NCBI GenBank assembly: GCA_018302265.1 | Contig: JAGVZV010000008.1 | Coordinates: 1 to 35,886 of the forward strand | Source: Candidatus Woesearchaeota archaeon | GTDB lineage: Archaea > Nanobdellota > Nanobdellia > SCGC-AAA011-G17 > JAFCDX01 | Direction: 5' to 3' | Length of the DNA stretch: 35,886 nucleotides | Shown here: positions 1 through 35,886 of the stretch, piece by piece | Position numbering within the stretch: position 1 is the stretch's first letter | Layout: each line of letters opens with the position of its first letter | The notes under the pieces: generated by a model | The model's input: the letters and a program-made list of their open reading frames with translations, nothing else | The model's database searches: none | What the model was told of the DNA's origin: nothing | Made by a program: the position numbers and the translations under genes

Positions 1-2
1 CA

Positions 3-122
3 ATTGAAGAATGGAAAGGTGATGACGCACATCTAGAAATTGAGGTTAATGGGAATGGAATTGGGTATGCAACTATATTCAGATTCTGTTATACAGACGA
101 AAATGGGATTTGTTTGATATGA
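3..122 (+). CDS. 3' end of an ORF entering from the left edge (product unknown)
   Basis: The frame is open from the window edge (...IEEWKGDDAHLEIEVNGNGIGYATIFRFCYTDENGICLI*). Its TGA at 120-122 overlaps the ATG at 119-121 of the next gene (ATGA overlap). Confidence 0.3.
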   Translation: MEEWKGDDAHLEIEVNGNGIGYATIFRFCYTDENGICLI

Positions 123-1867
123 AAAAATATATAAATGATAAATCCGTTAAAAAACTAATGAAAAAGAGGATTTATGATAGTAGTATAACTAAAACATTAG
201 TAATACTAATAGCCTTATTCGCACTATTTTTTATTTCTGCTGGTTGTGGAGAGCTTAGTTTTTCAGCAGGACCTTCTTACCCCAAATGCTGCGTTATTAA
301 TGGTCCAAGCAACCCTATTGGTTGCGTCCAGGGTTCAGTAGTAGACAATAGTGCATCTACATGCACGGATTATTTTTATCAATACGGAAATATAGAATTT
401 ATAGAAGGAAATTGCAATGACCTTCCTGAATGTTCTGGATTGCAAAACTGCGTTGGTGTTTATAATGAAAATGAAGTGAATAATCCTTATTTTTTATCAA
501 ATCAGGAATATAGTTGTGGCATTTATGGAACAGGTACAGAAGGTAATTTGTATCAGTGCATCAATGGGGTTGTAAATAATATACAAGATTGTTTTGCTTC
601 TGGAAAAACTTGTGATAATACAACCAACTCATGTATTTCTACAGGTCCTTTATGTGAGCCTGCTGGAGGATATAACTGTGTAGGAGATGTGTCTAATGCT
701 TGTGATCCATATATAGGATGGATTGTAGTTGAAGATTGCTCAATAACTGGAAAAGTTTGTGATGTAACAACAGGGCAGTGTATAGCAGCGATGCCTCCTA
801 CTCTTAGAGTTGAAGATGTATCCACTGGAACAGGTCATAGTTGCGCACTTTTATCCAATGATAAAGTTAAATGTTGGGGTAGAAATAGTTACGGACAGTT
901 GGGTGATGGGAGTACAACTAATAATTATGTTCCAATTTACACATTGATTGATAATGTAACTCAAATAAATGCGGGAAGTGTACATACTTGTGCTGTTTTG
1001 GGTGATGGAAGTGCAAAATGTTGGGGGAATAATGTTAATGGTAAATTGGGTGATGGAAGTGCAACAAATAGCCCTACTCCAGTTCTAGTTTCTGGTATTA
1101 ATAATGCGATAAAAATAGATGCTGGTATATCTCATAGTTGTGTTGTATTAAATGATAGTCGTGTTAAATGCTGGGGTGTAAATACATATGGCCAGTTGGG
1201 TGATGGGAGTACAACAAATAGACCTACTCCAGTTCTAGTTTCTGGTATTAATAATGCGATGGATATAAGTGTAAGCGGATCAAGTACCTGTGCCCTTTTG
1301 AATGATAGTACAGTTAAATGTTGGGGTAGTAATGGATATGGACAGTTGGGTGATGGAAGTGCAACAAATAGCCCTACTCCAGTTCTAGTTTCTGGTATTA
1401 ATAATGCGATAAAAGTTAGTACTGGAAGAAGGACTACATGCGCTGTTTTGAGTGATGGTAGTGCTAAGTGCTGGGGTGGTAATGGGAGAGGAGAAATAGG
1501 AGATGGTACTACAACAAATAGACCTACTCCAGTTCTAGTTTCTGGTATTAATAATTCTGTGAGTCTAAGTTCTAGTCTTGGTCTAGATAATGATTGGGGT
1601 CATACTTGTGCTGTTTTGAGTGATGGTAGTGCTAAGTGCTGGGGTGATAATGGATATGGTATGCTTGGGGATGGAACAACAGTAGAGAGCCATATTCCTG
1701 TTAATGTAATCGATGTTAATAATGTTATAAATATAAGTGCAACTGCGGCAGACCACACTTGCGCGGTTTTGGGTGGCAGTGTTAAATGTTGGGGTAGAAA
1801 TAGTTACGGACAGTTGGGTGATGGGAGTACAACTAATAGTTATACTCCTGTTGATGTTTTAATATAA
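119..1867 (+). CDS. Membrane-anchored or secreted RCC1-repeat (beta-propeller) protein with a Cys-rich N-terminal region
   Basis: Repeated RCC1 blade signature (HTCAVL.DGS.KCWG.N.YGQLGDGST.N...P) at least 7 times. N-terminal hydrophobic segment TLVILIALFALFFISAGCG. Cys-rich stretch at about aa 50-230. The ORF track starts at TTG 110; ATG 119 is preferred. Confidence 0.85.
   Translation: MKKYINDKSVKKLMKKRIYDSSITKTLVILIALFALFFISAGCGELSFSAGPSYPKCCVINGPSNPIGCVQGSVVDNSASTCTDYFYQYGNIEFIEGNCNDLPECSGLQNCVGVYNENEVNNPYFLSNQEYSCGIYGTGTEGNLYQCINGVVNNIQDCFASGKTCDNTTNSCISTGPLCEPAGGYNCVGDVSNACDPYIGWIVVEDCSITGKVCDVTTGQCIAAMPPTLRVEDVSTGTGHSCALLSNDKVKCWGRNSYGQLGDGSTTNNYVPIYTLIDNVTQINAGSVHTCAVLGDGSAKCWGNNVNGKLGDGSATNSPTPVLVSGINNAIKIDAGISHSCVVLNDSRVKCWGVNTYGQLGDGSTTNRPTPVLVSGINNAMDISVSGSSTCALLNDSTVKCWGSNGYGQLGDGSATNSPTPVLVSGINNAIKVSTGRRTTCAVLSDGSAKCWGGNGRGEIGDGTTTNRPTPVLVSGINNSVSLSSSLGLDNDWGHTCAVLSDGSAKCWGDNGYGMLGDGTTVESHIPVNVIDVNNVINISATAADHTCAVLGGSVKCWGRNSYGQLGDGSTTNSYTPVDVLI
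1046..1555 (+). repeat. Intragenic 150-nt (one blade) / 300-nt (two blade) DNA periodicity inside the RCC1 gene
   Basis: A 69-nt block at 1046-1114 is identical to 1346-1414. A 45-nt block at 1211-1255 is identical to 1511-1555. The core CCAGTTCTAGTTTCTGGTATTAATAAT recurs at 1079, 1229, 1379 and 1529. About 58 nt of the first and last blades are also identical (865-922 vs 1781-1838). Confidence 0.9.
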
Positions 1868-1870
1868 TTT

Positions 1871-3226
1871 TTATTTTCCACAATATCCACGATTTATATA
1901 AGAAGAAGAATTTGCGGGATTTGTAAGATTACAGGGGATTATATGCATTAGATTGTTACAAACATTGCCAACAAAAATATCATAAGTGTCCGCCTGAATT
2001 CCTGTTGCTTCTCTGACTGCCGTATCCAAATCGCATTTGATCTTTCCATTTGGAATTGGTAAAGTAGGTTTGTAGTTTCCAGAGTAATAAGTCTCTCTAA
2101 GTTTTGAAAAAAATAGTTTGATGTCTTGAATGTCAAATCCATAAGAAGTATACAGATCATTCAAAAGACCATAATCCCATACAGACATCCATGTTACCCT
2201 TGGCAAATCTCCGAATGAATTGATTTCAGTAAATCCACTATCATTAGATAATGCAACCCCAATTGGAAGTGCAAAGAGTTCCTGTAGATTTGTTGTCATA
2301 TGGCTTCTCAAGACAATATGATGAAGCTCGTGCATTTCTATTCCATTTGCTTCAATACTTTTAGAATTGTGATATTGCGAAGGGTTGATGCAAGATTTAG
2401 GATATGAAAGATCTATGCAGTTACTAGCATTTAAGACCCCTCCTTTTTGTATCCAATCATATAAGTAATCACATACAATCTTCCCATTAACTGTGTTTCC
2501 AAGATAAGTGTCCTGAAGTGTGCATACTGAATCGTGATTTAAATGAAATTCTATTTTATCAATTTCATCAAGAGGACCAATTCCCATTGTTGTAAAAGTT
2601 TTACTTGAAGCATTTTGTAATCCTTCTGCTCTTTTCTCCAAAATTTTATTATTGTCTAAGTAAACTCTTGGAGTGAATCCTGTTTGAGCCAGTAAAACTC
2701 CTGTTGTAACATTCTCTGCACCTTCCGCATCTGTGTAAATAATTGGAAATTCTTGTATATGATCGTAAAGATTGCAAACAATATCCCCAAGAGTATCAGT
2801 CCTGCAATACTCCCCTGGTTCTGTTGTTATATTAAATTTTTGATAATCATAATCCTCTCCATCTTCGCATCTTACAACAACATAATCAAAACCTACATCT
2901 TGATTGCTAACATGTATAGGCACACCCCATAATTCATTATCTTGAGTAATATCCAACCAAGATGGCGCTTCCACAAAAGTGCATGGAACGACTTTATTAA
3001 AAAGATTGTATGAATAGTCTTTATTAGTCTCTAATTTGTAAGAATAAGTCTTATTAACAACAGCATTACGTACAGGACTTGACAATATTTCTATTGGAAT
3101 TTCTTTTCTTTTAGAGCAATGAGGGTAGCACTCAACATCGTTACTTGGCTGTACCCCACATCCGATTCCTACAGCACCTGCTATTAAAATAGTACATAGT
3201 GTCTTTTTTAGGCTAGAAAATGCCAT
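1871..3226 (-). CDS. Secreted or lipoprotein-like protein with an HExxH (putative zinc metallopeptidase) motif
   Basis: N-terminal signal/lipobox-like LIAGAVGIGCG. MHELHHIV contains HExxH. No further family recognised by eye. Confidence 0.55.
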   Translation of the reverse strand: MAFSSLKKTLCTILIAGAVGIGCGVQPSNDVECYPHCSKRKEIPIEILSSPVRNAVVNKTYSYKLETNKDYSYNLFNKVVPCTFVEAPSWLDITQDNELWGVPIHVSNQDVGFDYVVVRCEDGEDYDYQKFNITTEPGEYCRTDTLGDIVCNLYDHIQEFPIIYTDAEGAENVTTGVLLAQTGFTPRVYLDNNKILEKRAEGLQNASSKTFTTMGIGPLDEIDKIEFHLNHDSVCTLQDTYLGNTVNGKIVCDYLYDWIQKGGVLNASNCIDLSYPKSCINPSQYHNSKSIEANGIEMHELHHIVLRSHMTTNLQELFALPIGVALSNDSGFTEINSFGDLPRVTWMSVWDYGLLNDLYTSYGFDIQDIKLFFSKLRETYYSGNYKPTLPIPNGKIKCDLDTAVREATGIQADTYDIFVGNVCNNLMHIIPCNLTNPANSSSYINRGYCGK

Positions 3227-3369
3227 TTTTTCACTACCTGATTATAGTGAAATTTATTTATAAACCTTTCTAATCGACAAAAAACTCTATAAAATGAGTT
3301 TAAATGGAATCCATTTATTAAATTGAAAAGTTTTATAAGCAAGTTATAGGTTAATCTGAACACAAAAAA

Positions 3370-3984
3370 ATGAATTTCGTTCCAAAAGAAGTTTTTTTTA
3401 CTAAAGGGGTAGGAAAGCACAAAAATAAACTGCAATCCTTCGAGGAAGCATTGAGAGATGCAGGTATAGAAAAGTGTAATTTAGTAACAGTTTCTAGCAT
3501 TTTTCCGCCAAAGTGCAAGATGATTTCAAGAGAGGAGGGATTAAAAAAATTAAATGCAGGACAGATTACTTTTTGTGTAATGGCAAGAAACGAAACTAAT
3601 GAACCAAACAGGCTAATTTCTTCTGCGATAGGATTAGCAATTCCATCAGAAAGAGAGGAACAGTACGGATATTTATCAGAACATCATGGATTCGGTGAAA
3701 CTGGAGAGAAAACAGGGGATTATGCTGAAGATCTTGCAGCAACGATGCTAGCGACCACTCTAGGTGTAGAATTCAACGCTGACACCTCTTGGGATGAAAG
3801 AGAGCAGGCTTATAAGTCCAGTGGGAAGATTTTTAAAACCAAGAGTACATGCCAATCTGCTGAGGGTGATAAAGAAGGGAAGTGGACAACAGTTATTGCA
3901 GTTGCTGTTTTTATAATGGATGAAAATGGAACCAATCAAACCAATCAAAATAACCAAGGAAATGAAAGTAAAGGATCTAGTTAA
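3370..3984 (+). CDS. pdaD: Pyruvoyl-dependent arginine decarboxylase
   Basis: [47 protein letters not shown] is the typical PvlArgDC N-terminus, including the self-processing Ser-Ser region. Low-complexity N/Q-rich tail. Confidence 0.9.
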
Positions 3985-4828
3985 TTCTATGTCTGATTGC
4001 GGTTTTAATGCTAATAAAATCTCAAAGGCTATTGAAATTCTAAAAGAGGTAAAAAAAGAAGATTGTAAATTATTCTTTGGTCTGGCTGGGGCAATGGTGC
4101 CTGCAGGTATGAAAAATATTATTGTTGACATGATCAATAAAAATTTAATCAGTGTTTTTGTTACAACTGGAGCAAATATAACCCATGATCTGATTGAAGC
4201 ATTAGGAAATAAGCATTACAAGGGAAATGCAAATATTAATGACGCTGAATTGCATAAGAAAAAGATTGACAGGATTTATGATGTTTTCATGGAATCTAAA
4301 GTCTATCAGGATTTAGAGGATTTCTTCAATAAGAATTTTGACGCACTAAAAGATAAAACAACAATAAAAGAATTTTTATGGGGGATTGGTAAATTAATCA
4401 ATAAAGAGGATTCTATACTGACTGCTTGCTATAAGAAAAAAATACCCATATTCTGCCCTGCTTTAAGCGATTCAGGGATAGGATTGATGATATGGAATAA
4501 TCTAGTTAAAAATAAAAAAATAAATTTTAGTGAGTTTGAGGATCTAAAAGAGATGCTTGACATTGCATGGACAGAAAAGAAAAAAGCTGTTTTTTACGTA
4601 GGTGGCGGTGTTCCAAAAAATTATATACAGCAGGCGATGCAGTTTTCAACTCCAGCATTATATGGAATACAGATAACAACAGATAATGCTTCATTTGGTG
4701 GAAGTTCTGGAGCTCCATTGAAAGAAGGGATTTCATGGGGCAAAATGAGCGAGAAGGGAAAATTTGTTAATATTTATTGCGATGCAACTATTGCATTGCC
4801 TTTAATATATGCAGGATTTAAAGAATAA
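3920..4828 (+). CDS. dys: Deoxyhypusine synthase
   Basis: Motifs [32 protein letters not shown] and the EGISWGK catalytic-Lys region. The 65-nt overlap with pdaD suggests a later true start (e.g. ATG 3962). Confidence 0.9.
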
Positions 4829-5153
4829 TTACCTTACATAGGTGATATCTAGAATAATTCCTTAAATTAAAATCAATATCCCCATCTTCATCAATCTCTT
4901 GTAAGCCATCTAACCTCCCAAAACACAAAAAATCACCTCCTTTTTTTATTTTAGGTATAAGAAATCTTTCTAGACCGGAAACCTGCTCAACCCAACCCCC
5001 GTTTATTCTTATATCCCCATCCATTTTAAGAACATCGTGTTCTTTAAGATCCAAATAACCAATTATTTTATATCTTAAGATTCCATCTTTAATGAAATAC
5101 TCATCATCCACCACTTTATGCTCTTCTTTTCCGTCTAAAGAAACCAATTTCAT
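4818..5153 (-). CDS. Hypothetical protein
   Basis: 111-aa ORF convergent with dys. No motif recognised. Confidence 0.4.
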   Translation of the reverse strand: MKLVSLDGKEEHKVVDDEYFIKDGILRYKIIGYLDLKEHDVLKMDGDIRINGGWVEQVSGLERFLIPKIKKGGDFLCFGRLDGLQEIDEDGDIDFNLRNYSRYHLCKVIIL

Positions 5154-5362
5154 TTTTTAATGAAAAATAACCGGGTTTTTATTCTTTGTTGTAATCCATT
5201 ATGGGTATTAGAATTGTTGTTTTAATCAGACATAATAATACTCACCTTTATTCCTCTGTTCTCTATCTAATTGTGATCTGGGCTTGTTTATTCTTGGCCT
5301 GTTTGTTTCTTTATCTTTTCTAAATTAGTAAAATTTACATAGTCTAATGTATTATTACAAAC

Positions 5363-6967
5363 ATGAGATATTACGAAGACCCTTTATTAAATTCTAAAAG
5401 ATATACCTTATATGATGGGGTTCTGAATCTATATTCTGCTCTGTTGAATAAAAAAGATTTTGAATCTGATAGAATACTTAATAATTTTCCTTATGTAGTT
5501 ATAGACAATATAGAATTGAATCAACAACTTATAGACTCATTAAAAAAGTATATTGGATGTAATATTAGTAAGGGAGCAATAAAAGGATGGGTATTAAATA
5601 GCAAATTTCCTTTGCCTCTTTTAAGAGTCATTTCTTTAAAGGCACCTAACCCAGAAAAAATTCTTTCTAATTTAATTAAAAGTATAAAATCAGTTACAAG
5701 TAATTTTGGAAATACTATAAAATTGTCTATTAAATATTCTGATTTGTTAATGAATAAACATATTTATTTCCACGGTTATTTATTAGGTGATGGTTGCATA
5801 TCTGATGACCTAATTAAATTAGCTGATGGACATCAAGATAAGTCTAAGATTCATTATTCAAAGCAACATATTGGTATGTTTAAAAAATATCTTAAGATAT
5901 GTTATAATTTGAATTCTAAAATTAAGCGAGTTGGTAATTGTTATCATCTAATAGCTTCAAGAAATAAATTTTTATCTAGGTATATTAAATTTTTTTATGG
6001 TTATGATAAAGACAAAGAAATAATTAGAGTTCCAGATATTATTAAAGATGATAGAGAAAAAATAAAGATATTTTTAAGAGGATTTTTTGATGCCGATGCA
6101 GGAATTAGTGAATTGTATAATTCAGTTATTTTAAAATCCAAGGATCACAATTTTTTAAAGTTTTGTAAGCTTTTTTTGGAAAAAGAAGGATTATTTTTGG
6201 ATAATGTTAAATTTGACTCTACTGGCGTATCATACATTACTATAAAATCTACAGAGTTTTTAAAATATGCGTATACAATTGGTTTTAATCATTCTCGCAA
6301 AAAAGAAATTTTATTGAATAGACTTAAGAAAAATTGTCCATTAAATGTATTTCGTGGGGTAAGAAAAAAATATTTGATAGATAGTTTGTATTTTGATTTT
6401 ACTATAATTCCAGATATGAGATTAACAGGACTACAAGATTTTTTTAAGAATATGAGATGTGATATTGGCACCCAAGAGGAAGTTTCTAAACTATTAAAAA
6501 TTCCCAGGAGATATGTAGGAAAATATGAAAATGGATTGTACTCTATTCCGATTGATATTTTTCTAAATTTAATCCAGATTAAAAATAAAATAAGGCTAGC
6601 AGATATATTTTCTAAAAATGACGTTAAATTTTGTATAAGCAAAAATAAAGGAGCTATAAAATTGCCATTATCAATAAATGATATAAATTTTGATATTTTA
6701 AAATATATGGCACCTACTCAGCATAAGATAATTATAAAGCGTTATGGTATTATTAATATAACTAATAAAATAAACAAAGAAATACTCTTTAAAAGAATAG
6801 AAGATTTCTTTGGTGTTAAAATTGTTAAAGATTCAGACTCTCACGTTATATTTAACACTACATTGGCTAGATTTTTGAATACATTTTTTGTATATGAATC
6901 TGCTTGGAAAGGGTTAAATGATAAAGAAAGAATTGATTTAGATAGAAAATTACAAATTCAGATGTAA
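5363..6967 (+). CDS. Free-standing double-motif LAGLIDADG homing-endonuclease-like protein with a C-terminal HTH
   Basis: Two LAGLIDADG motifs (HGYLLGDGCI and LRGFFDADAGI) about 100 aa apart. An XRE-like HTH (GTQEEVSKLLKIPRRYVGKYENGLYSIP) lies downstream. Not embedded in an intron or intein. Confidence 0.7.
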   Translation: MRYYEDPLLNSKRYTLYDGVLNLYSALLNKKDFESDRILNNFPYVVIDNIELNQQLIDSLKKYIGCNISKGAIKGWVLNSKFPLPLLRVISLKAPNPEKILSNLIKSIKSVTSNFGNTIKLSIKYSDLLMNKHIYFHGYLLGDGCISDDLIKLADGHQDKSKIHYSKQHIGMFKKYLKICYNLNSKIKRVGNCYHLIASRNKFLSRYIKFFYGYDKDKEIIRVPDIIKDDREKIKIFLRGFFDADAGISELYNSVILKSKDHNFLKFCKLFLEKEGLFLDNVKFDSTGVSYITIKSTEFLKYAYTIGFNHSRKKEILLNRLKKNCPLNVFRGVRKKYLIDSLYFDFTIIPDMRLTGLQDFFKNMRCDIGTQEEVSKLLKIPRRYVGKYENGLYSIPIDIFLNLIQIKNKIRLADIFSKNDVKFCISKNKGAIKLPLSINDINFDILKYMAPTQHKIIIKRYGIINITNKINKEILFKRIEDFFGVKIVKDSDSHVIFNTTLARFLNTFFVYESAWKGLNDKERIDLDRKLQIQM

Positions 6968-8724
6968 AAATATTTGCCTTCCTTCTTTTGAATTCTATCT
7001 AATTGACTGTCTGTTTTATTTACTCTTCTTCTACCACTTTCACGATCAATTCTATATGTAATATCAAGCATCTTTAGAGCAGCATTCATTCCCTCTTTTT
7101 TATTTAATACAGAACTGACATTTCCTTTTATTCCAGGAATTCCCTCAAAAATAAGCATTGTATCAGCCAGATGATCGATGAATTGGATATCATGATCAAC
7201 TACTATAGCTGAAATTTCTTTCCTGGAAACAAATTCTTTTATTACCTCAGCAACATTTAATCTGTCTTCAACATCTATAAAAGCGCTTGGTTCGTCCATT
7301 AAAACCAATTGGGTATCCCCTGATAGATTAGCAGCAATATGCACTTTCTGCAATTCACCGCCAGACAAATCTTTTAGAGTATTATTCAAAATTGATTGTA
7401 TATTCAACTTTTCAAGGATATTCTGCTTGTACCAACCCGAAGAAAACTCAGAACCTGCCTTTTCTTTTAAGAAGTCAATTACTTTTTTGTCAGGATTATC
7501 CAAAACCTGTTTTTTATATGAGATATTTTTTATTTTTATTTCATTTTTATCTGATTCCAGATTACCTGAAACTAAATTAAGGAAAGTAGTTTTTCCAAGA
7601 CCGTTAGCACCGATTATGCACAAGACTTCTCCCTTATGCAGTTTTAAAGGACTGACGTTTAATGAAAAAGAATCAAATTTCTTTCCCAGTTCAGGAATTT
7701 CATATAAAACCTCGTTGCTGTATGTTCTTATTAAGTTAGAATCGGCAAACTTTATCGGATAATCTCTGAATCTTATGTTCTCTGAATCTAAAAATCCAGA
7801 TAAGTACTCGTTAATCCCACGCCTGACTGATTTTGACTGGGAAAATATACCATAACAAGTAGGCTCACCATAAACAATCTGTATTTCATCAGATATGTAA
7901 TCCAAAGTTGCAAGATCGTGCTCTATAACAACAACCCCTGCATTTTCATTCTCAACTATATCACGGATAACCTTTGCTATTTTGATTCTGTACGTAATAT
8001 CCAAAAAAGAGCTTGGCTCATCAAAATAATAAAAATCAGCTTTACGGATAGCTGCAGCGATTATAGCTACTCTTTGTAACTCACCACCGGATAGATGGAC
8101 AAAGTCTCGATCTTTTATACTTTCTATATCCAATTCCTTCATTAATTTATCCAGAATTTTACGCTCGTCAATTTTTTTAAGTAAGTCTATTACTTTTCCT
8201 TTATATAATTCCGGCAACAGCTCTATTCTTTGTGGTTTGTACGATAATTTTATTTTATTGTCAAGCAATTTAGTAAAATAATCGGCTATCCAATTTGTAG
8301 AATACCTTTGTATTATTTCTCTGTCTTGGGGAGGATTTTTATAATCCCCTAAATTGGGTTTTAAATTTCCAGCAAGTATAGAAAGTGCAGTTGATTTACC
8401 AATGCCATTCCTTCCTATGACACCAACTACTGTTTTCTTCTTTACAATGGGCAGTGAAAACAATTCAAATGAATTTTCTCCGTATCTATGAATAGGATCC
8501 TCTTTTAACTGCTCGGGCAGATTTAATACAGAAATTGCTGAATACGGACATTTATGGACACAAATCCCACAACCCGTGCATAGAATTTCATCTATTCTTG
8601 CCTTATCATTGATGTTTATAATGCAATTCTTTTCTTCTCTGTTGATAGGGCACACACTGGCGCAAAGGAAGTTACAGTTCTTCATAAAGCATTTCTCTTT
8701 CCTTACAATGGCTATTCTAGTCAT
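6958..8724 (-). CDS. abce1: ABCE1 / RNase L inhibitor-type ribosome recycling ATPase
   Basis: N-terminal Fe-S Cys clusters (CASVCP..., CTGCGICVHKCP). Two ABC cassettes (Walker A GRNGIGKST and GANGLGKTT; signature LSGGELQ twice). Confidence 0.95.
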   Translation of the reverse strand: MTRIAIVRKEKCFMKNCNFLCASVCPINREEKNCIININDKARIDEILCTGCGICVHKCPYSAISVLNLPEQLKEDPIHRYGENSFELFSLPIVKKKTVVGVIGRNGIGKSTALSILAGNLKPNLGDYKNPPQDREIIQRYSTNWIADYFTKLLDNKIKLSYKPQRIELLPELYKGKVIDLLKKIDERKILDKLMKELDIESIKDRDFVHLSGGELQRVAIIAAAIRKADFYYFDEPSSFLDITYRIKIAKVIRDIVENENAGVVVIEHDLATLDYISDEIQIVYGEPTCYGIFSQSKSVRRGINEYLSGFLDSENIRFRDYPIKFADSNLIRTYSNEVLYEIPELGKKFDSFSLNVSPLKLHKGEVLCIIGANGLGKTTFLNLVSGNLESDKNEIKIKNISYKKQVLDNPDKKVIDFLKEKAGSEFSSGWYKQNILEKLNIQSILNNTLKDLSGGELQKVHIAANLSGDTQLVLMDEPSAFIDVEDRLNVAEVIKEFVSRKEISAIVVDHDIQFIDHLADTMLIFEGIPGIKGNVSSVLNKKEGMNAALKMLDITYRIDRESGRRRVNKTDSQLDRIQKKEGKYFYI

Positions 8725-8775
8725 TTTAAATTCCTGAACAATAATGTTTAAATACGTTTTTATTAATGGTCTTAC

Positions 8776-8904
8776 ATGGTAAAATGCTCAAAATGCGGTA
8801 AAAACATAGATATAGTGTTTCTTGAGAAGATTAGAGGAACTTATACTGGAAAAGGCAACAGAAAGAAAGCTATATGCTCAGAATGCCAGAAAACGCCACA
8901 GTAG
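8776..8904 (+). CDS. Possible 42-aa zinc-ribbon protein
   Basis: MVKCSKCGKNIDIVFLEKIRGTYTGKGNRKKAICSECQKTPQ* has a CxxC...CxxC pattern. It is below the ORF-track size cutoff. Its last 10 nt overlap the tRNA-Thr 5' end, so it may be spurious. Confidence 0.3.
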   Translation: MVKCSKCGKNIDIVFLEKIRGTYTGKGNRKKAICSECQKTPQ

Positions 8905-8979
8905 TTCAGTCTGGTAGAATATCTGCTTCGTATGCATAGAAAAAGCAGAAAGTCGCAGGTTCAAATCCTGCCTGTGGCT
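8895..8979 (+). tRNA. tRNA-Thr(CGU) with an 11-nt intron at the canonical 37/38 position
   Basis: Cloverleaf by hand: acceptor GCCACAG/CTGTGGC, D arm GTTC-AGTCTGGTA-GAAT, anticodon stem TCTGC/GCAGA, T arm GCAGG-TTCAAAT-CCTGC, discriminator T. The loop reads TT-CGT-A followed by TGCATAGAAAA. The BHB-like motif is relaxed (3-bp central helix), so anticodon identity is less certain. Confidence 0.7.
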
Positions 8980-9386
8980 TTTAATTTGTCAATATTATCA
9001 ACAGAAATCCAGGCGCACATATTTCCATAACCTTTTTTGTCGATAGAGAATGGTTTTATTACTTCTACACCTTTCAAAAATATCAAAGTGCAATACTTCT
9101 TATACATTAATTCTGAAGCGTCATTATTGCTGATACAAATCTGTTTTCCATATTTTCTGATTATTTCTTCTATTTTGTTTTTATCGAGATTGTCAAAAAA
9201 CATTACATCACTAATGCCAGACTTAACGCCAACTTGTTTCCCTGTTTCCTTAAAGTAGATTGTATCCTTTTTGTTTATTGCCATAAATGGCGCTTTTTTA
9301 TGTTTGTACCATCTGGATTCAATTGTCTTTTCACCAGATAGAATTTTTCCTAACCAACCATTTTTGACAATAGCTAAATGCTCCAT
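8961..9386 (-). CDS. ASCH (PUA-like) domain protein
   Basis: The N-terminus MEHLAIVKNGWLGKILSGEKTIESRWYKHKKAPF is typical of ASCH domains. The 3' end overlaps tRNA-Thr on the other strand by about 19 nt. Confidence 0.65.
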   Translation of the reverse strand: MEHLAIVKNGWLGKILSGEKTIESRWYKHKKAPFMAINKKDTIYFKETGKQVGVKSGISDVMFFDNLDKNKIEEIIRKYGKQICISNNDASELMYKKYCTLIFLKGVEVIKPFSIDKKGYGNMCAWISVDNIDKLKATGRI

Positions 9387-9387
9387 A

Positions 9388-9939
9388 CTAGATAAAAAGA
9401 AGCTTAAGCATTTTTAATATTAACTGTTCTATTATTTTTACTTTAATCTGTATCTTTTCTAGTACAGAATCCAGACTAGTTACTCTGGAACTTAAATCTA
9501 AACCCAGCACAATCTCTAATTCTGGGCTATATAAATTTTCATAGGACTCTATAGAAAATCCAAGCTTTTGCAGTGGTTTTATTACTTCGTTATCTGTATG
9601 AGCATCTACTACTATTTTCTTAAATCCATTTTGCCTTGCATAGTATATTGCTTCTTTTAAGAGCGTAGAAAAAACTTTTTTTCTTTGGTATTCTTCAATA
9701 ACCCTGACATTTTTTAATTCTAAAAGCAAGGGGTCCTGCTTGTGGGGTTGGAATATAAGACTAGCAATTATCTTACCATTTAATTCACATACATATGCTT
9801 TTTTATAGCCTAATTCTAATTCACACTTACATTTTTTTAACCATTCAGAATAGTTTGGATAGTTTAATGGATATTTTTTAATAAATTGGTATAATTCGTT
9901 TATCTCTTCAGGATCTGTAATTAACTTGATCTTACTCAT
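9388..9939 (-). CDS. GNAT-family N-acetyltransferase
   Basis: An acetyl-CoA-binding-type segment (VIEEYQRKKVFSTLLKEAIYYARQNGFKKIVV) in a protein of typical GNAT size. Adjacent to the ASCH gene with a 1-nt gap. Confidence 0.7.
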   Translation of the reverse strand: MSKIKLITDPEEINELYQFIKKYPLNYPNYSEWLKKCKCELELGYKKAYVCELNGKIIASLIFQPHKQDPLLLELKNVRVIEEYQRKKVFSTLLKEAIYYARQNGFKKIVVDAHTDNEVIKPLQKLGFSIESYENLYSPELEIVLGLDLSSRVTSLDSVLEKIQIKVKIIEQLILKMLKLLFI

Positions 9940-10009
9940 TCACCTATAATTTAAAACAAATTTAAAAAGATTTAGATATTTTTATATAGTATAACAAAAA
10001 GTAGGATTT

Positions 10010-10927
10010 ATGAATTATAAGATAGGAAATCTAAGATTAAAGAATAATCTCGTTCTTGCTCCAATGGCAGGCATAAATGACACTGCATTCAGAATGTTAT
10101 GCAAGAGATACGGAGCAGGTTTAGTGTATACTGAAATGATAAACGCTAATGCTATTTTTAATAAGAATAAGGCTACTCTTAAAAAATTGAATTTTGTCGA
10201 GGAAGAAAGGCCTATTGCAGTACAATTATTTGGAGCAAATTTAAAAATGCTGGAATCAGCAGCAGTGATAGCAGAAGAAAAAGCAGATATTATTGATATA
10301 AATTTTGGATGTCCGGATTTAAAAGTATTAAATCAGGGATGCGGTGCAGCCTTGCTAAAAAGACCAAAAAGGATATCTGAAATAATAAAGGCAGTTGTAA
10401 ATAAAGTTAGCATTCCTGTAACTGCGAAGATTAGAATAGGAACTGATAGCATAAAGATAGCAAGATTAATTGAAGACGCTGGTGCTTCAGCTATTGCTGT
10501 ACATGCAAGAACAGTACGTCAGGGTTATTCAGGAAAAGCAGACTGGAGTAAAATAAGAGAAATAAAAGAAGCTGTGAATATCCCTATTATTGGGAATGGG
10601 GATGTATTCACAAAAGAAGATGCAGAAAACATGCAAAAATCAACAAAATGTGATTTTATAATGATTGGAAGAGCTGCAATGACAAATCCTGCGATATTCA
10701 AGGAGATTACTAATGGGAAGATAAGCAGCAAAGAAAAGCTAGATTTATTTTTTGAATATATTGAACTAGCAGAGAAATATAACTGCTATAAGTTTGTAAC
10801 TGCAAAAAGGCATGCACTAAATTTTACAAGAGGGATGCCAAATTCAACAAGATTAAGAGAAAGAATAAGTTTATCTAAAACCATTGATGAAGTAAAAGAG
10901 AGTATTTTATCCTTTGATAACTGTTAA
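10010..10927 (+). CDS. dus: tRNA-dihydrouridine synthase
   Basis: Dus/TIM-barrel flavoenzyme pattern: LAPMAGINDTAFRMLCKRYGAGLVYTEM, DINFGCP, HARTVRQGYSGKADW, GNGD. Confidence 0.9.
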   Translation: MNYKIGNLRLKNNLVLAPMAGINDTAFRMLCKRYGAGLVYTEMINANAIFNKNKATLKKLNFVEEERPIAVQLFGANLKMLESAAVIAEEKADIIDINFGCPDLKVLNQGCGAALLKRPKRISEIIKAVVNKVSIPVTAKIRIGTDSIKIARLIEDAGASAIAVHARTVRQGYSGKADWSKIREIKEAVNIPIIGNGDVFTKEDAENMQKSTKCDFIMIGRAAMTNPAIFKEITNGKISSKEKLDLFFEYIELAEKYNCYKFVTAKRHALNFTRGMPNSTRLRERISLSKTIDEVKESILSFDNC

Positions 10928-11077
10928 GACTTTTTAAATAAAGCGTATACTGCAATGTATATGTTGTAGTGAACTGCAAATTGCAGGGTGTGCGCGGGGG
11001 GTTTATAAAGGAAATTTACTTAATTGAAATATGAAACTATCAGAACCAATTATAAAATGGGCGTTAGATTTTTTAAA

Positions 11078-12524
11078 TCAACCTTTAATTACAGAAAGTG
11101 GTGAAACTCTTACGACCTTGCTTCCCAAACCAACACCATGAGAAACTTCTATAACTGACTCTATTTCCTTGTACACTCCAGGCGCTTCTTCAGCAAGTCC
11201 ATCCCAAGAACCAGATTTTACTTCTATACCTTTTTCATGCAATTCTTTTTTAATAGTTTCCCCTCTGAATTGTCTTAAAGCTTCATGCCTTGACATCACT
11301 CTACCTGCACCATGAGGAGCACTACTAAAAGAAATCTCTTCTGCTTTGTTAGTTCCAACTAAAATATATGATGGATTACCCATCGATGAAGGCACAAGTA
11401 CCGGCTGTCCTGTTTTTTTATAAATCTCAGGTAATTCATCTCGTCCAGGACCAAAAGATCTTGTAGCACCTTTACGCATAATCAATACTTCTCTCGTTTT
11501 TCCATCTATTAAATGTTTTTCGAATTTTGCCACATTATGCGCGACGCAATATAATAAATTTATTTTTACCTTACCAAAAACTTTTTCAAAAGATTCACGT
11601 ATCCAATGCATTATCATCTGTCTATTTGCAAATGCAAAATTAGTTGCTGCACTCATTGCACCATAATATTTTTGCCCTAAATCAGAATTGATTGGTGCAT
11701 TTATCAGTTCTCTGTCAGGCAAATCCTTAAATCCATATTTCTGCTCCATTAGTTTTATGTAATCAGATGCAACTTGATGCCCAAGACCACGACTACCACA
11801 ATGAATTTGTATAACAACATTCTCTGGGTTAATACCCCATTCTTTAGCAATTTTATCATCAAATATCTTATCCACTTTTTCAACTTCCAAAAAATGATTT
11901 CCTGATCCTAGAGAACCAAGCTGAGGCATCCCACGTTTTAATGCTGTATCTGAAACAGCACCTGGATCTGCTTTTGGCATACAACCATACTCTTCTGTTC
12001 TATCAATATCTTCTTTTATGCCATAACCTTCTTTTACTGCCCATTTAGTCCCATTTTTTAGAACCTCCATCAAAATATCCTTTGTTACTCTTAGAGTTCC
12101 CTTGCTTCCAAGACCGGATGGAACATTCTTGTATACTTCATTGATTAATTGATCTCTTTTTTTTAGAAATTCATTTACAGAAAGGTCTGTTAAACAGCAT
12201 CTTACCCCACAATTGATGTCGTCTCAGGAAATTAAAGATTCTTTAATTTAATCCTACGCCACCAGGTGAGATTATTCCTTCCTGCATATCAAATGCAGCT
12301 ACACCACCGATTGGAAAACCGTAGCCTGAATGTATGTCTGGCATAGCCAAAGCACGCTTTTGGATTCCCTTCAGTGTTGCAACATTTGCTAGCTGTTTTA
12401 TTGCCTCTGGCTCTACAGCATCAAGGAGCTTTTTAGATGCAAAAATAACTCCTGGAACCAGCATAGAGCCTGTTTTAGGCAATTCCCATTCATATTCCGA
12501 TATTTTCTTTAACTGGTCTTTCAT
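11078..12524 (-). CDS. rtcB: RtcB RNA 3'-phosphate ligase (tRNA-splicing ligase), interrupted by a 28-nt putative BHB intron; proposed CDS = complement(join(11078..12222,12251..12524))
   Basis: N-terminal ORF 12243-12524 ends ...[19 protein letters not shown]...ISPGGVGLN*. The downstream frame (+1) reads *DDINCGVR... and continues into ORF 11078-12073. That ORF carries all RtcB metal/GMP His motifs ([29 protein letters not shown]). The joined length is 1419 nt (472 aa). Confidence 0.9.
12223..12250 (-). other. Putative 28-nt bulge-helix-bulge (BHB) intron within the rtcB mRNA
   Basis: On the minus-strand RNA: outer helix UGGUGGCG/CGACAUCA (7 of 8 pairs), 3' bulge AGA, 4-bp central helix UAGG/CCUG, 5' bulge AUU, inner 9-bp perfect helix AAAUUAAAG/CUUUAAUUU with loop AAU. 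Cutting after the second nt of each bulge removes exactly 28 nt and joins GGA-U|AC-GAC, giving G-Y-D. Confidence 0.6.
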
Positions 12525-12539
12525 TGTTGATAATAAGAT

Positions 12540-13583
12540 TTATGTATTTATTAACATTTCGCTGATTTTTTCTCTTAGTTTATATGTATCAGCCCATTTT
12601 GCATAAGCCTGCCATCCTTGATAGCTTTCTAGAATCTTTTCTTTTGTTATTTGTTTATTTTTATACTGATTTATTTTTATCAACATTTTTCTTATATTTC
12701 TTTTCCTTAATAGCCTATAATAATAAAAATTCCTAAAACCAATAAAATCTATTCCTCTTGATAAAGAGATTACTTTAGACTTTTCTTTGTGCAATTCCAG
12801 CTTTAATTCTTCTTTTAGAAAGGCGTCTATTTGTTCTTTCCATTTGGTTAATTGCTCTTTAGAATTATGCAAAATCACAAAATCATCAACATATCTTATA
12901 TAATATTTAGCTTTAAGTTTATGCTTAACAAAATAATCCAATTCATTGAGATAAACATTTGCAAAGAACTGAGAAGTCAGATTTCCTAGGGGCATTCCTA
13001 TATCCTCTTTTTCCTGTCCATTTATTAATATTAGTTTGATTAAATTGATTACTTTTTCATCTGCTATCTTCTTCTCTATTATTTTTATTAAAATGTTATG
13101 ACTAACTTCATAAAAATAATGCTTTATATCTCCTTTGAAGCAATAGCCTGAAACAAAATTATCATCAAAAATATCAGAGATTAACTTTCCATTATTTGAT
13201 GCCTTTCTCTTGAACAGATTGAATCTTTTAACTGCAAATAAATTTCCTTTGTTCTTTCTTGAAGCGCATGAATCATGTATAAATATCTTCTCAAAAATAG
13301 GTTCTATTATGTTGCATAAAGCATGATGGACTATCCTGTCTTCAAAAAAGGAAACGTGTATTACCCTTGTTTTTGGGTCTCTGATAATAAATCTCTTTAG
13401 CGGTCTTGGCTTGTAGGTTTCACTTAATAATCTTTCTTGTAGTCTTAATAGATTTTCTTTTAAATTATATTTAAATTGAATTACGTAATCTTTTTTGGTC
13501 TTTCCTTTTCTAGCTTTTTTGAATGCTAGCAATAAATTATTATAAGAATAAATTTTATGATATAAATTATTATGAGTATGCAT
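12540..13583 (-). CDS. DGR-type reverse transcriptase
   Basis: RT motifs RDPKTRVIHVSFFEDRIVHHAL, GDIKHYFYEV, GMPLGNLTSQFFANVYL (the [LI]GxxxSQ signature typical of DGR RTs), YIRYVDDFVIL (YxDD), KSKVISLSRGIDFIGF. About 350 aa with no maturase or endonuclease domain. The stop lies 15 nt upstream of the rtcB ATG. Confidence 0.9.
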   Translation of the reverse strand: MHTHNNLYHKIYSYNNLLLAFKKARKGKTKKDYVIQFKYNLKENLLRLQERLLSETYKPRPLKRFIIRDPKTRVIHVSFFEDRIVHHALCNIIEPIFEKIFIHDSCASRKNKGNLFAVKRFNLFKRKASNNGKLISDIFDDNFVSGYCFKGDIKHYFYEVSHNILIKIIEKKIADEKVINLIKLILINGQEKEDIGMPLGNLTSQFFANVYLNELDYFVKHKLKAKYYIRYVDDFVILHNSKEQLTKWKEQIDAFLKEELKLELHKEKSKVISLSRGIDFIGFRNFYYYRLLRKRNIRKMLIKINQYKNKQITKEKILESYQGWQAYAKWADTYKLREKISEMLINT

Positions 13584-13610
13584 TTTATTGCCTTAGCAGC
13601 ATAGACCATT

Positions 13611-13708
13611 CCGAGCCCAGAAGTCCCGTTCTTAATGAATTTCGAGTTCTGAGGATCCCTATTGCAATTCAAGTTAGCCCTATCCGAGTTAGCATTGAAC
13701 CCCGCAAC
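13611..13708 (-). repeat. DGR template repeat (TR): core 13643-13708 plus 3' extension with an IMH*-like TTCTGGGCTCGGAATG (IMH = initiation of mutagenic homing)
   Basis: The minus strand reads gtt gcg ggg ttc AAT gct AAC tcg gAt Agg gct AAC ttg AAT tgc AAT Agg gat cct cAg AAC tcg AAA. It is rich in AAY codons. The 66-nt core aligns without gaps to all three VRs. Confidence 0.85.
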
Positions 13709-13954
13709 AGTTAAAGTAGCACACTAATCAAATATTCACGGCTATCTTAATTTTCATTCAGAAACTTTCCCAAGGCTCCTTCATTATTACTGGTTATCAT
13801 AGCTGTATTTTATAACCGGAATCTTTTGGATTTGGTTGTAATCAGCATGCATGTGGTCTAAGTTATTGATCCTCACTAACTTATTGGGTAAGTTTCAAAT
13901 CAATAGAGCTAAGACATTTTTATAGAATAAAATTAATTAATAAAGCTTCCTAAA

Positions 13955-14752
13955 TTACGCGCCTTCGGCGCACCCAAACACCCCGAGCCCAGAATACGAG
14001 AACCGAGGATCCCAATTGCAACCCAAGTCAGCCCAATCCGAGTAAGCATAGAACCCCGCCACAGCACCATCTTCTGGTTTCCAATATCTAATATTTTCTC
14101 CTTGTCTATACTCTTGAGTATTATGTTTTGCATTTGGATTTGCTAATCCCTGATTATTTAGATTGGTAAAATCTATATAACAGTCATTCATTAGGCACGG
14201 ATTTAAATCTTCAACTGTTGTTACAAGTTTTCCATTATTTAACCCATTTATTGTTTCAAGATGCCATTTTTTCTTTTTATTTATGCATTTTCCATTAAGC
14301 CATGTCCACACTCCTAGTTTTTTTGGGTCATATATAGCTATGTGATCTTTAGTTAGATGTAGATACATATTCAGTATTTCCTCTTCTCTAATTCTTGAGT
14401 TTTCTGCATTTAGTACAGGTGTCTTATTTTTGTAAGCATCTAAAATTTTATTGAAAAAATGCATGAATATTCTTGGAGTGGGTACATACAGTTTATTTCC
14501 AAGCAATTTTGTATGGGTATCTTCGTAATTCATGTTATTGTATCCTGGCAGTTCAAACTTGGATATTACTGCTCTTTTTCCATATAATCCATTTGTATCT
14601 AATTGAACATATTCTTTTGGATCTTGTATATCAAATTCTCCAGAAACATTTGGATCATCTACTTTTTGTGCTAGTATAGAAGTCTCTTTTAGATCTGGAT
14701 TATGGGTTAATTCTGCTAATCTTATTAGATTTGGATTAATTCTCTTATTCAT
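13955..14752 (-). CDS. DGR variable protein, target 3 (C-terminal VR1); putative C-type-lectin/DUF1566-like variable domain
   Basis: C-terminus ...NIRYWKPEDGAVAGFYAYSDWADLGCNWDPRFSYSGLGVFGCAEGA*. VR1 occupies roughly the last 36 codons. The N-terminus shares the NPNL.RLAE..HNPDLKETSILAQKVDDPN module with its paralogs. No signal peptide. Confidence 0.8.
   Translation of the reverse strand: MNKRINPNLIRLAELTHNPDLKETSILAQKVDDPNVSGEFDIQDPKEYVQLDTNGLYGKRAVISKFELPGYNNMNYEDTHTKLLGNKLYVPTPRIFMHFFNKILDAYKNKTPVLNAENSRIREEEILNMYLHLTKDHIAIYDPKKLGVWTWLNGKCINKKKKWHLETINGLNNGKLVTTVEDLNPCLMNDCYIDFTNLNNQGLANPNAKHNTQEYRQGENIRYWKPEDGAVAGFYAYSDWADLGCNWDPRFSYSGLGVFGCAEGA
13979..14062 (-). repeat. VR1 (variable core 13997-14062) plus IMH-like TTCTGGGCTCGGGGTG (13979-13996)
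   Basis: Hand alignment to the TR gives 12 mismatches at TR adenines and one T-to-G at the 5' edge. A GC hairpin GCGCC-GAA-GGCGC (minus-strand reading; 13959-13971) follows. Confidence 0.85.
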
Positions 14753-15603
14753 TTTTGCTCCTTAATTTTTGCGATACGCACCCCGAGCCCAGAATACGAG
14801 AGCAGAGGATCACTAAGGCAATCCAAGAGAGCCCTACCCGAGGAAGCATAGAACCCCGCAACAGAATTATTATCCTTCATTGGACGCCAATAATTAATAT
14901 CATCTCCTTCTTTTGTTGGCATTCCCTGCTTGTTGCAACCGGATAAATCTATTTTACAATTATCCATTAGACATTCTTCTAATAATTTCCTATTTCTTGG
15001 GATTAAATTACCATTTGCATCCCGGACATGATTATAATAAATATATAAATTACCTTTTTCACTTTCCTGTATTTCCTTTCCTGCCTTATTTAAATATTTA
15101 AAATCAGCATCAAGCCATTCTGCTCTTCCAGGATTTCTTACACCAATAATTTCATCTAAAATTCTTTCCAGTTCTTTTGAATCTATTTTATTTTCATTAC
15201 CATCAAATGCTTTTCCTGATTTAAGAAGACTAATAAAATCTATCCCCTGCCTTGGATTAAGAGTAAATCCATTTAATTCTAAATTCAATCTTAAGGAATT
15301 TATCCAATTTATGTTTCCAATATAATCTCTTCCATTCTTTTCCTTTGATGTATTTGATAATTTTAATCCCAAAATATTTGCTACTTTTTCAACTTCTGGA
15401 TTATAAGATAATCTGTATTTTGAAACTAACAAATCAGGATATTCATAAGTTCCATGTCTTCCTTCAAGAATAATATAATCCTGTGGGTTTTGAACATTTA
15501 TGTTTGGTGTTTGTATTGGCTGTTGCACTAGTGAAGTATCCACTTTTAGATCTGGATCATATGTCTGCTCTGCTAGTTTTAGTAAATTTGGGTTTATTTT
15601 CAT
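14749..15603 (-). CDS. DGR variable protein, target 2 (C-terminal VR2)
   Basis: C-terminus ...DINYWRPMKDNNSVAGFYASSGRALLDCLSDPLLSYSGLGVRIAKIKEQK*. ATGA overlap with target 3. The N-terminal MKINPNLLKLAEQTYDPDLK is identical to target 1. Confidence 0.8.
   Translation of the reverse strand: MKINPNLLKLAEQTYDPDLKVDTSLVQQPIQTPNINVQNPQDYIILEGRHGTYEYPDLLVSKYRLSYNPEVEKVANILGLKLSNTSKEKNGRDYIGNINWINSLRLNLELNGFTLNPRQGIDFISLLKSGKAFDGNENKIDSKELERILDEIIGVRNPGRAEWLDADFKYLNKAGKEIQESEKGNLYIYYNHVRDANGNLIPRNRKLLEECLMDNCKIDLSGCNKQGMPTKEGDDINYWRPMKDNNSVAGFYASSGRALLDCLSDPLLSYSGLGVRIAKIKEQK
14779..14862 (-). repeat. VR2 (variable core 14797-14862) plus IMH-like block (14779-14796)
   Basis: 14 mismatches at TR adenines and one G-to-T (agg to agt). 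The 43-nt 3' flank 14758-14800 is identical to 17156-17198. A small hairpin TGCG-TAT-CGCA (minus-strand reading; 14770-14780) and an AAGGAG sequence precede the next ATG. Confidence 0.85.
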
Positions 15604-17150
15604 TGTATTGATTTCTTGAGTTCCCCCATTGTTATGCTTTTAATGTCATCCTGTGAATGAAGTGGGAGAATAGCTACATTTTTCTTATCTTTCAACCTTT
15701 CTGACAGATTTTTTATGTTCCCAGAATCTGTATAGAACAAATGAACCCTGTGAACATTTGGCAATCCAGAGATGTAAGACAAAAATTCATCTAAATTGTG
15801 AATTCCCATATCAGAAACAACGCTTATGTCAATGCTCTTTTGCGCTTTAACCATATTTTCTATTGTTGATGTGCTGAATACAGTTCCGCCTGACTGATAT
15901 GTTCTTATTATTTTGTGGATATTTTCCTTTTTATTGGAAGGACCAAAAACCAGATTGTCTGCTGAAAAATTATAAATTGTTACCTTAGATCCATTATTGA
16001 GATAGGCATTTGCTATTACAGTTGCTCCTAAAACAGGTATTGAAATATTTTCATCAGGGTTTGGCATGCTCCCAGATGAATCAATAACAATCAAGCTATC
16101 CGGAATTTCAAAATAGGCTGTTGTAACCTCTCCCTCTTTCTTAATCCATTTTTGTGTTATACCTGGAATTATTCCTGGACTTGAAAAAGGATCAAGATCA
16201 TTTATGTGATCATCGAGACTAAATTCCTCATGTGAGTGTGGATATAAACTTCCATTCTTTTGTATTTGTTTTTTTCTAATAGGTATTGAAAAGTTCTCTG
16301 CAAGTGCTGAATAGAAATTTCTTGCTATAATTATATTTCCCTTCTCAGTTCCAGCGCTTTTTCCTGATTCTTGTTCTTTTAATTCCTTTCCCTCATTAGA
16401 TTTTTCTAAAAATTGTTTTACTACATCCTCAAATTCTCCAGGCTGTGATTCCTGGGCAAACTGCCTTATTCCCTCTCTTACTTGATTATCAGAAAAACCA
16501 GAGCCAGAATCATGATCTTTTGATTCATATTTTTCATCCTGATGTTGGTCCATATATTCTTTAATAACACCAATAAATTTCCTAAAATTATTTTCTTCAT
16601 TTGTTTTATCTAAATAATCTATTCCACTTAATCTTTCAATTAAATTATTTTCTTCTTTCTTAAGTTTTAATCCAAAATCTGTTTTCCATAATTTTTGACA
16701 TAATCCAAAAAATATCTTATCCAAACTTTTTGATTTTATAGCTTCTGATTTTAGAGATTTTGGTATGCTCTCGTAACCCTTATTCTCAACAAGATTTGTA
16801 TTATTTTGTACATTCAAGAATGCCTCTCTTGAATAATAAGCCTTCTGCCCATAAAGACTTTCACTGGCGATTTTTTGCAATCTTAACAAATTTAAAACAG
16901 ATCCAGGATAATCTATAAAATGCCCTGTTTCATGCCCTAAAATTGCATTGAATGATGTAGATTCATCGCAATCAGATTTCTTCAGTTCTTGGACATAATC
17001 TGGATTAATAGTAATTTGGAGATTTTCAAAATTAAATTGTCCATTTGGAATATCTTGTGATAATTTTGGCTGAGGCAATTGAGGATAGTAAAAATCCCTT
17101 CTTACTTCCTGCCATTCTCTTTCCATTATATTTTGTAAATCTTCAGTCAT
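15600..17150 (-). CDS. Protein with an N-terminal HExxH metallopeptidase-like domain and a C-terminal VWA domain
   Basis: AILGHETGHFIDYPGS contains HExxH. The C-terminal LIVIDSSGSMPNP carries the DxSxS motif of the metal-ion-dependent adhesion site (MIDAS), with downstream SGGT and SDMG. The architecture recalls the DUF2201-type VWA partners of MoxR ATPases (from memory, needs an HMM check). 4-nt overlap with target 2. Confidence 0.75.
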   Translation of the reverse strand: MTEDLQNIMEREWQEVRRDFYYPQLPQPKLSQDIPNGQFNFENLQITINPDYVQELKKSDCDESTSFNAILGHETGHFIDYPGSVLNLLRLQKIASESLYGQKAYYSREAFLNVQNNTNLVENKGYESIPKSLKSEAIKSKSLDKIFFGLCQKLWKTDFGLKLKKEENNLIERLSGIDYLDKTNEENNFRKFIGVIKEYMDQHQDEKYESKDHDSGSGFSDNQVREGIRQFAQESQPGEFEDVVKQFLEKSNEGKELKEQESGKSAGTEKGNIIIARNFYSALAENFSIPIRKKQIQKNGSLYPHSHEEFSLDDHINDLDPFSSPGIIPGITQKWIKKEGEVTTAYFEIPDSLIVIDSSGSMPNPDENISIPVLGATVIANAYLNNGSKVTIYNFSADNLVFGPSNKKENIHKIIRTYQSGGTVFSTSTIENMVKAQKSIDISVVSDMGIHNLDEFLSYISGLPNVHRVHLFYTDSGNIKNLSERLKDKKNVAILPLHSQDDIKSITMGELKKSIQ

Positions 17151-17152
17151 TT

Positions 17153-17917
17153 TTACTCCTTAATTTTTGCGATACGCACCCCGAGCCCAGAATACGAGCC
17201 CCGAGGATCCCAAGCGCAACTCAAGAGAGCCCTACCCGAGAAAGCAACGAACCCCGCAACACGTTCTTTTTGTTTTTCTAGTTTGGAATTAACACGCCAG
17301 ATATGAGCATCCTTTTCTGTTATCCATTTGTAAATATTATTTATTTCTTGTAAATTATCAGATCCTAGTAATGCCTTGAATGTATTTTTTTCTTTTAATT
17401 TTTTTACCCATTCATCTGGTCCAACAAAATCATCAGACACATTATATTGATCAGGCATTTTATAATTGTGAATTACTATATCTTTATTTGGAGAAGGCAT
17501 ATATTTTATTCTTGTTAAAGTCATTAACCAATTCTTGAACATTTTTTCTTTAATGAATTGCTTTGCCTGTTCTACTAAGTGCTTATTAGAAGAATCTCTG
17601 TTCTGATACAATGCCTGAAATAATGAATGATAGAGAGGAAAATCTCCTAGCTTAAATTCATTTGTTTTAGAGTATTCTGACCACTGGTCTTGTGTCTTAG
17701 AATCTCCATTATCCAATAATTCTTTTTGCAAGTCCACATGGTAAATTCCATCTCTGTAATTTACTCCTGTTACTGCCCAAAAATTAGGATTGTTGTTTAT
17801 ACTAAATTCTTGGGAAATATTTGGATCAGCTACTTTTTGTGCTAGTATAGAAGTCTCTTTTAGATCTGGATCATATGTCTGCTCTGCTAGTTTTAGTAAA
17901 TTTGGGTTTATTTTCAT
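17153..17917 (-). CDS. DGR variable protein, target 1 (C-terminal VR3)
   Basis: C-terminus ...EKQKERVAGFVAFSGRALLSCAWDPRGSYSGLGVRIAKIKE*. The N-terminal module is shared with targets 2 and 3. 4-nt overlap with the upstream AAA+ gene. Confidence 0.8.
   Translation of the reverse strand: MKINPNLLKLAEQTYDPDLKETSILAQKVADPNISQEFSINNNPNFWAVTGVNYRDGIYHVDLQKELLDNGDSKTQDQWSEYSKTNEFKLGDFPLYHSLFQALYQNRDSSNKHLVEQAKQFIKEKMFKNWLMTLTRIKYMPSPNKDIVIHNYKMPDQYNVSDDFVGPDEWVKKLKEKNTFKALLGSDNLQEINNIYKWITEKDAHIWRVNSKLEKQKERVAGFVAFSGRALLSCAWDPRGSYSGLGVRIAKIKE
17177..17260 (-). repeat. VR3 (variable core 17195-17260) plus IMH-like block (17177-17194)
   Basis: 16 mismatches to the TR, all at TR adenines. Hairpin TGCG-TAT-CGCA (minus-strand reading) at 17168-17178. 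Confidence 0.85.
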
Positions 17918-19263
17918 TCTAACTCCTGTCCTAAATCCAAGAATACAGGATGACCCTTGCCGTTTGCAGCATATAATTTGGCTGCTTTTTTAGCTTCTTC
18001 CAATTTATTTTTTTGTATACAATTAATAACAGCCTGATAATTATTTCTGCTTTCAAGGAATCTTTTTTTAACGCCAGGCAGTTCGCTTGTTCCATCTCCA
18101 AGCAATGTTTTTACTGCATACAACAATAATGGATCTTTTCTGCTATCATCTTTTAATTTACTAGCAACACCATCAGTTAATCTTAACCTGTGCCATAATG
18201 CATAAGGAGCTACAGTCAGCATGTGCTCTAGATTTACTTCTTTTAAATCCTGCAACCATGCTAATGCCTGTGAATATCTTACTATGCTTTTATCCTCTCT
18301 TCTGCTTCCAGAACCCTCTATTAAATTGTATAGATAATGTCCCTCTTCTCCATTTATTGGATCATTGCTTCTTTTCTGCCCAAATTTAGGATGTGTGTTT
18401 AATTCTGAAATCAGGAAACTCAAATAAGTCAAAGCATCCTTGTCTAGTGCAATCTTTCCTATTTCGCTGTCTATTTCATTTAGTTCTTGCTCTGTCAGTG
18501 TCTCTAATCCATTTTGCTTTAATTCTTTTCTGAACACTTCAGATAAATCATTAAGGCTATTCCTTATTTCTTGATATGGCTTTCCTGAATTTAGCAATTC
18601 AATTATTTTATTTGAAATTTCAGGATTTTTTAATATAGCATCTTTAGCACCATAATAATCCTGGCTAATTGCTATAGCATTTGCTACTCCTGGGAATTTG
18701 CTTTCTGTAGCTACATCAAATCTATCTAAAATAGGGGGTATAAGTGAATTATTTCCTCTATCTTCATAATTACATGTAGCAAAAAATGGTTGTTTATCTT
18801 GGCTTATATGCTCATTAAGATAACCCCATTCTCCCCTATCTAATCCATCCAAAAGCATAGACTGGCTTGATTCTGGTATTCTATTAAATTCATCAACTAT
18901 TTTTTGTGGCACTAAAACAAAGTGTTGCCATACAACATGTTCCTGACCCTGATGCATTTTACCATAATCTGGTCTTCCAACTATCTTTTCTTGTGTTAGT
19001 TGTGGACTTCCACGGATAACCGCCCTTCTTACAATTTCAATTGGTAAATTATTAAATAAAGAATGCAAGTATTCTGCGCTTGTAGTCTTACCCCCACCAT
19101 ATTCACCAAATAATATTTGTCTCCCTCTATTAAGCTCTGTTAATACACCAAATAATAGAGAAGAATTGAATTTATCATTGCCAATATTTAAATCATCTCT
19201 ACATAAATAAAAATTATTCCTAATCTGTTCATATAAACCCTTAACCTTATCTTGATATTTCAT
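17914..19263 (-). CDS. MoxR-like AAA+ ATPase
   Basis: Walker A GEYGGGKTT, Walker B KIVDEFNR, sensor-like FFATCNYEDRG and an RFD Arg. The C-terminal half is helical. Confidence 0.75.
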   Translation of the reverse strand: MKYQDKVKGLYEQIRNNFYLCRDDLNIGNDKFNSSLLFGVLTELNRGRQILFGEYGGGKTTSAEYLHSLFNNLPIEIVRRAVIRGSPQLTQEKIVGRPDYGKMHQGQEHVVWQHFVLVPQKIVDEFNRIPESSQSMLLDGLDRGEWGYLNEHISQDKQPFFATCNYEDRGNNSLIPPILDRFDVATESKFPGVANAIAISQDYYGAKDAILKNPEISNKIIELLNSGKPYQEIRNSLNDLSEVFRKELKQNGLETLTEQELNEIDSEIGKIALDKDALTYLSFLISELNTHPKFGQKRSNDPINGEEGHYLYNLIEGSGSRREDKSIVRYSQALAWLQDLKEVNLEHMLTVAPYALWHRLRLTDGVASKLKDDSRKDPLLLYAVKTLLGDGTSELPGVKKRFLESRNNYQAVINCIQKNKLEEAKKAAKLYAANGKGHPVFLDLGQELE

Positions 19264-19400
19264 CTTTTCTCCTCCTTCAGCAATTTCTCCAGACTGTATT
19301 CTATGACATGAGACCTGTTTCTAAATCTCCCATTTTCCAGCATAGAATCTATCAATTTTATCTTCTCTTCGTCCATTGACACACTTATTTTTTGCTTCAT
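19260..19400 (-). CDS. Ribbon-helix-helix (CopG/MetJ-type) DNA-binding protein, 46 aa
   Basis: MKQKISVSMDEEKIKLIDSMLENGRFRNRSHVIEYSLEKLLKEEKR* shows a beta-strand then two-helix pattern. Its stop overlaps the AAA+ ATG (ATGA). Below the ORF-track cutoff. Confidence 0.65.
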   Translation of the reverse strand: MKQKISVSMDEEKIKLIDSMLENGRFRNRSHVIEYSLEKLLKEEKR

Positions 19401-19412
19401 TTTATTAATTTA

Positions 19413-19430
19413 TGCTACTTCGTAGTAGCA
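19413..19430 (-). promoter_or_regulatory. Perfect 7-bp inverted repeat (TGCTACT-TCGT-AGTAGCA) between the TATA-like box and the RHH start; candidate operator
   Basis: The palindrome is read directly from the sequence. It lies 13-30 nt upstream of the RHH ATG and downstream of the TTTATAAATA box (19436-19445). Confidence 0.4.
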
Positions 19431-19435
19431 GAACT

Positions 19436-19480
19436 TATTTATAAACCTTTTGGTTTGTTGTTATTTTATAGAAGTAACAC
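19436..19480 (-). promoter_or_regulatory. Promoter-like block with TATA-type element, shared with the second DGR-like locus
   Basis: Minus strand GTGTTACTTCTATAAAATAACAACAAACCAAAAGGTTTATAAATA. About 85% identical to 28380-28422, which occupies the same position upstream of the other locus. Confidence 0.45.
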
Positions 19481-19550
19481 TAAATATCAACAACAACCCG
19501 AACTATAAAAGGTTTTTCCTTGATAAACATCTCGTTATAAGTTACAGCCT
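19480..19550 (-). pseudogene. Remnant copy of the archease gene 3' end (about 23 codons plus stop)
   Basis: The minus strand encodes AVTYNEMFIKEKPFIVRVVVDI*, versus AVTYNEMEIKEKPYMVQVVVDI* in the intact archease. About three quarters of nt are identical, including a perfect 17-mer AAATATCAACAACAACC (plus strand) in both copies. An in-frame stop lies immediately upstream. Confidence 0.75.
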
Positions 19551-19600
19551 AAACATATAATAAACGAAAGTTATATATATTAGTAACTATTGTTTATTAT

Positions 19601-20239
19601 ATGATTCCGCTAATATTAAAATTGAAAAAAGCCCAGCATAAAGGTATTGCCCAAGCGCAGGATTTGATAATTAAAGAATTATATAATGTATTTAATGAGG
19701 CAGTTTTGCATGGAGGAACCAGTATCTGGAGATGCTATAAAGGGAATAGATTTTCAGAGGACATCGATGTTTATATCCAAAAAGATATAAAAAAATTAGA
19801 TGAATTATTTGACAGATTTAAAAAAATAGGGTTTATAATAGAAAAAAGAAAGATAACAGAAAACAGCCTGTACTCCAATTTGAAATTTAACAGAATTTCT
19901 GTAAGATTTGAGGCTTTATTTAAAAGAATAAATGGTGCACTGATGGAATATGAAAATAGCGATGGAAATGTTATTATGGTATATTCATTAACCCCAGAAG
20001 AGTTAATAAAAGAAAAGGTAAATGCTTATTTAAACAGGAATAAAATAAGGGATTTATATGATATATTTTTCTTATTAAAATATATTAAGGATAAGATAAG
20101 CATAAAAGAAAGTTTATCCAATCTAATAAAAAATTTTAAAGCTCCAACAGATGAAAAAGATTTAAAGATTTTAATTTTAGAGGGAATTGTTCCAAAAGCA
20201 GAAAAAATGATGGAATATATAAAAAATAAAAATGGGTAA
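19601..20239 (+). CDS. AbiEii-like nucleotidyltransferase (type IV toxin-antitoxin / abortive-infection toxin family)
   Basis: LHGGTSIWRCYKGNRFSEDIDVY resembles the GGTAL..CY...R.S.D[IL]D NTase motif of AbiEii/DUF1814 proteins. Confidence 0.6.
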   Translation: MIPLILKLKKAQHKGIAQAQDLIIKELYNVFNEAVLHGGTSIWRCYKGNRFSEDIDVYIQKDIKKLDELFDRFKKIGFIIEKRKITENSLYSNLKFNRISVRFEALFKRINGALMEYENSDGNVIMVYSLTPEELIKEKVNAYLNRNKIRDLYDIFFLLKYIKDKISIKESLSNLIKNFKAPTDEKDLKILILEGIVPKAEKMMEYIKNKNG

Positions 20240-20819
20240 GGAAAAATATCTCAAAGACATAGAAAATATTTTTAAAAAGAGTGCAGTAGTTGATGCTAAA
20301 TCCATAGAGCGTTTTATAAAAAGCAAAAAGAGAATAAAACAATATCAAAAACAGCTGATAAGAAACCTTATTTTAAAGGGAAAAATTAAAAGATTAACTA
20401 AGGGGTACTATAGTTTGTATGATGATCCTTCATTACTGGTGTTTTGTTTTAAGCCAGCATATTTGGGGCTGCAGGATGCTATGAGCTTCAATAATTTATG
20501 GGAGCAAGAAACAATACCTGTAATAATCACCTCCAAAAAAATAAGGCAGGGCATTAGAAAAGTATTTGGAAACAATGTCTTGATAAGAAGGATTAAAAAA
20601 AGATATATATTTGGGTTTGAATATCAAAAACAAAAAGACTATTATCTGCCTTATTCTAATATAGAAAAAACATTTATAGACATGATATATTTCAATCAAA
20701 AAATAAGTGAAGAAGATTTAAAAAACATTCTTAAACAAGTAAACAAGCAAAAATTAAAATCTTATCTTAAAATATATCCGTTAAAATTCAGGAAAAATAT
20801 TTTAAATTTTATTTCATAA
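20232..20819 (+). CDS. AbiEi-like antitoxin / wHTH regulator
   Basis: The basic segment KQLIRNLILKGKIKRLTKGYYSL is typical of the AbiEi N-terminal domain. 8-nt overlap with the preceding NTase gene. The gene order (NTase first) is reversed relative to the usual abiEi-abiEii order. Confidence 0.45.
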   Translation: MGKEKYLKDIENIFKKSAVVDAKSIERFIKSKKRIKQYQKQLIRNLILKGKIKRLTKGYYSLYDDPSLLVFCFKPAYLGLQDAMSFNNLWEQETIPVIITSKKIRQGIRKVFGNNVLIRRIKKRYIFGFEYQKQKDYYLPYSNIEKTFIDMIYFNQKISEEDLKNILKQVNKQKLKSYLKIYPLKFRKNILNFIS

Positions 20820-21224
20820 TCAAATATCAACAACAACCTGAACCATATAAGGCTTTTCCTTTATCTCCATTTCATTGTATGTAACTGCCTTTATGTTTAT
20901 TTTTATATCATATTGATTATTGAATTTATCCCCAATCAGTTCAGCAGTTAATTCATTCCCATCAATTTTAATATTTCTAATTTTATGCAATAAAAACTTC
21001 TCTGTATCCAGCAATATAAGCAATTGTTCAAGAAAATTATATAATAAAGACTTTTTATCTGATCCTTTTACTTTTATCTTATGTGTTAATTTTGATTTTA
21101 TTTTATTATAATCTGTCATTACAGAAGTCATAGCCAAAGCTGCATTTGAAAATGCTTCTTCTAGTGATTTACCAAATGCCTGGAATTTAGCATCTGCTCT
21201 GTGCTCTAGAAATTTGTATTTCAT
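20820..21224 (-). CDS. Archease (RtcB activator)
   Basis: MKYKFLEHRADAKFQAFGKSLEEAFSNAALAM and the C-terminal KAVTYNEMEI... are archease hallmarks. 134 aa. Confidence 0.85.
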   Translation of the reverse strand: MKYKFLEHRADAKFQAFGKSLEEAFSNAALAMTSVMTDYNKIKSKLTHKIKVKGSDKKSLLYNFLEQLLILLDTEKFLLHKIRNIKIDGNELTAELIGDKFNNQYDIKINIKAVTYNEMEIKEKPYMVQVVVDI

Positions 21225-21226
21225 TT

Positions 21227-21628
21227 TTAACCTATTTTCTTATTTAACATAATTTCAAGTTTTTTTATTATATTTAATAATCTGTCTTTTTTATTTTTCA
21301 AGTAACTATTCTCTATTTCCTTCCCTTCATAAGAGCTTTTATTTCTTTTTATTCTCAAATCGTTTATTAAGTTTATTTCCAACTCATCCAGTTCTTTATA
21401 TTTTGAAAGTTCTTCTACCATCTCCTTGTGTGCATATTCTCCGATTGCCTTAATCCCATTTAGTAATAATACAGCAGTGACTAATTCTTTTATTATTTCA
21501 TAATAATTTTCTGCTGCATTTGTTGGAAATTTTGTTGAATCAATTGAAGAAACAAATTCTTTCCTGTTTTTTATTAATCTCAGCATGGATTTCGCTTTTT
21601 CCAGATCCGGAGTTACTTTGATTATCAT
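21227..21628 (-). CDS. HEPN domain protein (partner of the upstream MNT gene)
   Basis: Small helical protein. LRIKRNKSSYEG resembles the HEPN Rx4-6[HY] motif. 1-nt gap from the MNT gene. Confidence 0.6.
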   Translation of the reverse strand: MIIKVTPDLEKAKSMLRLIKNRKEFVSSIDSTKFPTNAAENYYEIIKELVTAVLLLNGIKAIGEYAHKEMVEELSKYKELDELEINLINDLRIKRNKSSYEGKEIENSYLKNKKDRLLNIIKKLEIMLNKKIG

Positions 21629-21629
21629 A

Positions 21630-22178
21630 TTAAAACACCTTCAGGTATCCCTTAAGAATTATGCCATTTATTATATTATTCTTCAATTCCTTAGGTATAT
21701 TTTTTATATTAGATTCAAATATCAAATGTATTTTTTTATCCAATTTTTCCTCAAATTTACTTAAATCTATTTTCTTTTCTTCCCCGATTATAAAGATATC
21801 AATATCTGATTCTTCTGTAAACTCCCCTTTTGAATAGCTCCCATACAAAACTATTACATCTGGTGAAAGAGAATTCCATAATTTATCAACTAATCCGCAG
21901 TCATTCAGCTCATAGATTATACTTATTTTTTTATATAAAATAAATTTTTCATTATCTCTTACTGCCTGATAAAAAGGGATCTCTCTCTTCTTGAATCTGC
22001 TGATTAAGCTTTCTTTCTCAAATTCCTTAAGATAATTCATGACAGATAAGGGTGATATTCTACTCAGCTTGCTTAATTCCCTAAGTCTAAATACTTCTGT
22101 TGGGGAGTCTAGAAAAACCTTCAAAAGCTTATATCTGTTATAATTTTGTAACATATGTAATAAAAATATAACACTCAT
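21630..22178 (-). CDS. Minimal nucleotidyltransferase (MNT) with an N-terminal wHTH
   Basis: VLYGSYSKGEFTEESDIDIFIIG is the GS...DxD Pol-beta-fold NTase motif. The N-terminal LLKVFLDSPTEVFRLRELSKLSRISPLSVMNYLKEFE is HTH-like. Confidence 0.7.
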   Translation of the reverse strand: MSVIFLLHMLQNYNRYKLLKVFLDSPTEVFRLRELSKLSRISPLSVMNYLKEFEKESLISRFKKREIPFYQAVRDNEKFILYKKISIIYELNDCGLVDKLWNSLSPDVIVLYGSYSKGEFTEESDIDIFIIGEEKKIDLSKFEEKLDKKIHLIFESNIKNIPKELKNNIINGIILKGYLKVF

Positions 22179-22212
22179 TTAAATAGTTTTCTATTCTTAA
22201 TATTTTAAAGAG

Positions 22213-22304
22213 TGGGCCCGGAGGGATTTGAACCCTCGGCCTTCGCCTTGTAAGGGCAACGTCTTAACCATTGTCCATCAAATAAGATTCTGGACCACAG
22301 GCCC
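22213..22304 (-). tRNA. tRNA-Val(UAC) with a 19-nt intron in the D-loop (after G15; 22271-22289)
   Basis: Acceptor GGGCCUG/CGGGCCC, anticodon arm UUGCC-CUUACAA-GGCGA, T arm GAGGG-UUCAAAU-CCCUC, discriminator A. The D region GUCC-AG[AAUCUUAUUUGAUGGACAA]UGGUUA-AGAC becomes a canonical AGUGGUUA D-loop after excision. GUCC/GGAC forms the 4-bp central helix, flanked by 3-nt bulges AGA and AAU. Confidence 0.8.
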
Positions 22305-22401
22305 AATATTGAATGAAAAATATCTTTTAAAAAGGTTTTGTTTAGTTATCTTACAGCACAAACACAAGGTTTATAAATAAATCTCTAAAATAGATAGGAT
22401 A

Positions 22402-23916
22402 ATGGAAGAGTCTCGAAAATTACCTGAATTGCCTGAGGAAATACCTGAAATTTCAAAGGAAGTTCAGAAAAAATTAGACGCTCTGAAGGTGAAATTAGAG
22501 CAGTTTAAGAAGTCAATTCTAAAGGAAAAGAACAACAATATAGTAGGAATTTCTTTACTGCCTCCAGAAAAAGAGAATAAGGATTTTATTAATGTTTTAG
22601 TCTTATTGAATACAGACAACGAGAAGGATCCAATAAGTTTCATAGATAGATCAATAAAATTTATTGAAAAACAGGCAACAGAAGTTGATAAAAACATAAA
22701 GCCAAGGATTATGTCTTTGTATGATCTAAAAGAATCCTGCTATGACGGCAAGTATGAAATTCTGAGGATGATTGCAATGTCCGCTCCGATACATGACCCG
22801 ATGGATGTCCTGTCAGCACTAAGAATTTCCGAGATACACAAGACAATGTCCCTTAAAAAATTTGAAAAATATATAGTCAGTTATGTTGCAGCAGGCTCAT
22901 TGTTCAGAGGAGAAAAGAGCAATGATATTGACATATACCTTGTTGTTGATGATACAGATGTTAAAAGAATGTCCAGAACAGAATTGAGGGATAAATTAGG
23001 GGCGATTATTCGTGGTATGGGTGCACAAGCAGCTGAATTAACAGGAATTAAAAAAACATTCCACATCCAAACCTATATTCTGACTGATTTTTGGGAGTCT
23101 ATAAAGGATGCCCACCCTGTTATTTTCACTTTACTGAGAGATGGTGTTCCATTATTTGATCGCGGTGTTTTCATGCCATGGAAATTATTATTAAAAATGG
23201 GGCGTATAAGGCCATCGCAAGAAGCAATTGAGATGCAGATGGATATAGGAGAAAGACTGATAGAAAGGACAAAATATAAATTATTAAGCGTTGTTGGGGA
23301 AGACTTGTATTATGCTGTCTTAAACCCGGCACAAGCCGCCCTAATGCTGTATGGCATAGCACCGCCAACCCCAAAAGAAACAATTGAGCTGCTTGACAAG
23401 ATATTTGTTAAGCAGGAAAAAATGCTTGAAAAGAAGTACGTTGACATTCTGGAAAAAATAAGGGTTTATTACAAGGATATTGAACACAGAAAGATCCAGA
23501 AAATATCAGGGAAAGATATAGATGAATTATTGATAAATTGTGAGGATTACTTAAAGAGAATAAAAAAACTATTCGAGCAGATACAAAAGAAAAAAGACAT
23601 TGAAAATGTGGAAGAAACATATGATTCCTGCACAAAGATAGCAAGGGAGATGATAGAATTAAACAAAATCAAGTTTACAGACGCGACCTTGTTAAGCTCA
23701 TTCAAACAAGTGATAGAGAAGGAAAAACTACCATCTCATCTGGGGGATATACTCAAACAAGTGATGTATATCAAAAGAGATTATAAAACAAAGAAACTAA
23801 CAACACAGGAGATAGAAAAGGTAAGGCGTGATGCTAGGATATACATGAAAAACTGTGTTGATTATATCCAGAGAAGAAACCTCTTTGAGTTAAGCAAAGT
23901 TAAAAAAGAAAAATAA
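22402..23916 (+). CDS. Large Pol-beta-superfamily nucleotidyltransferase-domain protein
   Basis: AAGSLFRGEKSNDIDIYLVVDD is an NTase motif (G[SG]...DxD). It is flanked by helical or coiled-coil regions. Specific family not recognised. Confidence 0.55.
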   Translation: MEESRKLPELPEEIPEISKEVQKKLDALKVKLEQFKKSILKEKNNNIVGISLLPPEKENKDFINVLVLLNTDNEKDPISFIDRSIKFIEKQATEVDKNIKPRIMSLYDLKESCYDGKYEILRMIAMSAPIHDPMDVLSALRISEIHKTMSLKKFEKYIVSYVAAGSLFRGEKSNDIDIYLVVDDTDVKRMSRTELRDKLGAIIRGMGAQAAELTGIKKTFHIQTYILTDFWESIKDAHPVIFTLLRDGVPLFDRGVFMPWKLLLKMGRIRPSQEAIEMQMDIGERLIERTKYKLLSVVGEDLYYAVLNPAQAALMLYGIAPPTPKETIELLDKIFVKQEKMLEKKYVDILEKIRVYYKDIEHRKIQKISGKDIDELLINCEDYLKRIKKLFEQIQKKKDIENVEETYDSCTKIAREMIELNKIKFTDATLLSSFKQVIEKEKLPSHLGDILKQVMYIKRDYKTKKLTTQEIEKVRRDARIYMKNCVDYIQRRNLFELSKVKKEK

Positions 23917-23961
23917 GCATAATTAGAAAGCTTTTTAAATCTTAATTTTTGGAATAAAGTC

Positions 23962-24219
23962 ATGGAAGGTCTTATATTAAATTATAGGAGAAGCAGGCAT
24001 GTTCAGAGGAACAAGCACATGATCATAAGAGTTCCCAGTATAGACACAAAGGAAAAAGCAAGCAAATTGATTAATAAAAAAGTAATGTGGAAAAGCCCCA
24101 CAGGCAAGGAACTAACAGGTGTAATAAAAAGCACGCACGGCAATACAGGTGCTGTAAGGGTTATTTTTGATAAGGGGCTGCCTGGGCAGTCTATGGGGGA
24201 TAAAATAAAAATAGAATAA
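23962..24219 (+). CDS. rpl35ae: Ribosomal protein eL33 (L35Ae)
   Basis: 85-aa protein with YRRSRHVQRNKHMIIRV...KVMWKSPTGKELTGVIKSTHGNTGAVRVIFDKGLPGQSMG, typical of L35Ae. Confidence 0.85.
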   Translation: MEGLILNYRRSRHVQRNKHMIIRVPSIDTKEKASKLINKKVMWKSPTGKELTGVIKSTHGNTGAVRVIFDKGLPGQSMGDKIKIE

Positions 24220-24220
24220 A

Positions 24221-24745
24221 ATGTCAACATTAAGAAAAGGAAAGTGTTACAGAAATTTTACAAGACCGTACACCAGAAAGAGCAAATTCAAGAAGTATTC
24301 ATACATATCAACAATACCCGAGAGCAAGATAGTAAAATTCAACTTTGGAGATTCTAAAAAGAAGTTTAAGTACATAGCAAGGCTTGTATCAAGGTTCGAT
24401 CACAATATAAGACACAATGCTTTAGAATCAGCGAGACAGGTAGTTAACAGGGATTTAGAAACAACAGTTGGAAGTGCATATTTTATGCGTGTTAGTGTCT
24501 ATCCTCATCACATTCTAAGGGAGAATAAGATGTTAACAGGCGCTCATGCAGATAGATTGCAAACAGGAATGGCCCATGCGTTTGGAAAGCCTGTTGGAAG
24601 GGCTGCAAGAGTAAAAAAAGGCAAAGTAGTGATTATGGTTGGCATTGATGAGAATGGATTAGAAATAGTAAAAAAGGCGTACAAAAAGGTCATGCCCAAA
24701 TTACCAGGAACTTATAGTGTAGAAATAGAACAACTAAATAAATAG
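24221..24745 (+). CDS. rpl10e: Ribosomal protein uL16 (L10e)
   Basis: LRKGKCYRNFTRPYTRKSKFKKYSYI, ...ENKMLTGAHADRLQTGM.HAFGKPVG.AARV are L10e hallmarks. Confidence 0.9.
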   Translation: MSTLRKGKCYRNFTRPYTRKSKFKKYSYISTIPESKIVKFNFGDSKKKFKYIARLVSRFDHNIRHNALESARQVVNRDLETTVGSAYFMRVSVYPHHILRENKMLTGAHADRLQTGMAHAFGKPVGRAARVKKGKVVIMVGIDENGLEIVKKAYKKVMPKLPGTYSVEIEQLNK

Positions 24746-24793
24746 CTTTTTATATTTCTAAATATCATACTTAACACAATAAAAGAGGATTAA

Positions 24794-27109
24794 ATGAGCA
24801 AAACTATAGTATGGTTCAAAGATATTTCTGAGGATGAATTAGAATTAGTTGGTGGAAAAGCCCTTAATCTAGGGGTTATGTACAACTTAAAATTACCTGT
24901 GCCTCCTGGGTTTGTTGTTACAACACAAGCTTATAAACAATTTCTTGAAGAAACAAAATTAGATAAAAAAATATATTCATTATTAAAAAGTCTAGATATC
25001 CAAGATACAGAAAAACTGGAAAAAACAGCAAAACACATACAAGAATTAATGCTAGATAGAGATATTCCAGAAAATATAGCAAATGAAATAAAATTTGCTT
25101 ATGAAAATATTTCTATTGACTTATCCGTGTACAGAACTGCATCCAAAGCAGCATTAGATATAATAAAAGCAGGTCGTGATATTCCCTGGGTTGCTGTTCG
25201 TTCGAGTGCAACTGCCGAGGACAGGCCAGAAGCGAGTTTTGCTGGCCAACAGGAAACTTTTTTGAATATCAAAGGGGGAAATAATATTGTTCGTGCAGTG
25301 CAGAGATGTTGGGCTTCTTTGTTTACTGCAAGGGCAATTTATTACAGGGTAAAAAATAATTTTCTGCATGAAGAAGTTTTGATAGCTGTCGTTATACAAA
25401 AAATGATTGATTCTGAAACATCTGGAGTAATGTTTTCTATTAACCCTGCTACAAACAATAAAAACGAAATCCTAATTGAAGCTGGTTTTGGTTTGGGAGA
25501 GGCAATAGTAGGAGGTCAAATAATTCCTGATATTTATATTGTAGATAAAAATTCTTATGAAATAAGAGATAAAAAAATTTCAATACAAACATGGATGTAT
25601 GCTCGTGATGAAGGGCTTAGAAAAACAACAAAGATTCAACTAAGCCCAACAAAAGCTAAAGAACAAAAATTAACGGAGGATCAGATAGTAAGATTAGCAG
25701 AATTCGGAAAAAAACTAGAAAAACATTATAATAAACCGCAAGATATAGAATATGCTGTTGAACATGGTCGCATCTACATTGTACAAACAAGAGCTGTAAC
25801 AACAGAAGAAAAAGTAAAAAAAGCAAGATCTCATGAAGAGATAAATGCTACTCCAATTCTAATAGGTCTCGGAGCAAGCCCGGGAATTGCATCTGGTGTT
25901 GTTAAAATAGTACATGATATTAATGAATTATCAAAGATACAAAAGGGGGATGTTCTTGTAACTGTAATGACAAATCCAGACTTCGTTGTTGCGATGGAAA
26001 AGGCATGTGCTATAATAACAGACGAGGGAGCAATGACAAGTCATGCTGCTATAGTATCAAGAGAGATGGGAATTCCCTGTGTCACTGGAACGGAAAAAGC
26101 AACAAAAATATTCACAGATGGAATGATTATAACTGTTGATGGAACTAATGGTAAAATTTATAAAGGAAATCCAGAATTAGAGGAAATACAAAAAGAAAAG
26201 ATTGAATATCCTTACAAGGAAACAAAAACTAAGATTTATATGAATCTTGGAGAGCCTGATAAGATTGATGATTATAAAGATTTATACTTTGATGGCATTG
26301 GTTTAATGCGATTGGAGTTTGTAATTGCAAATAAAGTTGGAGAGCATCCAAATTATTTGATAAGAACAGGACAGCAAAGAAAATATGTTGATGAATTATA
26401 TGAAGGAATTAAAAAAGTAGCTTCAAATATTGAAGGGAAACCAGTAATTGTAAGATTCTCAGATTTCAAGACAAATGAATACAAGGATCTGAAAGGAGGA
26501 GATGAATTTGAGCCACACGAAGAAAATCCAATGATTGGCTGGCGCGGTGTTTCAAGATATACCAGCGATGAATTCAAGGACGCTTTTAAACTGGAGTGCA
26601 AAGCAATTAAAAAAGTGCGCGAGGAATTCAAGAATGTTCATATCATGCTTCCATTTGTAAGAACTATAAAAGAGGTTAACAAATGCATAGAAATAATGAA
26701 GGAAGCTGGATTGGAGAAGAATGAAAAATTTAAGATATTCTTAATGGCAGAGGTTCCTTCAATGGCACTTATCCCGGAAGAATTTGCAGAACTGGATATA
26801 GACGGAGTTTCTATCGGAAGCAATGATTTAACACAATTATGTCTTGGTGTTGATCGTGATTCATCCAGATTGGGAAGAATGGGTTATTTTGATGAAAGAA
26901 ACCACGCAGTATTAAAAGCAATACATAATATTATTTCTGTATTCAAAGAAAAAGGAAAAACTGTCTCGCTGTGCGGACAGGCTGCATCAGAGTATAAAGA
27001 ATTTGTTGAATTTTTGGTAAAGGAAGGAATCGATTCTGTCTCAGTAAATCCGGATGTTGTTAATAAAGTAAGATTTGATGTTTACGATGTAGAAAATAGC
27101 AAAGCTTGA
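24794..27109 (+). CDS. ppsA: Phosphoenolpyruvate synthase (pyruvate, water dikinase)
   Basis: N-terminal ATP-grasp (GGKALNLG), phospho-His swivel motif GAMTSHAAIVSREMGIPCV, and a C-terminal PEP-utilising barrel (GVSIGSNDLTQL). Confidence 0.95.
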   Translation: MSKTIVWFKDISEDELELVGGKALNLGVMYNLKLPVPPGFVVTTQAYKQFLEETKLDKKIYSLLKSLDIQDTEKLEKTAKHIQELMLDRDIPENIANEIKFAYENISIDLSVYRTASKAALDIIKAGRDIPWVAVRSSATAEDRPEASFAGQQETFLNIKGGNNIVRAVQRCWASLFTARAIYYRVKNNFLHEEVLIAVVIQKMIDSETSGVMFSINPATNNKNEILIEAGFGLGEAIVGGQIIPDIYIVDKNSYEIRDKKISIQTWMYARDEGLRKTTKIQLSPTKAKEQKLTEDQIVRLAEFGKKLEKHYNKPQDIEYAVEHGRIYIVQTRAVTTEEKVKKARSHEEINATPILIGLGASPGIASGVVKIVHDINELSKIQKGDVLVTVMTNPDFVVAMEKACAIITDEGAMTSHAAIVSREMGIPCVTGTEKATKIFTDGMIITVDGTNGKIYKGNPELEEIQKEKIEYPYKETKTKIYMNLGEPDKIDDYKDLYFDGIGLMRLEFVIANKVGEHPNYLIRTGQQRKYVDELYEGIKKVASNIEGKPVIVRFSDFKTNEYKDLKGGDEFEPHEENPMIGWRGVSRYTSDEFKDAFKLECKAIKKVREEFKNVHIMLPFVRTIKEVNKCIEIMKEAGLEKNEKFKIFLMAEVPSMALIPEEFAELDIDGVSIGSNDLTQLCLGVDRDSSRLGRMGYFDERNHAVLKAIHNIISVFKEKGKTVSLCGQAASEYKEFVEFLVKEGIDSVSVNPDVVNKVRFDVYDVENSKA

Positions 27110-27125
27110 TTACCATCTAAAAAGT

Positions 27126-27488
27126 TTAATCCATTCTTTGTAATCTCCATATTCCTCCATTAAAATGGCTTCTGCCTTTGTTTTTTACGAAACCCATTTT
27201 CTTTAAACTTAATGTTCCAGACTTATTACCTTTTATATGTGATCGGATAGAATTAGAAGTTATATTTAGAATATTTGATAATTCTTCATGCAGTTTTAAT
27301 AAATTATTAACTAAATTTTCTTCAAATTTGATAACATAATTCTTTTTTGTTTTTCCTTTTCTTGCTTTCTTCCAAGATTTAACAAGATTGCTTATAGAAA
27401 AAACTTCTTGGTAAGGGTGTTCATTATTCATAAAAAATGTTCTGTTAGCCAAAACTATTCCAAACAAAGAACCATAATCAAGGTCCAA
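27126..27488 (-). pseudogene. Truncated DGR-type RT remnant
   Basis: NNEHPYQEVFSISNLVKSWKKARKGKTKKNYVIKFEENLVNNLLKLHEELS parallels the first ~55 aa of the RT at 12540-13583 (YSYNNLLLAFKKARKGKTKKDYVIQFKYNLKENLLRLQERLL). Similarity then stops. All catalytic motifs, including YxDD, are absent. Confidence 0.7.
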
Positions 27489-27536
27489 GTACCTGTAGTC
27501 GCCATAGAAATCAGACCTGTTACCATAGTCAATCCT
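27460..27536 (-). repeat. TR-like repeat of the second (decayed) DGR-like locus
   Basis: A 77-nt segment directly upstream of, and running into, the RT remnant. It aligns to 27739-27812 with a 3-nt indel. The ends are identical (CCAAACAAAGAACCA ... AATCCT). Confidence 0.55.
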
Positions 27537-27599
27537 AAAATTGGCGTGTAGCTCTGGCTAAACCAGAACAAATTATTTTAGAATTTGAATTTAAAAGAC

Positions 27600-28357
27600 T
27601 TACTCTTGGTATAATTTACGTATTCTACACTCAAAATCGTTTCTTGAAGCATCTGGAACAAATGGTTTGGATACTTCTAATATTTGCTTTAAAGTAGGGC
27701 TTACAAGTTTTTGCGTGGCTTCGCCATCTTCTAATACCCCAAACAAAGAACCACTAACACCGCCCAAGTCCCTGTCGCCGCCATCGAAAGCAGACCAGCC
27801 ACAGCCAATCCTACGAAGCCAAAGTGCTATTGAATAGTCTTCCGTTCTAACTTCTGGAAGACAAAATGTTACTTCTTGGATTTCTGCGTTGTTTCTTAAA
27901 AATAATCCATATTGATTAGCCACTTCTTTTCCTTGAGCTAGATATACAATTCCCTTGTCATCTGAAAAACAGTCTGTAGGAACATTATGAGTTGTTAACT
28001 GCCCAAGGTCTAAAACTCTTTTCTTAGATATTGACTTTTTGGAATCCTTTTCTGCTACTTCTAAAAGCACATCTCTTGCTGGCTTACCATCAAGCAAGAT
28101 ATCCTTTGTTAGTAAAAATTTATTATTATTTTCATGTAAATCTACTGCTCTTTGAGCATATTTAATTAAAGGATTGTATTCTGCTCTGGCAGCTAAAACT
28201 CTTCCATCAACAACATTAAAATTTTCTGAAAACCAAGCTCCATTTTTACAAGCATCAGAATTACGTATAGCATTCCTTCTTTAGCTGTTGCAAATCTTTG
28301 ATTGCCTGATTGTTTAAGGCAATGCGCAAAATTTCCATTATACCGTTGCAGTTTCAT
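27600..28357 (-). pseudogene. Putative former DGR target gene of the second locus, apparently frameshifted near its 5' end
   Basis: ORF 27600-28097 stays open upstream without a start codon to 28280 (RRNAIRNSDACKNGAWFSENFNVVDGRVLAARAEY...). The ATGs at 28357 and 28338 are in the two other frames. It contains a VR-like segment (WLRRIGCGWSAFDGGDRDLGGVSGSLFG). Confidence 0.45.
27739..27812 (-). repeat. VR-like repeat inside the 27600-28357 gene
   Basis: 74 nt matching 27460-27536. The differences are clustered but not restricted to adenines (several T-to-G changes in tat/tac codons). Confidence 0.55.
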
Positions 28358-28379
28358 GCTAATCTCATGATAATTACTT

Positions 28380-28422
28380 GTTTATAAATCTTTCTATTGT
28401 TGTTATTTTAAAGAAGTAACAT
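28380..28422 (-). promoter_or_regulatory. Promoter-like block homologous to 19436-19480
   Basis: Minus strand ATGTTACTTCTTTAAAATAACAACAATAGAAAGATTTATAAAC. The TATA-like ATTTATAAAC lies about 25 nt upstream of ATG 28357. Confidence 0.4.
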
Positions 28423-28503
28423 AATCTGCTAGATAAAACTAATAGACTTAAAAAACCTTTATAAACTTCTTCTAATTGAACTTAATAAAAGGAGGTGCAT
28501 AAA

Positions 28504-28713
28504 ATGTTGGAAACACTTGCTTTGCTTGGAACAGGCTTTTTAGCATTGATCATAGTCCTGTCTATATGGGAAGCTATATGGAAAGGCTTTGGTATGTGGA
28601 GATCTGCAAGAAACGGGCATTTAGTATGGTTCGTATGCATACTAGTCCTAAATACTATTGGAATACTGCCAATAATCTACTTGTTGCTGCATCCAAAAAA
28701 GAAAAGAAAGTAA
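28504..28713 (+). CDS. Small two-TM membrane protein
   Basis: Two hydrophobic helices and a basic tail (KKKRK). GGAGGTG lies 6 nt upstream of ATG 28504. The track start GTG 28495 falls inside that Shine-Dalgarno-like sequence. Confidence 0.6.
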   Translation: MLETLALLGTGFLALIIVLSIWEAIWKGFGMWRSARNGHLVWFVCILVLNTIGILPIIYLLLHPKKKRK

Positions 28714-28741
28714 TTTAAACTAATTCTTTTTTTATTTTTAT

Positions 28742-29389
28742 ATGGATAATATCTCTGATGTAATGGATATTTTATTGAAAAGATACAGGAAACATAGACA
28801 GCCAACAATAAGAAGAACCTCTAAAGAGAATAGTCCTTTCAAGGTTTTAATAACTTGTTTACTATCTCTAAGAACGCAGGATAAAAACACAGAAATAGCA
28901 TCTGATAATTTATTTCAGCATGTTAAAAAATCAGAAGATATAATAAAAATGCCTGTTAAAAAACTTGAAAAATTAATCTATTCTTCAGGTCATTATAAAA
29001 AGAAGGCAAGAACAATAAAGCATGTTACCAGAGAAATAATTTCCAGATTCAATAATAAAGTTCCTTCAAATAAAGAGGATTTATTATCCATAAAAGGAAT
29101 TGGACCAAAAACAGCAAATATTGTATTAAGTTTCGCTTACGGAAAAATGGTCTTGCCAATTGATACTCATTGCCACCACATTCCCAATCGATTAGGGTGG
29201 GTGAAAACTAAAACTCCAGAGCAAACAGAGAAAGAACTTGAAAAGATTTTGCCTAAAAAATACTGGAAAGAGTTCAATACAACAATAATCTTGTTTGGTA
29301 AATCAATTTGTTTGCCTATTTCACCAAAGTGCTCTATCTGTCCTGTATTTAGGTACTGCAAAAAAATAGGAGTGACGATATCAAGGTAA
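28742..29389 (+). CDS. nth: Endonuclease III (HhH-GPD DNA glycosylase)
   Basis: LLSLRTQD, HhH IKGIGPKTANIVL, D in PIDTH, and a C-terminal Fe-S cluster loop CLPISPKCSICPVFRYC. Confidence 0.9.
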   Translation: MDNISDVMDILLKRYRKHRQPTIRRTSKENSPFKVLITCLLSLRTQDKNTEIASDNLFQHVKKSEDIIKMPVKKLEKLIYSSGHYKKKARTIKHVTREIISRFNNKVPSNKEDLLSIKGIGPKTANIVLSFAYGKMVLPIDTHCHHIPNRLGWVKTKTPEQTEKELEKILPKKYWKEFNTTIILFGKSICLPISPKCSICPVFRYCKKIGVTISR

Positions 29390-29405
29390 GAAGAATAGAA
29401 CAATT

Positions 29406-29876
29406 TTATATTTTATTCCAAGGGGGAGCATATTTAATATACCCTTTTTGTATTTTCCCTTTTAATTTTTTAAATCCTGGCTTTATTATTTTTCTGCAAT
29501 TTTTTGATCCACACCTGCACTTCATCATCCAGATATCTGCTGGATTGGAATCAATAGTATAATCGCATGTAATCTCTTGTCCTTTTTTTATAGGTTTTAT
29601 AGATATTAGTTGCTCGTTATAGATGTTTGCATGCTTGAAATAAGAATTTGGGTCACATGAATGATTGATATATCGCTCCGGAGACTTCATGATGGAATAT
29701 TTATTAGAACCAACATAGCTCATGTGATTTTGGTAGTGATAAGACACGGAAGAGGCTTCTTTTTCTGATAGCAGATTATTATGCTTTATTTTTAAGATAG
29801 TTTTTCCCTTCCTAAAATTTTTTCCGGCAAAAACCCCCTTCCCTTTCTTTCCTATATTTTTGATGACAATATTCAT
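29406..29876 (-). CDS. SET-domain protein (putative lysine methyltransferase)
   Basis: GKGVFA, INHSCDPNS, EITCDY and post-SET CRCGSKNCR. Confidence 0.8.
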   Translation of the reverse strand: MNIVIKNIGKKGKGVFAGKNFRKGKTILKIKHNNLLSEKEASSVSYHYQNHMSYVGSNKYSIMKSPERYINHSCDPNSYFKHANIYNEQLISIKPIKKGQEITCDYTIDSNPADIWMMKCRCGSKNCRKIIKPGFKKLKGKIQKGYIKYAPPWNKI

Positions 29877-31055
29877 TTAATGGATATAACCCCATGTATG
29901 CAGCCTATCACTATCAGTGCTCCATTTATCTCCTATATCAGTCCTGTAATACATGTTTTGTATAAGTATGTTCTTAATACGGTTATATGTCTGCTTTCTT
30001 GCATCTTCAACTGTAATGCCTGATCCAGTAACAACCAATAAATAACCAGAGTCTATTGCTAGGTACCAATCACCATCAACCATCTTTATGTCCCCAAGAT
30101 GAATGCCCTCCAAGTTAGGTTTTTTGAATATGATTGAACATTCACTGTAAATTTCAAATTCTTTTTTGTCCTTGTAAGGCCATGGTGGAACACCAACTAC
30201 AACCCCTATCTGAAATCCTCTTTTTGTTTTAAGTGTAAAACTTTCCCCTCTAGCAAGCTTCCATAACCACTCACCTACCGGAGTTAAAATCCCCTCTAAT
30301 TGTATTGATATTGTTGGATAACCAAATCTGCAGGTCCATTCCAATGGGTATATTCCATTCCCATTTGCAATACAATTGATATCGATATAACCAACATAAT
30401 TGCATGCAGCCAGAGAATCCTTCATCTTTTCTAAAGTCAGTTTAAATATATTATTTGGCTCGCTCCAGTACATTAAAGTGCCTTGCTCCCCTGTATTTGG
30501 TCCTATGTCCCCAGGAAATAATCTTTTGTGCTCAAAATTTACATTGATGGGGTAAATAAAATCCTTTCCGTTAAAAAACGCGCCTACTGCTATCTCAACG
30601 CCCTGTGCATATTTTTGCAACTGGAATTTTTTAATCTTTTTAGACCAGGTTTTTTTGTTATGCTCAAGTATTTCTATTAAATCCTCCCCTGTATCCTCTT
30701 GACCGATAAACAAAATGCCTTTTTGGTCTGCAGTTATTGTACCTGATGGTTTGAATACATAACGCCCCTTATTTTCTTTGATAAATGTTATTGCATCATC
30801 AAAATCTGCAAAATCCCAATGAGGCAGTATCAACATTCCGGCTTTTTTCATCTCATCCTGCCCAAACTCTCTGTCCTCTTCTAATTTATCTGTATACTCG
30901 CTACATCCGATTACAAGCTTTCCTGGCTTACGCAATAAATCTGCAATCTTACCAAAACCAGCGTCGTCAAAAATTATTACGTCCGCCCAATCCTTATAAT
31001 CCTCCCAATTATCCACTTTATCAATGAAACCATCGTAAACTACTTTATCCTCCAC
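29877..31055 (-). CDS. PurD-like ATP-grasp protein (phosphoribosylamine-glycine ligase family); 5' end uncertain
   Basis: EHKRLFPGDIGPNTGEQGT matches the PurD DHKR..DGD.GPNTGGMG region. The frame stays open upstream of the GTG at 31055 to at least 31151, encoding KKFLFISWEALSGDLAWKVKQEGHEVKFYTRN. This resembles the PurD N-terminus but has no ATG/GTG/TTG. Confidence 0.65.
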   Translation of the reverse strand: MEDKVVYDGFIDKVDNWEDYKDWADVIIFDDAGFGKIADLLRKPGKLVIGCSEYTDKLEEDREFGQDEMKKAGMLILPHWDFADFDDAITFIKENKGRYVFKPSGTITADQKGILFIGQEDTGEDLIEILEHNKKTWSKKIKKFQLQKYAQGVEIAVGAFFNGKDFIYPINVNFEHKRLFPGDIGPNTGEQGTLMYWSEPNNIFKLTLEKMKDSLAACNYVGYIDINCIANGNGIYPLEWTCRFGYPTISIQLEGILTPVGEWLWKLARGESFTLKTKRGFQIGVVVGVPPWPYKDKKEFEIYSECSIIFKKPNLEGIHLGDIKMVDGDWYLAIDSGYLLVVTGSGITVEDARKQTYNRIKNILIQNMYYRTDIGDKWSTDSDRLHTWGYIH

Positions 31056-31193
31056 ATTTCTTGTATAAAATTTTACTTCGTGCCCCTCTTGTTTGACTTT
31101 CCATGCCAGATCCCCGCTTAGGGCCTCCCAAGAAATAAATAAAAACTTTTTAGGAACAAAGTTTAAATTATTTCTTCTATTTTTAAAACAAGG

Positions 31194-32147
31194 ATGATAT
31201 CACAAAAAGACAGAGAATTACTGGAGAAGCAGCATTATGCAGTAATAGGAAACCACAGCGCATCAAAGATGTGCTCGTGGACAAAAAAATCCATAAAAAA
31301 TGAGGGTGTTTGTTACAAAGAAAAATTCTATGGTATAAAATCACATCGTTGTTGTCAGATGACTCCTTGCCTGGCCTGCACAAATTCATGCTTGTTCTGC
31401 TGGAGAAATGTAACACAGAATACCTCCTCTGGATGGAAAGATGAATGGAAAGCAGATGATCCTGAATTTATTATAGAAGAGTGCATAAAATCACAAAAAA
31501 AATTAATTTCTGGCTTGGGCGGGTTGAAGGAGACAAACAAAACAAAATTCAGGGAGGCACAAGAGCCTATGAACTTTGCTATCTCCCTAACTGGAGAACC
31601 AACTTTATATCCAAAATTAAGTGGATTAATCAGGTCATTGCATAAAAAAGGAAAAACTACTTTTCTTGTAACAAACGGTTTGTTTCCGGAGGTAATTAAA
31701 AATCTAGAGATGCCGACCCAGTTATATATTTCATTGGATGCTCCTAATGAAGAGATATACACAAAAATTGATAATTCATTGATCGACGATGCCTGGAGCA
31801 GATTAAATAAGACACTGAGCTTATTAAAAAATCTAAAGACCAGAACAGCCATAAGATTGACGTTGGTAAAAAAATTAAACATGTGCAACCCCAAGGATTA
31901 TGGAATACTAATTGACCGTGCTTCTCCCATGTTTGTTGAGGTAAAGGGGTTTATGAATCTCGGTTGTTCAAGAAGCAGATTAAAATGGGAACAAATGCCA
32001 ACATTCCAAGAGGTAAAAGAATTTGCAAAATCCCTAGAAAAATATTCTTCATACAAAATAAGAGACGAGCAAGAGGCTTCAAGGGTTGTGCTAATGATGA
32101 GGAAGGGCTTCATGGAGAGAAAATTAACTGTGCAGAGTATAAAATAA
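31194..32147 (+). CDS. taw1: tRNA 4-demethylwyosine synthase (Taw1/TYW1, radical SAM)
   Basis: An auxiliary-cluster Cys region (HSASKMCSWTKKSIKNEGVCYK) and a radical-SAM CxxxCxxC (CTNSCLFCWR). Size typical of archaeal Taw1. Confidence 0.85.
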   Translation: MISQKDRELLEKQHYAVIGNHSASKMCSWTKKSIKNEGVCYKEKFYGIKSHRCCQMTPCLACTNSCLFCWRNVTQNTSSGWKDEWKADDPEFIIEECIKSQKKLISGLGGLKETNKTKFREAQEPMNFAISLTGEPTLYPKLSGLIRSLHKKGKTTFLVTNGLFPEVIKNLEMPTQLYISLDAPNEEIYTKIDNSLIDDAWSRLNKTLSLLKNLKTRTAIRLTLVKKLNMCNPKDYGILIDRASPMFVEVKGFMNLGCSRSRLKWEQMPTFQEVKEFAKSLEKYSSYKIRDEQEASRVVLMMRKGFMERKLTVQSIK

Positions 32148-32235
32148 TAAAAATCACTTGGGATATAAATCTTAATAAATGAGACTCATTTAAAATGTGC
32201 ATAGATAATTTTAAATATGAATATAAGTCTTATTA

Positions 32236-33043
32236 TTGAAAATGGCATATTCAGAAAATGCAGATGTGATAATTATTGAAGCAAATTACGACAGAACATC
32301 TTCATATGGAAAGGGTTCTAACAAAGCACCAAAAGCAATTAAGAAAATTTTTGACAACCAAATTGAAATTTATGAGAGAATTACAGGATTAAACCCGGCT
32401 GAAGATCTTAGAATCGAATTTCAGGATTTGGGAGATCTAAACACATTATCTCCTGAAAAAATGGTCAGTAAAATAAAAAAAGTGTTTAAAAATTTATATA
32501 AAAAAAATAAATTTATTATTACACTGGGGGGAGAGCATTCTATTACAAACGGGCCTCTTGAAGCAATAAGCGAATTAAGCAAGTCTTCAGATATCACGGT
32601 AGTGCAGATTGATGCGCATTTTGATTTAAGGCCAGATGATTCAGATTATAGTCCAAGACCATGGGGAAAATACAAGAACTTATCATGGTAAATTAGAATT
32701 AGAATTTGCCAAAAATAATAATATAAAGTTCTTTGAGTGGGGAAAAGATGGAGATCCAAGAATAAAAAATATAATAAAAGCTATCCCAACAAAGAATGTT
32801 TATTTGACAATAGATGTGGACGGATTTGACCCATCTGTAATGCCCTCAACAGGAACTCCTGTTCCAGATGGAATACAATGGAGATATGGCATGAATCTAT
32901 TAAAAGAGATTTTTAATTCAAAAAATGTGATAGCAGCGGATATAGCAGAAGTCATACCTGAAAGAAGCACAACCTACAATGCAGCCCAATTATTGTATTA
33001 TTTGATAGCACTAAAGCAAAAGGATATTCTTGCAAAAAAATAA
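32236..33043 (+). pseudogene. speB: Agmatinase/arginase-family gene split by a +1 frame change (ORFs 32236-32691 and 32636-33043)
   Basis: Part 1 has GGEHSIT and QIDAHFDLR. Part 2 has TIDVDGFDPSVMPSTGTP and ADIAEVIPE. The frames overlap at 32636-32691. The segment normally between the SH(A/G) and GIRS regions looks shortened. Confidence 0.7.
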
Positions 33044-34825
33044 TTACTTAATATATCCTCCTCTTTGCAGATTCCACAATCTTCTGTACATACCTTTATT
33101 CTTTATCAAATCACTGTGTTTTCCCTTTTGCACTACCTTTTCCTTATCTACAACAATAATCATATCGGCATTCATTATTGTGGACAACCTGTGTGCTATT
33201 ATAACCGAGGTTCTACCCCTCATTAATTTTGGCAGATCTTTCTGGATATCGTGCTCGGTCTTTGAATCAAGAGATGATGTAGCCTCATCCAACACTAAAA
33301 CCTTTTTATTTGCTAATAAAGCCCTTGCTATTGAAACCCTTTGTTTTTCTCCGCCAGACAGTTTTACTCCGCGCTCACCAACAATGGTATTCTCTTTCTT
33401 TGGAAATTTGTTTATTATTTTATCCAGTTGCGCAAACTTGATTGCTTTAAATACATTCTGCCTAGAAGCTTTTGGATTTGAGAAAATTAGATTGTTGTAT
33501 ATTGTGTCATCAAATAGTATACACTCTTGCGGAACAATGCTTAATTCTGACCTTAATGATTCCTGTTTAAAATCCCTTATATCCCTGCCATCTATTAAAA
33601 TACTGCCTGAGTCAACATCATAAAACCTGTACAATAATTTGACCAGTGTTGTCTTCCCTGATCCGGATGGTCCAACCAGTGCAACCTTTTTGTGCTTGGG
33701 TATTTTAAGATTAAAATTCTTGAATATTATCCTGTTTCCATACGTAAATGTAACATTCTTAAATTCGATATTTCCATCGCGGATTTTTAATTCCTTTGCA
33801 TTTTCTTTGTCTTTTATCTCATTTTTAATCTTTCCGTACTGGAATAAGGATTCAAAATCAGCCATAGCATCATAAAAGGTTCTTACACCATGGACAAAAC
33901 CAAATAACGGGCTTATCAGAGATCCGTATGTTGAATATATAAAAACAAGAGTGCCGATGGTTATCTCGTGATTCAATAACTTAAGGATGGGGAAATAAAC
34001 AATTAGAAACGTTCCAACTCCAAGTATTAATGCCTCTCCTGCACTAGTCCACCTGTAATAATTCCAGTTCTTGAGGACGGCCTTTCTTGTAAGTTCTGAT
34101 ATTTTGGCAAATTTTTTCTTTATTAAAAATTCCTTTCCAAAATATTTTATTGAGTCTATATTTGTGAATATATCGCTAATATTGGCTTTTTCCGTGTCAT
34201 CTGTATTATTTCTTCTAATGCTGGAATCTTGCTGCAATCTGCTCATCCAAAGGTTGAATATAATAAAAACAACCATAACACTCATTGTTATTAAAGCGGA
34301 TAGCCAATCAAAATATATTAAAGCTGCAGCTGAAACCAAGGTTTGGAATATTAATGGAGAAAAATTAAAGGCAATAACATCCGTCAAATGCTCAATCGCC
34401 TTTCCTCCACGGATTAATTTGGATATTAATGCCCCGGTTTTTACTGAAGTAAAAAATTTATGCGACAGATTAATCAAGTGATTGAAATACTTTCTTTTTA
34501 GATCCATTATTGCACTCGATTCTAAAACATTTATGGTGTGCAATTCCAACCAGTTTAGCAGTGTTCTGGACAGGATTAGACCCAAAAATACAATTAGCAA
34601 GAAAATAAGAAAACCAACAAAATTTTCTAAAGTAATGCTTCCTATTGAAAAACTAGTTCCATTATCAACCAATAATTTGAATAAATATCTGTCTAATAAA
34701 AAAGTAGCTTGTGTTAGTAATATGATTAATAGTAAACCAGTATAGATGTACTTATACTTTTTAACAAGAGTGTAATAAATACGCAAATTATACTTATAAT
34801 CTATTTTTTTCTTGGTGTATGCCAT
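33044..34825 (-). CDS. ABC exporter, fused permease-ATPase (MsbA/MdlB-like)
   Basis: A hydrophobic N-terminal half with multiple TM helices. Walker A GPSGSGKTT, signature LSGGEKQR, Walker B VLVLDEATS. Confidence 0.9.
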   Translation of the reverse strand: MAYTKKKIDYKYNLRIYYTLVKKYKYIYTGLLLIILLTQATFLLDRYLFKLLVDNGTSFSIGSITLENFVGFLIFLLIVFLGLILSRTLLNWLELHTINVLESSAIMDLKRKYFNHLINLSHKFFTSVKTGALISKLIRGGKAIEHLTDVIAFNFSPLIFQTLVSAAALIYFDWLSALITMSVMVVFIIFNLWMSRLQQDSSIRRNNTDDTEKANISDIFTNIDSIKYFGKEFLIKKKFAKISELTRKAVLKNWNYYRWTSAGEALILGVGTFLIVYFPILKLLNHEITIGTLVFIYSTYGSLISPLFGFVHGVRTFYDAMADFESLFQYGKIKNEIKDKENAKELKIRDGNIEFKNVTFTYGNRIIFKNFNLKIPKHKKVALVGPSGSGKTTLVKLLYRFYDVDSGSILIDGRDIRDFKQESLRSELSIVPQECILFDDTIYNNLIFSNPKASRQNVFKAIKFAQLDKIINKFPKKENTIVGERGVKLSGGEKQRVSIARALLANKKVLVLDEATSSLDSKTEHDIQKDLPKLMRGRTSVIIAHRLSTIMNADMIIVVDKEKVVQKGKHSDLIKNKGMYRRLWNLQRGGYIK

Positions 34826-35284
34826 TTTCTACTTTTATATGCTAAACCGGGAAACAATTTATAATGCACACGGCCATAAAACAGGCAAATACTCTAAAAA
34901 GAGCGATGTATCTGATGAAGAAATTGAAGATTCATCATAACATACACCTCTTTTTTATATTCTCTTTTTCAAGGATTTAAATATTTATCTCCATAAGCGT
35001 TTTAGGATGGTTTTGTTCTAGAATTAGGAAAAATTCAAACCTGCAAGTATCAGAGAAGCATTAACGAGAGTTCCCACAATCTACTGAGGATGTCCAATTA
35101 GTAAAGGAACAAAAAATGTGATTGCAGAATACGCAAGAAATTCAATAGGTTCATTAGCGTTTGAAAGAATATAGTTTGTTTGATATAAATTTTTAAACAT
35201 ATTTAATGATAAAAGATTGGAGTGTATAAATATAATGATTTTAATAATAAATGGGGAGGACGAGGGACGAAGTCATTTAGATGA

Positions 35285-35713
35285 TTAAGCCTTTCTGGAT
35301 TTTTTCTGATCTTCAAAATAATTTGCTACTACTTTTCTTGTAGCATCCCATAATTTTCTTACTTCAGGCCTATATTCAGTATAATCCCAACCAGGGGTTA
35401 ATTGGAATTGTATAGCACTACATCTTGGATAATCCTCTAAAAATGATGAAACCATCTCAAAACTATCAAATGTAAATGATTTATCCACTCGGGTTATATT
35501 GCCGCCAATAGTAAAAGTCCCGAGTTCTTCTATGATTCCCTTTCCATTATTGTTTAAACCCAAAGATATATGTTGTTTTATGTGATAAGAAATACTGGCT
35601 GGTAGGTTTAATACAATATATTTTAACAATGATTTTGTTTCATCCAATCCCAATGGTCTTGGAAAGCATATTCTTACTTTGCTCATCAAATCAGTAGGTT
35701 CAATCCGTGGCAT
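35285..35713 (-). CDS. Hypothetical protein
   Basis: 142-aa ORF. No motif recognised. Confidence 0.45.
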   Translation of the reverse strand: MPRIEPTDLMSKVRICFPRPLGLDETKSLLKYIVLNLPASISYHIKQHISLGLNNNGKGIIEELGTFTIGGNITRVDKSFTFDSFEMVSSFLEDYPRCSAIQFQLTPGWDYTEYRPEVRKLWDATRKVVANYFEDQKKSRKA

Positions 35714-35796
35714 GACCGAACAAATATATTAATATTTAAATACCTTTGTTACTTCGGATATCCACAACACATTCAGTTGTCTTGAATGTTTTATAA

Positions 35797-35879
35797 GCGG
35801 TTTTAGTTCAGTGGTAGAATGCGAGATTCCCATACGTTGGAAAGATCTCGAAATGCGGGTCCGATTCCCGCAAACCGCA
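35797..35879 (+). tRNA. tRNA-Gly(CCC) with a 12-nt intron at 37/38
   Basis: Acceptor GCGGTTT/AAACCGC, D arm GTTC-AGTGGTA-GAAT, anticodon stem CGAGA/TCTCG, loop TT-CCC-A then TACGTTGGAAAG. Central helix TTCC/GGAA with 3' bulge AGA. T arm GCGGG-TCCGATT-CCCGC, which has an unusual C at position 55. Confidence 0.85.
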
Positions 35880-35886
35880 CTTTTAG

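Follow-up and report, generated by a model that had tools for sequence, protein, structure and literature searches.

The pre-mRNA of cbf5, the pseudouridine synthase gene of Crenarchaeota, carries a BHB intron whose splicing has been demonstrated experimentally (Watanabe 2002; Yoshinari 2006; Yokobori 2009, PMC2738675). The BHB introns of archaeal tRNAs are more varied and include non-canonical forms with the relaxed HBh' and hBH motifs (Marck and Grosjean 2003; Fujishima and Kanai 2014, PMC4090602). The first-pass annotation of the DNA considered here took cbf5 of Crenarchaeota to be essentially the sole established host of an archaeal pre-mRNA intron, and the literature searched indeed names cbf5 only, in one crenarchaeal clade; no report of an rtcB intron was found in it. 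Here we describe a short insert in rtcB, in a window (the whole stretch of DNA analysed) of 35,886 nt. It is very probably an archaeal EndA-type BHB intron, carried in the pre-mRNA of rtcB in a DPANN archaeon of Woesearchaeota/Nanoarchaeia type.

The interrupted rtcB gene and its predicted BHB element

The minus strand of the window carries rtcB (12524..11078), interrupted at 12250..12223 by 28 nt that introduce an in-frame stop and shift the frame. Exon 1 ends in ...ISPGGVG, after which the uninterrupted reading gives L-N-stop, with the UAA at 12245..12243. The segment DINCGVR picks up in a different frame 3' of the insert, and the RtcB motifs beyond it, PHGAGR included, are intact. Deletion of exactly 12250..12223 yields a 472-aa ORF, the product of which matches the Pfam RtcB profile (PF01139) over positions 1-426 of 426 (E 3e-163). 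It also aligns with P. horikoshii RtcB (1UC2; E 4e-159) without a gap at the junction and with the same Tyr, the segment ...GGVG-Y-DINCGVR being ISPGGVGYDINCGVR in the query and ISPGGIGYDINCGVR in 1UC2. The metal-binding and guanylylation motifs of the spliced product, again including PHGAGR, align to the same structure. Judged by these matches, the host gene is one for a full-length RtcB 3'-phosphate RNA ligase once the 28 nt are removed. The first-pass annotation had read rtcB as lying in two frames, with the N-terminal part stopping at 12243-12245, DINCGVR continuing in another frame with the downstream hallmarks intact, and removal of 12223-12250 giving an in-frame GGVG-Y-DINCG. The translation bears out each of these points, the mRNA strand being the minus strand. 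The gene and its predicted BHB fold comprise the following features (a bar marks a predicted cut or junction):

12251..12524, minus strand: rtcB exon 1, codons 1-92 plus U, the first base of the Tyr93 codon (from the ORF and translation, Pfam RtcB and the 1UC2 alignment of the spliced product)
11078..12222, minus strand: rtcB exon 2, beginning with AC, the last two bases of the Tyr93 codon, and running through DINCGVR... to the stop (from the ORF, Pfam RtcB and the 1UC2 alignment)
12223..12250, minus strand: predicted BHB mini-intron, 28 nt, UAAAUUAAAGAAUCUUUAAUUUCCUGAG; its removal restores the 472-aa RtcB, and it holds the in-frame UAA at 12245-12243
12257..12264, minus strand: predicted outer helix h, 5' strand, exonic, UGGUGGCG; 2 bp adjoining H, a G.A mismatch and 5 more bp
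12214..12221, minus strand: predicted outer helix h, 3' strand, exonic, CGACAUCA
12253..12256, minus strand: predicted central 4-bp helix H, 5' exonic strand UAGG, pairing with CCUG through one U.G pair
12225..12228, minus strand: predicted intronic 3' strand CCUG of H; it reads CCUA in relatives, with U-A in place of the U.G pair
12250..12252, minus strand: predicted 5' bulge AU|U of canonical geometry, with the cut between 12251 and 12250
12222..12224, minus strand: predicted 3' bulge AG|A of canonical geometry, with the cut between 12223 and 12222
12229..12249, minus strand: predicted inner helix h', 9 bp, AAAUUAAAG/CUUUAAUUU, closed by a 3-nt loop AAU
Predicted spliced junction in the 28-nt register: GGTGGCGTAGGAT|ACGACATCAATTGTGG
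Predicted junction of the circular 28-nt intron: TTTCCTGAG|TAAATTAAAG
RtcB peptide spanning the predicted junction: GGVGYDINCGVR

The two 3-nt bulges (AUU and AGA) lie on opposite strands around the 4-bp helix UAGG/CCUG, the arrangement that defines a BHB. The window element also has the strict hBHBh' form, in which the flanking helices measure at least 2 bp, with h' at 9 bp and h at 2 bp followed by a mismatch and 5 further bp. A 3-nt 5' bulge appears when the window allele is folded, and likewise in those relatives' variants that were folded. Single-sequence fold z-scores are modest (-2.7 in the window, -0.3 to -3.1 in the relatives). All the helices and bulges of the BHB that had earlier been drawn by hand are present, but the minimum-free-energy fold uses a register one base off.

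BHB-like motifs as such are common in this DNA. A loose scan of the window (32.5% GC; G.U pairs permitted in the 4-bp H, h>=2, h'>=3) returns 883 matches on the plus strand alone; hence, the motif by itself is no evidence, and a test with the cut sites fixed was used instead. For h'>=8 and h>=2, it yields 3 matches among 1.5 million position/length pairs in the window, two of which are the two registers of this very intron. Per fixed cut pair, this setting has a background frequency of 2e-6, and the weakest BHB version among the relatives one of 5e-4. An arginase-family gene of the window that is frameshifted (32236-33043; fold z-score -0.6) and two rtcB genes with frameshifts elsewhere served as negative controls, and none of them shows a frame-restoring BHB. 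On long contigs of other lineages, short RtcB fragments (P0139/L191 and P0214/L192) were rejected as intron candidates, being plain 1-nt frameshifts or the products of multiple errors. For the tRNA-Val gene, placing introns by brute force with ARAGORN proved too permissive to inform.

Predicted mini-introns at two codons of rtcB

The nearest named relatives of the window rtcB are Woesearchaeota/Nanoarchaeia, and related MAGs include JBAZJB01 and JAQUOT01. The population is present in samples of the Rifle aquifer, for example SAMN03842437, SAMN03842442 and SAMN03202996. The identical allele recurs in at least 16 contigs, each assembled independently, which derive from about 10 assemblies or samples and different assemblers; these contigs encode the same 93-aa N-terminal product and hence carry the same insertion, and in 10 of the 10 loci fetched the 28 nt are identical. 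Across the relatives, rtcB contains mini-introns of 26-33 nt, some homologous to one another and others unrelated, at the codons for Tyr93 (site 2) and Tyr67 (site 1):

Site 2 (Tyr93): the window, L002-L009 and L170-L173 carry 28 nt; L175 carries a homologous insert of 33 nt; L058 carries 26 nt of unrelated sequence
Site 1 (Tyr67): L002-L009, L170-L175, L010, L011/L090 and L097 share a 30-nt family; L058 has 32 nt and L059 has 26 nt, each of unrelated sequence

In silico, a cut behind the second base of each bulge, with the ends then rejoined, restores a continuous RtcB reading frame for the window intron and for all the relatives' introns at both sites, this one rule recovering both the frame and U|AY in every case. 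The restored ORFs of the window, L170, L058 and L059 measure 472-476 aa and have no further stops or frameshifts, and the site-1 inserts contain one to three in-frame stops each. Intron-less orthologs read GGN-TAY-GGN at site 1 and GGN-TAY-GAY at site 2; one of them, L189, lies in the same archease...rtcB-Dus-acetyltransferase synteny. L097 has an intein in addition to its intron. Between alleles sharing homologous introns, dN/dS is 0.0-0.2 in every exon at a dS of about 0.8-1.4, and exon 2 of the window gene gives 0.10-0.20 against intron-bearing relatives; by these ratios, all the rtcB exons are under purifying selection. The two sites share the exon context AGGAU|A, and their introns show modest similarity (p about 0.003-0.005). 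The gene also shows a 5' mosaic, its first 270 nt being 93-96% identical as opposed to about 70% at the 3' end. On this comparison, the window intron belongs to a small set of introns at two rtcB codons (Tyr67 and Tyr93) that appear to have been gained and lost among close relatives.

The predicted fold is further reflected in covariation across 11 distinct variants, the register of which was fixed from the protein junction rather than from the structure. Paired cells amount to 94.5%, as against 70% in shuffles and 29-57% with the partner strand slid. The covariation score is 0.745, compared with 0.254 in shuffles (0 of 500 reach 0.745) and 0.06-0.17 with the partner slid. H and h' are 100% paired throughout, with compensatory changes: six of 10 pairs change on both sides, and in h' 4 of 4 scored pairs do. 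At site 1, H is CAGG/CCUG, GGGG/CUCC or AAGG/CCUU, tracking the exon codons. The outer helix h is not conserved in the relatives (73% of cells paired, 0-2 bp) and is weak or absent in several of them, their h' ranges from 4 to 11 bp, and unconstrained folds show no clean 3-nt 3' bulge at site 1. Such relaxed motifs would need an EndA of broad specificity.

The first-pass annotation had looked to orthologous loci for the presence or absence of the insert and for compensatory changes in its helices, to a recheck of the assembly for an artefact, and to further decay of rtcB in relatives as the mark of a pseudogene. The relatives have introns at the same codon and at a second one beside intron-less orthologs, compensatory changes occur in both H and h', at least 16 contigs carry the allele, and the opposite of decay is seen. 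With the same intron and a second one present in relatives, there is very little likelihood that the gene is dead or the assembly wrong.

A scan of the GTDB representative genomes for the site-1 intron family recovered only the two Nanoarchaeia rtcB loci already found, and one with the site-2 pattern gave a single chance match, in a bacterium; at this stringency there was no sign of dispersal of either family to other genes. In the protein collection searched, neither a spliced-junction nor an intron-less protein identical to the window allele across the junction was found. L190 (P0130) was considered as a spliced transcript of L170 and rejected: its 980-nt contig carries an allele that has an intein but no intron and is 94% identical to L170 in exon 1. 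What might have been a third intron, where L002/L003 end, proved to be ordinary diverged coding sequence at a contig end.

Gene callers break intron-bearing rtcB genes up into two or three pieces, and in one recent complete-genome survey of the phylum split genes are scored as assembly frameshifts. Hence, rtcB may be mis-scored as absent or broken in DPANN genomes.

Alternative readings of the insert

The register seen in the minimum-free-energy fold raises the possibility that the BHB is cut mainly to release a 26-nt intron (12249..12224), giving a frameshifted mRNA with the predicted mis-spliced junction GTAGGATT|GACGACATC. The element would then be an attenuator of rtcB, with productive splicing a minor outcome. 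Both registers are geometrically valid BHBs in the window, and the out-of-frame one is about 1.5 kcal/mol more stable there and in L002. We nevertheless regard this as improbable: the 28-nt register alone is common to all site-2 variants, and inspection of the L058 intron shows it to be compatible only with the in-frame register, the shifted one being impossible for it. Further, the intronic G to A change of the relatives strengthens the central helix of the 28-nt register, and purifying selection on exon 2 requires productive splicing.

The chances are slimmer still that rtcB is a pseudogene inactivated by a small palindromic insertion, its BHB-like fold being a coincidence of an AT-rich hairpin. 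The frequency of loose BHB-like motifs in the AT-rich window, the modest single-sequence z-scores and the plainly frameshifted arginase-family gene would all fit such a history. However, the exons on both sides of the insert evolve at a dN/dS of 0-0.2 at dS about 0.8-1.4, and the 472-476-aa ORFs of the window, L170, L058 and L059 have no other stops or frameshifts. A chance hairpin also sits poorly with unrelated inserts of 26-33 nt that all fall at two codons, restore U|AY under one cut rule and have covarying pairs; moreover, the tRNA introns in the window imply that a ligase is needed.

Very unlikely, too, is translational recoding, in which the ribosome would bypass or read through the insert without RNA splicing in the manner of the T4 gene 60 hop. 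The stop soon after a GGA codon and the stable hairpin superficially resemble the gene 60 coding gap, but the 3' end of the gap has no GGN landing codon matching the take-off GGA, and the site-1 inserts have one to three stops in frame. Every variant, at either site, divides the Tyr codon as U|AY, and bypass would not recreate this Tyr. Further, the intronic strand of the central helix covaries with the exon codons, which points to a constraint from RNA structure recognition and not from decoding.

An assembly or sequencing artefact, conceivable in that the window is a metagenome scaffold, is already effectively refuted by the recurrence of the insertion on at least 16 independent contigs (about 10 samples, different software), its identity in all 10 fetched loci and the diverged versions of the same insert in diverged relatives. 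A self-splicing group I or group II intron can be set aside, as the insert has only 28 nt where these have hundreds and Rfam finds no ribozyme core, its matches in the window being tRNAs and an RT-16 RNA only.

Predicted splicing route and comparison with known systems

For the EndA-type BHB intron, parts of a matching splicing context lie in the window itself. Its tRNA-Gly gene has a 12-nt intron with UUCC/GGAA and an AG|A bulge, the same 3' bulge as in rtcB, and the likeness of bulges claimed for it in the first-pass annotation stands. The window also holds an intron-containing tRNA-Thr, an interrupted tRNA-Val and an archease gene; no endA gene lies within the 36 kb. In the route we propose, the rtcB transcript would fold so that exonic UAGG pairs with intronic CCUG between the two flanking 3-nt bulges, next to the 9-bp intron hairpin. 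The tRNA-splicing endonuclease EndA would cut after the second base of each bulge to leave 2',3'-cyclic phosphate and 5'-OH ends, and RtcB, aided by the archease encoded in the window, would join GGA-U to AC-GAC, recreating the Tyr93 codon beside the Asp/Cys metal-binding motif. As active ligase would be encoded by the spliced mRNA alone, new RtcB would depend on RtcB already in the cell. We infer EndA cleavage, RtcB ligation and this autocatalytic dependence from the locus; making RtcB probably needs pre-existing ligase, provided that this is the sole ligase gene of the genome. More tentatively, and with rather less than even confidence, we suggest that the interrupted rtcB is the sole 3'-phosphate RNA ligase gene in these small DPANN genomes, making the dependence strictly autocatalytic, and that the mini-introns are mobile elements, having passed between both AGGAU|A sites within one mRNA and spread across lineages with co-conversion of the flanking exons.

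The locus would provide a second host gene for BHB introns in archaeal protein-coding genes, in the distant superphylum DPANN. Its two intron positions and their presence/absence polymorphism among close relatives open intron origin, mobility and loss to comparative study, and, if the introns are indeed mobile, DPANN archaea would be a natural system in which protein-coding genes gain and lose EndA-type introns. A need of new ligase for old would bear on the regulation and inheritance of essential RNA-processing machinery. If the sole-ligase reading is true, a cell without RtcB could not regain it, which amounts to a protein-primed, heritable positive-feedback state. The locus also bears on why it is the most conserved parts of essential genes that house selfish elements, here introns and, four codons off, an intein.

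Among known systems, the splicing of XBP1 mRNA in metazoa and HAC1 mRNA in yeast is independent of the spliceosome, with IRE1 leaving 2',3'-cyclic phosphate and 5'-OH ends; in metazoan XBP1, RtcB seals these ends and the loss of a 26-nt intron shifts the frame. The proposed rtcB splicing resembles this in its endonuclease-made ends, in RtcB sealing (as in metazoa) and in its short, frame-shifting intron. However, IRE1 acts on twin stem-loops as a stress-regulated switch for which the mRNA of RtcB itself is no substrate, whereas the endonuclease proposed here is EndA acting on a BHB, and the substrate is RtcB's own mRNA.

RtcB inteins occur at the DINC|x site in L097, L145, P0053 and P0130, and also, for example, in the RtcB of Pyrococcus. 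Like the window intron, which lies four codons from that site, they are selfish insertions in the most conserved active-site segment that need precise removal to give active enzyme. Inteins are in frame and self-splicing at the protein level, whereas the rtcB element is 28 nt and out of frame, so its removal must be at the RNA level.

With archaeal tRNA introns, the rtcB introns share the 4-bp helix, the 3-nt bulges, the predicted cut after the second bulge base and the size range, but the substrate is an mRNA, the exonic H strand is constrained by codons, and no tRNA body aids recognition. Intron transposition was reportedly proposed for Thermoproteales tRNA genes by Fujishima and colleagues in 2010, and the shared AGGAU|A context and intron similarity of the two rtcB sites recall it.

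The closest likeness in a protein-coding gene is to the cbf5 intron, which is also short, lies inside the coding sequence, breaks the frame or carries a stop, resides in the gene of an RNA-processing enzyme, and has a patchy distribution that points to gain and loss. The host here is rtcB of DPANN archaea, with Woesearchaeota/Nanoarchaeia relatives, rather than cbf5 of Desulfurococcales/Sulfolobales, and its splicing is predicted from sequence. Further, rtcB has two intron positions, sometimes both filled, with an intein besides the intron in L097, and it encodes the ligase that would complete this very reaction. By its predicted structure and effect on the reading frame, the rtcB intron works like that of cbf5, in a different locus and a different lineage.

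The interrupted rtcB gene and its predicted intron

On the minus strand of the window, the rtcB ORF runs from 12524 through a normal RtcB N-terminus to ...ISPGGVG, after which it reads L-N and an in-frame UAA stop (12245-12243). The remaining RtcB coding sequence lies in a different frame, extends to 11078 and contains PHGAGR and further RtcB motifs. In silico deletion of 28 nt at this break fuses GGA-U with AC-GAC and restores an ORF of 472 aa, which matches the whole Pfam RtcB profile (E 3e-163) and aligns with Pyrococcus horikoshii RtcB (1UC2) without gaps over the junction (ISPGGVGYDINCGVR versus ISPGGIGYDINCGVR, E 4e-159). Alternative deletions of 25-31 nt keep the stop, alter the junction residue or lose a conserved residue. 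On the mRNA strand, the element is a strict hBHBh' (bulge-helix-bulge, BHB) motif.

Elements of the rtcB mini-intron (minus strand)
12250..12223: mini-intron, 28 nt, UAAAUUAAAGAAUCUUUAAUUUCCUGAG; its deletion restores the frame
12264-12257 / 12221-12214: outer helix h; two pairs, one G.A mismatch, five pairs
12256-12253 / 12228-12225: central helix H; exonic UAGG pairs with intronic CCUG
12252-12250: 5' bulge AUU, 3 nt
12249-12229: inner hairpin h', 9 bp with a 3-nt loop
12224-12222: 3' bulge AGA, 3 nt, on the opposite strand

The established rule for BHB motifs, cleavage after the second base of each bulge, takes out exactly the 28 frame-restoring nucleotides. The tRNA-Gly of the window (35797-35880, plus strand; ARAGORN anticodon tcc, though CCC is the better fit) fits this rule; it is interrupted after position 37 by a 12-nt intron, with UUCC/GGAA as central helix, bulges CA-U and AG-A (cut at the hyphen), the anticodon stem as outer helix and no inner stem. 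RNAfold favours a BHB offset by one base (AGGA/UCCU, 26-nt intron 12249..12224), which is about 1.5 kcal/mol more stable than the 28-nt register; splicing there would put the mRNA out of frame. Judged from its sequence, the intron at the same site in the related locus L058 is unable to adopt this shifted register, and hence the comparison favours the in-frame one; some transcripts may nevertheless be cut in the non-productive 26-nt register.

Since loose BHB-like patterns are frequent in a window of 32.5% GC, the geometry was tested at fixed cut sites, for every window position and intron lengths of 20-40 nt. H plus h' of at least 4 bp occurs at 5.4e-4 of cut pairs, the same with h of at least 2 at 8e-5, and h' of at least 8 with h of at least 2 at 2e-6 (three in 1.5 million), two of these three being the rtcB intron's own registers. 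As few cut pairs can restore the frame, coincidence is a very unlikely explanation for the window's intron taken by itself. The first-pass annotation, made from the sequence alone, had read rtcB in two frames, drawn the same BHB, taken its cut rule from the tRNA-Gly, proposed removal of exactly 28 nt and judged such geometry and outcome improbable by chance; the translation, fold, tRNA-Gly intron, spliced product and background frequency all agree with it.

Among the negative controls, neither a frameshifted arginase-family gene in the window nor two frameshifted rtcB genes of other lineages have a frame-restoring BHB. The former, an arginase/agmatinase-family gene split in two frames (32236-33043, plus strand; Pfam profile positions 1-130 and 164-276), has no other structure that restores the frame either, and its break is a plain frameshift, pseudogene or error. 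Another full 28-nt BHB geometry occurs at 4849-4876 on the minus strand (GGGA/UUCU, bulges UA-U and AG-A, h of 4 bp, h' of 7 bp), within the 3' part of an unannotated ORF (4818-5153), and may be a chance occurrence.

Recurrence, conservation and alternative readings

At least 16 contigs, from about ten samples processed with different assembly software, are on record with the exact 93-aa N-terminal product, whose end lies within the intron. In the ten loci fetched, the 28-nt sequence is identical and the neighbours are the same (reverse transcriptase upstream, Dus downstream). A second break point, after ...MPDIHSG, came to light in cluster members of the N-terminal fragment, and the fetched contigs, together with related loci scanned by tblastn, defined two intron sites.

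Introns at the two rtcB sites (L handles are related loci)
Site 2 (Tyr93, GVG-Y-DINC; the window's site), window: 28 nt
Site 2, L002-L009: 28 nt; one G-to-A change turns the central-helix U.G pair into U-A
Site 2, L170-L173: 28 nt
Site 2, L175: 33 nt; stem altered by compensatory substitutions
Site 2, L058: 26 nt, unrelated sequence
Site 1 (Tyr67, HSG-Y-GFP), 30-nt family: L002-L009, L170-L175, L010, L011/L090 (Nanoarchaeia MAG JBAZJB01), L097 (MAG JAQUOT01)
Site 1, L058: 32 nt, unrelated sequence
Site 1, L059: 26 nt, unrelated sequence

Every one of these introns (26, 28, 30, 32 or 33 nt) has a 4-bp H and an inner stem of 4-11 bp in the register fixed by the protein junction, and one cut rule restores the frame and a U-AY tyrosine codon for all of them, giving complete 472-476-aa ORFs in L170, L058 and L059. 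Intron-less relatives read GGN-TAY-GGN at site 1 and GGN-TAY-GAY at site 2; one of them, L189, is 83% identical and shares the archease...rtcB-Dus-acetyltransferase neighbourhood. On a neighbour-joining tree the site 1/site 2 states have a patchy distribution (-/+ in the window, +/+, +/- or -/- in its nearest relatives, and +/- in L059, which adjoins the intron-less L017), which implies that the introns have been repeatedly gained or lost.

A structural alignment of the 11 distinct variants, with the register set by protein-derived junctions only, comprised the flanks, H, bulges and first four h' pairs, the variable loop being replaced by GAAA. Standard pairs fill 94.5% of its cells; shuffling the columns lowers this to 70%, none of 500 shuffles matching the real alignment, and displacing the partner by 1-3 columns leaves 29-57%. 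Pairing is complete (100%) in H and h', compared with 73% of cells in the outer helix, which is not conserved. Both partners vary in six of the ten pairs of the alignment. At site 1 the exonic H strand tracks the codons (CAGG, GGGG, AAGG), with compensating changes in the intron strand (CCUG, CUCC, CCUU). When the site-1 introns are folded without constraints, a 1-nt bulge or an internal loop takes the place of the clean 3-nt bulge at the 3' splice site; these are relaxed motifs, as also reported for cbf5 introns, and would need a tRNA-splicing endonuclease (EndA) of the broad-specificity kind described for DPANN lineages.

Between the window, L002 and L170, which share homologous introns, dS is about 0.8 overall and dN/dS 0.10-0.17, with 0.00-0.07 upstream of the window's intron (exons 1 and 2) and 0.10-0.19 downstream (exon 3); against L058 the overall value is 0.18. 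A gene dead since the shared insertion would not have such values.

We therefore regard it as highly probable, on comparative sequence grounds, that the 28-nt element is a spliced BHB intron. Ribosomal bypass or readthrough of the insert, in place of RNA splicing, is very improbable, as there is no matched landing codon, the site-1 inserts contain one to three stops and the covariation links intron RNA with exon RNA. Production of two separate polypeptides is implausible, since the break interrupts GGVGYDINCG and the downstream piece lacks a start codon ahead of residue 142. A pseudogene is excluded by the low dN/dS, the precise frame restoration in relatives and the conserved covarying structure, an assembly artefact by the recurrence of the allele, and a ribozyme-type intron by size and Rfam. 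The first-pass annotation had named an artefact, or a shared insertion with rtcB decay, as outcomes that would count against it; the allele recurs across assemblies and the gene is under selection. The comparison of orthologous loci that it proposed turned up both presence and absence of introns and compensatory helix changes.

Predicted splicing, possible mobility and gene neighbourhood

EndA would cut the rtcB pre-mRNA at both bulges, and RtcB with its cofactor archease would seal the exons; if the organism has no other ligase gene, synthesis of RtcB would be autocatalytic. The window codes for archease and several interrupted tRNAs, and hence the organism needs the splicing pathway; no endA lies within the 36-kb window.

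Pathway-related and intervening genes of the window
20820-21224, minus: archease
19601-20239: AbiEii-type toxin gene, between archease and rtcB
17914-19263: AAA ATPase, between archease and rtcB
8895-8979, plus: tRNA-Thr(CGU); 11-nt anticodon-loop insert, central helix pairs at 3 of 4 positions
22213-22305, minus: tRNA-Val(UAC), missed by ARAGORN; Rfam match to model positions 8-63 only

The tRNA-Val has about 20 extra bases between acceptor stem and D-arm, probably an intron at a non-canonical position. Archease adjoins or sits near rtcB in relatives (L002/L003 1264-1668, L189 1274-1681, L191 1569-1991); in the window about 8.3 kb separate the two genes, and a retroelement with its target genes also lies in this gap. 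This diversity-generating retroelement is directly upstream of rtcB (12540-17200, minus strand); in L002/L003 only a remnant of the reverse transcriptase C-terminus is found there.

Retroelement features (minus strand)
12540-13583: reverse transcriptase (Pfam RVT_1, LGNLTSQ motif)
13625-13710: template-like repeat
13711-13914: RT-16 RNA (Rfam)
13979-14064: diverged repeat copy, 3' end of ORF 13955-14752
14779-14864: diverged repeat copy, 3' end of ORF 14749-15603
17147 (start): further repeat copy

Mismatches among the repeat copies fall mostly at template adenines.

Both rtcB sites have the exon context AGGAU-A, and their introns are modestly similar (p ~0.003-0.005 by shuffling). Between the spliced coding sequences of the window and L002, identity is 93-96% in the first 270 nt, around the intron sites, and falls to ~70% near the 3' end; against the intron-less L112 it is flat (70-80%). 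The shared context, intron similarity and mosaic identity hint at intron mobility, and the mosaic would fit recombinational spread with co-conversion around the introns.

In-frame inteins of ~1.39 kb follow DINC in the rtcB of some relatives (loci L097, JAQUOT010000001.1 1294-4134, L145 and L190, and protein P0053). L097 combines the site-1 mini-intron with the intein, and its RtcB would have to be spliced twice, first as RNA and then as protein. In some relatives the rtcB 3' end is overlapped by an antisense 467-aa LAGLIDADG_3 ORF (minus strand in locus coordinates: L170 1967-2769, L171 1797-2599, L181 1859-2757). In the window, a possible homing endonuclease, either free-standing or derived from an intein, is encoded by a 534-aa ORF (5363-6967, plus strand); a LAGLIDADG-like domain (residues 235-280) is the only Pfam hit of this ORF.

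Relation to known archaeal introns

Our literature search found no report of an rtcB intron, and split genes were scored as assembly frameshifts in a 2026 survey of complete Nanobdellota genomes. For archaeal pre-mRNA introns, cbf5 is the one gene cited in reviews and primary papers up to 2025-2026, bearing out the first-pass annotation, which had called it essentially the sole case. The rtcB element would work in the same way as tRNA BHB introns and the cbf5 pre-mRNA intron of Crenarchaeota. It falls outside the cbf5 case, from which it differs in both gene and lineage. It is unusual in that its host gene codes for the ligase of the same pathway, in having two intron sites within one gene and in the intein four codons away in some relatives.

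Follow-up and report, generated by a model that had tools for sequence, protein, structure and literature searches.

We interpret the minus-strand locus at 12540–17917 of the window (the whole 35,886-nucleotide stretch of DNA analysed here) as an active, Avd-less DGR in a DPANN chromosome, whose template (TR) RNA is spliced before mutagenic reverse transcription, and we assign this reading a probability of about 80%. Proof at the RNA level is missing, and the splicing is inferred solely from DNA. The host is a tiny DPANN archaeon (Nanoarchaeota, Woesearchaeota or Pacearchaeota group) and the DGR is chromosomal. A DPANN clade of such elements has already been described with the DUSEL4 Nanoarchaeota DGRs (Paul et al. 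2015, Nat Commun, PMC4372165). The present DGR is a further member of this clade and its novelty lies in the spliced TR, which is not described in the searchable literature; an earlier mention in Paul et al. 2017 (Nat Microbiol) cannot be excluded.

The reverse transcriptase (RT) gene at 12540–13583 (minus strand) encodes 347 amino acids with a Pfam RVT_1 match (E 4e-20). Its best PDB match and closest solved relative, aligned over the full length, is 8ub7_A (E 5e-47), which is 100% identical to Brt of the Bordetella phage BPP-1. The GNLTSQ and YVDD signatures that the earlier note had read from this gene are both present; as LGNLTSQ and YVDD they meet the [ILV]GxxxSQ plus YxDD criterion for the DGR RT clade, and the [ILV]GxxxSQ-type motif is invariant across 25 relatives. 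Homologues at E<1e-30 number more than 7,900 and bear the names of Nanoarchaeota, Pacearchaeota and Woesearchaeota. The RT clade is represented in the genomes of at least 586 species, almost all of them DPANN, and its loci have one to five VRs each. The Pfam scan of the window ORFs bears out the claimed absence of an avd-like ORF, since it gave no Avd-like or four-helix-bundle match in the ORFs scanned, even to E 1 for small ORFs. avd is present in about 74% of DGRs and is not universal, the Avd-less architecture A being a recognised class (Wu et al. 2018, PMC5758913).

The anatomy of one TR with three adenine-mutagenised VRs, which had been proposed from the sequence, is established; it held in every test run (RT relatives, mismatch bias, population data), and all features claimed were recovered at their coordinates on the minus strand. 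The ungapped correspondence of TR 13643–13708 to 13997–14062, 14797–14862 and 17195–17260 is exact, and searching the full 35.9 kb of the window on both strands, with changes at adenines tolerated, yields these three VRs alone. Within the 66-nt core we count 10, 12 and 14 adenine mismatches instead of the 12, 14 and 16 of the earlier note, which require two extra positions 3' of the core. One of these, 13640, is an alignment artefact, because the first base of an 18-nt TR-only insert was set against a T of the VR. The strong adenine bias itself stands, as do the two non-adenine exceptions in the core, T>G in VR1 and G>T in VR2. Without the insert, the TR runs colinear with every VR for 85 nt, and in this computed alignment the mismatches fall on TR adenines at 13 of 14 positions in VR1, 15 of 16 in VR2 and 17 of 17 in VR3, i.e. 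45 of 47 in total (hypergeometric P = 3e-9, 4e-11 and 2e-14, respectively), demonstrating that the TR/VR differences are adenine-specific. The mutagenised part, TR exon 1 (13641–13709, minus strand, from the TR/VR alignment), has 19 adenines, 17 of which vary in at least one VR.

TR exon 2 (13606–13622, minus strand, TTCTGGGCTCGGAATGG) contains an IMH*-like box and is identical to the VR ends except for AA replacing GG. Each VR is followed by the IMH TTCTGGGCTCGGGGTG (13979–13994, 14779–14794 and 17177–17192), with GGGGTG at the place where the IMH* TTCTGGGCTCGGAATG of the TR region (13607–13622) reads GGAATG. The invariant GC-rich box and its TR counterpart, previously taken for an IMH/IMH* pair, are thus found as such, while their supposed contiguity with the TR core is not, as 18 nt intervene. 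An IMH-like element at the VR end and an IMH*-like element at the TR end satisfy this criterion for a DGR, although IMH function remains a sequence-based inference. The short hairpin reported after every VR is strong at VR1 (GCGCC-GAA-GGCGC, 13959–13971) and has a stem of just 4 bp after VR2 and VR3 (TGCG-TAT-CGCA); the DGR criterion of a GC-rich inverted repeat downstream of the VR is met.

Population variation was assessed at the assembly level by comparing public assemblies and contigs of the same organism from other samples with the window. In line with the population test that had been proposed, differences within the DGR operon are confined to VR2 and VR3 and lie almost always at TR-A sites (10/10 in VR3 and 16/19 in VR2). 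Of the distinct differences in the two VRs, 27 of 29 are at such sites, with contigs L115 and L116 counted as one allele. Contig L113 (variant P0249) shows 10 differences over 1143 nt, every one at VR3 TR-A sites, L115 and L116 show 18 over 2960 nt, all within VR2, and the variants P0241 and P0242 differ from the window only in VR2. Over 11.5 kb, L114 has a single DGR difference, which affects the A immediately preceding the splice junction on the 5' side, with its 13 remaining differences all outside the DGR operon and its TR, intron, RT-16 RNA and RT identical to those of the window. The loci L109 and L110 share the same RT protein, and their VRs differ at 13 sites (12 TR adenines and one TR G), including both A's preceding the junction. 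No population variant of VR1 was found in the same-organism assemblies. Current variation of VRs is directly observed in these comparisons, and judging from them diversification confined to the VRs is ongoing and the DGR is active.

The TR insert (13623–13640, minus strand, ATTCATTAAGAACGGGAC), delimited by gapped alignment and absent from all VRs, has the form of an 18-nt bulge-helix-bulge (BHB)-type intron. Its MFE fold comprises an outer helix h, the helix H (CUCG:CGGG), a bulge AAA, an inner helix h' (UUC-AUUAA-GAA) stacking on H, and a 3' bulge AC(U). This second bulge has only 2 nt in the MFE fold because its third base can pair, and 3 nt if the A-U pair opens. As helix h is weak in several loci and the second bulge may be of 2 nt, the motif is often of the relaxed type; relaxed BHB motifs are cut by only some endonuclease classes, among them (alpha-beta)2 and epsilon2 (PMC3239211). 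The motif of the window is best classed as near-strict to relaxed, the strict form (3-4-3) having 3-nt bulges on opposite strands on either side of a 4-bp helix and the relaxed forms being HBh' and hBH. The BHB rule, by which cuts occur after the second nucleotide of each bulge, predicts CTCGAA|TTCTGG, and this is the junction present in VR1–3, where the 'mature sequence' is taken from VR DNA, not from RNA. The 5' strand of H is kept in the VRs and the 3' strand is removed, an asymmetry expected from BHB cleavage. Since the 18 nt are found in the TR but are missing from every VR, the template appears to be spliced before reverse transcription. Splicing of the TR RNA by the host tRNA-splicing endonuclease and RtcB ahead of mutagenic reverse transcription is the best reading, with the enzymes and the order of events inferred.

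The same geometry holds for two further introns of the window. Three tRNA genes carry introns, and the 12-nt intron of tRNA-Gly obeys the BHB rule (UUCC-CA^U...GGAA-AG^A). The RtcB RNA ligase gene (11078–12524, minus strand), located outside the DGR and with its Pfam RtcB match split over two ORFs, holds a 28-nt BHB intron at 12223–12250. Rule-based removal of this mRNA intron restores GGVG-Y-DINCGVR, and the spliced RtcB of 472 amino acids matches that of P. horikoshii in a gapless alignment (E 4e-159). The window encodes Archease as well as RtcB, and a splicing endonuclease gene is not present in it; endonucleases of broad specificity in ultrasmall archaea, and the definition of the BHB, have been described (PMC3239211). 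RtcB is inferred to be the host factor joining the TR exons, and in no other locus examined is it adjacent to the RT.

The anatomy H5'(4)-NN^N...hairpin...H3'(4)-NN^N is seen in the window and 12 further loci, with helix H 100% paired across all of them. An intron-like structure with covariation is further demonstrated by the inner helix, whose changes are compensatory, i.e. its sequence varies and pairing is kept (covariation of 0.346 compared to 0.199 in shuffles, 0/500 of which reach 0.346, and at most 0.125 in slid controls). The TR inserts measure 18 to 39 nt, not multiples of 3, and every VR of the intron-bearing loci lacks the insert exactly at the rule-predicted junction; the register is ambiguous by 1–3 nt in some loci, where the register fitting the BHB rule was chosen. 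Adenine mutagenesis flanks the junction on both sides in three loci (L008, L036 and L058). The 13 CTCG-type introns do not amount to 13 independent tests of the rule because they share one H helix and one TR position. Ten more TR inserts, from L014, L026, L080 and L082, have nine different H helices, and nine of these inserts pair 4/4 in BHB geometry while one pairs 3/4; up to three introns occur within one TR of ~100 nt in L014, L026 and L082. In L112, the nearest relative without an intron, the TR lines up colinearly with the spliced TR of the window.

A cDNA without the insert could also arise from an unspliced TR if the DGR RT jumped across the hairpin within one template molecule. Template switching is known from RTs of the group II/DGR lineage, and in all loci the insert forms a stable stem-loop. 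Length differences between TR and VR, with indels in 7% of DGRs, have moreover been ascribed to slippage at AAC (Wu et al. 2018, PMC5758913), but AAC repeats are not adjacent to the inserts studied here. A jump should delete both H strands or leave ragged ends, whereas the VRs invariably retain the H5' strand with 2 further nt and lack the H3' strand with 2 further nt. The junction is identical in more than 25 VRs, and the junctions show no microhomology. Furthermore, the tRNA and mRNA introns of the same genome, which involve no RT, obey the same geometry. A template jump is thus unlikely, albeit conceivable. From one locus alone, gain of an insert in the TR cannot be separated from its removal en route to a VR, and VR1 is without population variants; the insert might then have entered the TR after the last homing of a DGR that is now decaying, its BHB resemblance being fortuitous. 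Against this, the same insert type occupies the same TR position in RT lineages only 55–73% identical and must therefore be far older than the VR differences among ~99–99.9% identical strains. The inner-helix sequence varies while pairing persists, the ten further inserts with other H helices have the same geometry, and L114, a strain with a variant VR, retains the insert in its TR, which leaves very little room for a recent insertion.

That the locus is not a DGR, but a group II intron- or retron-type RT beside paralogues with repeated fast-evolving 3' ends, could be argued from sources that label relatives 'retron-type reverse transcriptase' and from the top NCBIfam model, group_II_RT_mat. 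However, the group II model TIGR04416 scores 154 bits (cut-off 300) and the retron_St85 model 54 (cut-off 235), and no group II or retron RNA family was matched in Rfam scans. Among the structural relatives Brt leads by 23 orders of magnitude; in the PDB search, group II/retron-type RTs match the window RT at only 1e-23 (compared to 5e-47). The mismatches are restricted to the adenines of a repeat that is non-coding and adjoins the RT. The adenine bias and the population data refute this explanation, to which we attach practically no weight.

The region of about 245 nt (13709–13954) that the earlier note had described as a gap indeed lacks an ORF but is not empty. It contains the structured RNA RT-16 (Rfam RF03019; 13711–13914, minus strand), directly 5' of the TR, in a match that spans the full model 1–158 (69.7 bits, E 6e-9, gathering score 50). 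In 29 of 30 related loci from DPANN archaea, RT-16 directly adjoins the TR. A long-range helix, P0, pairs the 5' end of RT-16 (13908–13916) with GCUAAGGCA (13589–13597, minus strand) in the spacer between the IMH* and the RT start codon. Across 17 loci the cognate P0 duplex reaches −12.7 kcal/mol compared to −9.3 kcal/mol for non-cognate pairs (permutation p = 5e-5), and compensatory variants are found among them.

Each VR makes up the last ~28 codons of its target gene, and the three targets are paralogous and lie on the minus strand. This location at the 3' end of a target ORF is that expected of a DGR, whose VR typically falls in a C-type-lectin or Ig fold. Target 1 (13955–14752, 265 aa) contains VR1 at 13979–14063 and the VR1 hairpin, which has a GRA loop, target 2 (14749–15603, 284 aa) VR2 at 14779–14863, and target 3 (17153–17917, 254 aa) VR3 at 17177–17261, each VR including its IMH. 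The AlphaFold model of target 2 has a pLDDT of 93; its best Foldseek matches (TvpA, FGE, CD23, Mtd) are weak (E at least 0.02, TM ~0.3), as is its resemblance to the C-type-lectin/FGE fold. Two linked genes lie on the same strand. A 516-aa protein encoded between the targets (15600–17150) has a weak VWA match (Pfam VWA_2, E 0.005, below cut-off), and its homologues adjoin DGR targets in L079, L050 and L083. The first gene of the apparent operon encodes an AAA_5 (MoxR/midasin-type) ATPase (17914–19263; Pfam AAA_5, AAA_lid_2), and L112 has the identical gene order AAA_5 – target – large protein – target – RT.

In the proposed mechanism, one minus-strand RNA would comprise RT-16, TR exon 1, the 18-nt intron, TR exon 2 with the IMH*, a short spacer and the RT ORF, with P0, formed by the RT-16 5' end and the spacer, enclosing the TR. 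The insert would fold into a bulge-helix-bulge and be excised by the tRNA-splicing endonuclease of the cell, and RtcB, with Archease, may ligate the exons. The DGR RT would then copy the spliced TR to cDNA, misincorporating opposite adenines, and the cDNA would replace the 3' ends of the three paralogous targets with the GC-rich IMH as a presumed anchor. The enzymes, the order of splicing and reverse transcription, priming and integration are all inferred.

The closest systems are the DUSEL4 Nanoarchaeota DGRs and the CPR/DPANN DGR set (Paul et al. 2017; Wu et al. 2018, PMC5758913), which are likewise chromosomal with multiple targets and no clear Avd (architecture A of Wu et al.). The nanoarchaeal DGRs have the same GGAAT (IMH*) / GGGGT (IMH) contrast as the window (Paul et al. 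2015, PMC4372165), and the DUSEL4 DGRs share a GRA tri-loop hairpin within the target gene, here at VR1. SCGC AAA011-G17 (L036) has an RT 59% identical to that of the window, in the same clade, and its TR does contain an insert. A TR insert, gap or intron is unmentioned in PMC4372165 and PMC5758913, and neither links RT-16 to these DGRs, Paul et al. 2017 being outside the scope of both statements. RT-16 was originally described just as 'near RT genes', with no role assigned (Weinberg et al. 2017, PMC5737381); the present analysis locates it next to the 5' end of the TR in DPANN DGRs and extends it by P0.

With the BPP-1 DGR (mtd-avd-TR-brt) the window shares a homologous RT, adenine-specific mutagenesis, a VR at the target C-terminus, IMH/IMH* directionality, a hairpin after the VR and a structured non-coding RNA around the TR. 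BPP-1, however, has Avd and one phage tail-fibre target, and its structured RNA lies 3' of the TR (spacer, Rfam RT-10; Weinberg 2017, PMC5737381), whereas the window has no Avd, three cellular targets, RT-16 5' of the TR and an intron in the TR. Archaeal BHB introns (tRNA, rRNA; cbf5 pre-mRNA, PMC2738675) resemble the TR intron in that the central helix has 4 bp, a bulge has 3 nt, the inner part forms a hairpin and the cut sites lie behind the second nucleotide of the bulge on each strand. Lengths of 17–39 nt and a patchy phylogenetic distribution are also shared. While those introns sit in tRNA, rRNA and mRNA, the intron of the window sits in a retroelement template, and its inferred splice product is recorded as DNA of the VRs. 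A self-splicing group I td intron engineered into the BPP-1 TR reportedly gave a VR without the intron after homing, a result regarded as the classic evidence that homing proceeds through an RNA intermediate (Guo et al. 2008, Mol Cell). In contrast to that artificial, self-splicing phage construct, the intron of the window is natural, of the protein-dependent BHB type and conserved.

All parts of the DGR lie on the minus strand. The RT ORF (12540-13583, Pfam RVT_1) has the TR (13641-13709) directly upstream, a repeat that recurs at the 3' ends of three ORFs, namely target gene 1 (13955-14752), target gene 2 (14749-15603) and target gene 3 (17153-17917). TR/VR detection with blastn gave nothing, as the repeats are too short and too mismatched, and was replaced by an adenine-wildcard ungapped scan and then a gapped dynamic-programming scan. 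The earlier note had proposed one TR and three VRs, and the adenine-wildcard scan of the whole window recovers exactly those three VRs and no further ones. The ungapped TR/VR offsets given there are exact in a computed alignment, and the two non-adenine exceptions, a T-to-G in VR1 and a G-to-T in VR2, are present within the 66-nt core. The adenine bias also holds; the reported adenine mismatches of 12, 14 and 16 do not, since inside this core they number 10, 12 and 14. The higher counts take in two extra positions, one of which is an artefact of alignment across an indel.

This indel is an 18-nt stretch (13623-13640, ATTCATTAAGAACGGGAC) located between ...CTCGAA and TTCTGGGCTCGGAATG, which gapped alignment finds in the TR only and in none of the VRs. 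Once it is removed, the TR is colinear with each VR over 85 nt, and the mismatches fall on TR adenines in 13/14, 15/16 and 17/17 cases (hypergeometric P of 3e-9, 4e-11 and 2e-14). An alternative alignment with the gap placed elsewhere introduces non-adenine mismatches and was rejected. In the frame of the targets the spliced TR reads VAGFNANSDRANLNCNRDPQNSNSGLGM and has the usual AAY codons.

TR-only inserts of the same kind are found in related DGR loci (L006, L008, L030, L031, L035, L036 and L045, and also L058, L060, L083, L093 and L109-111), in every case with the form CUCG-AA^A-[hairpin]-CG(A/G)G-NN^N, where ^ is the predicted cut. Insert lengths range from 18 to 39 nt without 3-nt periodicity. 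Unconstrained MFE folds of ten inserts (the window and nine loci), and of that in L109, each contain an outer helix and a central 4-bp helix (H), on which an inner hairpin stacks; the bulge of the 5' strand is 3 nt long (AAA) and that of the 3' strand 2-4 nt. Archaeal splicing endonucleases recognise this bulge-helix-bulge (BHB) geometry in its strict 3-4-3 or relaxed forms, the latter being cut by (alpha-beta)2 and epsilon2 enzymes, e.g. that of ARMAN-2 (PMC3239211). In a trimmed alignment of 13 loci, pairing within H is complete (100%), and three pairs of the inner helix have changed in a compensatory manner. Covariation in these loci is 0.346 compared to 0.199 in shuffles, none of 500 of which reach 0.346, while slid controls have a maximum of 0.125.

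Under the BHB rule, each bulge is cut behind its second nucleotide. The exon junction expected from this is the one observed in every VR of every locus with a CUCG-type insert (in the window CTCGAA joined to TTCTGG). The same rule was verified within the window on two RNAs unrelated to the RT. The tRNA-Gly gene (35797-35880, plus strand) carries a 12-nt canonical 37/38 intron in a strict BHB, where H is UUCC/GGAA and the bulges are CA^U and AG^A. In the RtcB gene (11078-12524, minus strand), a 28-nt insert (12223-12250) interrupts the reading frame; its H is UAGG/CCUG, its bulges are AU^U and AG^A, and its inner helix has 9 bp. Removal of this insert according to the rule restores GGVG-Y-DINCGVR, and yields an RtcB of 472 amino acids whose alignment with the P. 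horikoshii protein is gapless (E 4e-159). As the RtcB gene is itself split by a BHB intron, the ligase mRNA would need the splicing pathway including ligase activity, which may constitute an autoregulatory loop. All three tRNA genes of the window have short introns (35797-35880 and 8895-8979 on the plus strand, 22212-22304 on the minus strand); that of tRNA-Thr is 11 nt with one mismatched H pair, and that of tRNA-Ile is 6 nt at a non-canonical position according to ARAGORN. A role of RtcB as a DGR component was considered and rejected. RtcB or Archease is adjacent to the RT in none of about 115 related loci, and the adjacency in the window is probably coincidence.

By exact-sequence look-ups we located the same organism in other public assemblies. 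Contig L113, colinear with 18139-16997, differs at 10 of 1143 nt, all in VR3 and all at TR-adenine positions. Contigs L115 and L116, colinear with 16970-14012, show 17 substitutions and one 1-nt insertion, all within VR2; 15 of these differences are at TR adenines, and one restores the TR G at the G-to-T exception. Contig L114 spans 11.5 kb including the whole DGR, with TR, intron, RT-16 RNA and RT identical to the window, and it differs within the DGR at one site only, the adenine immediately preceding the TR insert junction (codon TAT to AAT). The polymorphism at TR adenines for which the earlier note proposed a population test is found at the assembly level (L113, L115/L116 and L114), and the DGR is almost certainly active. 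A population variant of VR1 was not found, with only one partial homologue to compare. The VR2 allele at L115 2195-2316, shared with L116 (protein P0241), has its 1-nt insertion beside mutagenised sites and a frameshifted C-terminus, and either is a non-functional homing product or reflects misassembly of a hypervariable region. Of the 14 differences that separate the otherwise near-identical L114 from the window, nine cluster in the terminal 120 nt of L114 (window 12071-12192), immediately 3' of the RtcB intron; these may be strain variation or contig-end error.

We estimate a probability of about 0.8 that the TR transcript is spliced by host enzymes before reverse transcription, a reading inferred from DNA alone. 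A gap between TR and VRs could also arise if the RT jumped across the insert on its template. The junctions are, however, asymmetric and invariant: the VRs keep the H5' strand and lose the H3' strand, which endonuclease cleavage would produce and a polymerase jump across the base of the hairpin would not. In addition, the RT-independent introns of the window show identical geometry, and we regard a template jump as improbable. Adenine mutagenesis occurs in both exons (L008, L036 and L058), and both adenines beside the junction are mutagenised in the window population and in L109/L110, indicating that the cDNA spans the exon-exon junction. A recent insertion into a dying TR would likewise leave the VRs without the extra nucleotides, but the insert is older than the VR variation and its structure is conserved, so that this explanation is very hard to sustain.

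The gapped adenine-tolerant scan revealed TRs with several inserts, i.e. L014 (9812-9971; 33, 21 and 17 nt), L026 (5295-5471; 17, 31 and 33 nt) and L082 (1646-1842; 27, 28 and 25 nt), as well as a single 20-nt insert in L080 (9852-9981), overall 17-33 nt in length. For nine of these ten inserts a sequence-equivalent register gives a perfect 4-bp H in the arrangement H5'(4)-NN^N...H3'(4)-NN^N, while the tenth pairs at three of four positions. The nine perfect helices are all different, and we calculate the chance of a perfect 4-bp H in random sequence, counting G-U pairs, as about 0.02 per register. The VRs of these four loci were missed or only partly aligned by the ungapped TR/VR scan, and the loci with three introns went undetected in that first scan. 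A rough RT tree groups the multi-intron TRs into a single clade, which includes Aenigmatarchaeota, and shows the CUCG-type intron as patchy, occurring in at least seven places. The closest intron-free relative of the window is L112, whose RT is 71% identical and whose genes follow the same order; its TR and the spliced window TR are exactly colinear. An intron-plus-IMH* pattern was not found in viral contigs: none of 49 IMG/VR matches lies at a DGR TR, and we take these matches as chance, only one contig having a weak RT-like match about 6 kb away. BHB introns, one to three per TR, are inferred in approximately 15% of DPANN DGR templates (12/80 species-level loci). We hold it to be rather more probable than the opposite that archaeal DGRs routinely route their template RNA via the cellular tRNA-splicing pathway, with endonuclease and RtcB excising these introns before mutagenic reverse transcription and splicing being a prerequisite for homing.

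In the proposed mechanism, the host endonuclease together with RtcB/Archease would splice the TR transcript, the RT would copy the spliced RNA with adenine misincorporation, and the cDNA would replace the VRs, anchored at the IMH. With the IMH* located in the last exon, no colinear cDNA could come from an unspliced template, and splicing is inferred to be a precondition for productive homing. The intron could be a neutral passenger, a barrier to cDNA homing into the TR, or a gate coupling diversification to RNA processing.

The gap upstream of the TR, which the earlier note described as lacking an ORF, is not empty. The stretch 13711-13914 matches the whole model of Rfam family RF03019 (RT-16) with 69.7 bits (gathering score 50). 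RT-1 to RT-19 were described only as located near RT genes, and RT-10 was linked to the BPP-1 spacer while RT-16 was given no role (Weinberg et al. 2017, PMC5737381). RT-16 is present in 29 of 30 related loci scanned, ending within a few bases of the TR 5' boundary. Its 5' end UGUCUUAGC (13908-13916) pairs with GCUAAGGCA (13589-13597) in the spacer that separates IMH* from the start codon of the RT gene. Duplexes from 17 loci are more stable when the two strands are cognate than when they are not (-12.7 vs -9.3 kcal/mol, permutation p = 5e-5), and this long-range helix shows compensatory variants (CCUAGC/GCUAGG, CCUGGC/GCCAGG, CCUUGAC/GUCAAGG and CCUAACC/GGUUAGG). Based on this pairing, RT-16, TR and spacer look like one RNA domain, which we infer to organise the template without Avd, with RT-16 setting the 5' limit of cDNA synthesis. 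Placing this orphan family beside the TR offers a handle on template organisation in Avd-less DGRs. In two loci (L009, 8880-9118; L032, 2687-2890) the arrangement is convergent, with RT-16 and TR on the strand opposite to the RT and downstream of it, in contrast to the usual upstream, same-strand position.

The RT bears the LGNLTSQ and YVDD signatures and, as the earlier note had it, belongs with DGR RTs. Its best solved relative, matched over the full length, is 8ub7_A (E 5e-47; group II/retron-type RTs 1e-23), a chain identified by tblastn as 100% identical to brt of Bordetella phage BPP-1, and group II and retron NCBIfam models score far below their cut-offs. The RT family is very large, with more than 7,900 proteins at E<1e-30. 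At least 586 species-representative genomes carry it, and nearly all of these belong to DPANN archaea (Woesearchaeota, Pacearchaeota, Nanoarchaeota, Aenigmatarchaeota and Micrarchaeota). With the RT as query, a metagenome scan yielded just 28 loci, all at 65% identity or less, and close relatives were instead obtained through exact-protein look-ups. A TR just upstream of the RT together with one to five adenine-mutagenised VRs was recovered by our scans in 69 of 99 related loci, and three targets are therefore ordinary for the clade.

The three targets have in common an N-terminal module of about 30 amino acids (MKINPNLLKLAEQTYDPDLK...) and the C-terminal VR. Target genes 2 and 3 are 98% identical over their initial 65 nt (15543-15607 and 17857-17921) although their bodies have diverged, and the N-terminal likeness points to gene conversion or to a conserved signal for interaction or sorting. 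For target 2, a confident AlphaFold model (pLDDT 93) has only weak Foldseek matches to TvpA, FGE, CD23 and Mtd (E 0.02 or worse), so that a C-type-lectin fold is plausible from the model, not shown. Hairpins do follow each VR as noted earlier; a strong GRA-loop hairpin, of the type characteristic of nanoarchaeal DGRs, follows only VR1 (13959-13971), whereas VR2 and VR3 are followed by 4-bp stems (14770-14780 and 17168-17178), yet these VRs vary in the population.

The window is cellular DNA encoding ribosomal proteins, deoxyhypusine synthase, pyruvoyl arginine decarboxylase, Dus, an ABCE1-like ATPase, RtcB, Archease and intron-bearing tRNA genes. One apparent operon on the minus strand interleaves the targets with a 516-residue protein with a weak VWA match (15600-17150) and includes an AAA_5 (MoxR/midasin-type) ATPase (17914-19263). 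The AAA_5/VWA gene order is repeated in L112, and homologues lie beside targets in L079, L050 and L083. As these genes recur in only four to five related loci, they were rejected as core DGR parts and are taken merely as linked genes; Midasin-like matches have been reported among CPR/DPANN targets (Wu et al. 2018, PMC5758913). Directly upstream of the operon, on the opposite strand, lie an AbiEii-type nucleotidyltransferase toxin gene and a 195-residue partner with a very weak AbiEi_4 match (19601-20819, plus strand). A 534-residue ORF with LAGLIDADG_3 and HTH_3 domains (5363-6967, plus strand) may be a free-standing or intein-derived homing endonuclease. An arginase/agmatinase-family gene (32236-33043, plus strand) consists of two overlapping ORFs in different frames, changing near 32650 at GGGG/AAAA runs with about 33 profile positions missing; a BHB intron is not obvious here, and the gene looks like a frameshift or pseudogene instead.

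In prokaryotes, no natural system other than DGRs is known to hypermutate proteins in a targeted way. DGRs are particularly frequent in DPANN and CPR organisms, in which none is known to have been tested experimentally. If the proposed splicing is true, nature has repeated the 'intron in TR' experiment, in which an engineered td intron is reported to have been placed in the BPP-1 TR, and protein diversification in ultrasmall archaea is gated by, or protected through, RNA splicing. A natural TR intron would provide DNA-level proof, in uncultured archaea, that TR information flows to the VR via processed RNA. It would also order events, with splicing inferred to precede reverse transcription, and tie DGR activity to host RNA-processing enzymes, themselves inferred. 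Retroelement templates and RtcB mRNA would be added to the few RNAs other than tRNA that the archaeal splicing endonuclease is known to process, its cleavage here being inferred. Such introns would account for a class of TR/VR "indels" formerly ascribed to RT slippage, which has been placed at AAC (Wu 2018, PMC5758913), and DGR finders that allow no or only small gaps will truncate or miss intron-bearing TRs.

No paper joining diversity-generating retroelements with bulge-helix-bulge was found, and none relevantly linking DGRs with splicing endonuclease, in a literature search that did not cover Paul 2017. Nanoarchaeal DGRs were first described in the single-cell genome SCGC AAA011-G17 (locus L036), in a paper in which the terms insertion, gap and deletion do not occur, although the TR of this genome has an intron (Paul et al. 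2015, PMC4372165). What is new here is the putatively spliced TR and the placement of RT-16 at the TR, both supported by comparative DNA evidence only. The window DGR itself is a member of an already known DPANN clade, and multi-target cassettes and Avd-less architectures are also known. It has the same IMH TGGGGT / IMH* TGGAAT contrast as the DGRs of Paul et al. 2015 (PMC4372165) and likewise a GRA-loop hairpin. No Avd-like protein is encoded in the window, in agreement with the missing avd-like ORF of the earlier note, and this corresponds to the accessory-free architecture A of Wu et al. 2018 (PMC5758913).

Follow-up and report, generated by a model that had tools for sequence, protein, structure and literature searches.

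What the targets of DGRs do in the cell is a long-standing question, and very few of them have a known partner. A locus in the window, by which we mean the whole 35,886-nucleotide stretch analyzed from a Candidatus Woesearchaeota archaeon, raises this question for a tiny symbiotic DPANN archaeon. Here, the genes of three variable proteins (T1 to T3) are interleaved with genes encoding a MoxR-like AAA+ ATPase and a protein with an HExxH and a VWA domain. Are the variable proteins working parts of an ATPase/VWA machine, its clients, its exported products, or simply its neighbors on the chromosome? The first-pass annotation had favored the first of these, with the hypervariable domains serving as interchangeable sensors or adaptors.

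Along the minus strand from 19400 to 12540, the operon comprises genes for an RHH protein, the AAA+ ATPase, T1, the HExxH-VWA protein, T2, and T3, followed by an RT-16 RNA, the template repeat (TR), and a DGR reverse transcriptase (RT) (Table 1). The six ORFs lie at the coordinates given earlier, all on the minus strand, and the tight junctions described for them were also confirmed: a 4-nt ATGA overlap at RHH/AAA+, AAA+/T1, VWA/T2, and T2/T3 and a 2-nt gap (TAA-AA-ATG) at T1/VWA. The range originally drawn around the system (13955-19400) contained the right genes but missed the RT-16 RNA, TR, and RT at 12540-13954, which are part of the operon unit. The product of the first gene matched RHH profiles below their curated cutoffs (Pfam RHH_1, E = 0.0015; NCBIfam ParD family, E = 7.7e-5), and a homolog leads 11 of 17 related genome loci and 21 of the 25 metagenome loci that extend 3 kb or more upstream. 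No classical toxic effector domain was found in the operon, for which PADLOC reports the RT alone, and no transporter or membrane component was found in the operon or conserved across the surveyed flanks. The operon sits in an island between rtcB and archease, with TA-like genes at its flanks.

Table 1. Features of the operon in the window, in the order of transcription (positions counted from the first nucleotide of the window)
Feature	Position	Strand	Basis or remark
RHH-like DNA-binding protein, 46 aa	19260..19400	-	First gene of the operon; sub-cutoff profile matches and conserved position
MoxR-like AAA+ ATPase, 449 aa	17914..19263	-	Pfam AAA_5 and AAA_lid_2 over cutoff
T1, 254 aa	17153..17917	-	N-terminal tag, flexible linker, alpha/beta body, C-terminal VR; AlphaFold model; 63 homologs
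T1 N-terminal tag (MKINPNLLKLAEQTYDPDLKETSILA)	17840..17917	-	Tag comparison among T1, T2, and T3
VR1 (T1)	17193..17263	-	17 mismatches versus TR, 16 at TR adenines
HExxH-VWA protein, 516 aa	15600..17150	-	Alignments, invariant residues, AlphaFold model, Foldseek
T2, 284 aa	14749..15603	-	ORF, common tag, VR
VR2 (T2)	14795..14865	-	15 mismatches versus TR, 14 at adenines
T3, 265 aa	13955..14752	-	ORF, common tag, VR
VR3 (T3)	13995..14065	-	13 mismatches versus TR, 12 at adenines
RT-16 structured RNA motif	13711..13914	-	Rfam RF03019; directly upstream of TR
Template repeat (TR)	13600..13711	-	Mutagenic core 13641-13711, then IMH*-like end
DGR-type reverse transcriptase, 347 aa	12540..13583	-	Pfam RVT_1, E = 3.9e-20; SQFFANVY motif

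TR adenines account for 42 of the 45 mismatches between the TR and the three variable regions (VRs), all at codon positions 1 or 2. Each target has 12 variable codons, from which a stop codon is unreachable, and about 10^10 possible variants. The VRs end 10 to 15 codons upstream of the stop codon, at the 3' end of the target genes, and all three lack an 18-nt segment of the TR. The IMH*-like end reads TTCTGGGCTCGGAATG in the TR versus ...GGGGTG in the VRs; the AA-to-GG difference between the TR terminus (...CGGAATG) and the VR terminus (...CGGGGTG) was also seen at other loci. The RT-16 RNA matches RF03019 over its full length (69.7 bits; gathering score, 50; E = 5.6e-9). Avd is a non-universal component of DGRs; in the search for it here, no ORF of at least 100 aa was found between T3 and the RT gene, an interval filled by the RT-16 RNA. 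More than 580 relatives of the RT were found in DPANN genomes, and such relatives adjoin TR/VR pairs at other loci. Further, a metagenomic protein (P0301) equals T1 save for 7 residues, all within the VR, and the differences of two variants in the T2 cluster (P0304 and P0305) lie mainly in the VR. With the VR holding most or all of the differences of these metagenomic variants from T1 and T2, we judge from the sequence comparison that the DGR has been active recently or still is.

The embedding of the targets among these genes, as claimed earlier, is not a matter of chance, since neighborhood surveys found the MoxR/VWA linkage well beyond this contig. The order RHH-AAA+-VP-HExxH/VWA-VP (VP, variable protein) recurs in DPANN genomes and metagenomes. 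In the genome survey, RHH-AAA+-small genes-VWA-small genes is the order in each of the 17 DPANN species loci whose length permits a judgment; 7 of the 17 also have an adjacent RT and TR, with VRs in the 3'-terminal part of the small genes and adenine-biased TR/VR mismatches. The AAA+ gene was found in all 27 metagenome loci with enough upstream sequence, and the AAA+/VWA pairing was found in these 27 and in all informative genome loci; among metagenome loci of at least 8 kb, 16 of 22 have the RT and 14 of 22 an adenine-biased TR/VR pair. The gene order is also kept in strongly diverged operons (L021, L044, L055, L064, L070, and L071), whose VWA proteins were found by a broad profile only and keep both DxSxS and an HExxH near residues 70 to 110. 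Counted from the RT, an AAA+/VWA pair lies within 10 kb at 7 of the 80 closest RT loci.

The proposal that the variable proteins are interchangeable sensors or adaptors gained direct support from an operon-specific N-terminal tag, which is carried by the variable proteins and by LRR cargo. The tag is 20 to 35 aa long and common to all variable proteins of one operon. In the window, it is identical in T1 and T2 over 20 aa and about 75% identical between these and T3, and the protein bodies are less than 30% identical. Each operon subfamily has its own tag sequence, which co-varies with the core. In related operons, 112 distinct ORFs begin with the tag motif; it is also carried there by LRR proteins and further non-DGR cargo at the equivalent operon position, and most homologs of the T1 body are without it. 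One metagenomic protein (P0093) has the tag swapped between T1 and T3. At another locus (L002), a tagged protein of 134 aa is followed by a radical SAM/SPASM maturase. A third (L018) encodes three tagged variable proteins with no AAA+ or VWA gene nearby, so that tags and DGRs also occur without an adjacent core. In the AlphaFold model of T1, residues 1 to 35 are disordered except for a helix at residues 6 to 12, giving the predicted tag the form of a short helix on a disordered tether.

The T1 model has a pLDDT of 88.6, with the VR on the last three beta-strands. A C-type-lectin/DUF1566 or FGE-like fold with the variable residues on one face had been expected for the targets. The Foldseek matches of the model are mostly C-type lectin domains (Mincle, SP-A/D, and CLEC5A) and are weak (E of 0.2 to 2; TM of 0.4 to 0.5 on the target), and no match was found in BFVD. 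None of the three targets has detectable sequence similarity to PDB chains; the only PDB match of T3, to lithostathine (a C-type lectin) at its WIGL region, is not significant (E = 0.48). The bodies of T1 to T3 are likely C-type-lectin-like, a weakly supported assignment. In line with what had been noted before, no transmembrane segment or signal-peptide-like hydrophobic stretch was found in the variable proteins by a crude hydrophobicity test (maximum Kyte-Doolittle 19-residue mean of at most 1.2), and on this test they would act inside the cell.

The ATPase exceeds the Pfam cutoffs for AAA_5 (29.4 bits; cutoff, 22) and AAA_lid_2 (25.9 bits; cutoff, 22.7), and its nearest solved structures in a profile search are the MoxR-like 2r44 (3.7e-5) and BchI 1g8p (2e-4). 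Walker A, Walker B, sensor 1, the Arg finger, and sensor 2 are invariant among 13 orthologs (GEYGGGKTT, VDEFNR, N165, R181, and GSGSRR).

Its partner consists of an N-terminal helical HExxH domain, a conserved disordered linker, and a C-terminal VWA domain with a complete MIDAS. The VWA assignment falls under the threshold of Pfam VWA_2 (17.9 versus 27 bits); in the AlphaFold model, residues 350 to 510 match NorD, vWF A3, and integrin I domains with a Foldseek probability of 1.0, and none of the MIDAS residues (D357-x-S359-x-S361, T423, and D447) varies among 24 sequences. Clustering at 50% identity leaves 950 representatives of the family, and among its full-length members DxSxS is kept in 212 of 213 and HExxH in 187 of 213, with at least one family member having HAxxH instead. 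In the motif, which lies on a predicted helix (residues 63 to 79), both histidines (H73 and H77) are invariant, and conservation of E74 is 90% or higher. The reading of this domain as a metallopeptidase did not advance beyond the kept motif: no peptidase family or structure was matched in Pfam, NCBIfam, or the PDB, and the alignment has no invariant downstream Glu, His, or Asp as a third metal ligand, the consensus E112 being Asn in the window protein. Peptidase activity is thus suggested at the motif level. A suggested kinship with DUF2201 found no support at the sequence level, as PF13203 and PF09967 matched none of 21 members (the window protein and 20 relatives) at E values up to 0.1. DUF2201_N/DUF2201 proteins, which combine a putative metallopeptidase with a VWA-like domain, share with this operon the order of HExxH before a VWA-like domain and the pairing with a MoxR-like ATPase. 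The linker and C terminus of the VWA protein are conserved yet disordered. In NorD, a finger and the C terminus engage NorQ (PMC13036017), and by this parallel the linker and C terminus could engage the AAA+ hexamer likewise.

With intact ATPase, MIDAS, and HExxH residues, conserved synteny, the anatomy and activity of the DGR, and an operon-specific tag with swapped cargo all observed, we hypothesize, at a probability of roughly 0.5, that an active DGR diversifies three exchangeable recognition subunits of a MoxR-type AAA+/VWA machine. In each variable protein, a tag whose amphipathic helix is built around a conserved Glu would be joined by a flexible linker to a C-type-lectin-like body, and the RT would rewrite the C-terminal face of that body from the TR. 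The tag would dock the protein on the core, a complex of a MoxR-like hexamer and the HExxH-VWA protein, most likely at the MIDAS metal site. Ligand capture by the hypervariable face may then be coupled to ATP-driven remodeling of the VWA protein and to the HExxH metal centre, the bound ligand being processed or a signal released, and the RHH protein would autoregulate the operon. The most likely role, by analogy with proposals for the bacterial DGR/MoxR/vWA conflict systems, would be the intracellular recognition of foreign or host-derived macromolecules, possibly with delivery of the ligand to a peptidase.

One alternative, that an ordinary stand-alone DGR was inserted beside an unrelated MoxR/VWA pair, would suit the island setting with its TA-like flanks and the fact that most DGRs of this RT clade are without the pair, but the surveys effectively refute it: the interleaved AAA+-VP-VWA-VP arrangement with overlapping stop and start codons is kept in dozens of loci, its order persists across subfamilies diverged almost beyond sequence recognition, and the tags co-vary with the core. 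A functional link of another kind would exist if the pair were a dedicated chaperone or quality control system that reads the tag to fold, metal-load, assemble, or cull the variable proteins, many variants of which may fold poorly; they would then be clients acting elsewhere rather than subunits. All characterized MoxR/VWA pairs (NorQD, CbbQO, RavA-ViaA, and others) are chaperones or maturation factors, and none of those studied experimentally is a sensor, which also counts against recognition subunits. Translational coupling would fit client-chaperone stoichiometry, a tag on a flexible tether suits client recognition, and no toxic effector is obvious. We nevertheless consider this explanation less likely than recognition subunits, as the tag is also found on LRR and small non-variable proteins that should need no special folding help, 73 of the 80 RT loci manage without an adjacent pair, and the invariant HExxH is left unexplained unless clients are culled or processed.

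The HExxH domain would have a role in leader-peptide processing or non-classical export, in which it cleaves the tag after AAA+-assisted handling and the mature binding proteins are displayed or secreted where symbiont and host meet, as is commonly supposed for the variable proteins of DPANN archaea. The conserved tag with its disordered linker resembles a leader, the swapped tag of P0093 fits a tag separable from the body, the tagged protein and maturase at L002 are RiPP-like, and peptide-processing modules attached to MoxR-vWA systems were noted by Kaur 2020 (PMC7159879). However, the lack of a transporter or membrane component in the operon or conserved in the surveyed flanks, the lack of transmembrane or signal features, and a cleavage site not identifiable from sequence make this reading improbable. 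The reading of the targets as recognition subunits has its own difficulties beyond the chaperone precedent, namely, the unmatched HExxH domain with its HAxxH member, the missing toxic effector domain, the scarcity of the pair near the closest RTs (7 of 80 loci), the tags without a core at L018, and the weak lectin assignment.

Two-gene modules of an AAA+ and a VWA-MIDAS protein are shared by this operon and NorQ/NorD, CbbQ/CbbO, and RavA/ViaA. Those classical pairs serve one fixed client enzyme, whereas the partners here are presumably swappable, hypervariable, and tagged, with an additional HExxH domain on the VWA protein. Closer in concept are the bacterial loci in which DGR-diversified lectin domains with MoxR and vWA form candidate NTPase conflict systems, for which a sensor, NTPase transducer, and peptidase/effector logic was proposed (PMC7159879, PMC10907252); in clade 5A loci (Doré 2024), MoxR lies directly upstream of a vWA-less target (PMC10907252). 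Like the archaeal operon, the VMAP ternary systems of cyanobacteria and gammaproteobacteria combine a MoxR-type AAA+, vWA/MIDAS, and a DGR-hypermutated C-type-lectin/FGS domain in one neighborhood, often with several targets per RT. Unlike them, it has its lectin domains on separate tagged proteins of 240 to 300 aa rather than in FGS/CLec-vWA fusions, a vWA protein with its own HExxH domain, an RHH gene at its head, and hosts that are genome-reduced DPANN archaea instead of multicellular bacteria. No VMAP, trypsin, caspase, TIR, or EAD domain was found in the operon proteins by Pfam or PADLOC at E values up to 0.1. The architecture, not recognized at first as a described system, is therefore not new in concept, which is published for bacteria, but its exact archaeal layout is absent from the literature searched.

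The DGR/MoxR/vWA association is thereby extended from multicellular bacteria to genome-reduced DPANN symbionts, and the operon supplies defined, testable partners for archaeal variable proteins, i.e., the tag peptide, the MIDAS site, and the ATPase. DPANN-type DGRs were published as lacking conflict-system domains; this may reflect Pfam-based detection, which all but overlooks the proteins found here, with VWA_2 below threshold and no model for the HExxH domain. The design, one tag for exchangeable cargo such as DGR lectins and LRRs, is modular and simple and could be used to attach designed binders to an ATP-driven core. A bolder version, which we regard as unlikely, would make the operon a programmable intracellular machine, its tag plugging mostly DGR lectins (about 10^10 variants each), but also LRR receptors, into a MoxR/VWA-metallopeptidase core that remodels or cleaves captured targets with ATP. 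If true, this would amount to anticipatory, antibody-like protein-targeting immunity or host manipulation with exchangeable substrate receptors, resembling F-box/cullin ligases in logic, in genomes of about 1 Mb.

The AvpA-type DGRs of DPANN/Nanoarchaeota offer a further comparison (PMC4372165, PMC5006420). In the accessible text of these papers, AAA+/VWA neighbors and shared N-terminal tags go unmentioned; from the same text, AvpA-type loci resemble the operon in having several orphan targets per locus and short, AAY-rich VRs with about 12 variable codons. AvpA is described there as a divergent C-type lectin fold with CLEC5A, also among the T1-model matches, as its closest solved relative, and it has a 46-aa tail after the VR, whereas the VRs of T1 to T3 are essentially C-terminal.

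Within a compact minus-strand gene array spanning positions 19400 to 12540 of the window, the three variable proteins (T1, T2, and T3) of a diversity-generating retroelement (DGR) alternate with a core formed by a MoxR-like AAA+ ATPase and a HExxH/VWA protein (the VWA protein). The layout is as the first-pass annotation had described it. All ORFs lie on the minus strand, four of the operon junctions are ATGA overlaps, and T1 and the VWA gene are separated by a 2-nt gap. The GC content of the operon (31 to 34%) equals that of its flanks. The assignment of the first gene as ribbon-helix-helix (RHH)-like falls below the library thresholds of Pfam and NCBIfam; the gene is nonetheless kept at the operon head in related loci. 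An RT-16 RNA sits precisely in the interval from the stop codon of T3 to the template repeat (TR) and is presumably part of the TR-bearing DGR RNA.

Features of the DGR/MoxR operon in the window
Feature	Size	Positions	Strand	Score
RHH-like protein	46 aa	19400-19260	minus	
AAA+ ATPase	449 aa	19263-17914	minus	
Variable protein T1		17917-17153	minus	
HExxH/VWA protein	516 aa	17150-15600	minus	
Variable protein T2		15603-14749	minus	
Variable protein T3		14752-13955	minus	
RT-16 RNA (RF03019), full-length	204 nt	13914-13711	minus	Rfam 69.7 bits (gathering score 50)
Template repeat		about 13711-13600	minus	
Reverse transcriptase (RT)	347 aa	13583-12540	minus	

The DGR is genuine and is, or recently was, active. 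Aligned without gaps, the TR core and the variable regions (VRs) of the three proteins show 13, 15, and 17 mismatches, and TR adenines account for 42 of the 45 TR/VR differences, all at codon position 1 or 2. The TR, which encodes the peptide TVAGFNANSDRANLNCNRDPQNS, contains six AAY codons; variable codons number 12 in all, stop codons are unreachable by diversification, and the computed repertoire is ~10^10.4 possible variants per target. In a public protein collection, one protein (P0301) differs from T1 at seven VR residues and is otherwise identical, and two others (P0304 and P0305) deviate from T2 chiefly within the VR. An 18-nt TR segment, ATTCATTAAGAACGGGAC (13619 to 13636, minus strand; six in-frame codons, KFIKNG), separates the mutagenic core from the IMH*-like end. 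All three window VRs lack it, as do the TRs in six related loci, in which the TR/VR homology is contiguous to the ...TCGAATA (TR) or ...TCGGGTA (VR) end.

A pattern search for the VWA family identified 17 loci in 17 DPANN species genomes, and all of those that are long enough carry, in order, the RHH gene, the AAA+ gene, one to three small genes, the VWA gene, and then another one to three small genes. An RT and a TR adjoin in 7 of the 17, and there the small genes carry adenine-specific VRs at their 3' ends. Among metagenome loci, the AAA+ gene lies upstream on the same strand in all 27 with at least 2.6 kb of upstream sequence and the RHH gene is found in 21 of the 25 whose upstream sequence reaches 3 kb or more; for loci of at least 8 kb, 16 of 22 have an RT and 14 of 22 have adenine-biased TR/VR pairs. 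One locus (L102), with groundwater or sediment as the source habitat, matches the window at 100%. The embedding of DGR targets in an RHH/AAA+/VWA operon, as proposed from this contig, is thus a conserved linkage, and the MoxR/VWA pairing recurs across DPANN loci rather than being confined to this contig. Six divergent loci (L021, L044, L055, L064, L070, and L071) keep the gene order of the window operon with AAA+ and VWA proteins that have diverged almost past recognition; the L021 VWA protein was matched by hhalign at E=0.12 with a narrow profile and 7.7e-10 with a broad one, and it keeps HEIDH (residue 73) and DTSDS (residue 395). Approached from the RT side, a HExxH-VWA homologue occurs within 10 kb in only 7 of the 80 closest of >580 DPANN RT loci, as counted with a broad profile from 213 family members (narrow HMMs, which missed divergent operons, gave 2 of 80). 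Therefore, the DGR and the core are separable modules, joined repeatedly or stably. A check for viral origin found no relative among IMG/VR viral contigs.

The ATPase matches AAA_5 and AAA_lid_2 above their Pfam thresholds, and a profile search gave the MoxR-like protein 2r44 and the Mg-chelatase subunit BchI as its closest solved relatives. Across 13 orthologues, there is no variation in Walker A (GEYGGGKTT), Walker B (VDEFNR), sensor 1 (N165), the Arg finger (R181 in DRFD), or sensor 2 (GSGSRR). Its partner belongs to a large family (92 close homologues; 950 representatives at 50% clustering) without functional annotation, the few source names being "hypothetical protein" and, once, "VWA domain-containing protein." All members with an organism named in the source, as well as all genome loci, are from DPANN (Woese-, Pace-, Nano-, and Aenigmatarchaeota). 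In the family alignment, H73, H77, and the MIDAS residues D357, S359, S361, T423, and D447 are invariant, and E74 is nearly so. An AlphaFold model of the window protein (pLDDT 70) has a helical N-terminal domain with the HExxH motif on helix 63-79, a linker (about 250-347) that is conserved yet disordered, and a C-terminal VWA fold matching NorD, vWF-A, and integrin I domains. The N-terminal domain matched nothing in Pfam, NCBIfam, or PDB and is, by its motif, a putative peptidase. PDB sequence and profile searches with the whole family and with this domain by itself returned nothing significant; among the PDB searches as a set, including those with T1 to T3, matches to RhoGEF and CueR at E values around 0.05-0.25 were taken as noise. 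An earlier guess of a DUF2201-type identity was abandoned, as 21 scanned family members gave no matches. A Foldseek match of the whole model to Ro60, at only 23-24 Å rmsd, reflects the helical-plus-VWA composition common to both, not homology.

The variable proteins of one operon have in common a short N-terminal stretch, here called the tag. T1 and T2 are identical over their first 20 residues (MKINPNLLKLAEQTYDPDLK) and T3 starts with a close variant (MNKRINPNLIRLAELTHNPDLK), despite bodies (the rest of the proteins) that are <30% identical. Across the 17 genome loci, nearly every small gene next to the VWA gene starts with a motif of this type, N-P-x-[FL]-[LI]-x-x-A-E, and each divergent operon has its own distinct tag, common to all its variable proteins (MNYKIPDSFMDKSVEGAIERVL in L044, IRIPDNFMGKPIEGAMERAL in L055, MKLPTTFMGYDGKTELERIE in L070, MTNLIGSRKESPIWNLEEIVMSPAEI in L071, MKSKQDYLKMLFGEPRAREQNVVLDRIQ in L064, and ...KIDSGLAEKLNEYY in L021). 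Most homologues of the T1 body have unrelated N-termini. A VR-type end is present in about 85% of 112 distinct complete tagged ORFs, and the window-type tag also occurs on non-DGR proteins in the equivalent operon position. Tagged proteins without a VR in two related loci (L015:1743-3962 and L017:5442-6203) have leucine-rich repeats in their C-terminal part (Pfam LRR_8 and LRR_14, E 1e-10 to 1e-29). Tandem tagged paralogues of 150-160 aa, found at L011:8873-12871 and also in L127, L143, L162, and L163, end in ...EFYDxQKI...EINxWFDxNGK and have neither a family match nor a VR. An operon variant without a DGR (L002:7519-14170) encodes, between AAA+ and VWA, a tagged 134-aa protein, then a radical SAM/SPASM enzyme and a polyprenyl synthase/synthetase, with a Ser/Thr protein kinase downstream. 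One protein from a 1203-nt ENA contig (P0093) joins a T1-identical body to the T3 version of the tag and linker; it arose either by recombination that swapped the tag between paralogues or as a chimera of the assembly.

The operon-specific tags, the unrelated N-termini of T1-body homologues, and the tagged non-DGR proteins together argue that the tag goes with the core, not with the DGR or a particular body, and that it behaves like a docking handle. However, at L018:5324-9571, three tagged variable proteins with different bodies carry a third tag type (MPIDDYLxKLxG), and neither an AAA+/VWA pair nor an RT was found within 8 kb of them. Neighbors of these L018 proteins are a 592-aa protein, secreted or anchored, and a 1502-aa cadherin/LTD-like protein.

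AlphaFold predicts T1 confidently (pLDDT 88.6) as an alpha/beta body with the VR on its last strands, preceded by 35 disordered residues with a short helix at 6-12. T1 to T3 had no meaningful match in Pfam, NCBIfam, or PADLOC and no significant one in PDB by sequence or profile, and Foldseek of the T1 model against BFVD returned nothing. The Foldseek matches that T1 does have are weak, none of them significant (E 0.2-2), and mostly C-type lectin domains, including CLEC5A, to which, among solved structures, the archaeal variable protein AvpA is also closest (Handa 2016, PMC5006420); the sole PDB sequence match of T3 is to the WIGL region of lithostathine (E=0.48). From these weak matches and the AvpA parallel, we consider a lectin fold likely for the variable proteins.

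On the best-supported reading, the tagged proteins would serve a MoxR/VWA machine as exchangeable recognition subunits. In the NorQ/NorD pair, a VWA finger inserts into the AAA+ pore, the C-terminus of NorD touches the hexamer, and a linker is remodelled (PMC13036017). By analogy, the VWA protein would engage the AAA+ hexamer through its conserved linker and C-terminus; the MIDAS site would bind the conserved Glu of the tag helix, and ATP hydrolysis would link ligand capture to the HExxH center. The MoxR/VWA pair could instead be dedicated to chaperoning or quality control of the variable proteins, which we regard as rather unlikely. That the variable proteins undergo leader-type processing or export seems improbable to us; a simple Kyte-Doolittle scan found no TM-like or signal-like hydrophobic stretch in the operon proteins, in agreement with the first-pass annotation of the variable proteins. 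Recognition by exchangeable tagged subunits resembles what that annotation had proposed, namely, hypervariable sensors or adaptors delivering ligands to an ATPase/VWA/peptidase effector; its observation is confirmed and its interpretation partly supported.

DGR-diversified lectin/FGS domains are linked to MoxR and vWA in the VMAP ternary conflict systems of cyanobacteria and gammaproteobacteria (Kaur 2020, PMC7159879), since recast as hypervariable antigen sensors (Doré 2024, PMC10907252). The window operon departs from two features that define those systems: no VMAP protein was found in it, and its likely lectin domain stands apart from the vWA instead of being fused to it. Additional here are the fusion of HExxH and vWA, the RHH gene, and the tags. 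The operon gives archaeal DGR targets concrete, testable partners. The main survey of CPR/DPANN DGRs is reportedly that of Paul et al. 2017. No description of this architecture was found in the searchable literature, which excludes that survey and Makarova 2019; Roux 2021 makes no mention of ATPase, MoxR, or vWA.

The operon lies between rtcB and the archease gene (20820-21224), which encode functional partners, in a neighborhood spanning 11078-22178. It is accompanied by an AbiEii-like gene and an ORF of no assigned function (19601-20819) and by a nucleotidyltransferase gene and a small ORF (21227-22178), possibly an MNT/HEPN-type pair. The region looks like an island inserted into the rtcB-archease neighborhood. 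The RtcB tRNA ligase gene (11078-12524, minus strand) is split near 12240 by an apparent frameshift (…PGGVG|LN* versus DINCGVR… frames), for which an assembly error, a pseudogene, and recoding are candidate explanations. At the putative island edge (22221-22277, minus strand), a partial tRNA-like Rfam match (33.7 bits, model positions 8-63), at which ARAGORN called no tRNA, may represent half of a tRNA, a scar left by integration, or a tRNA with an intron. Both tRNAs called in the window are unusually long (84-85 nt). Further away, a 534-aa ORF (5363-6967, plus strand) with LAGLIDADG_3 and HTH_3 matches may be a free-standing homing-endonuclease-like gene and lies in the lowest-GC stretch of the window (5-7 kb, 24-26% GC), and a 585-aa protein of RCC1 repeats (Pfam E 1e-53 to 1e-65) is encoded at 110-1867 (plus strand).
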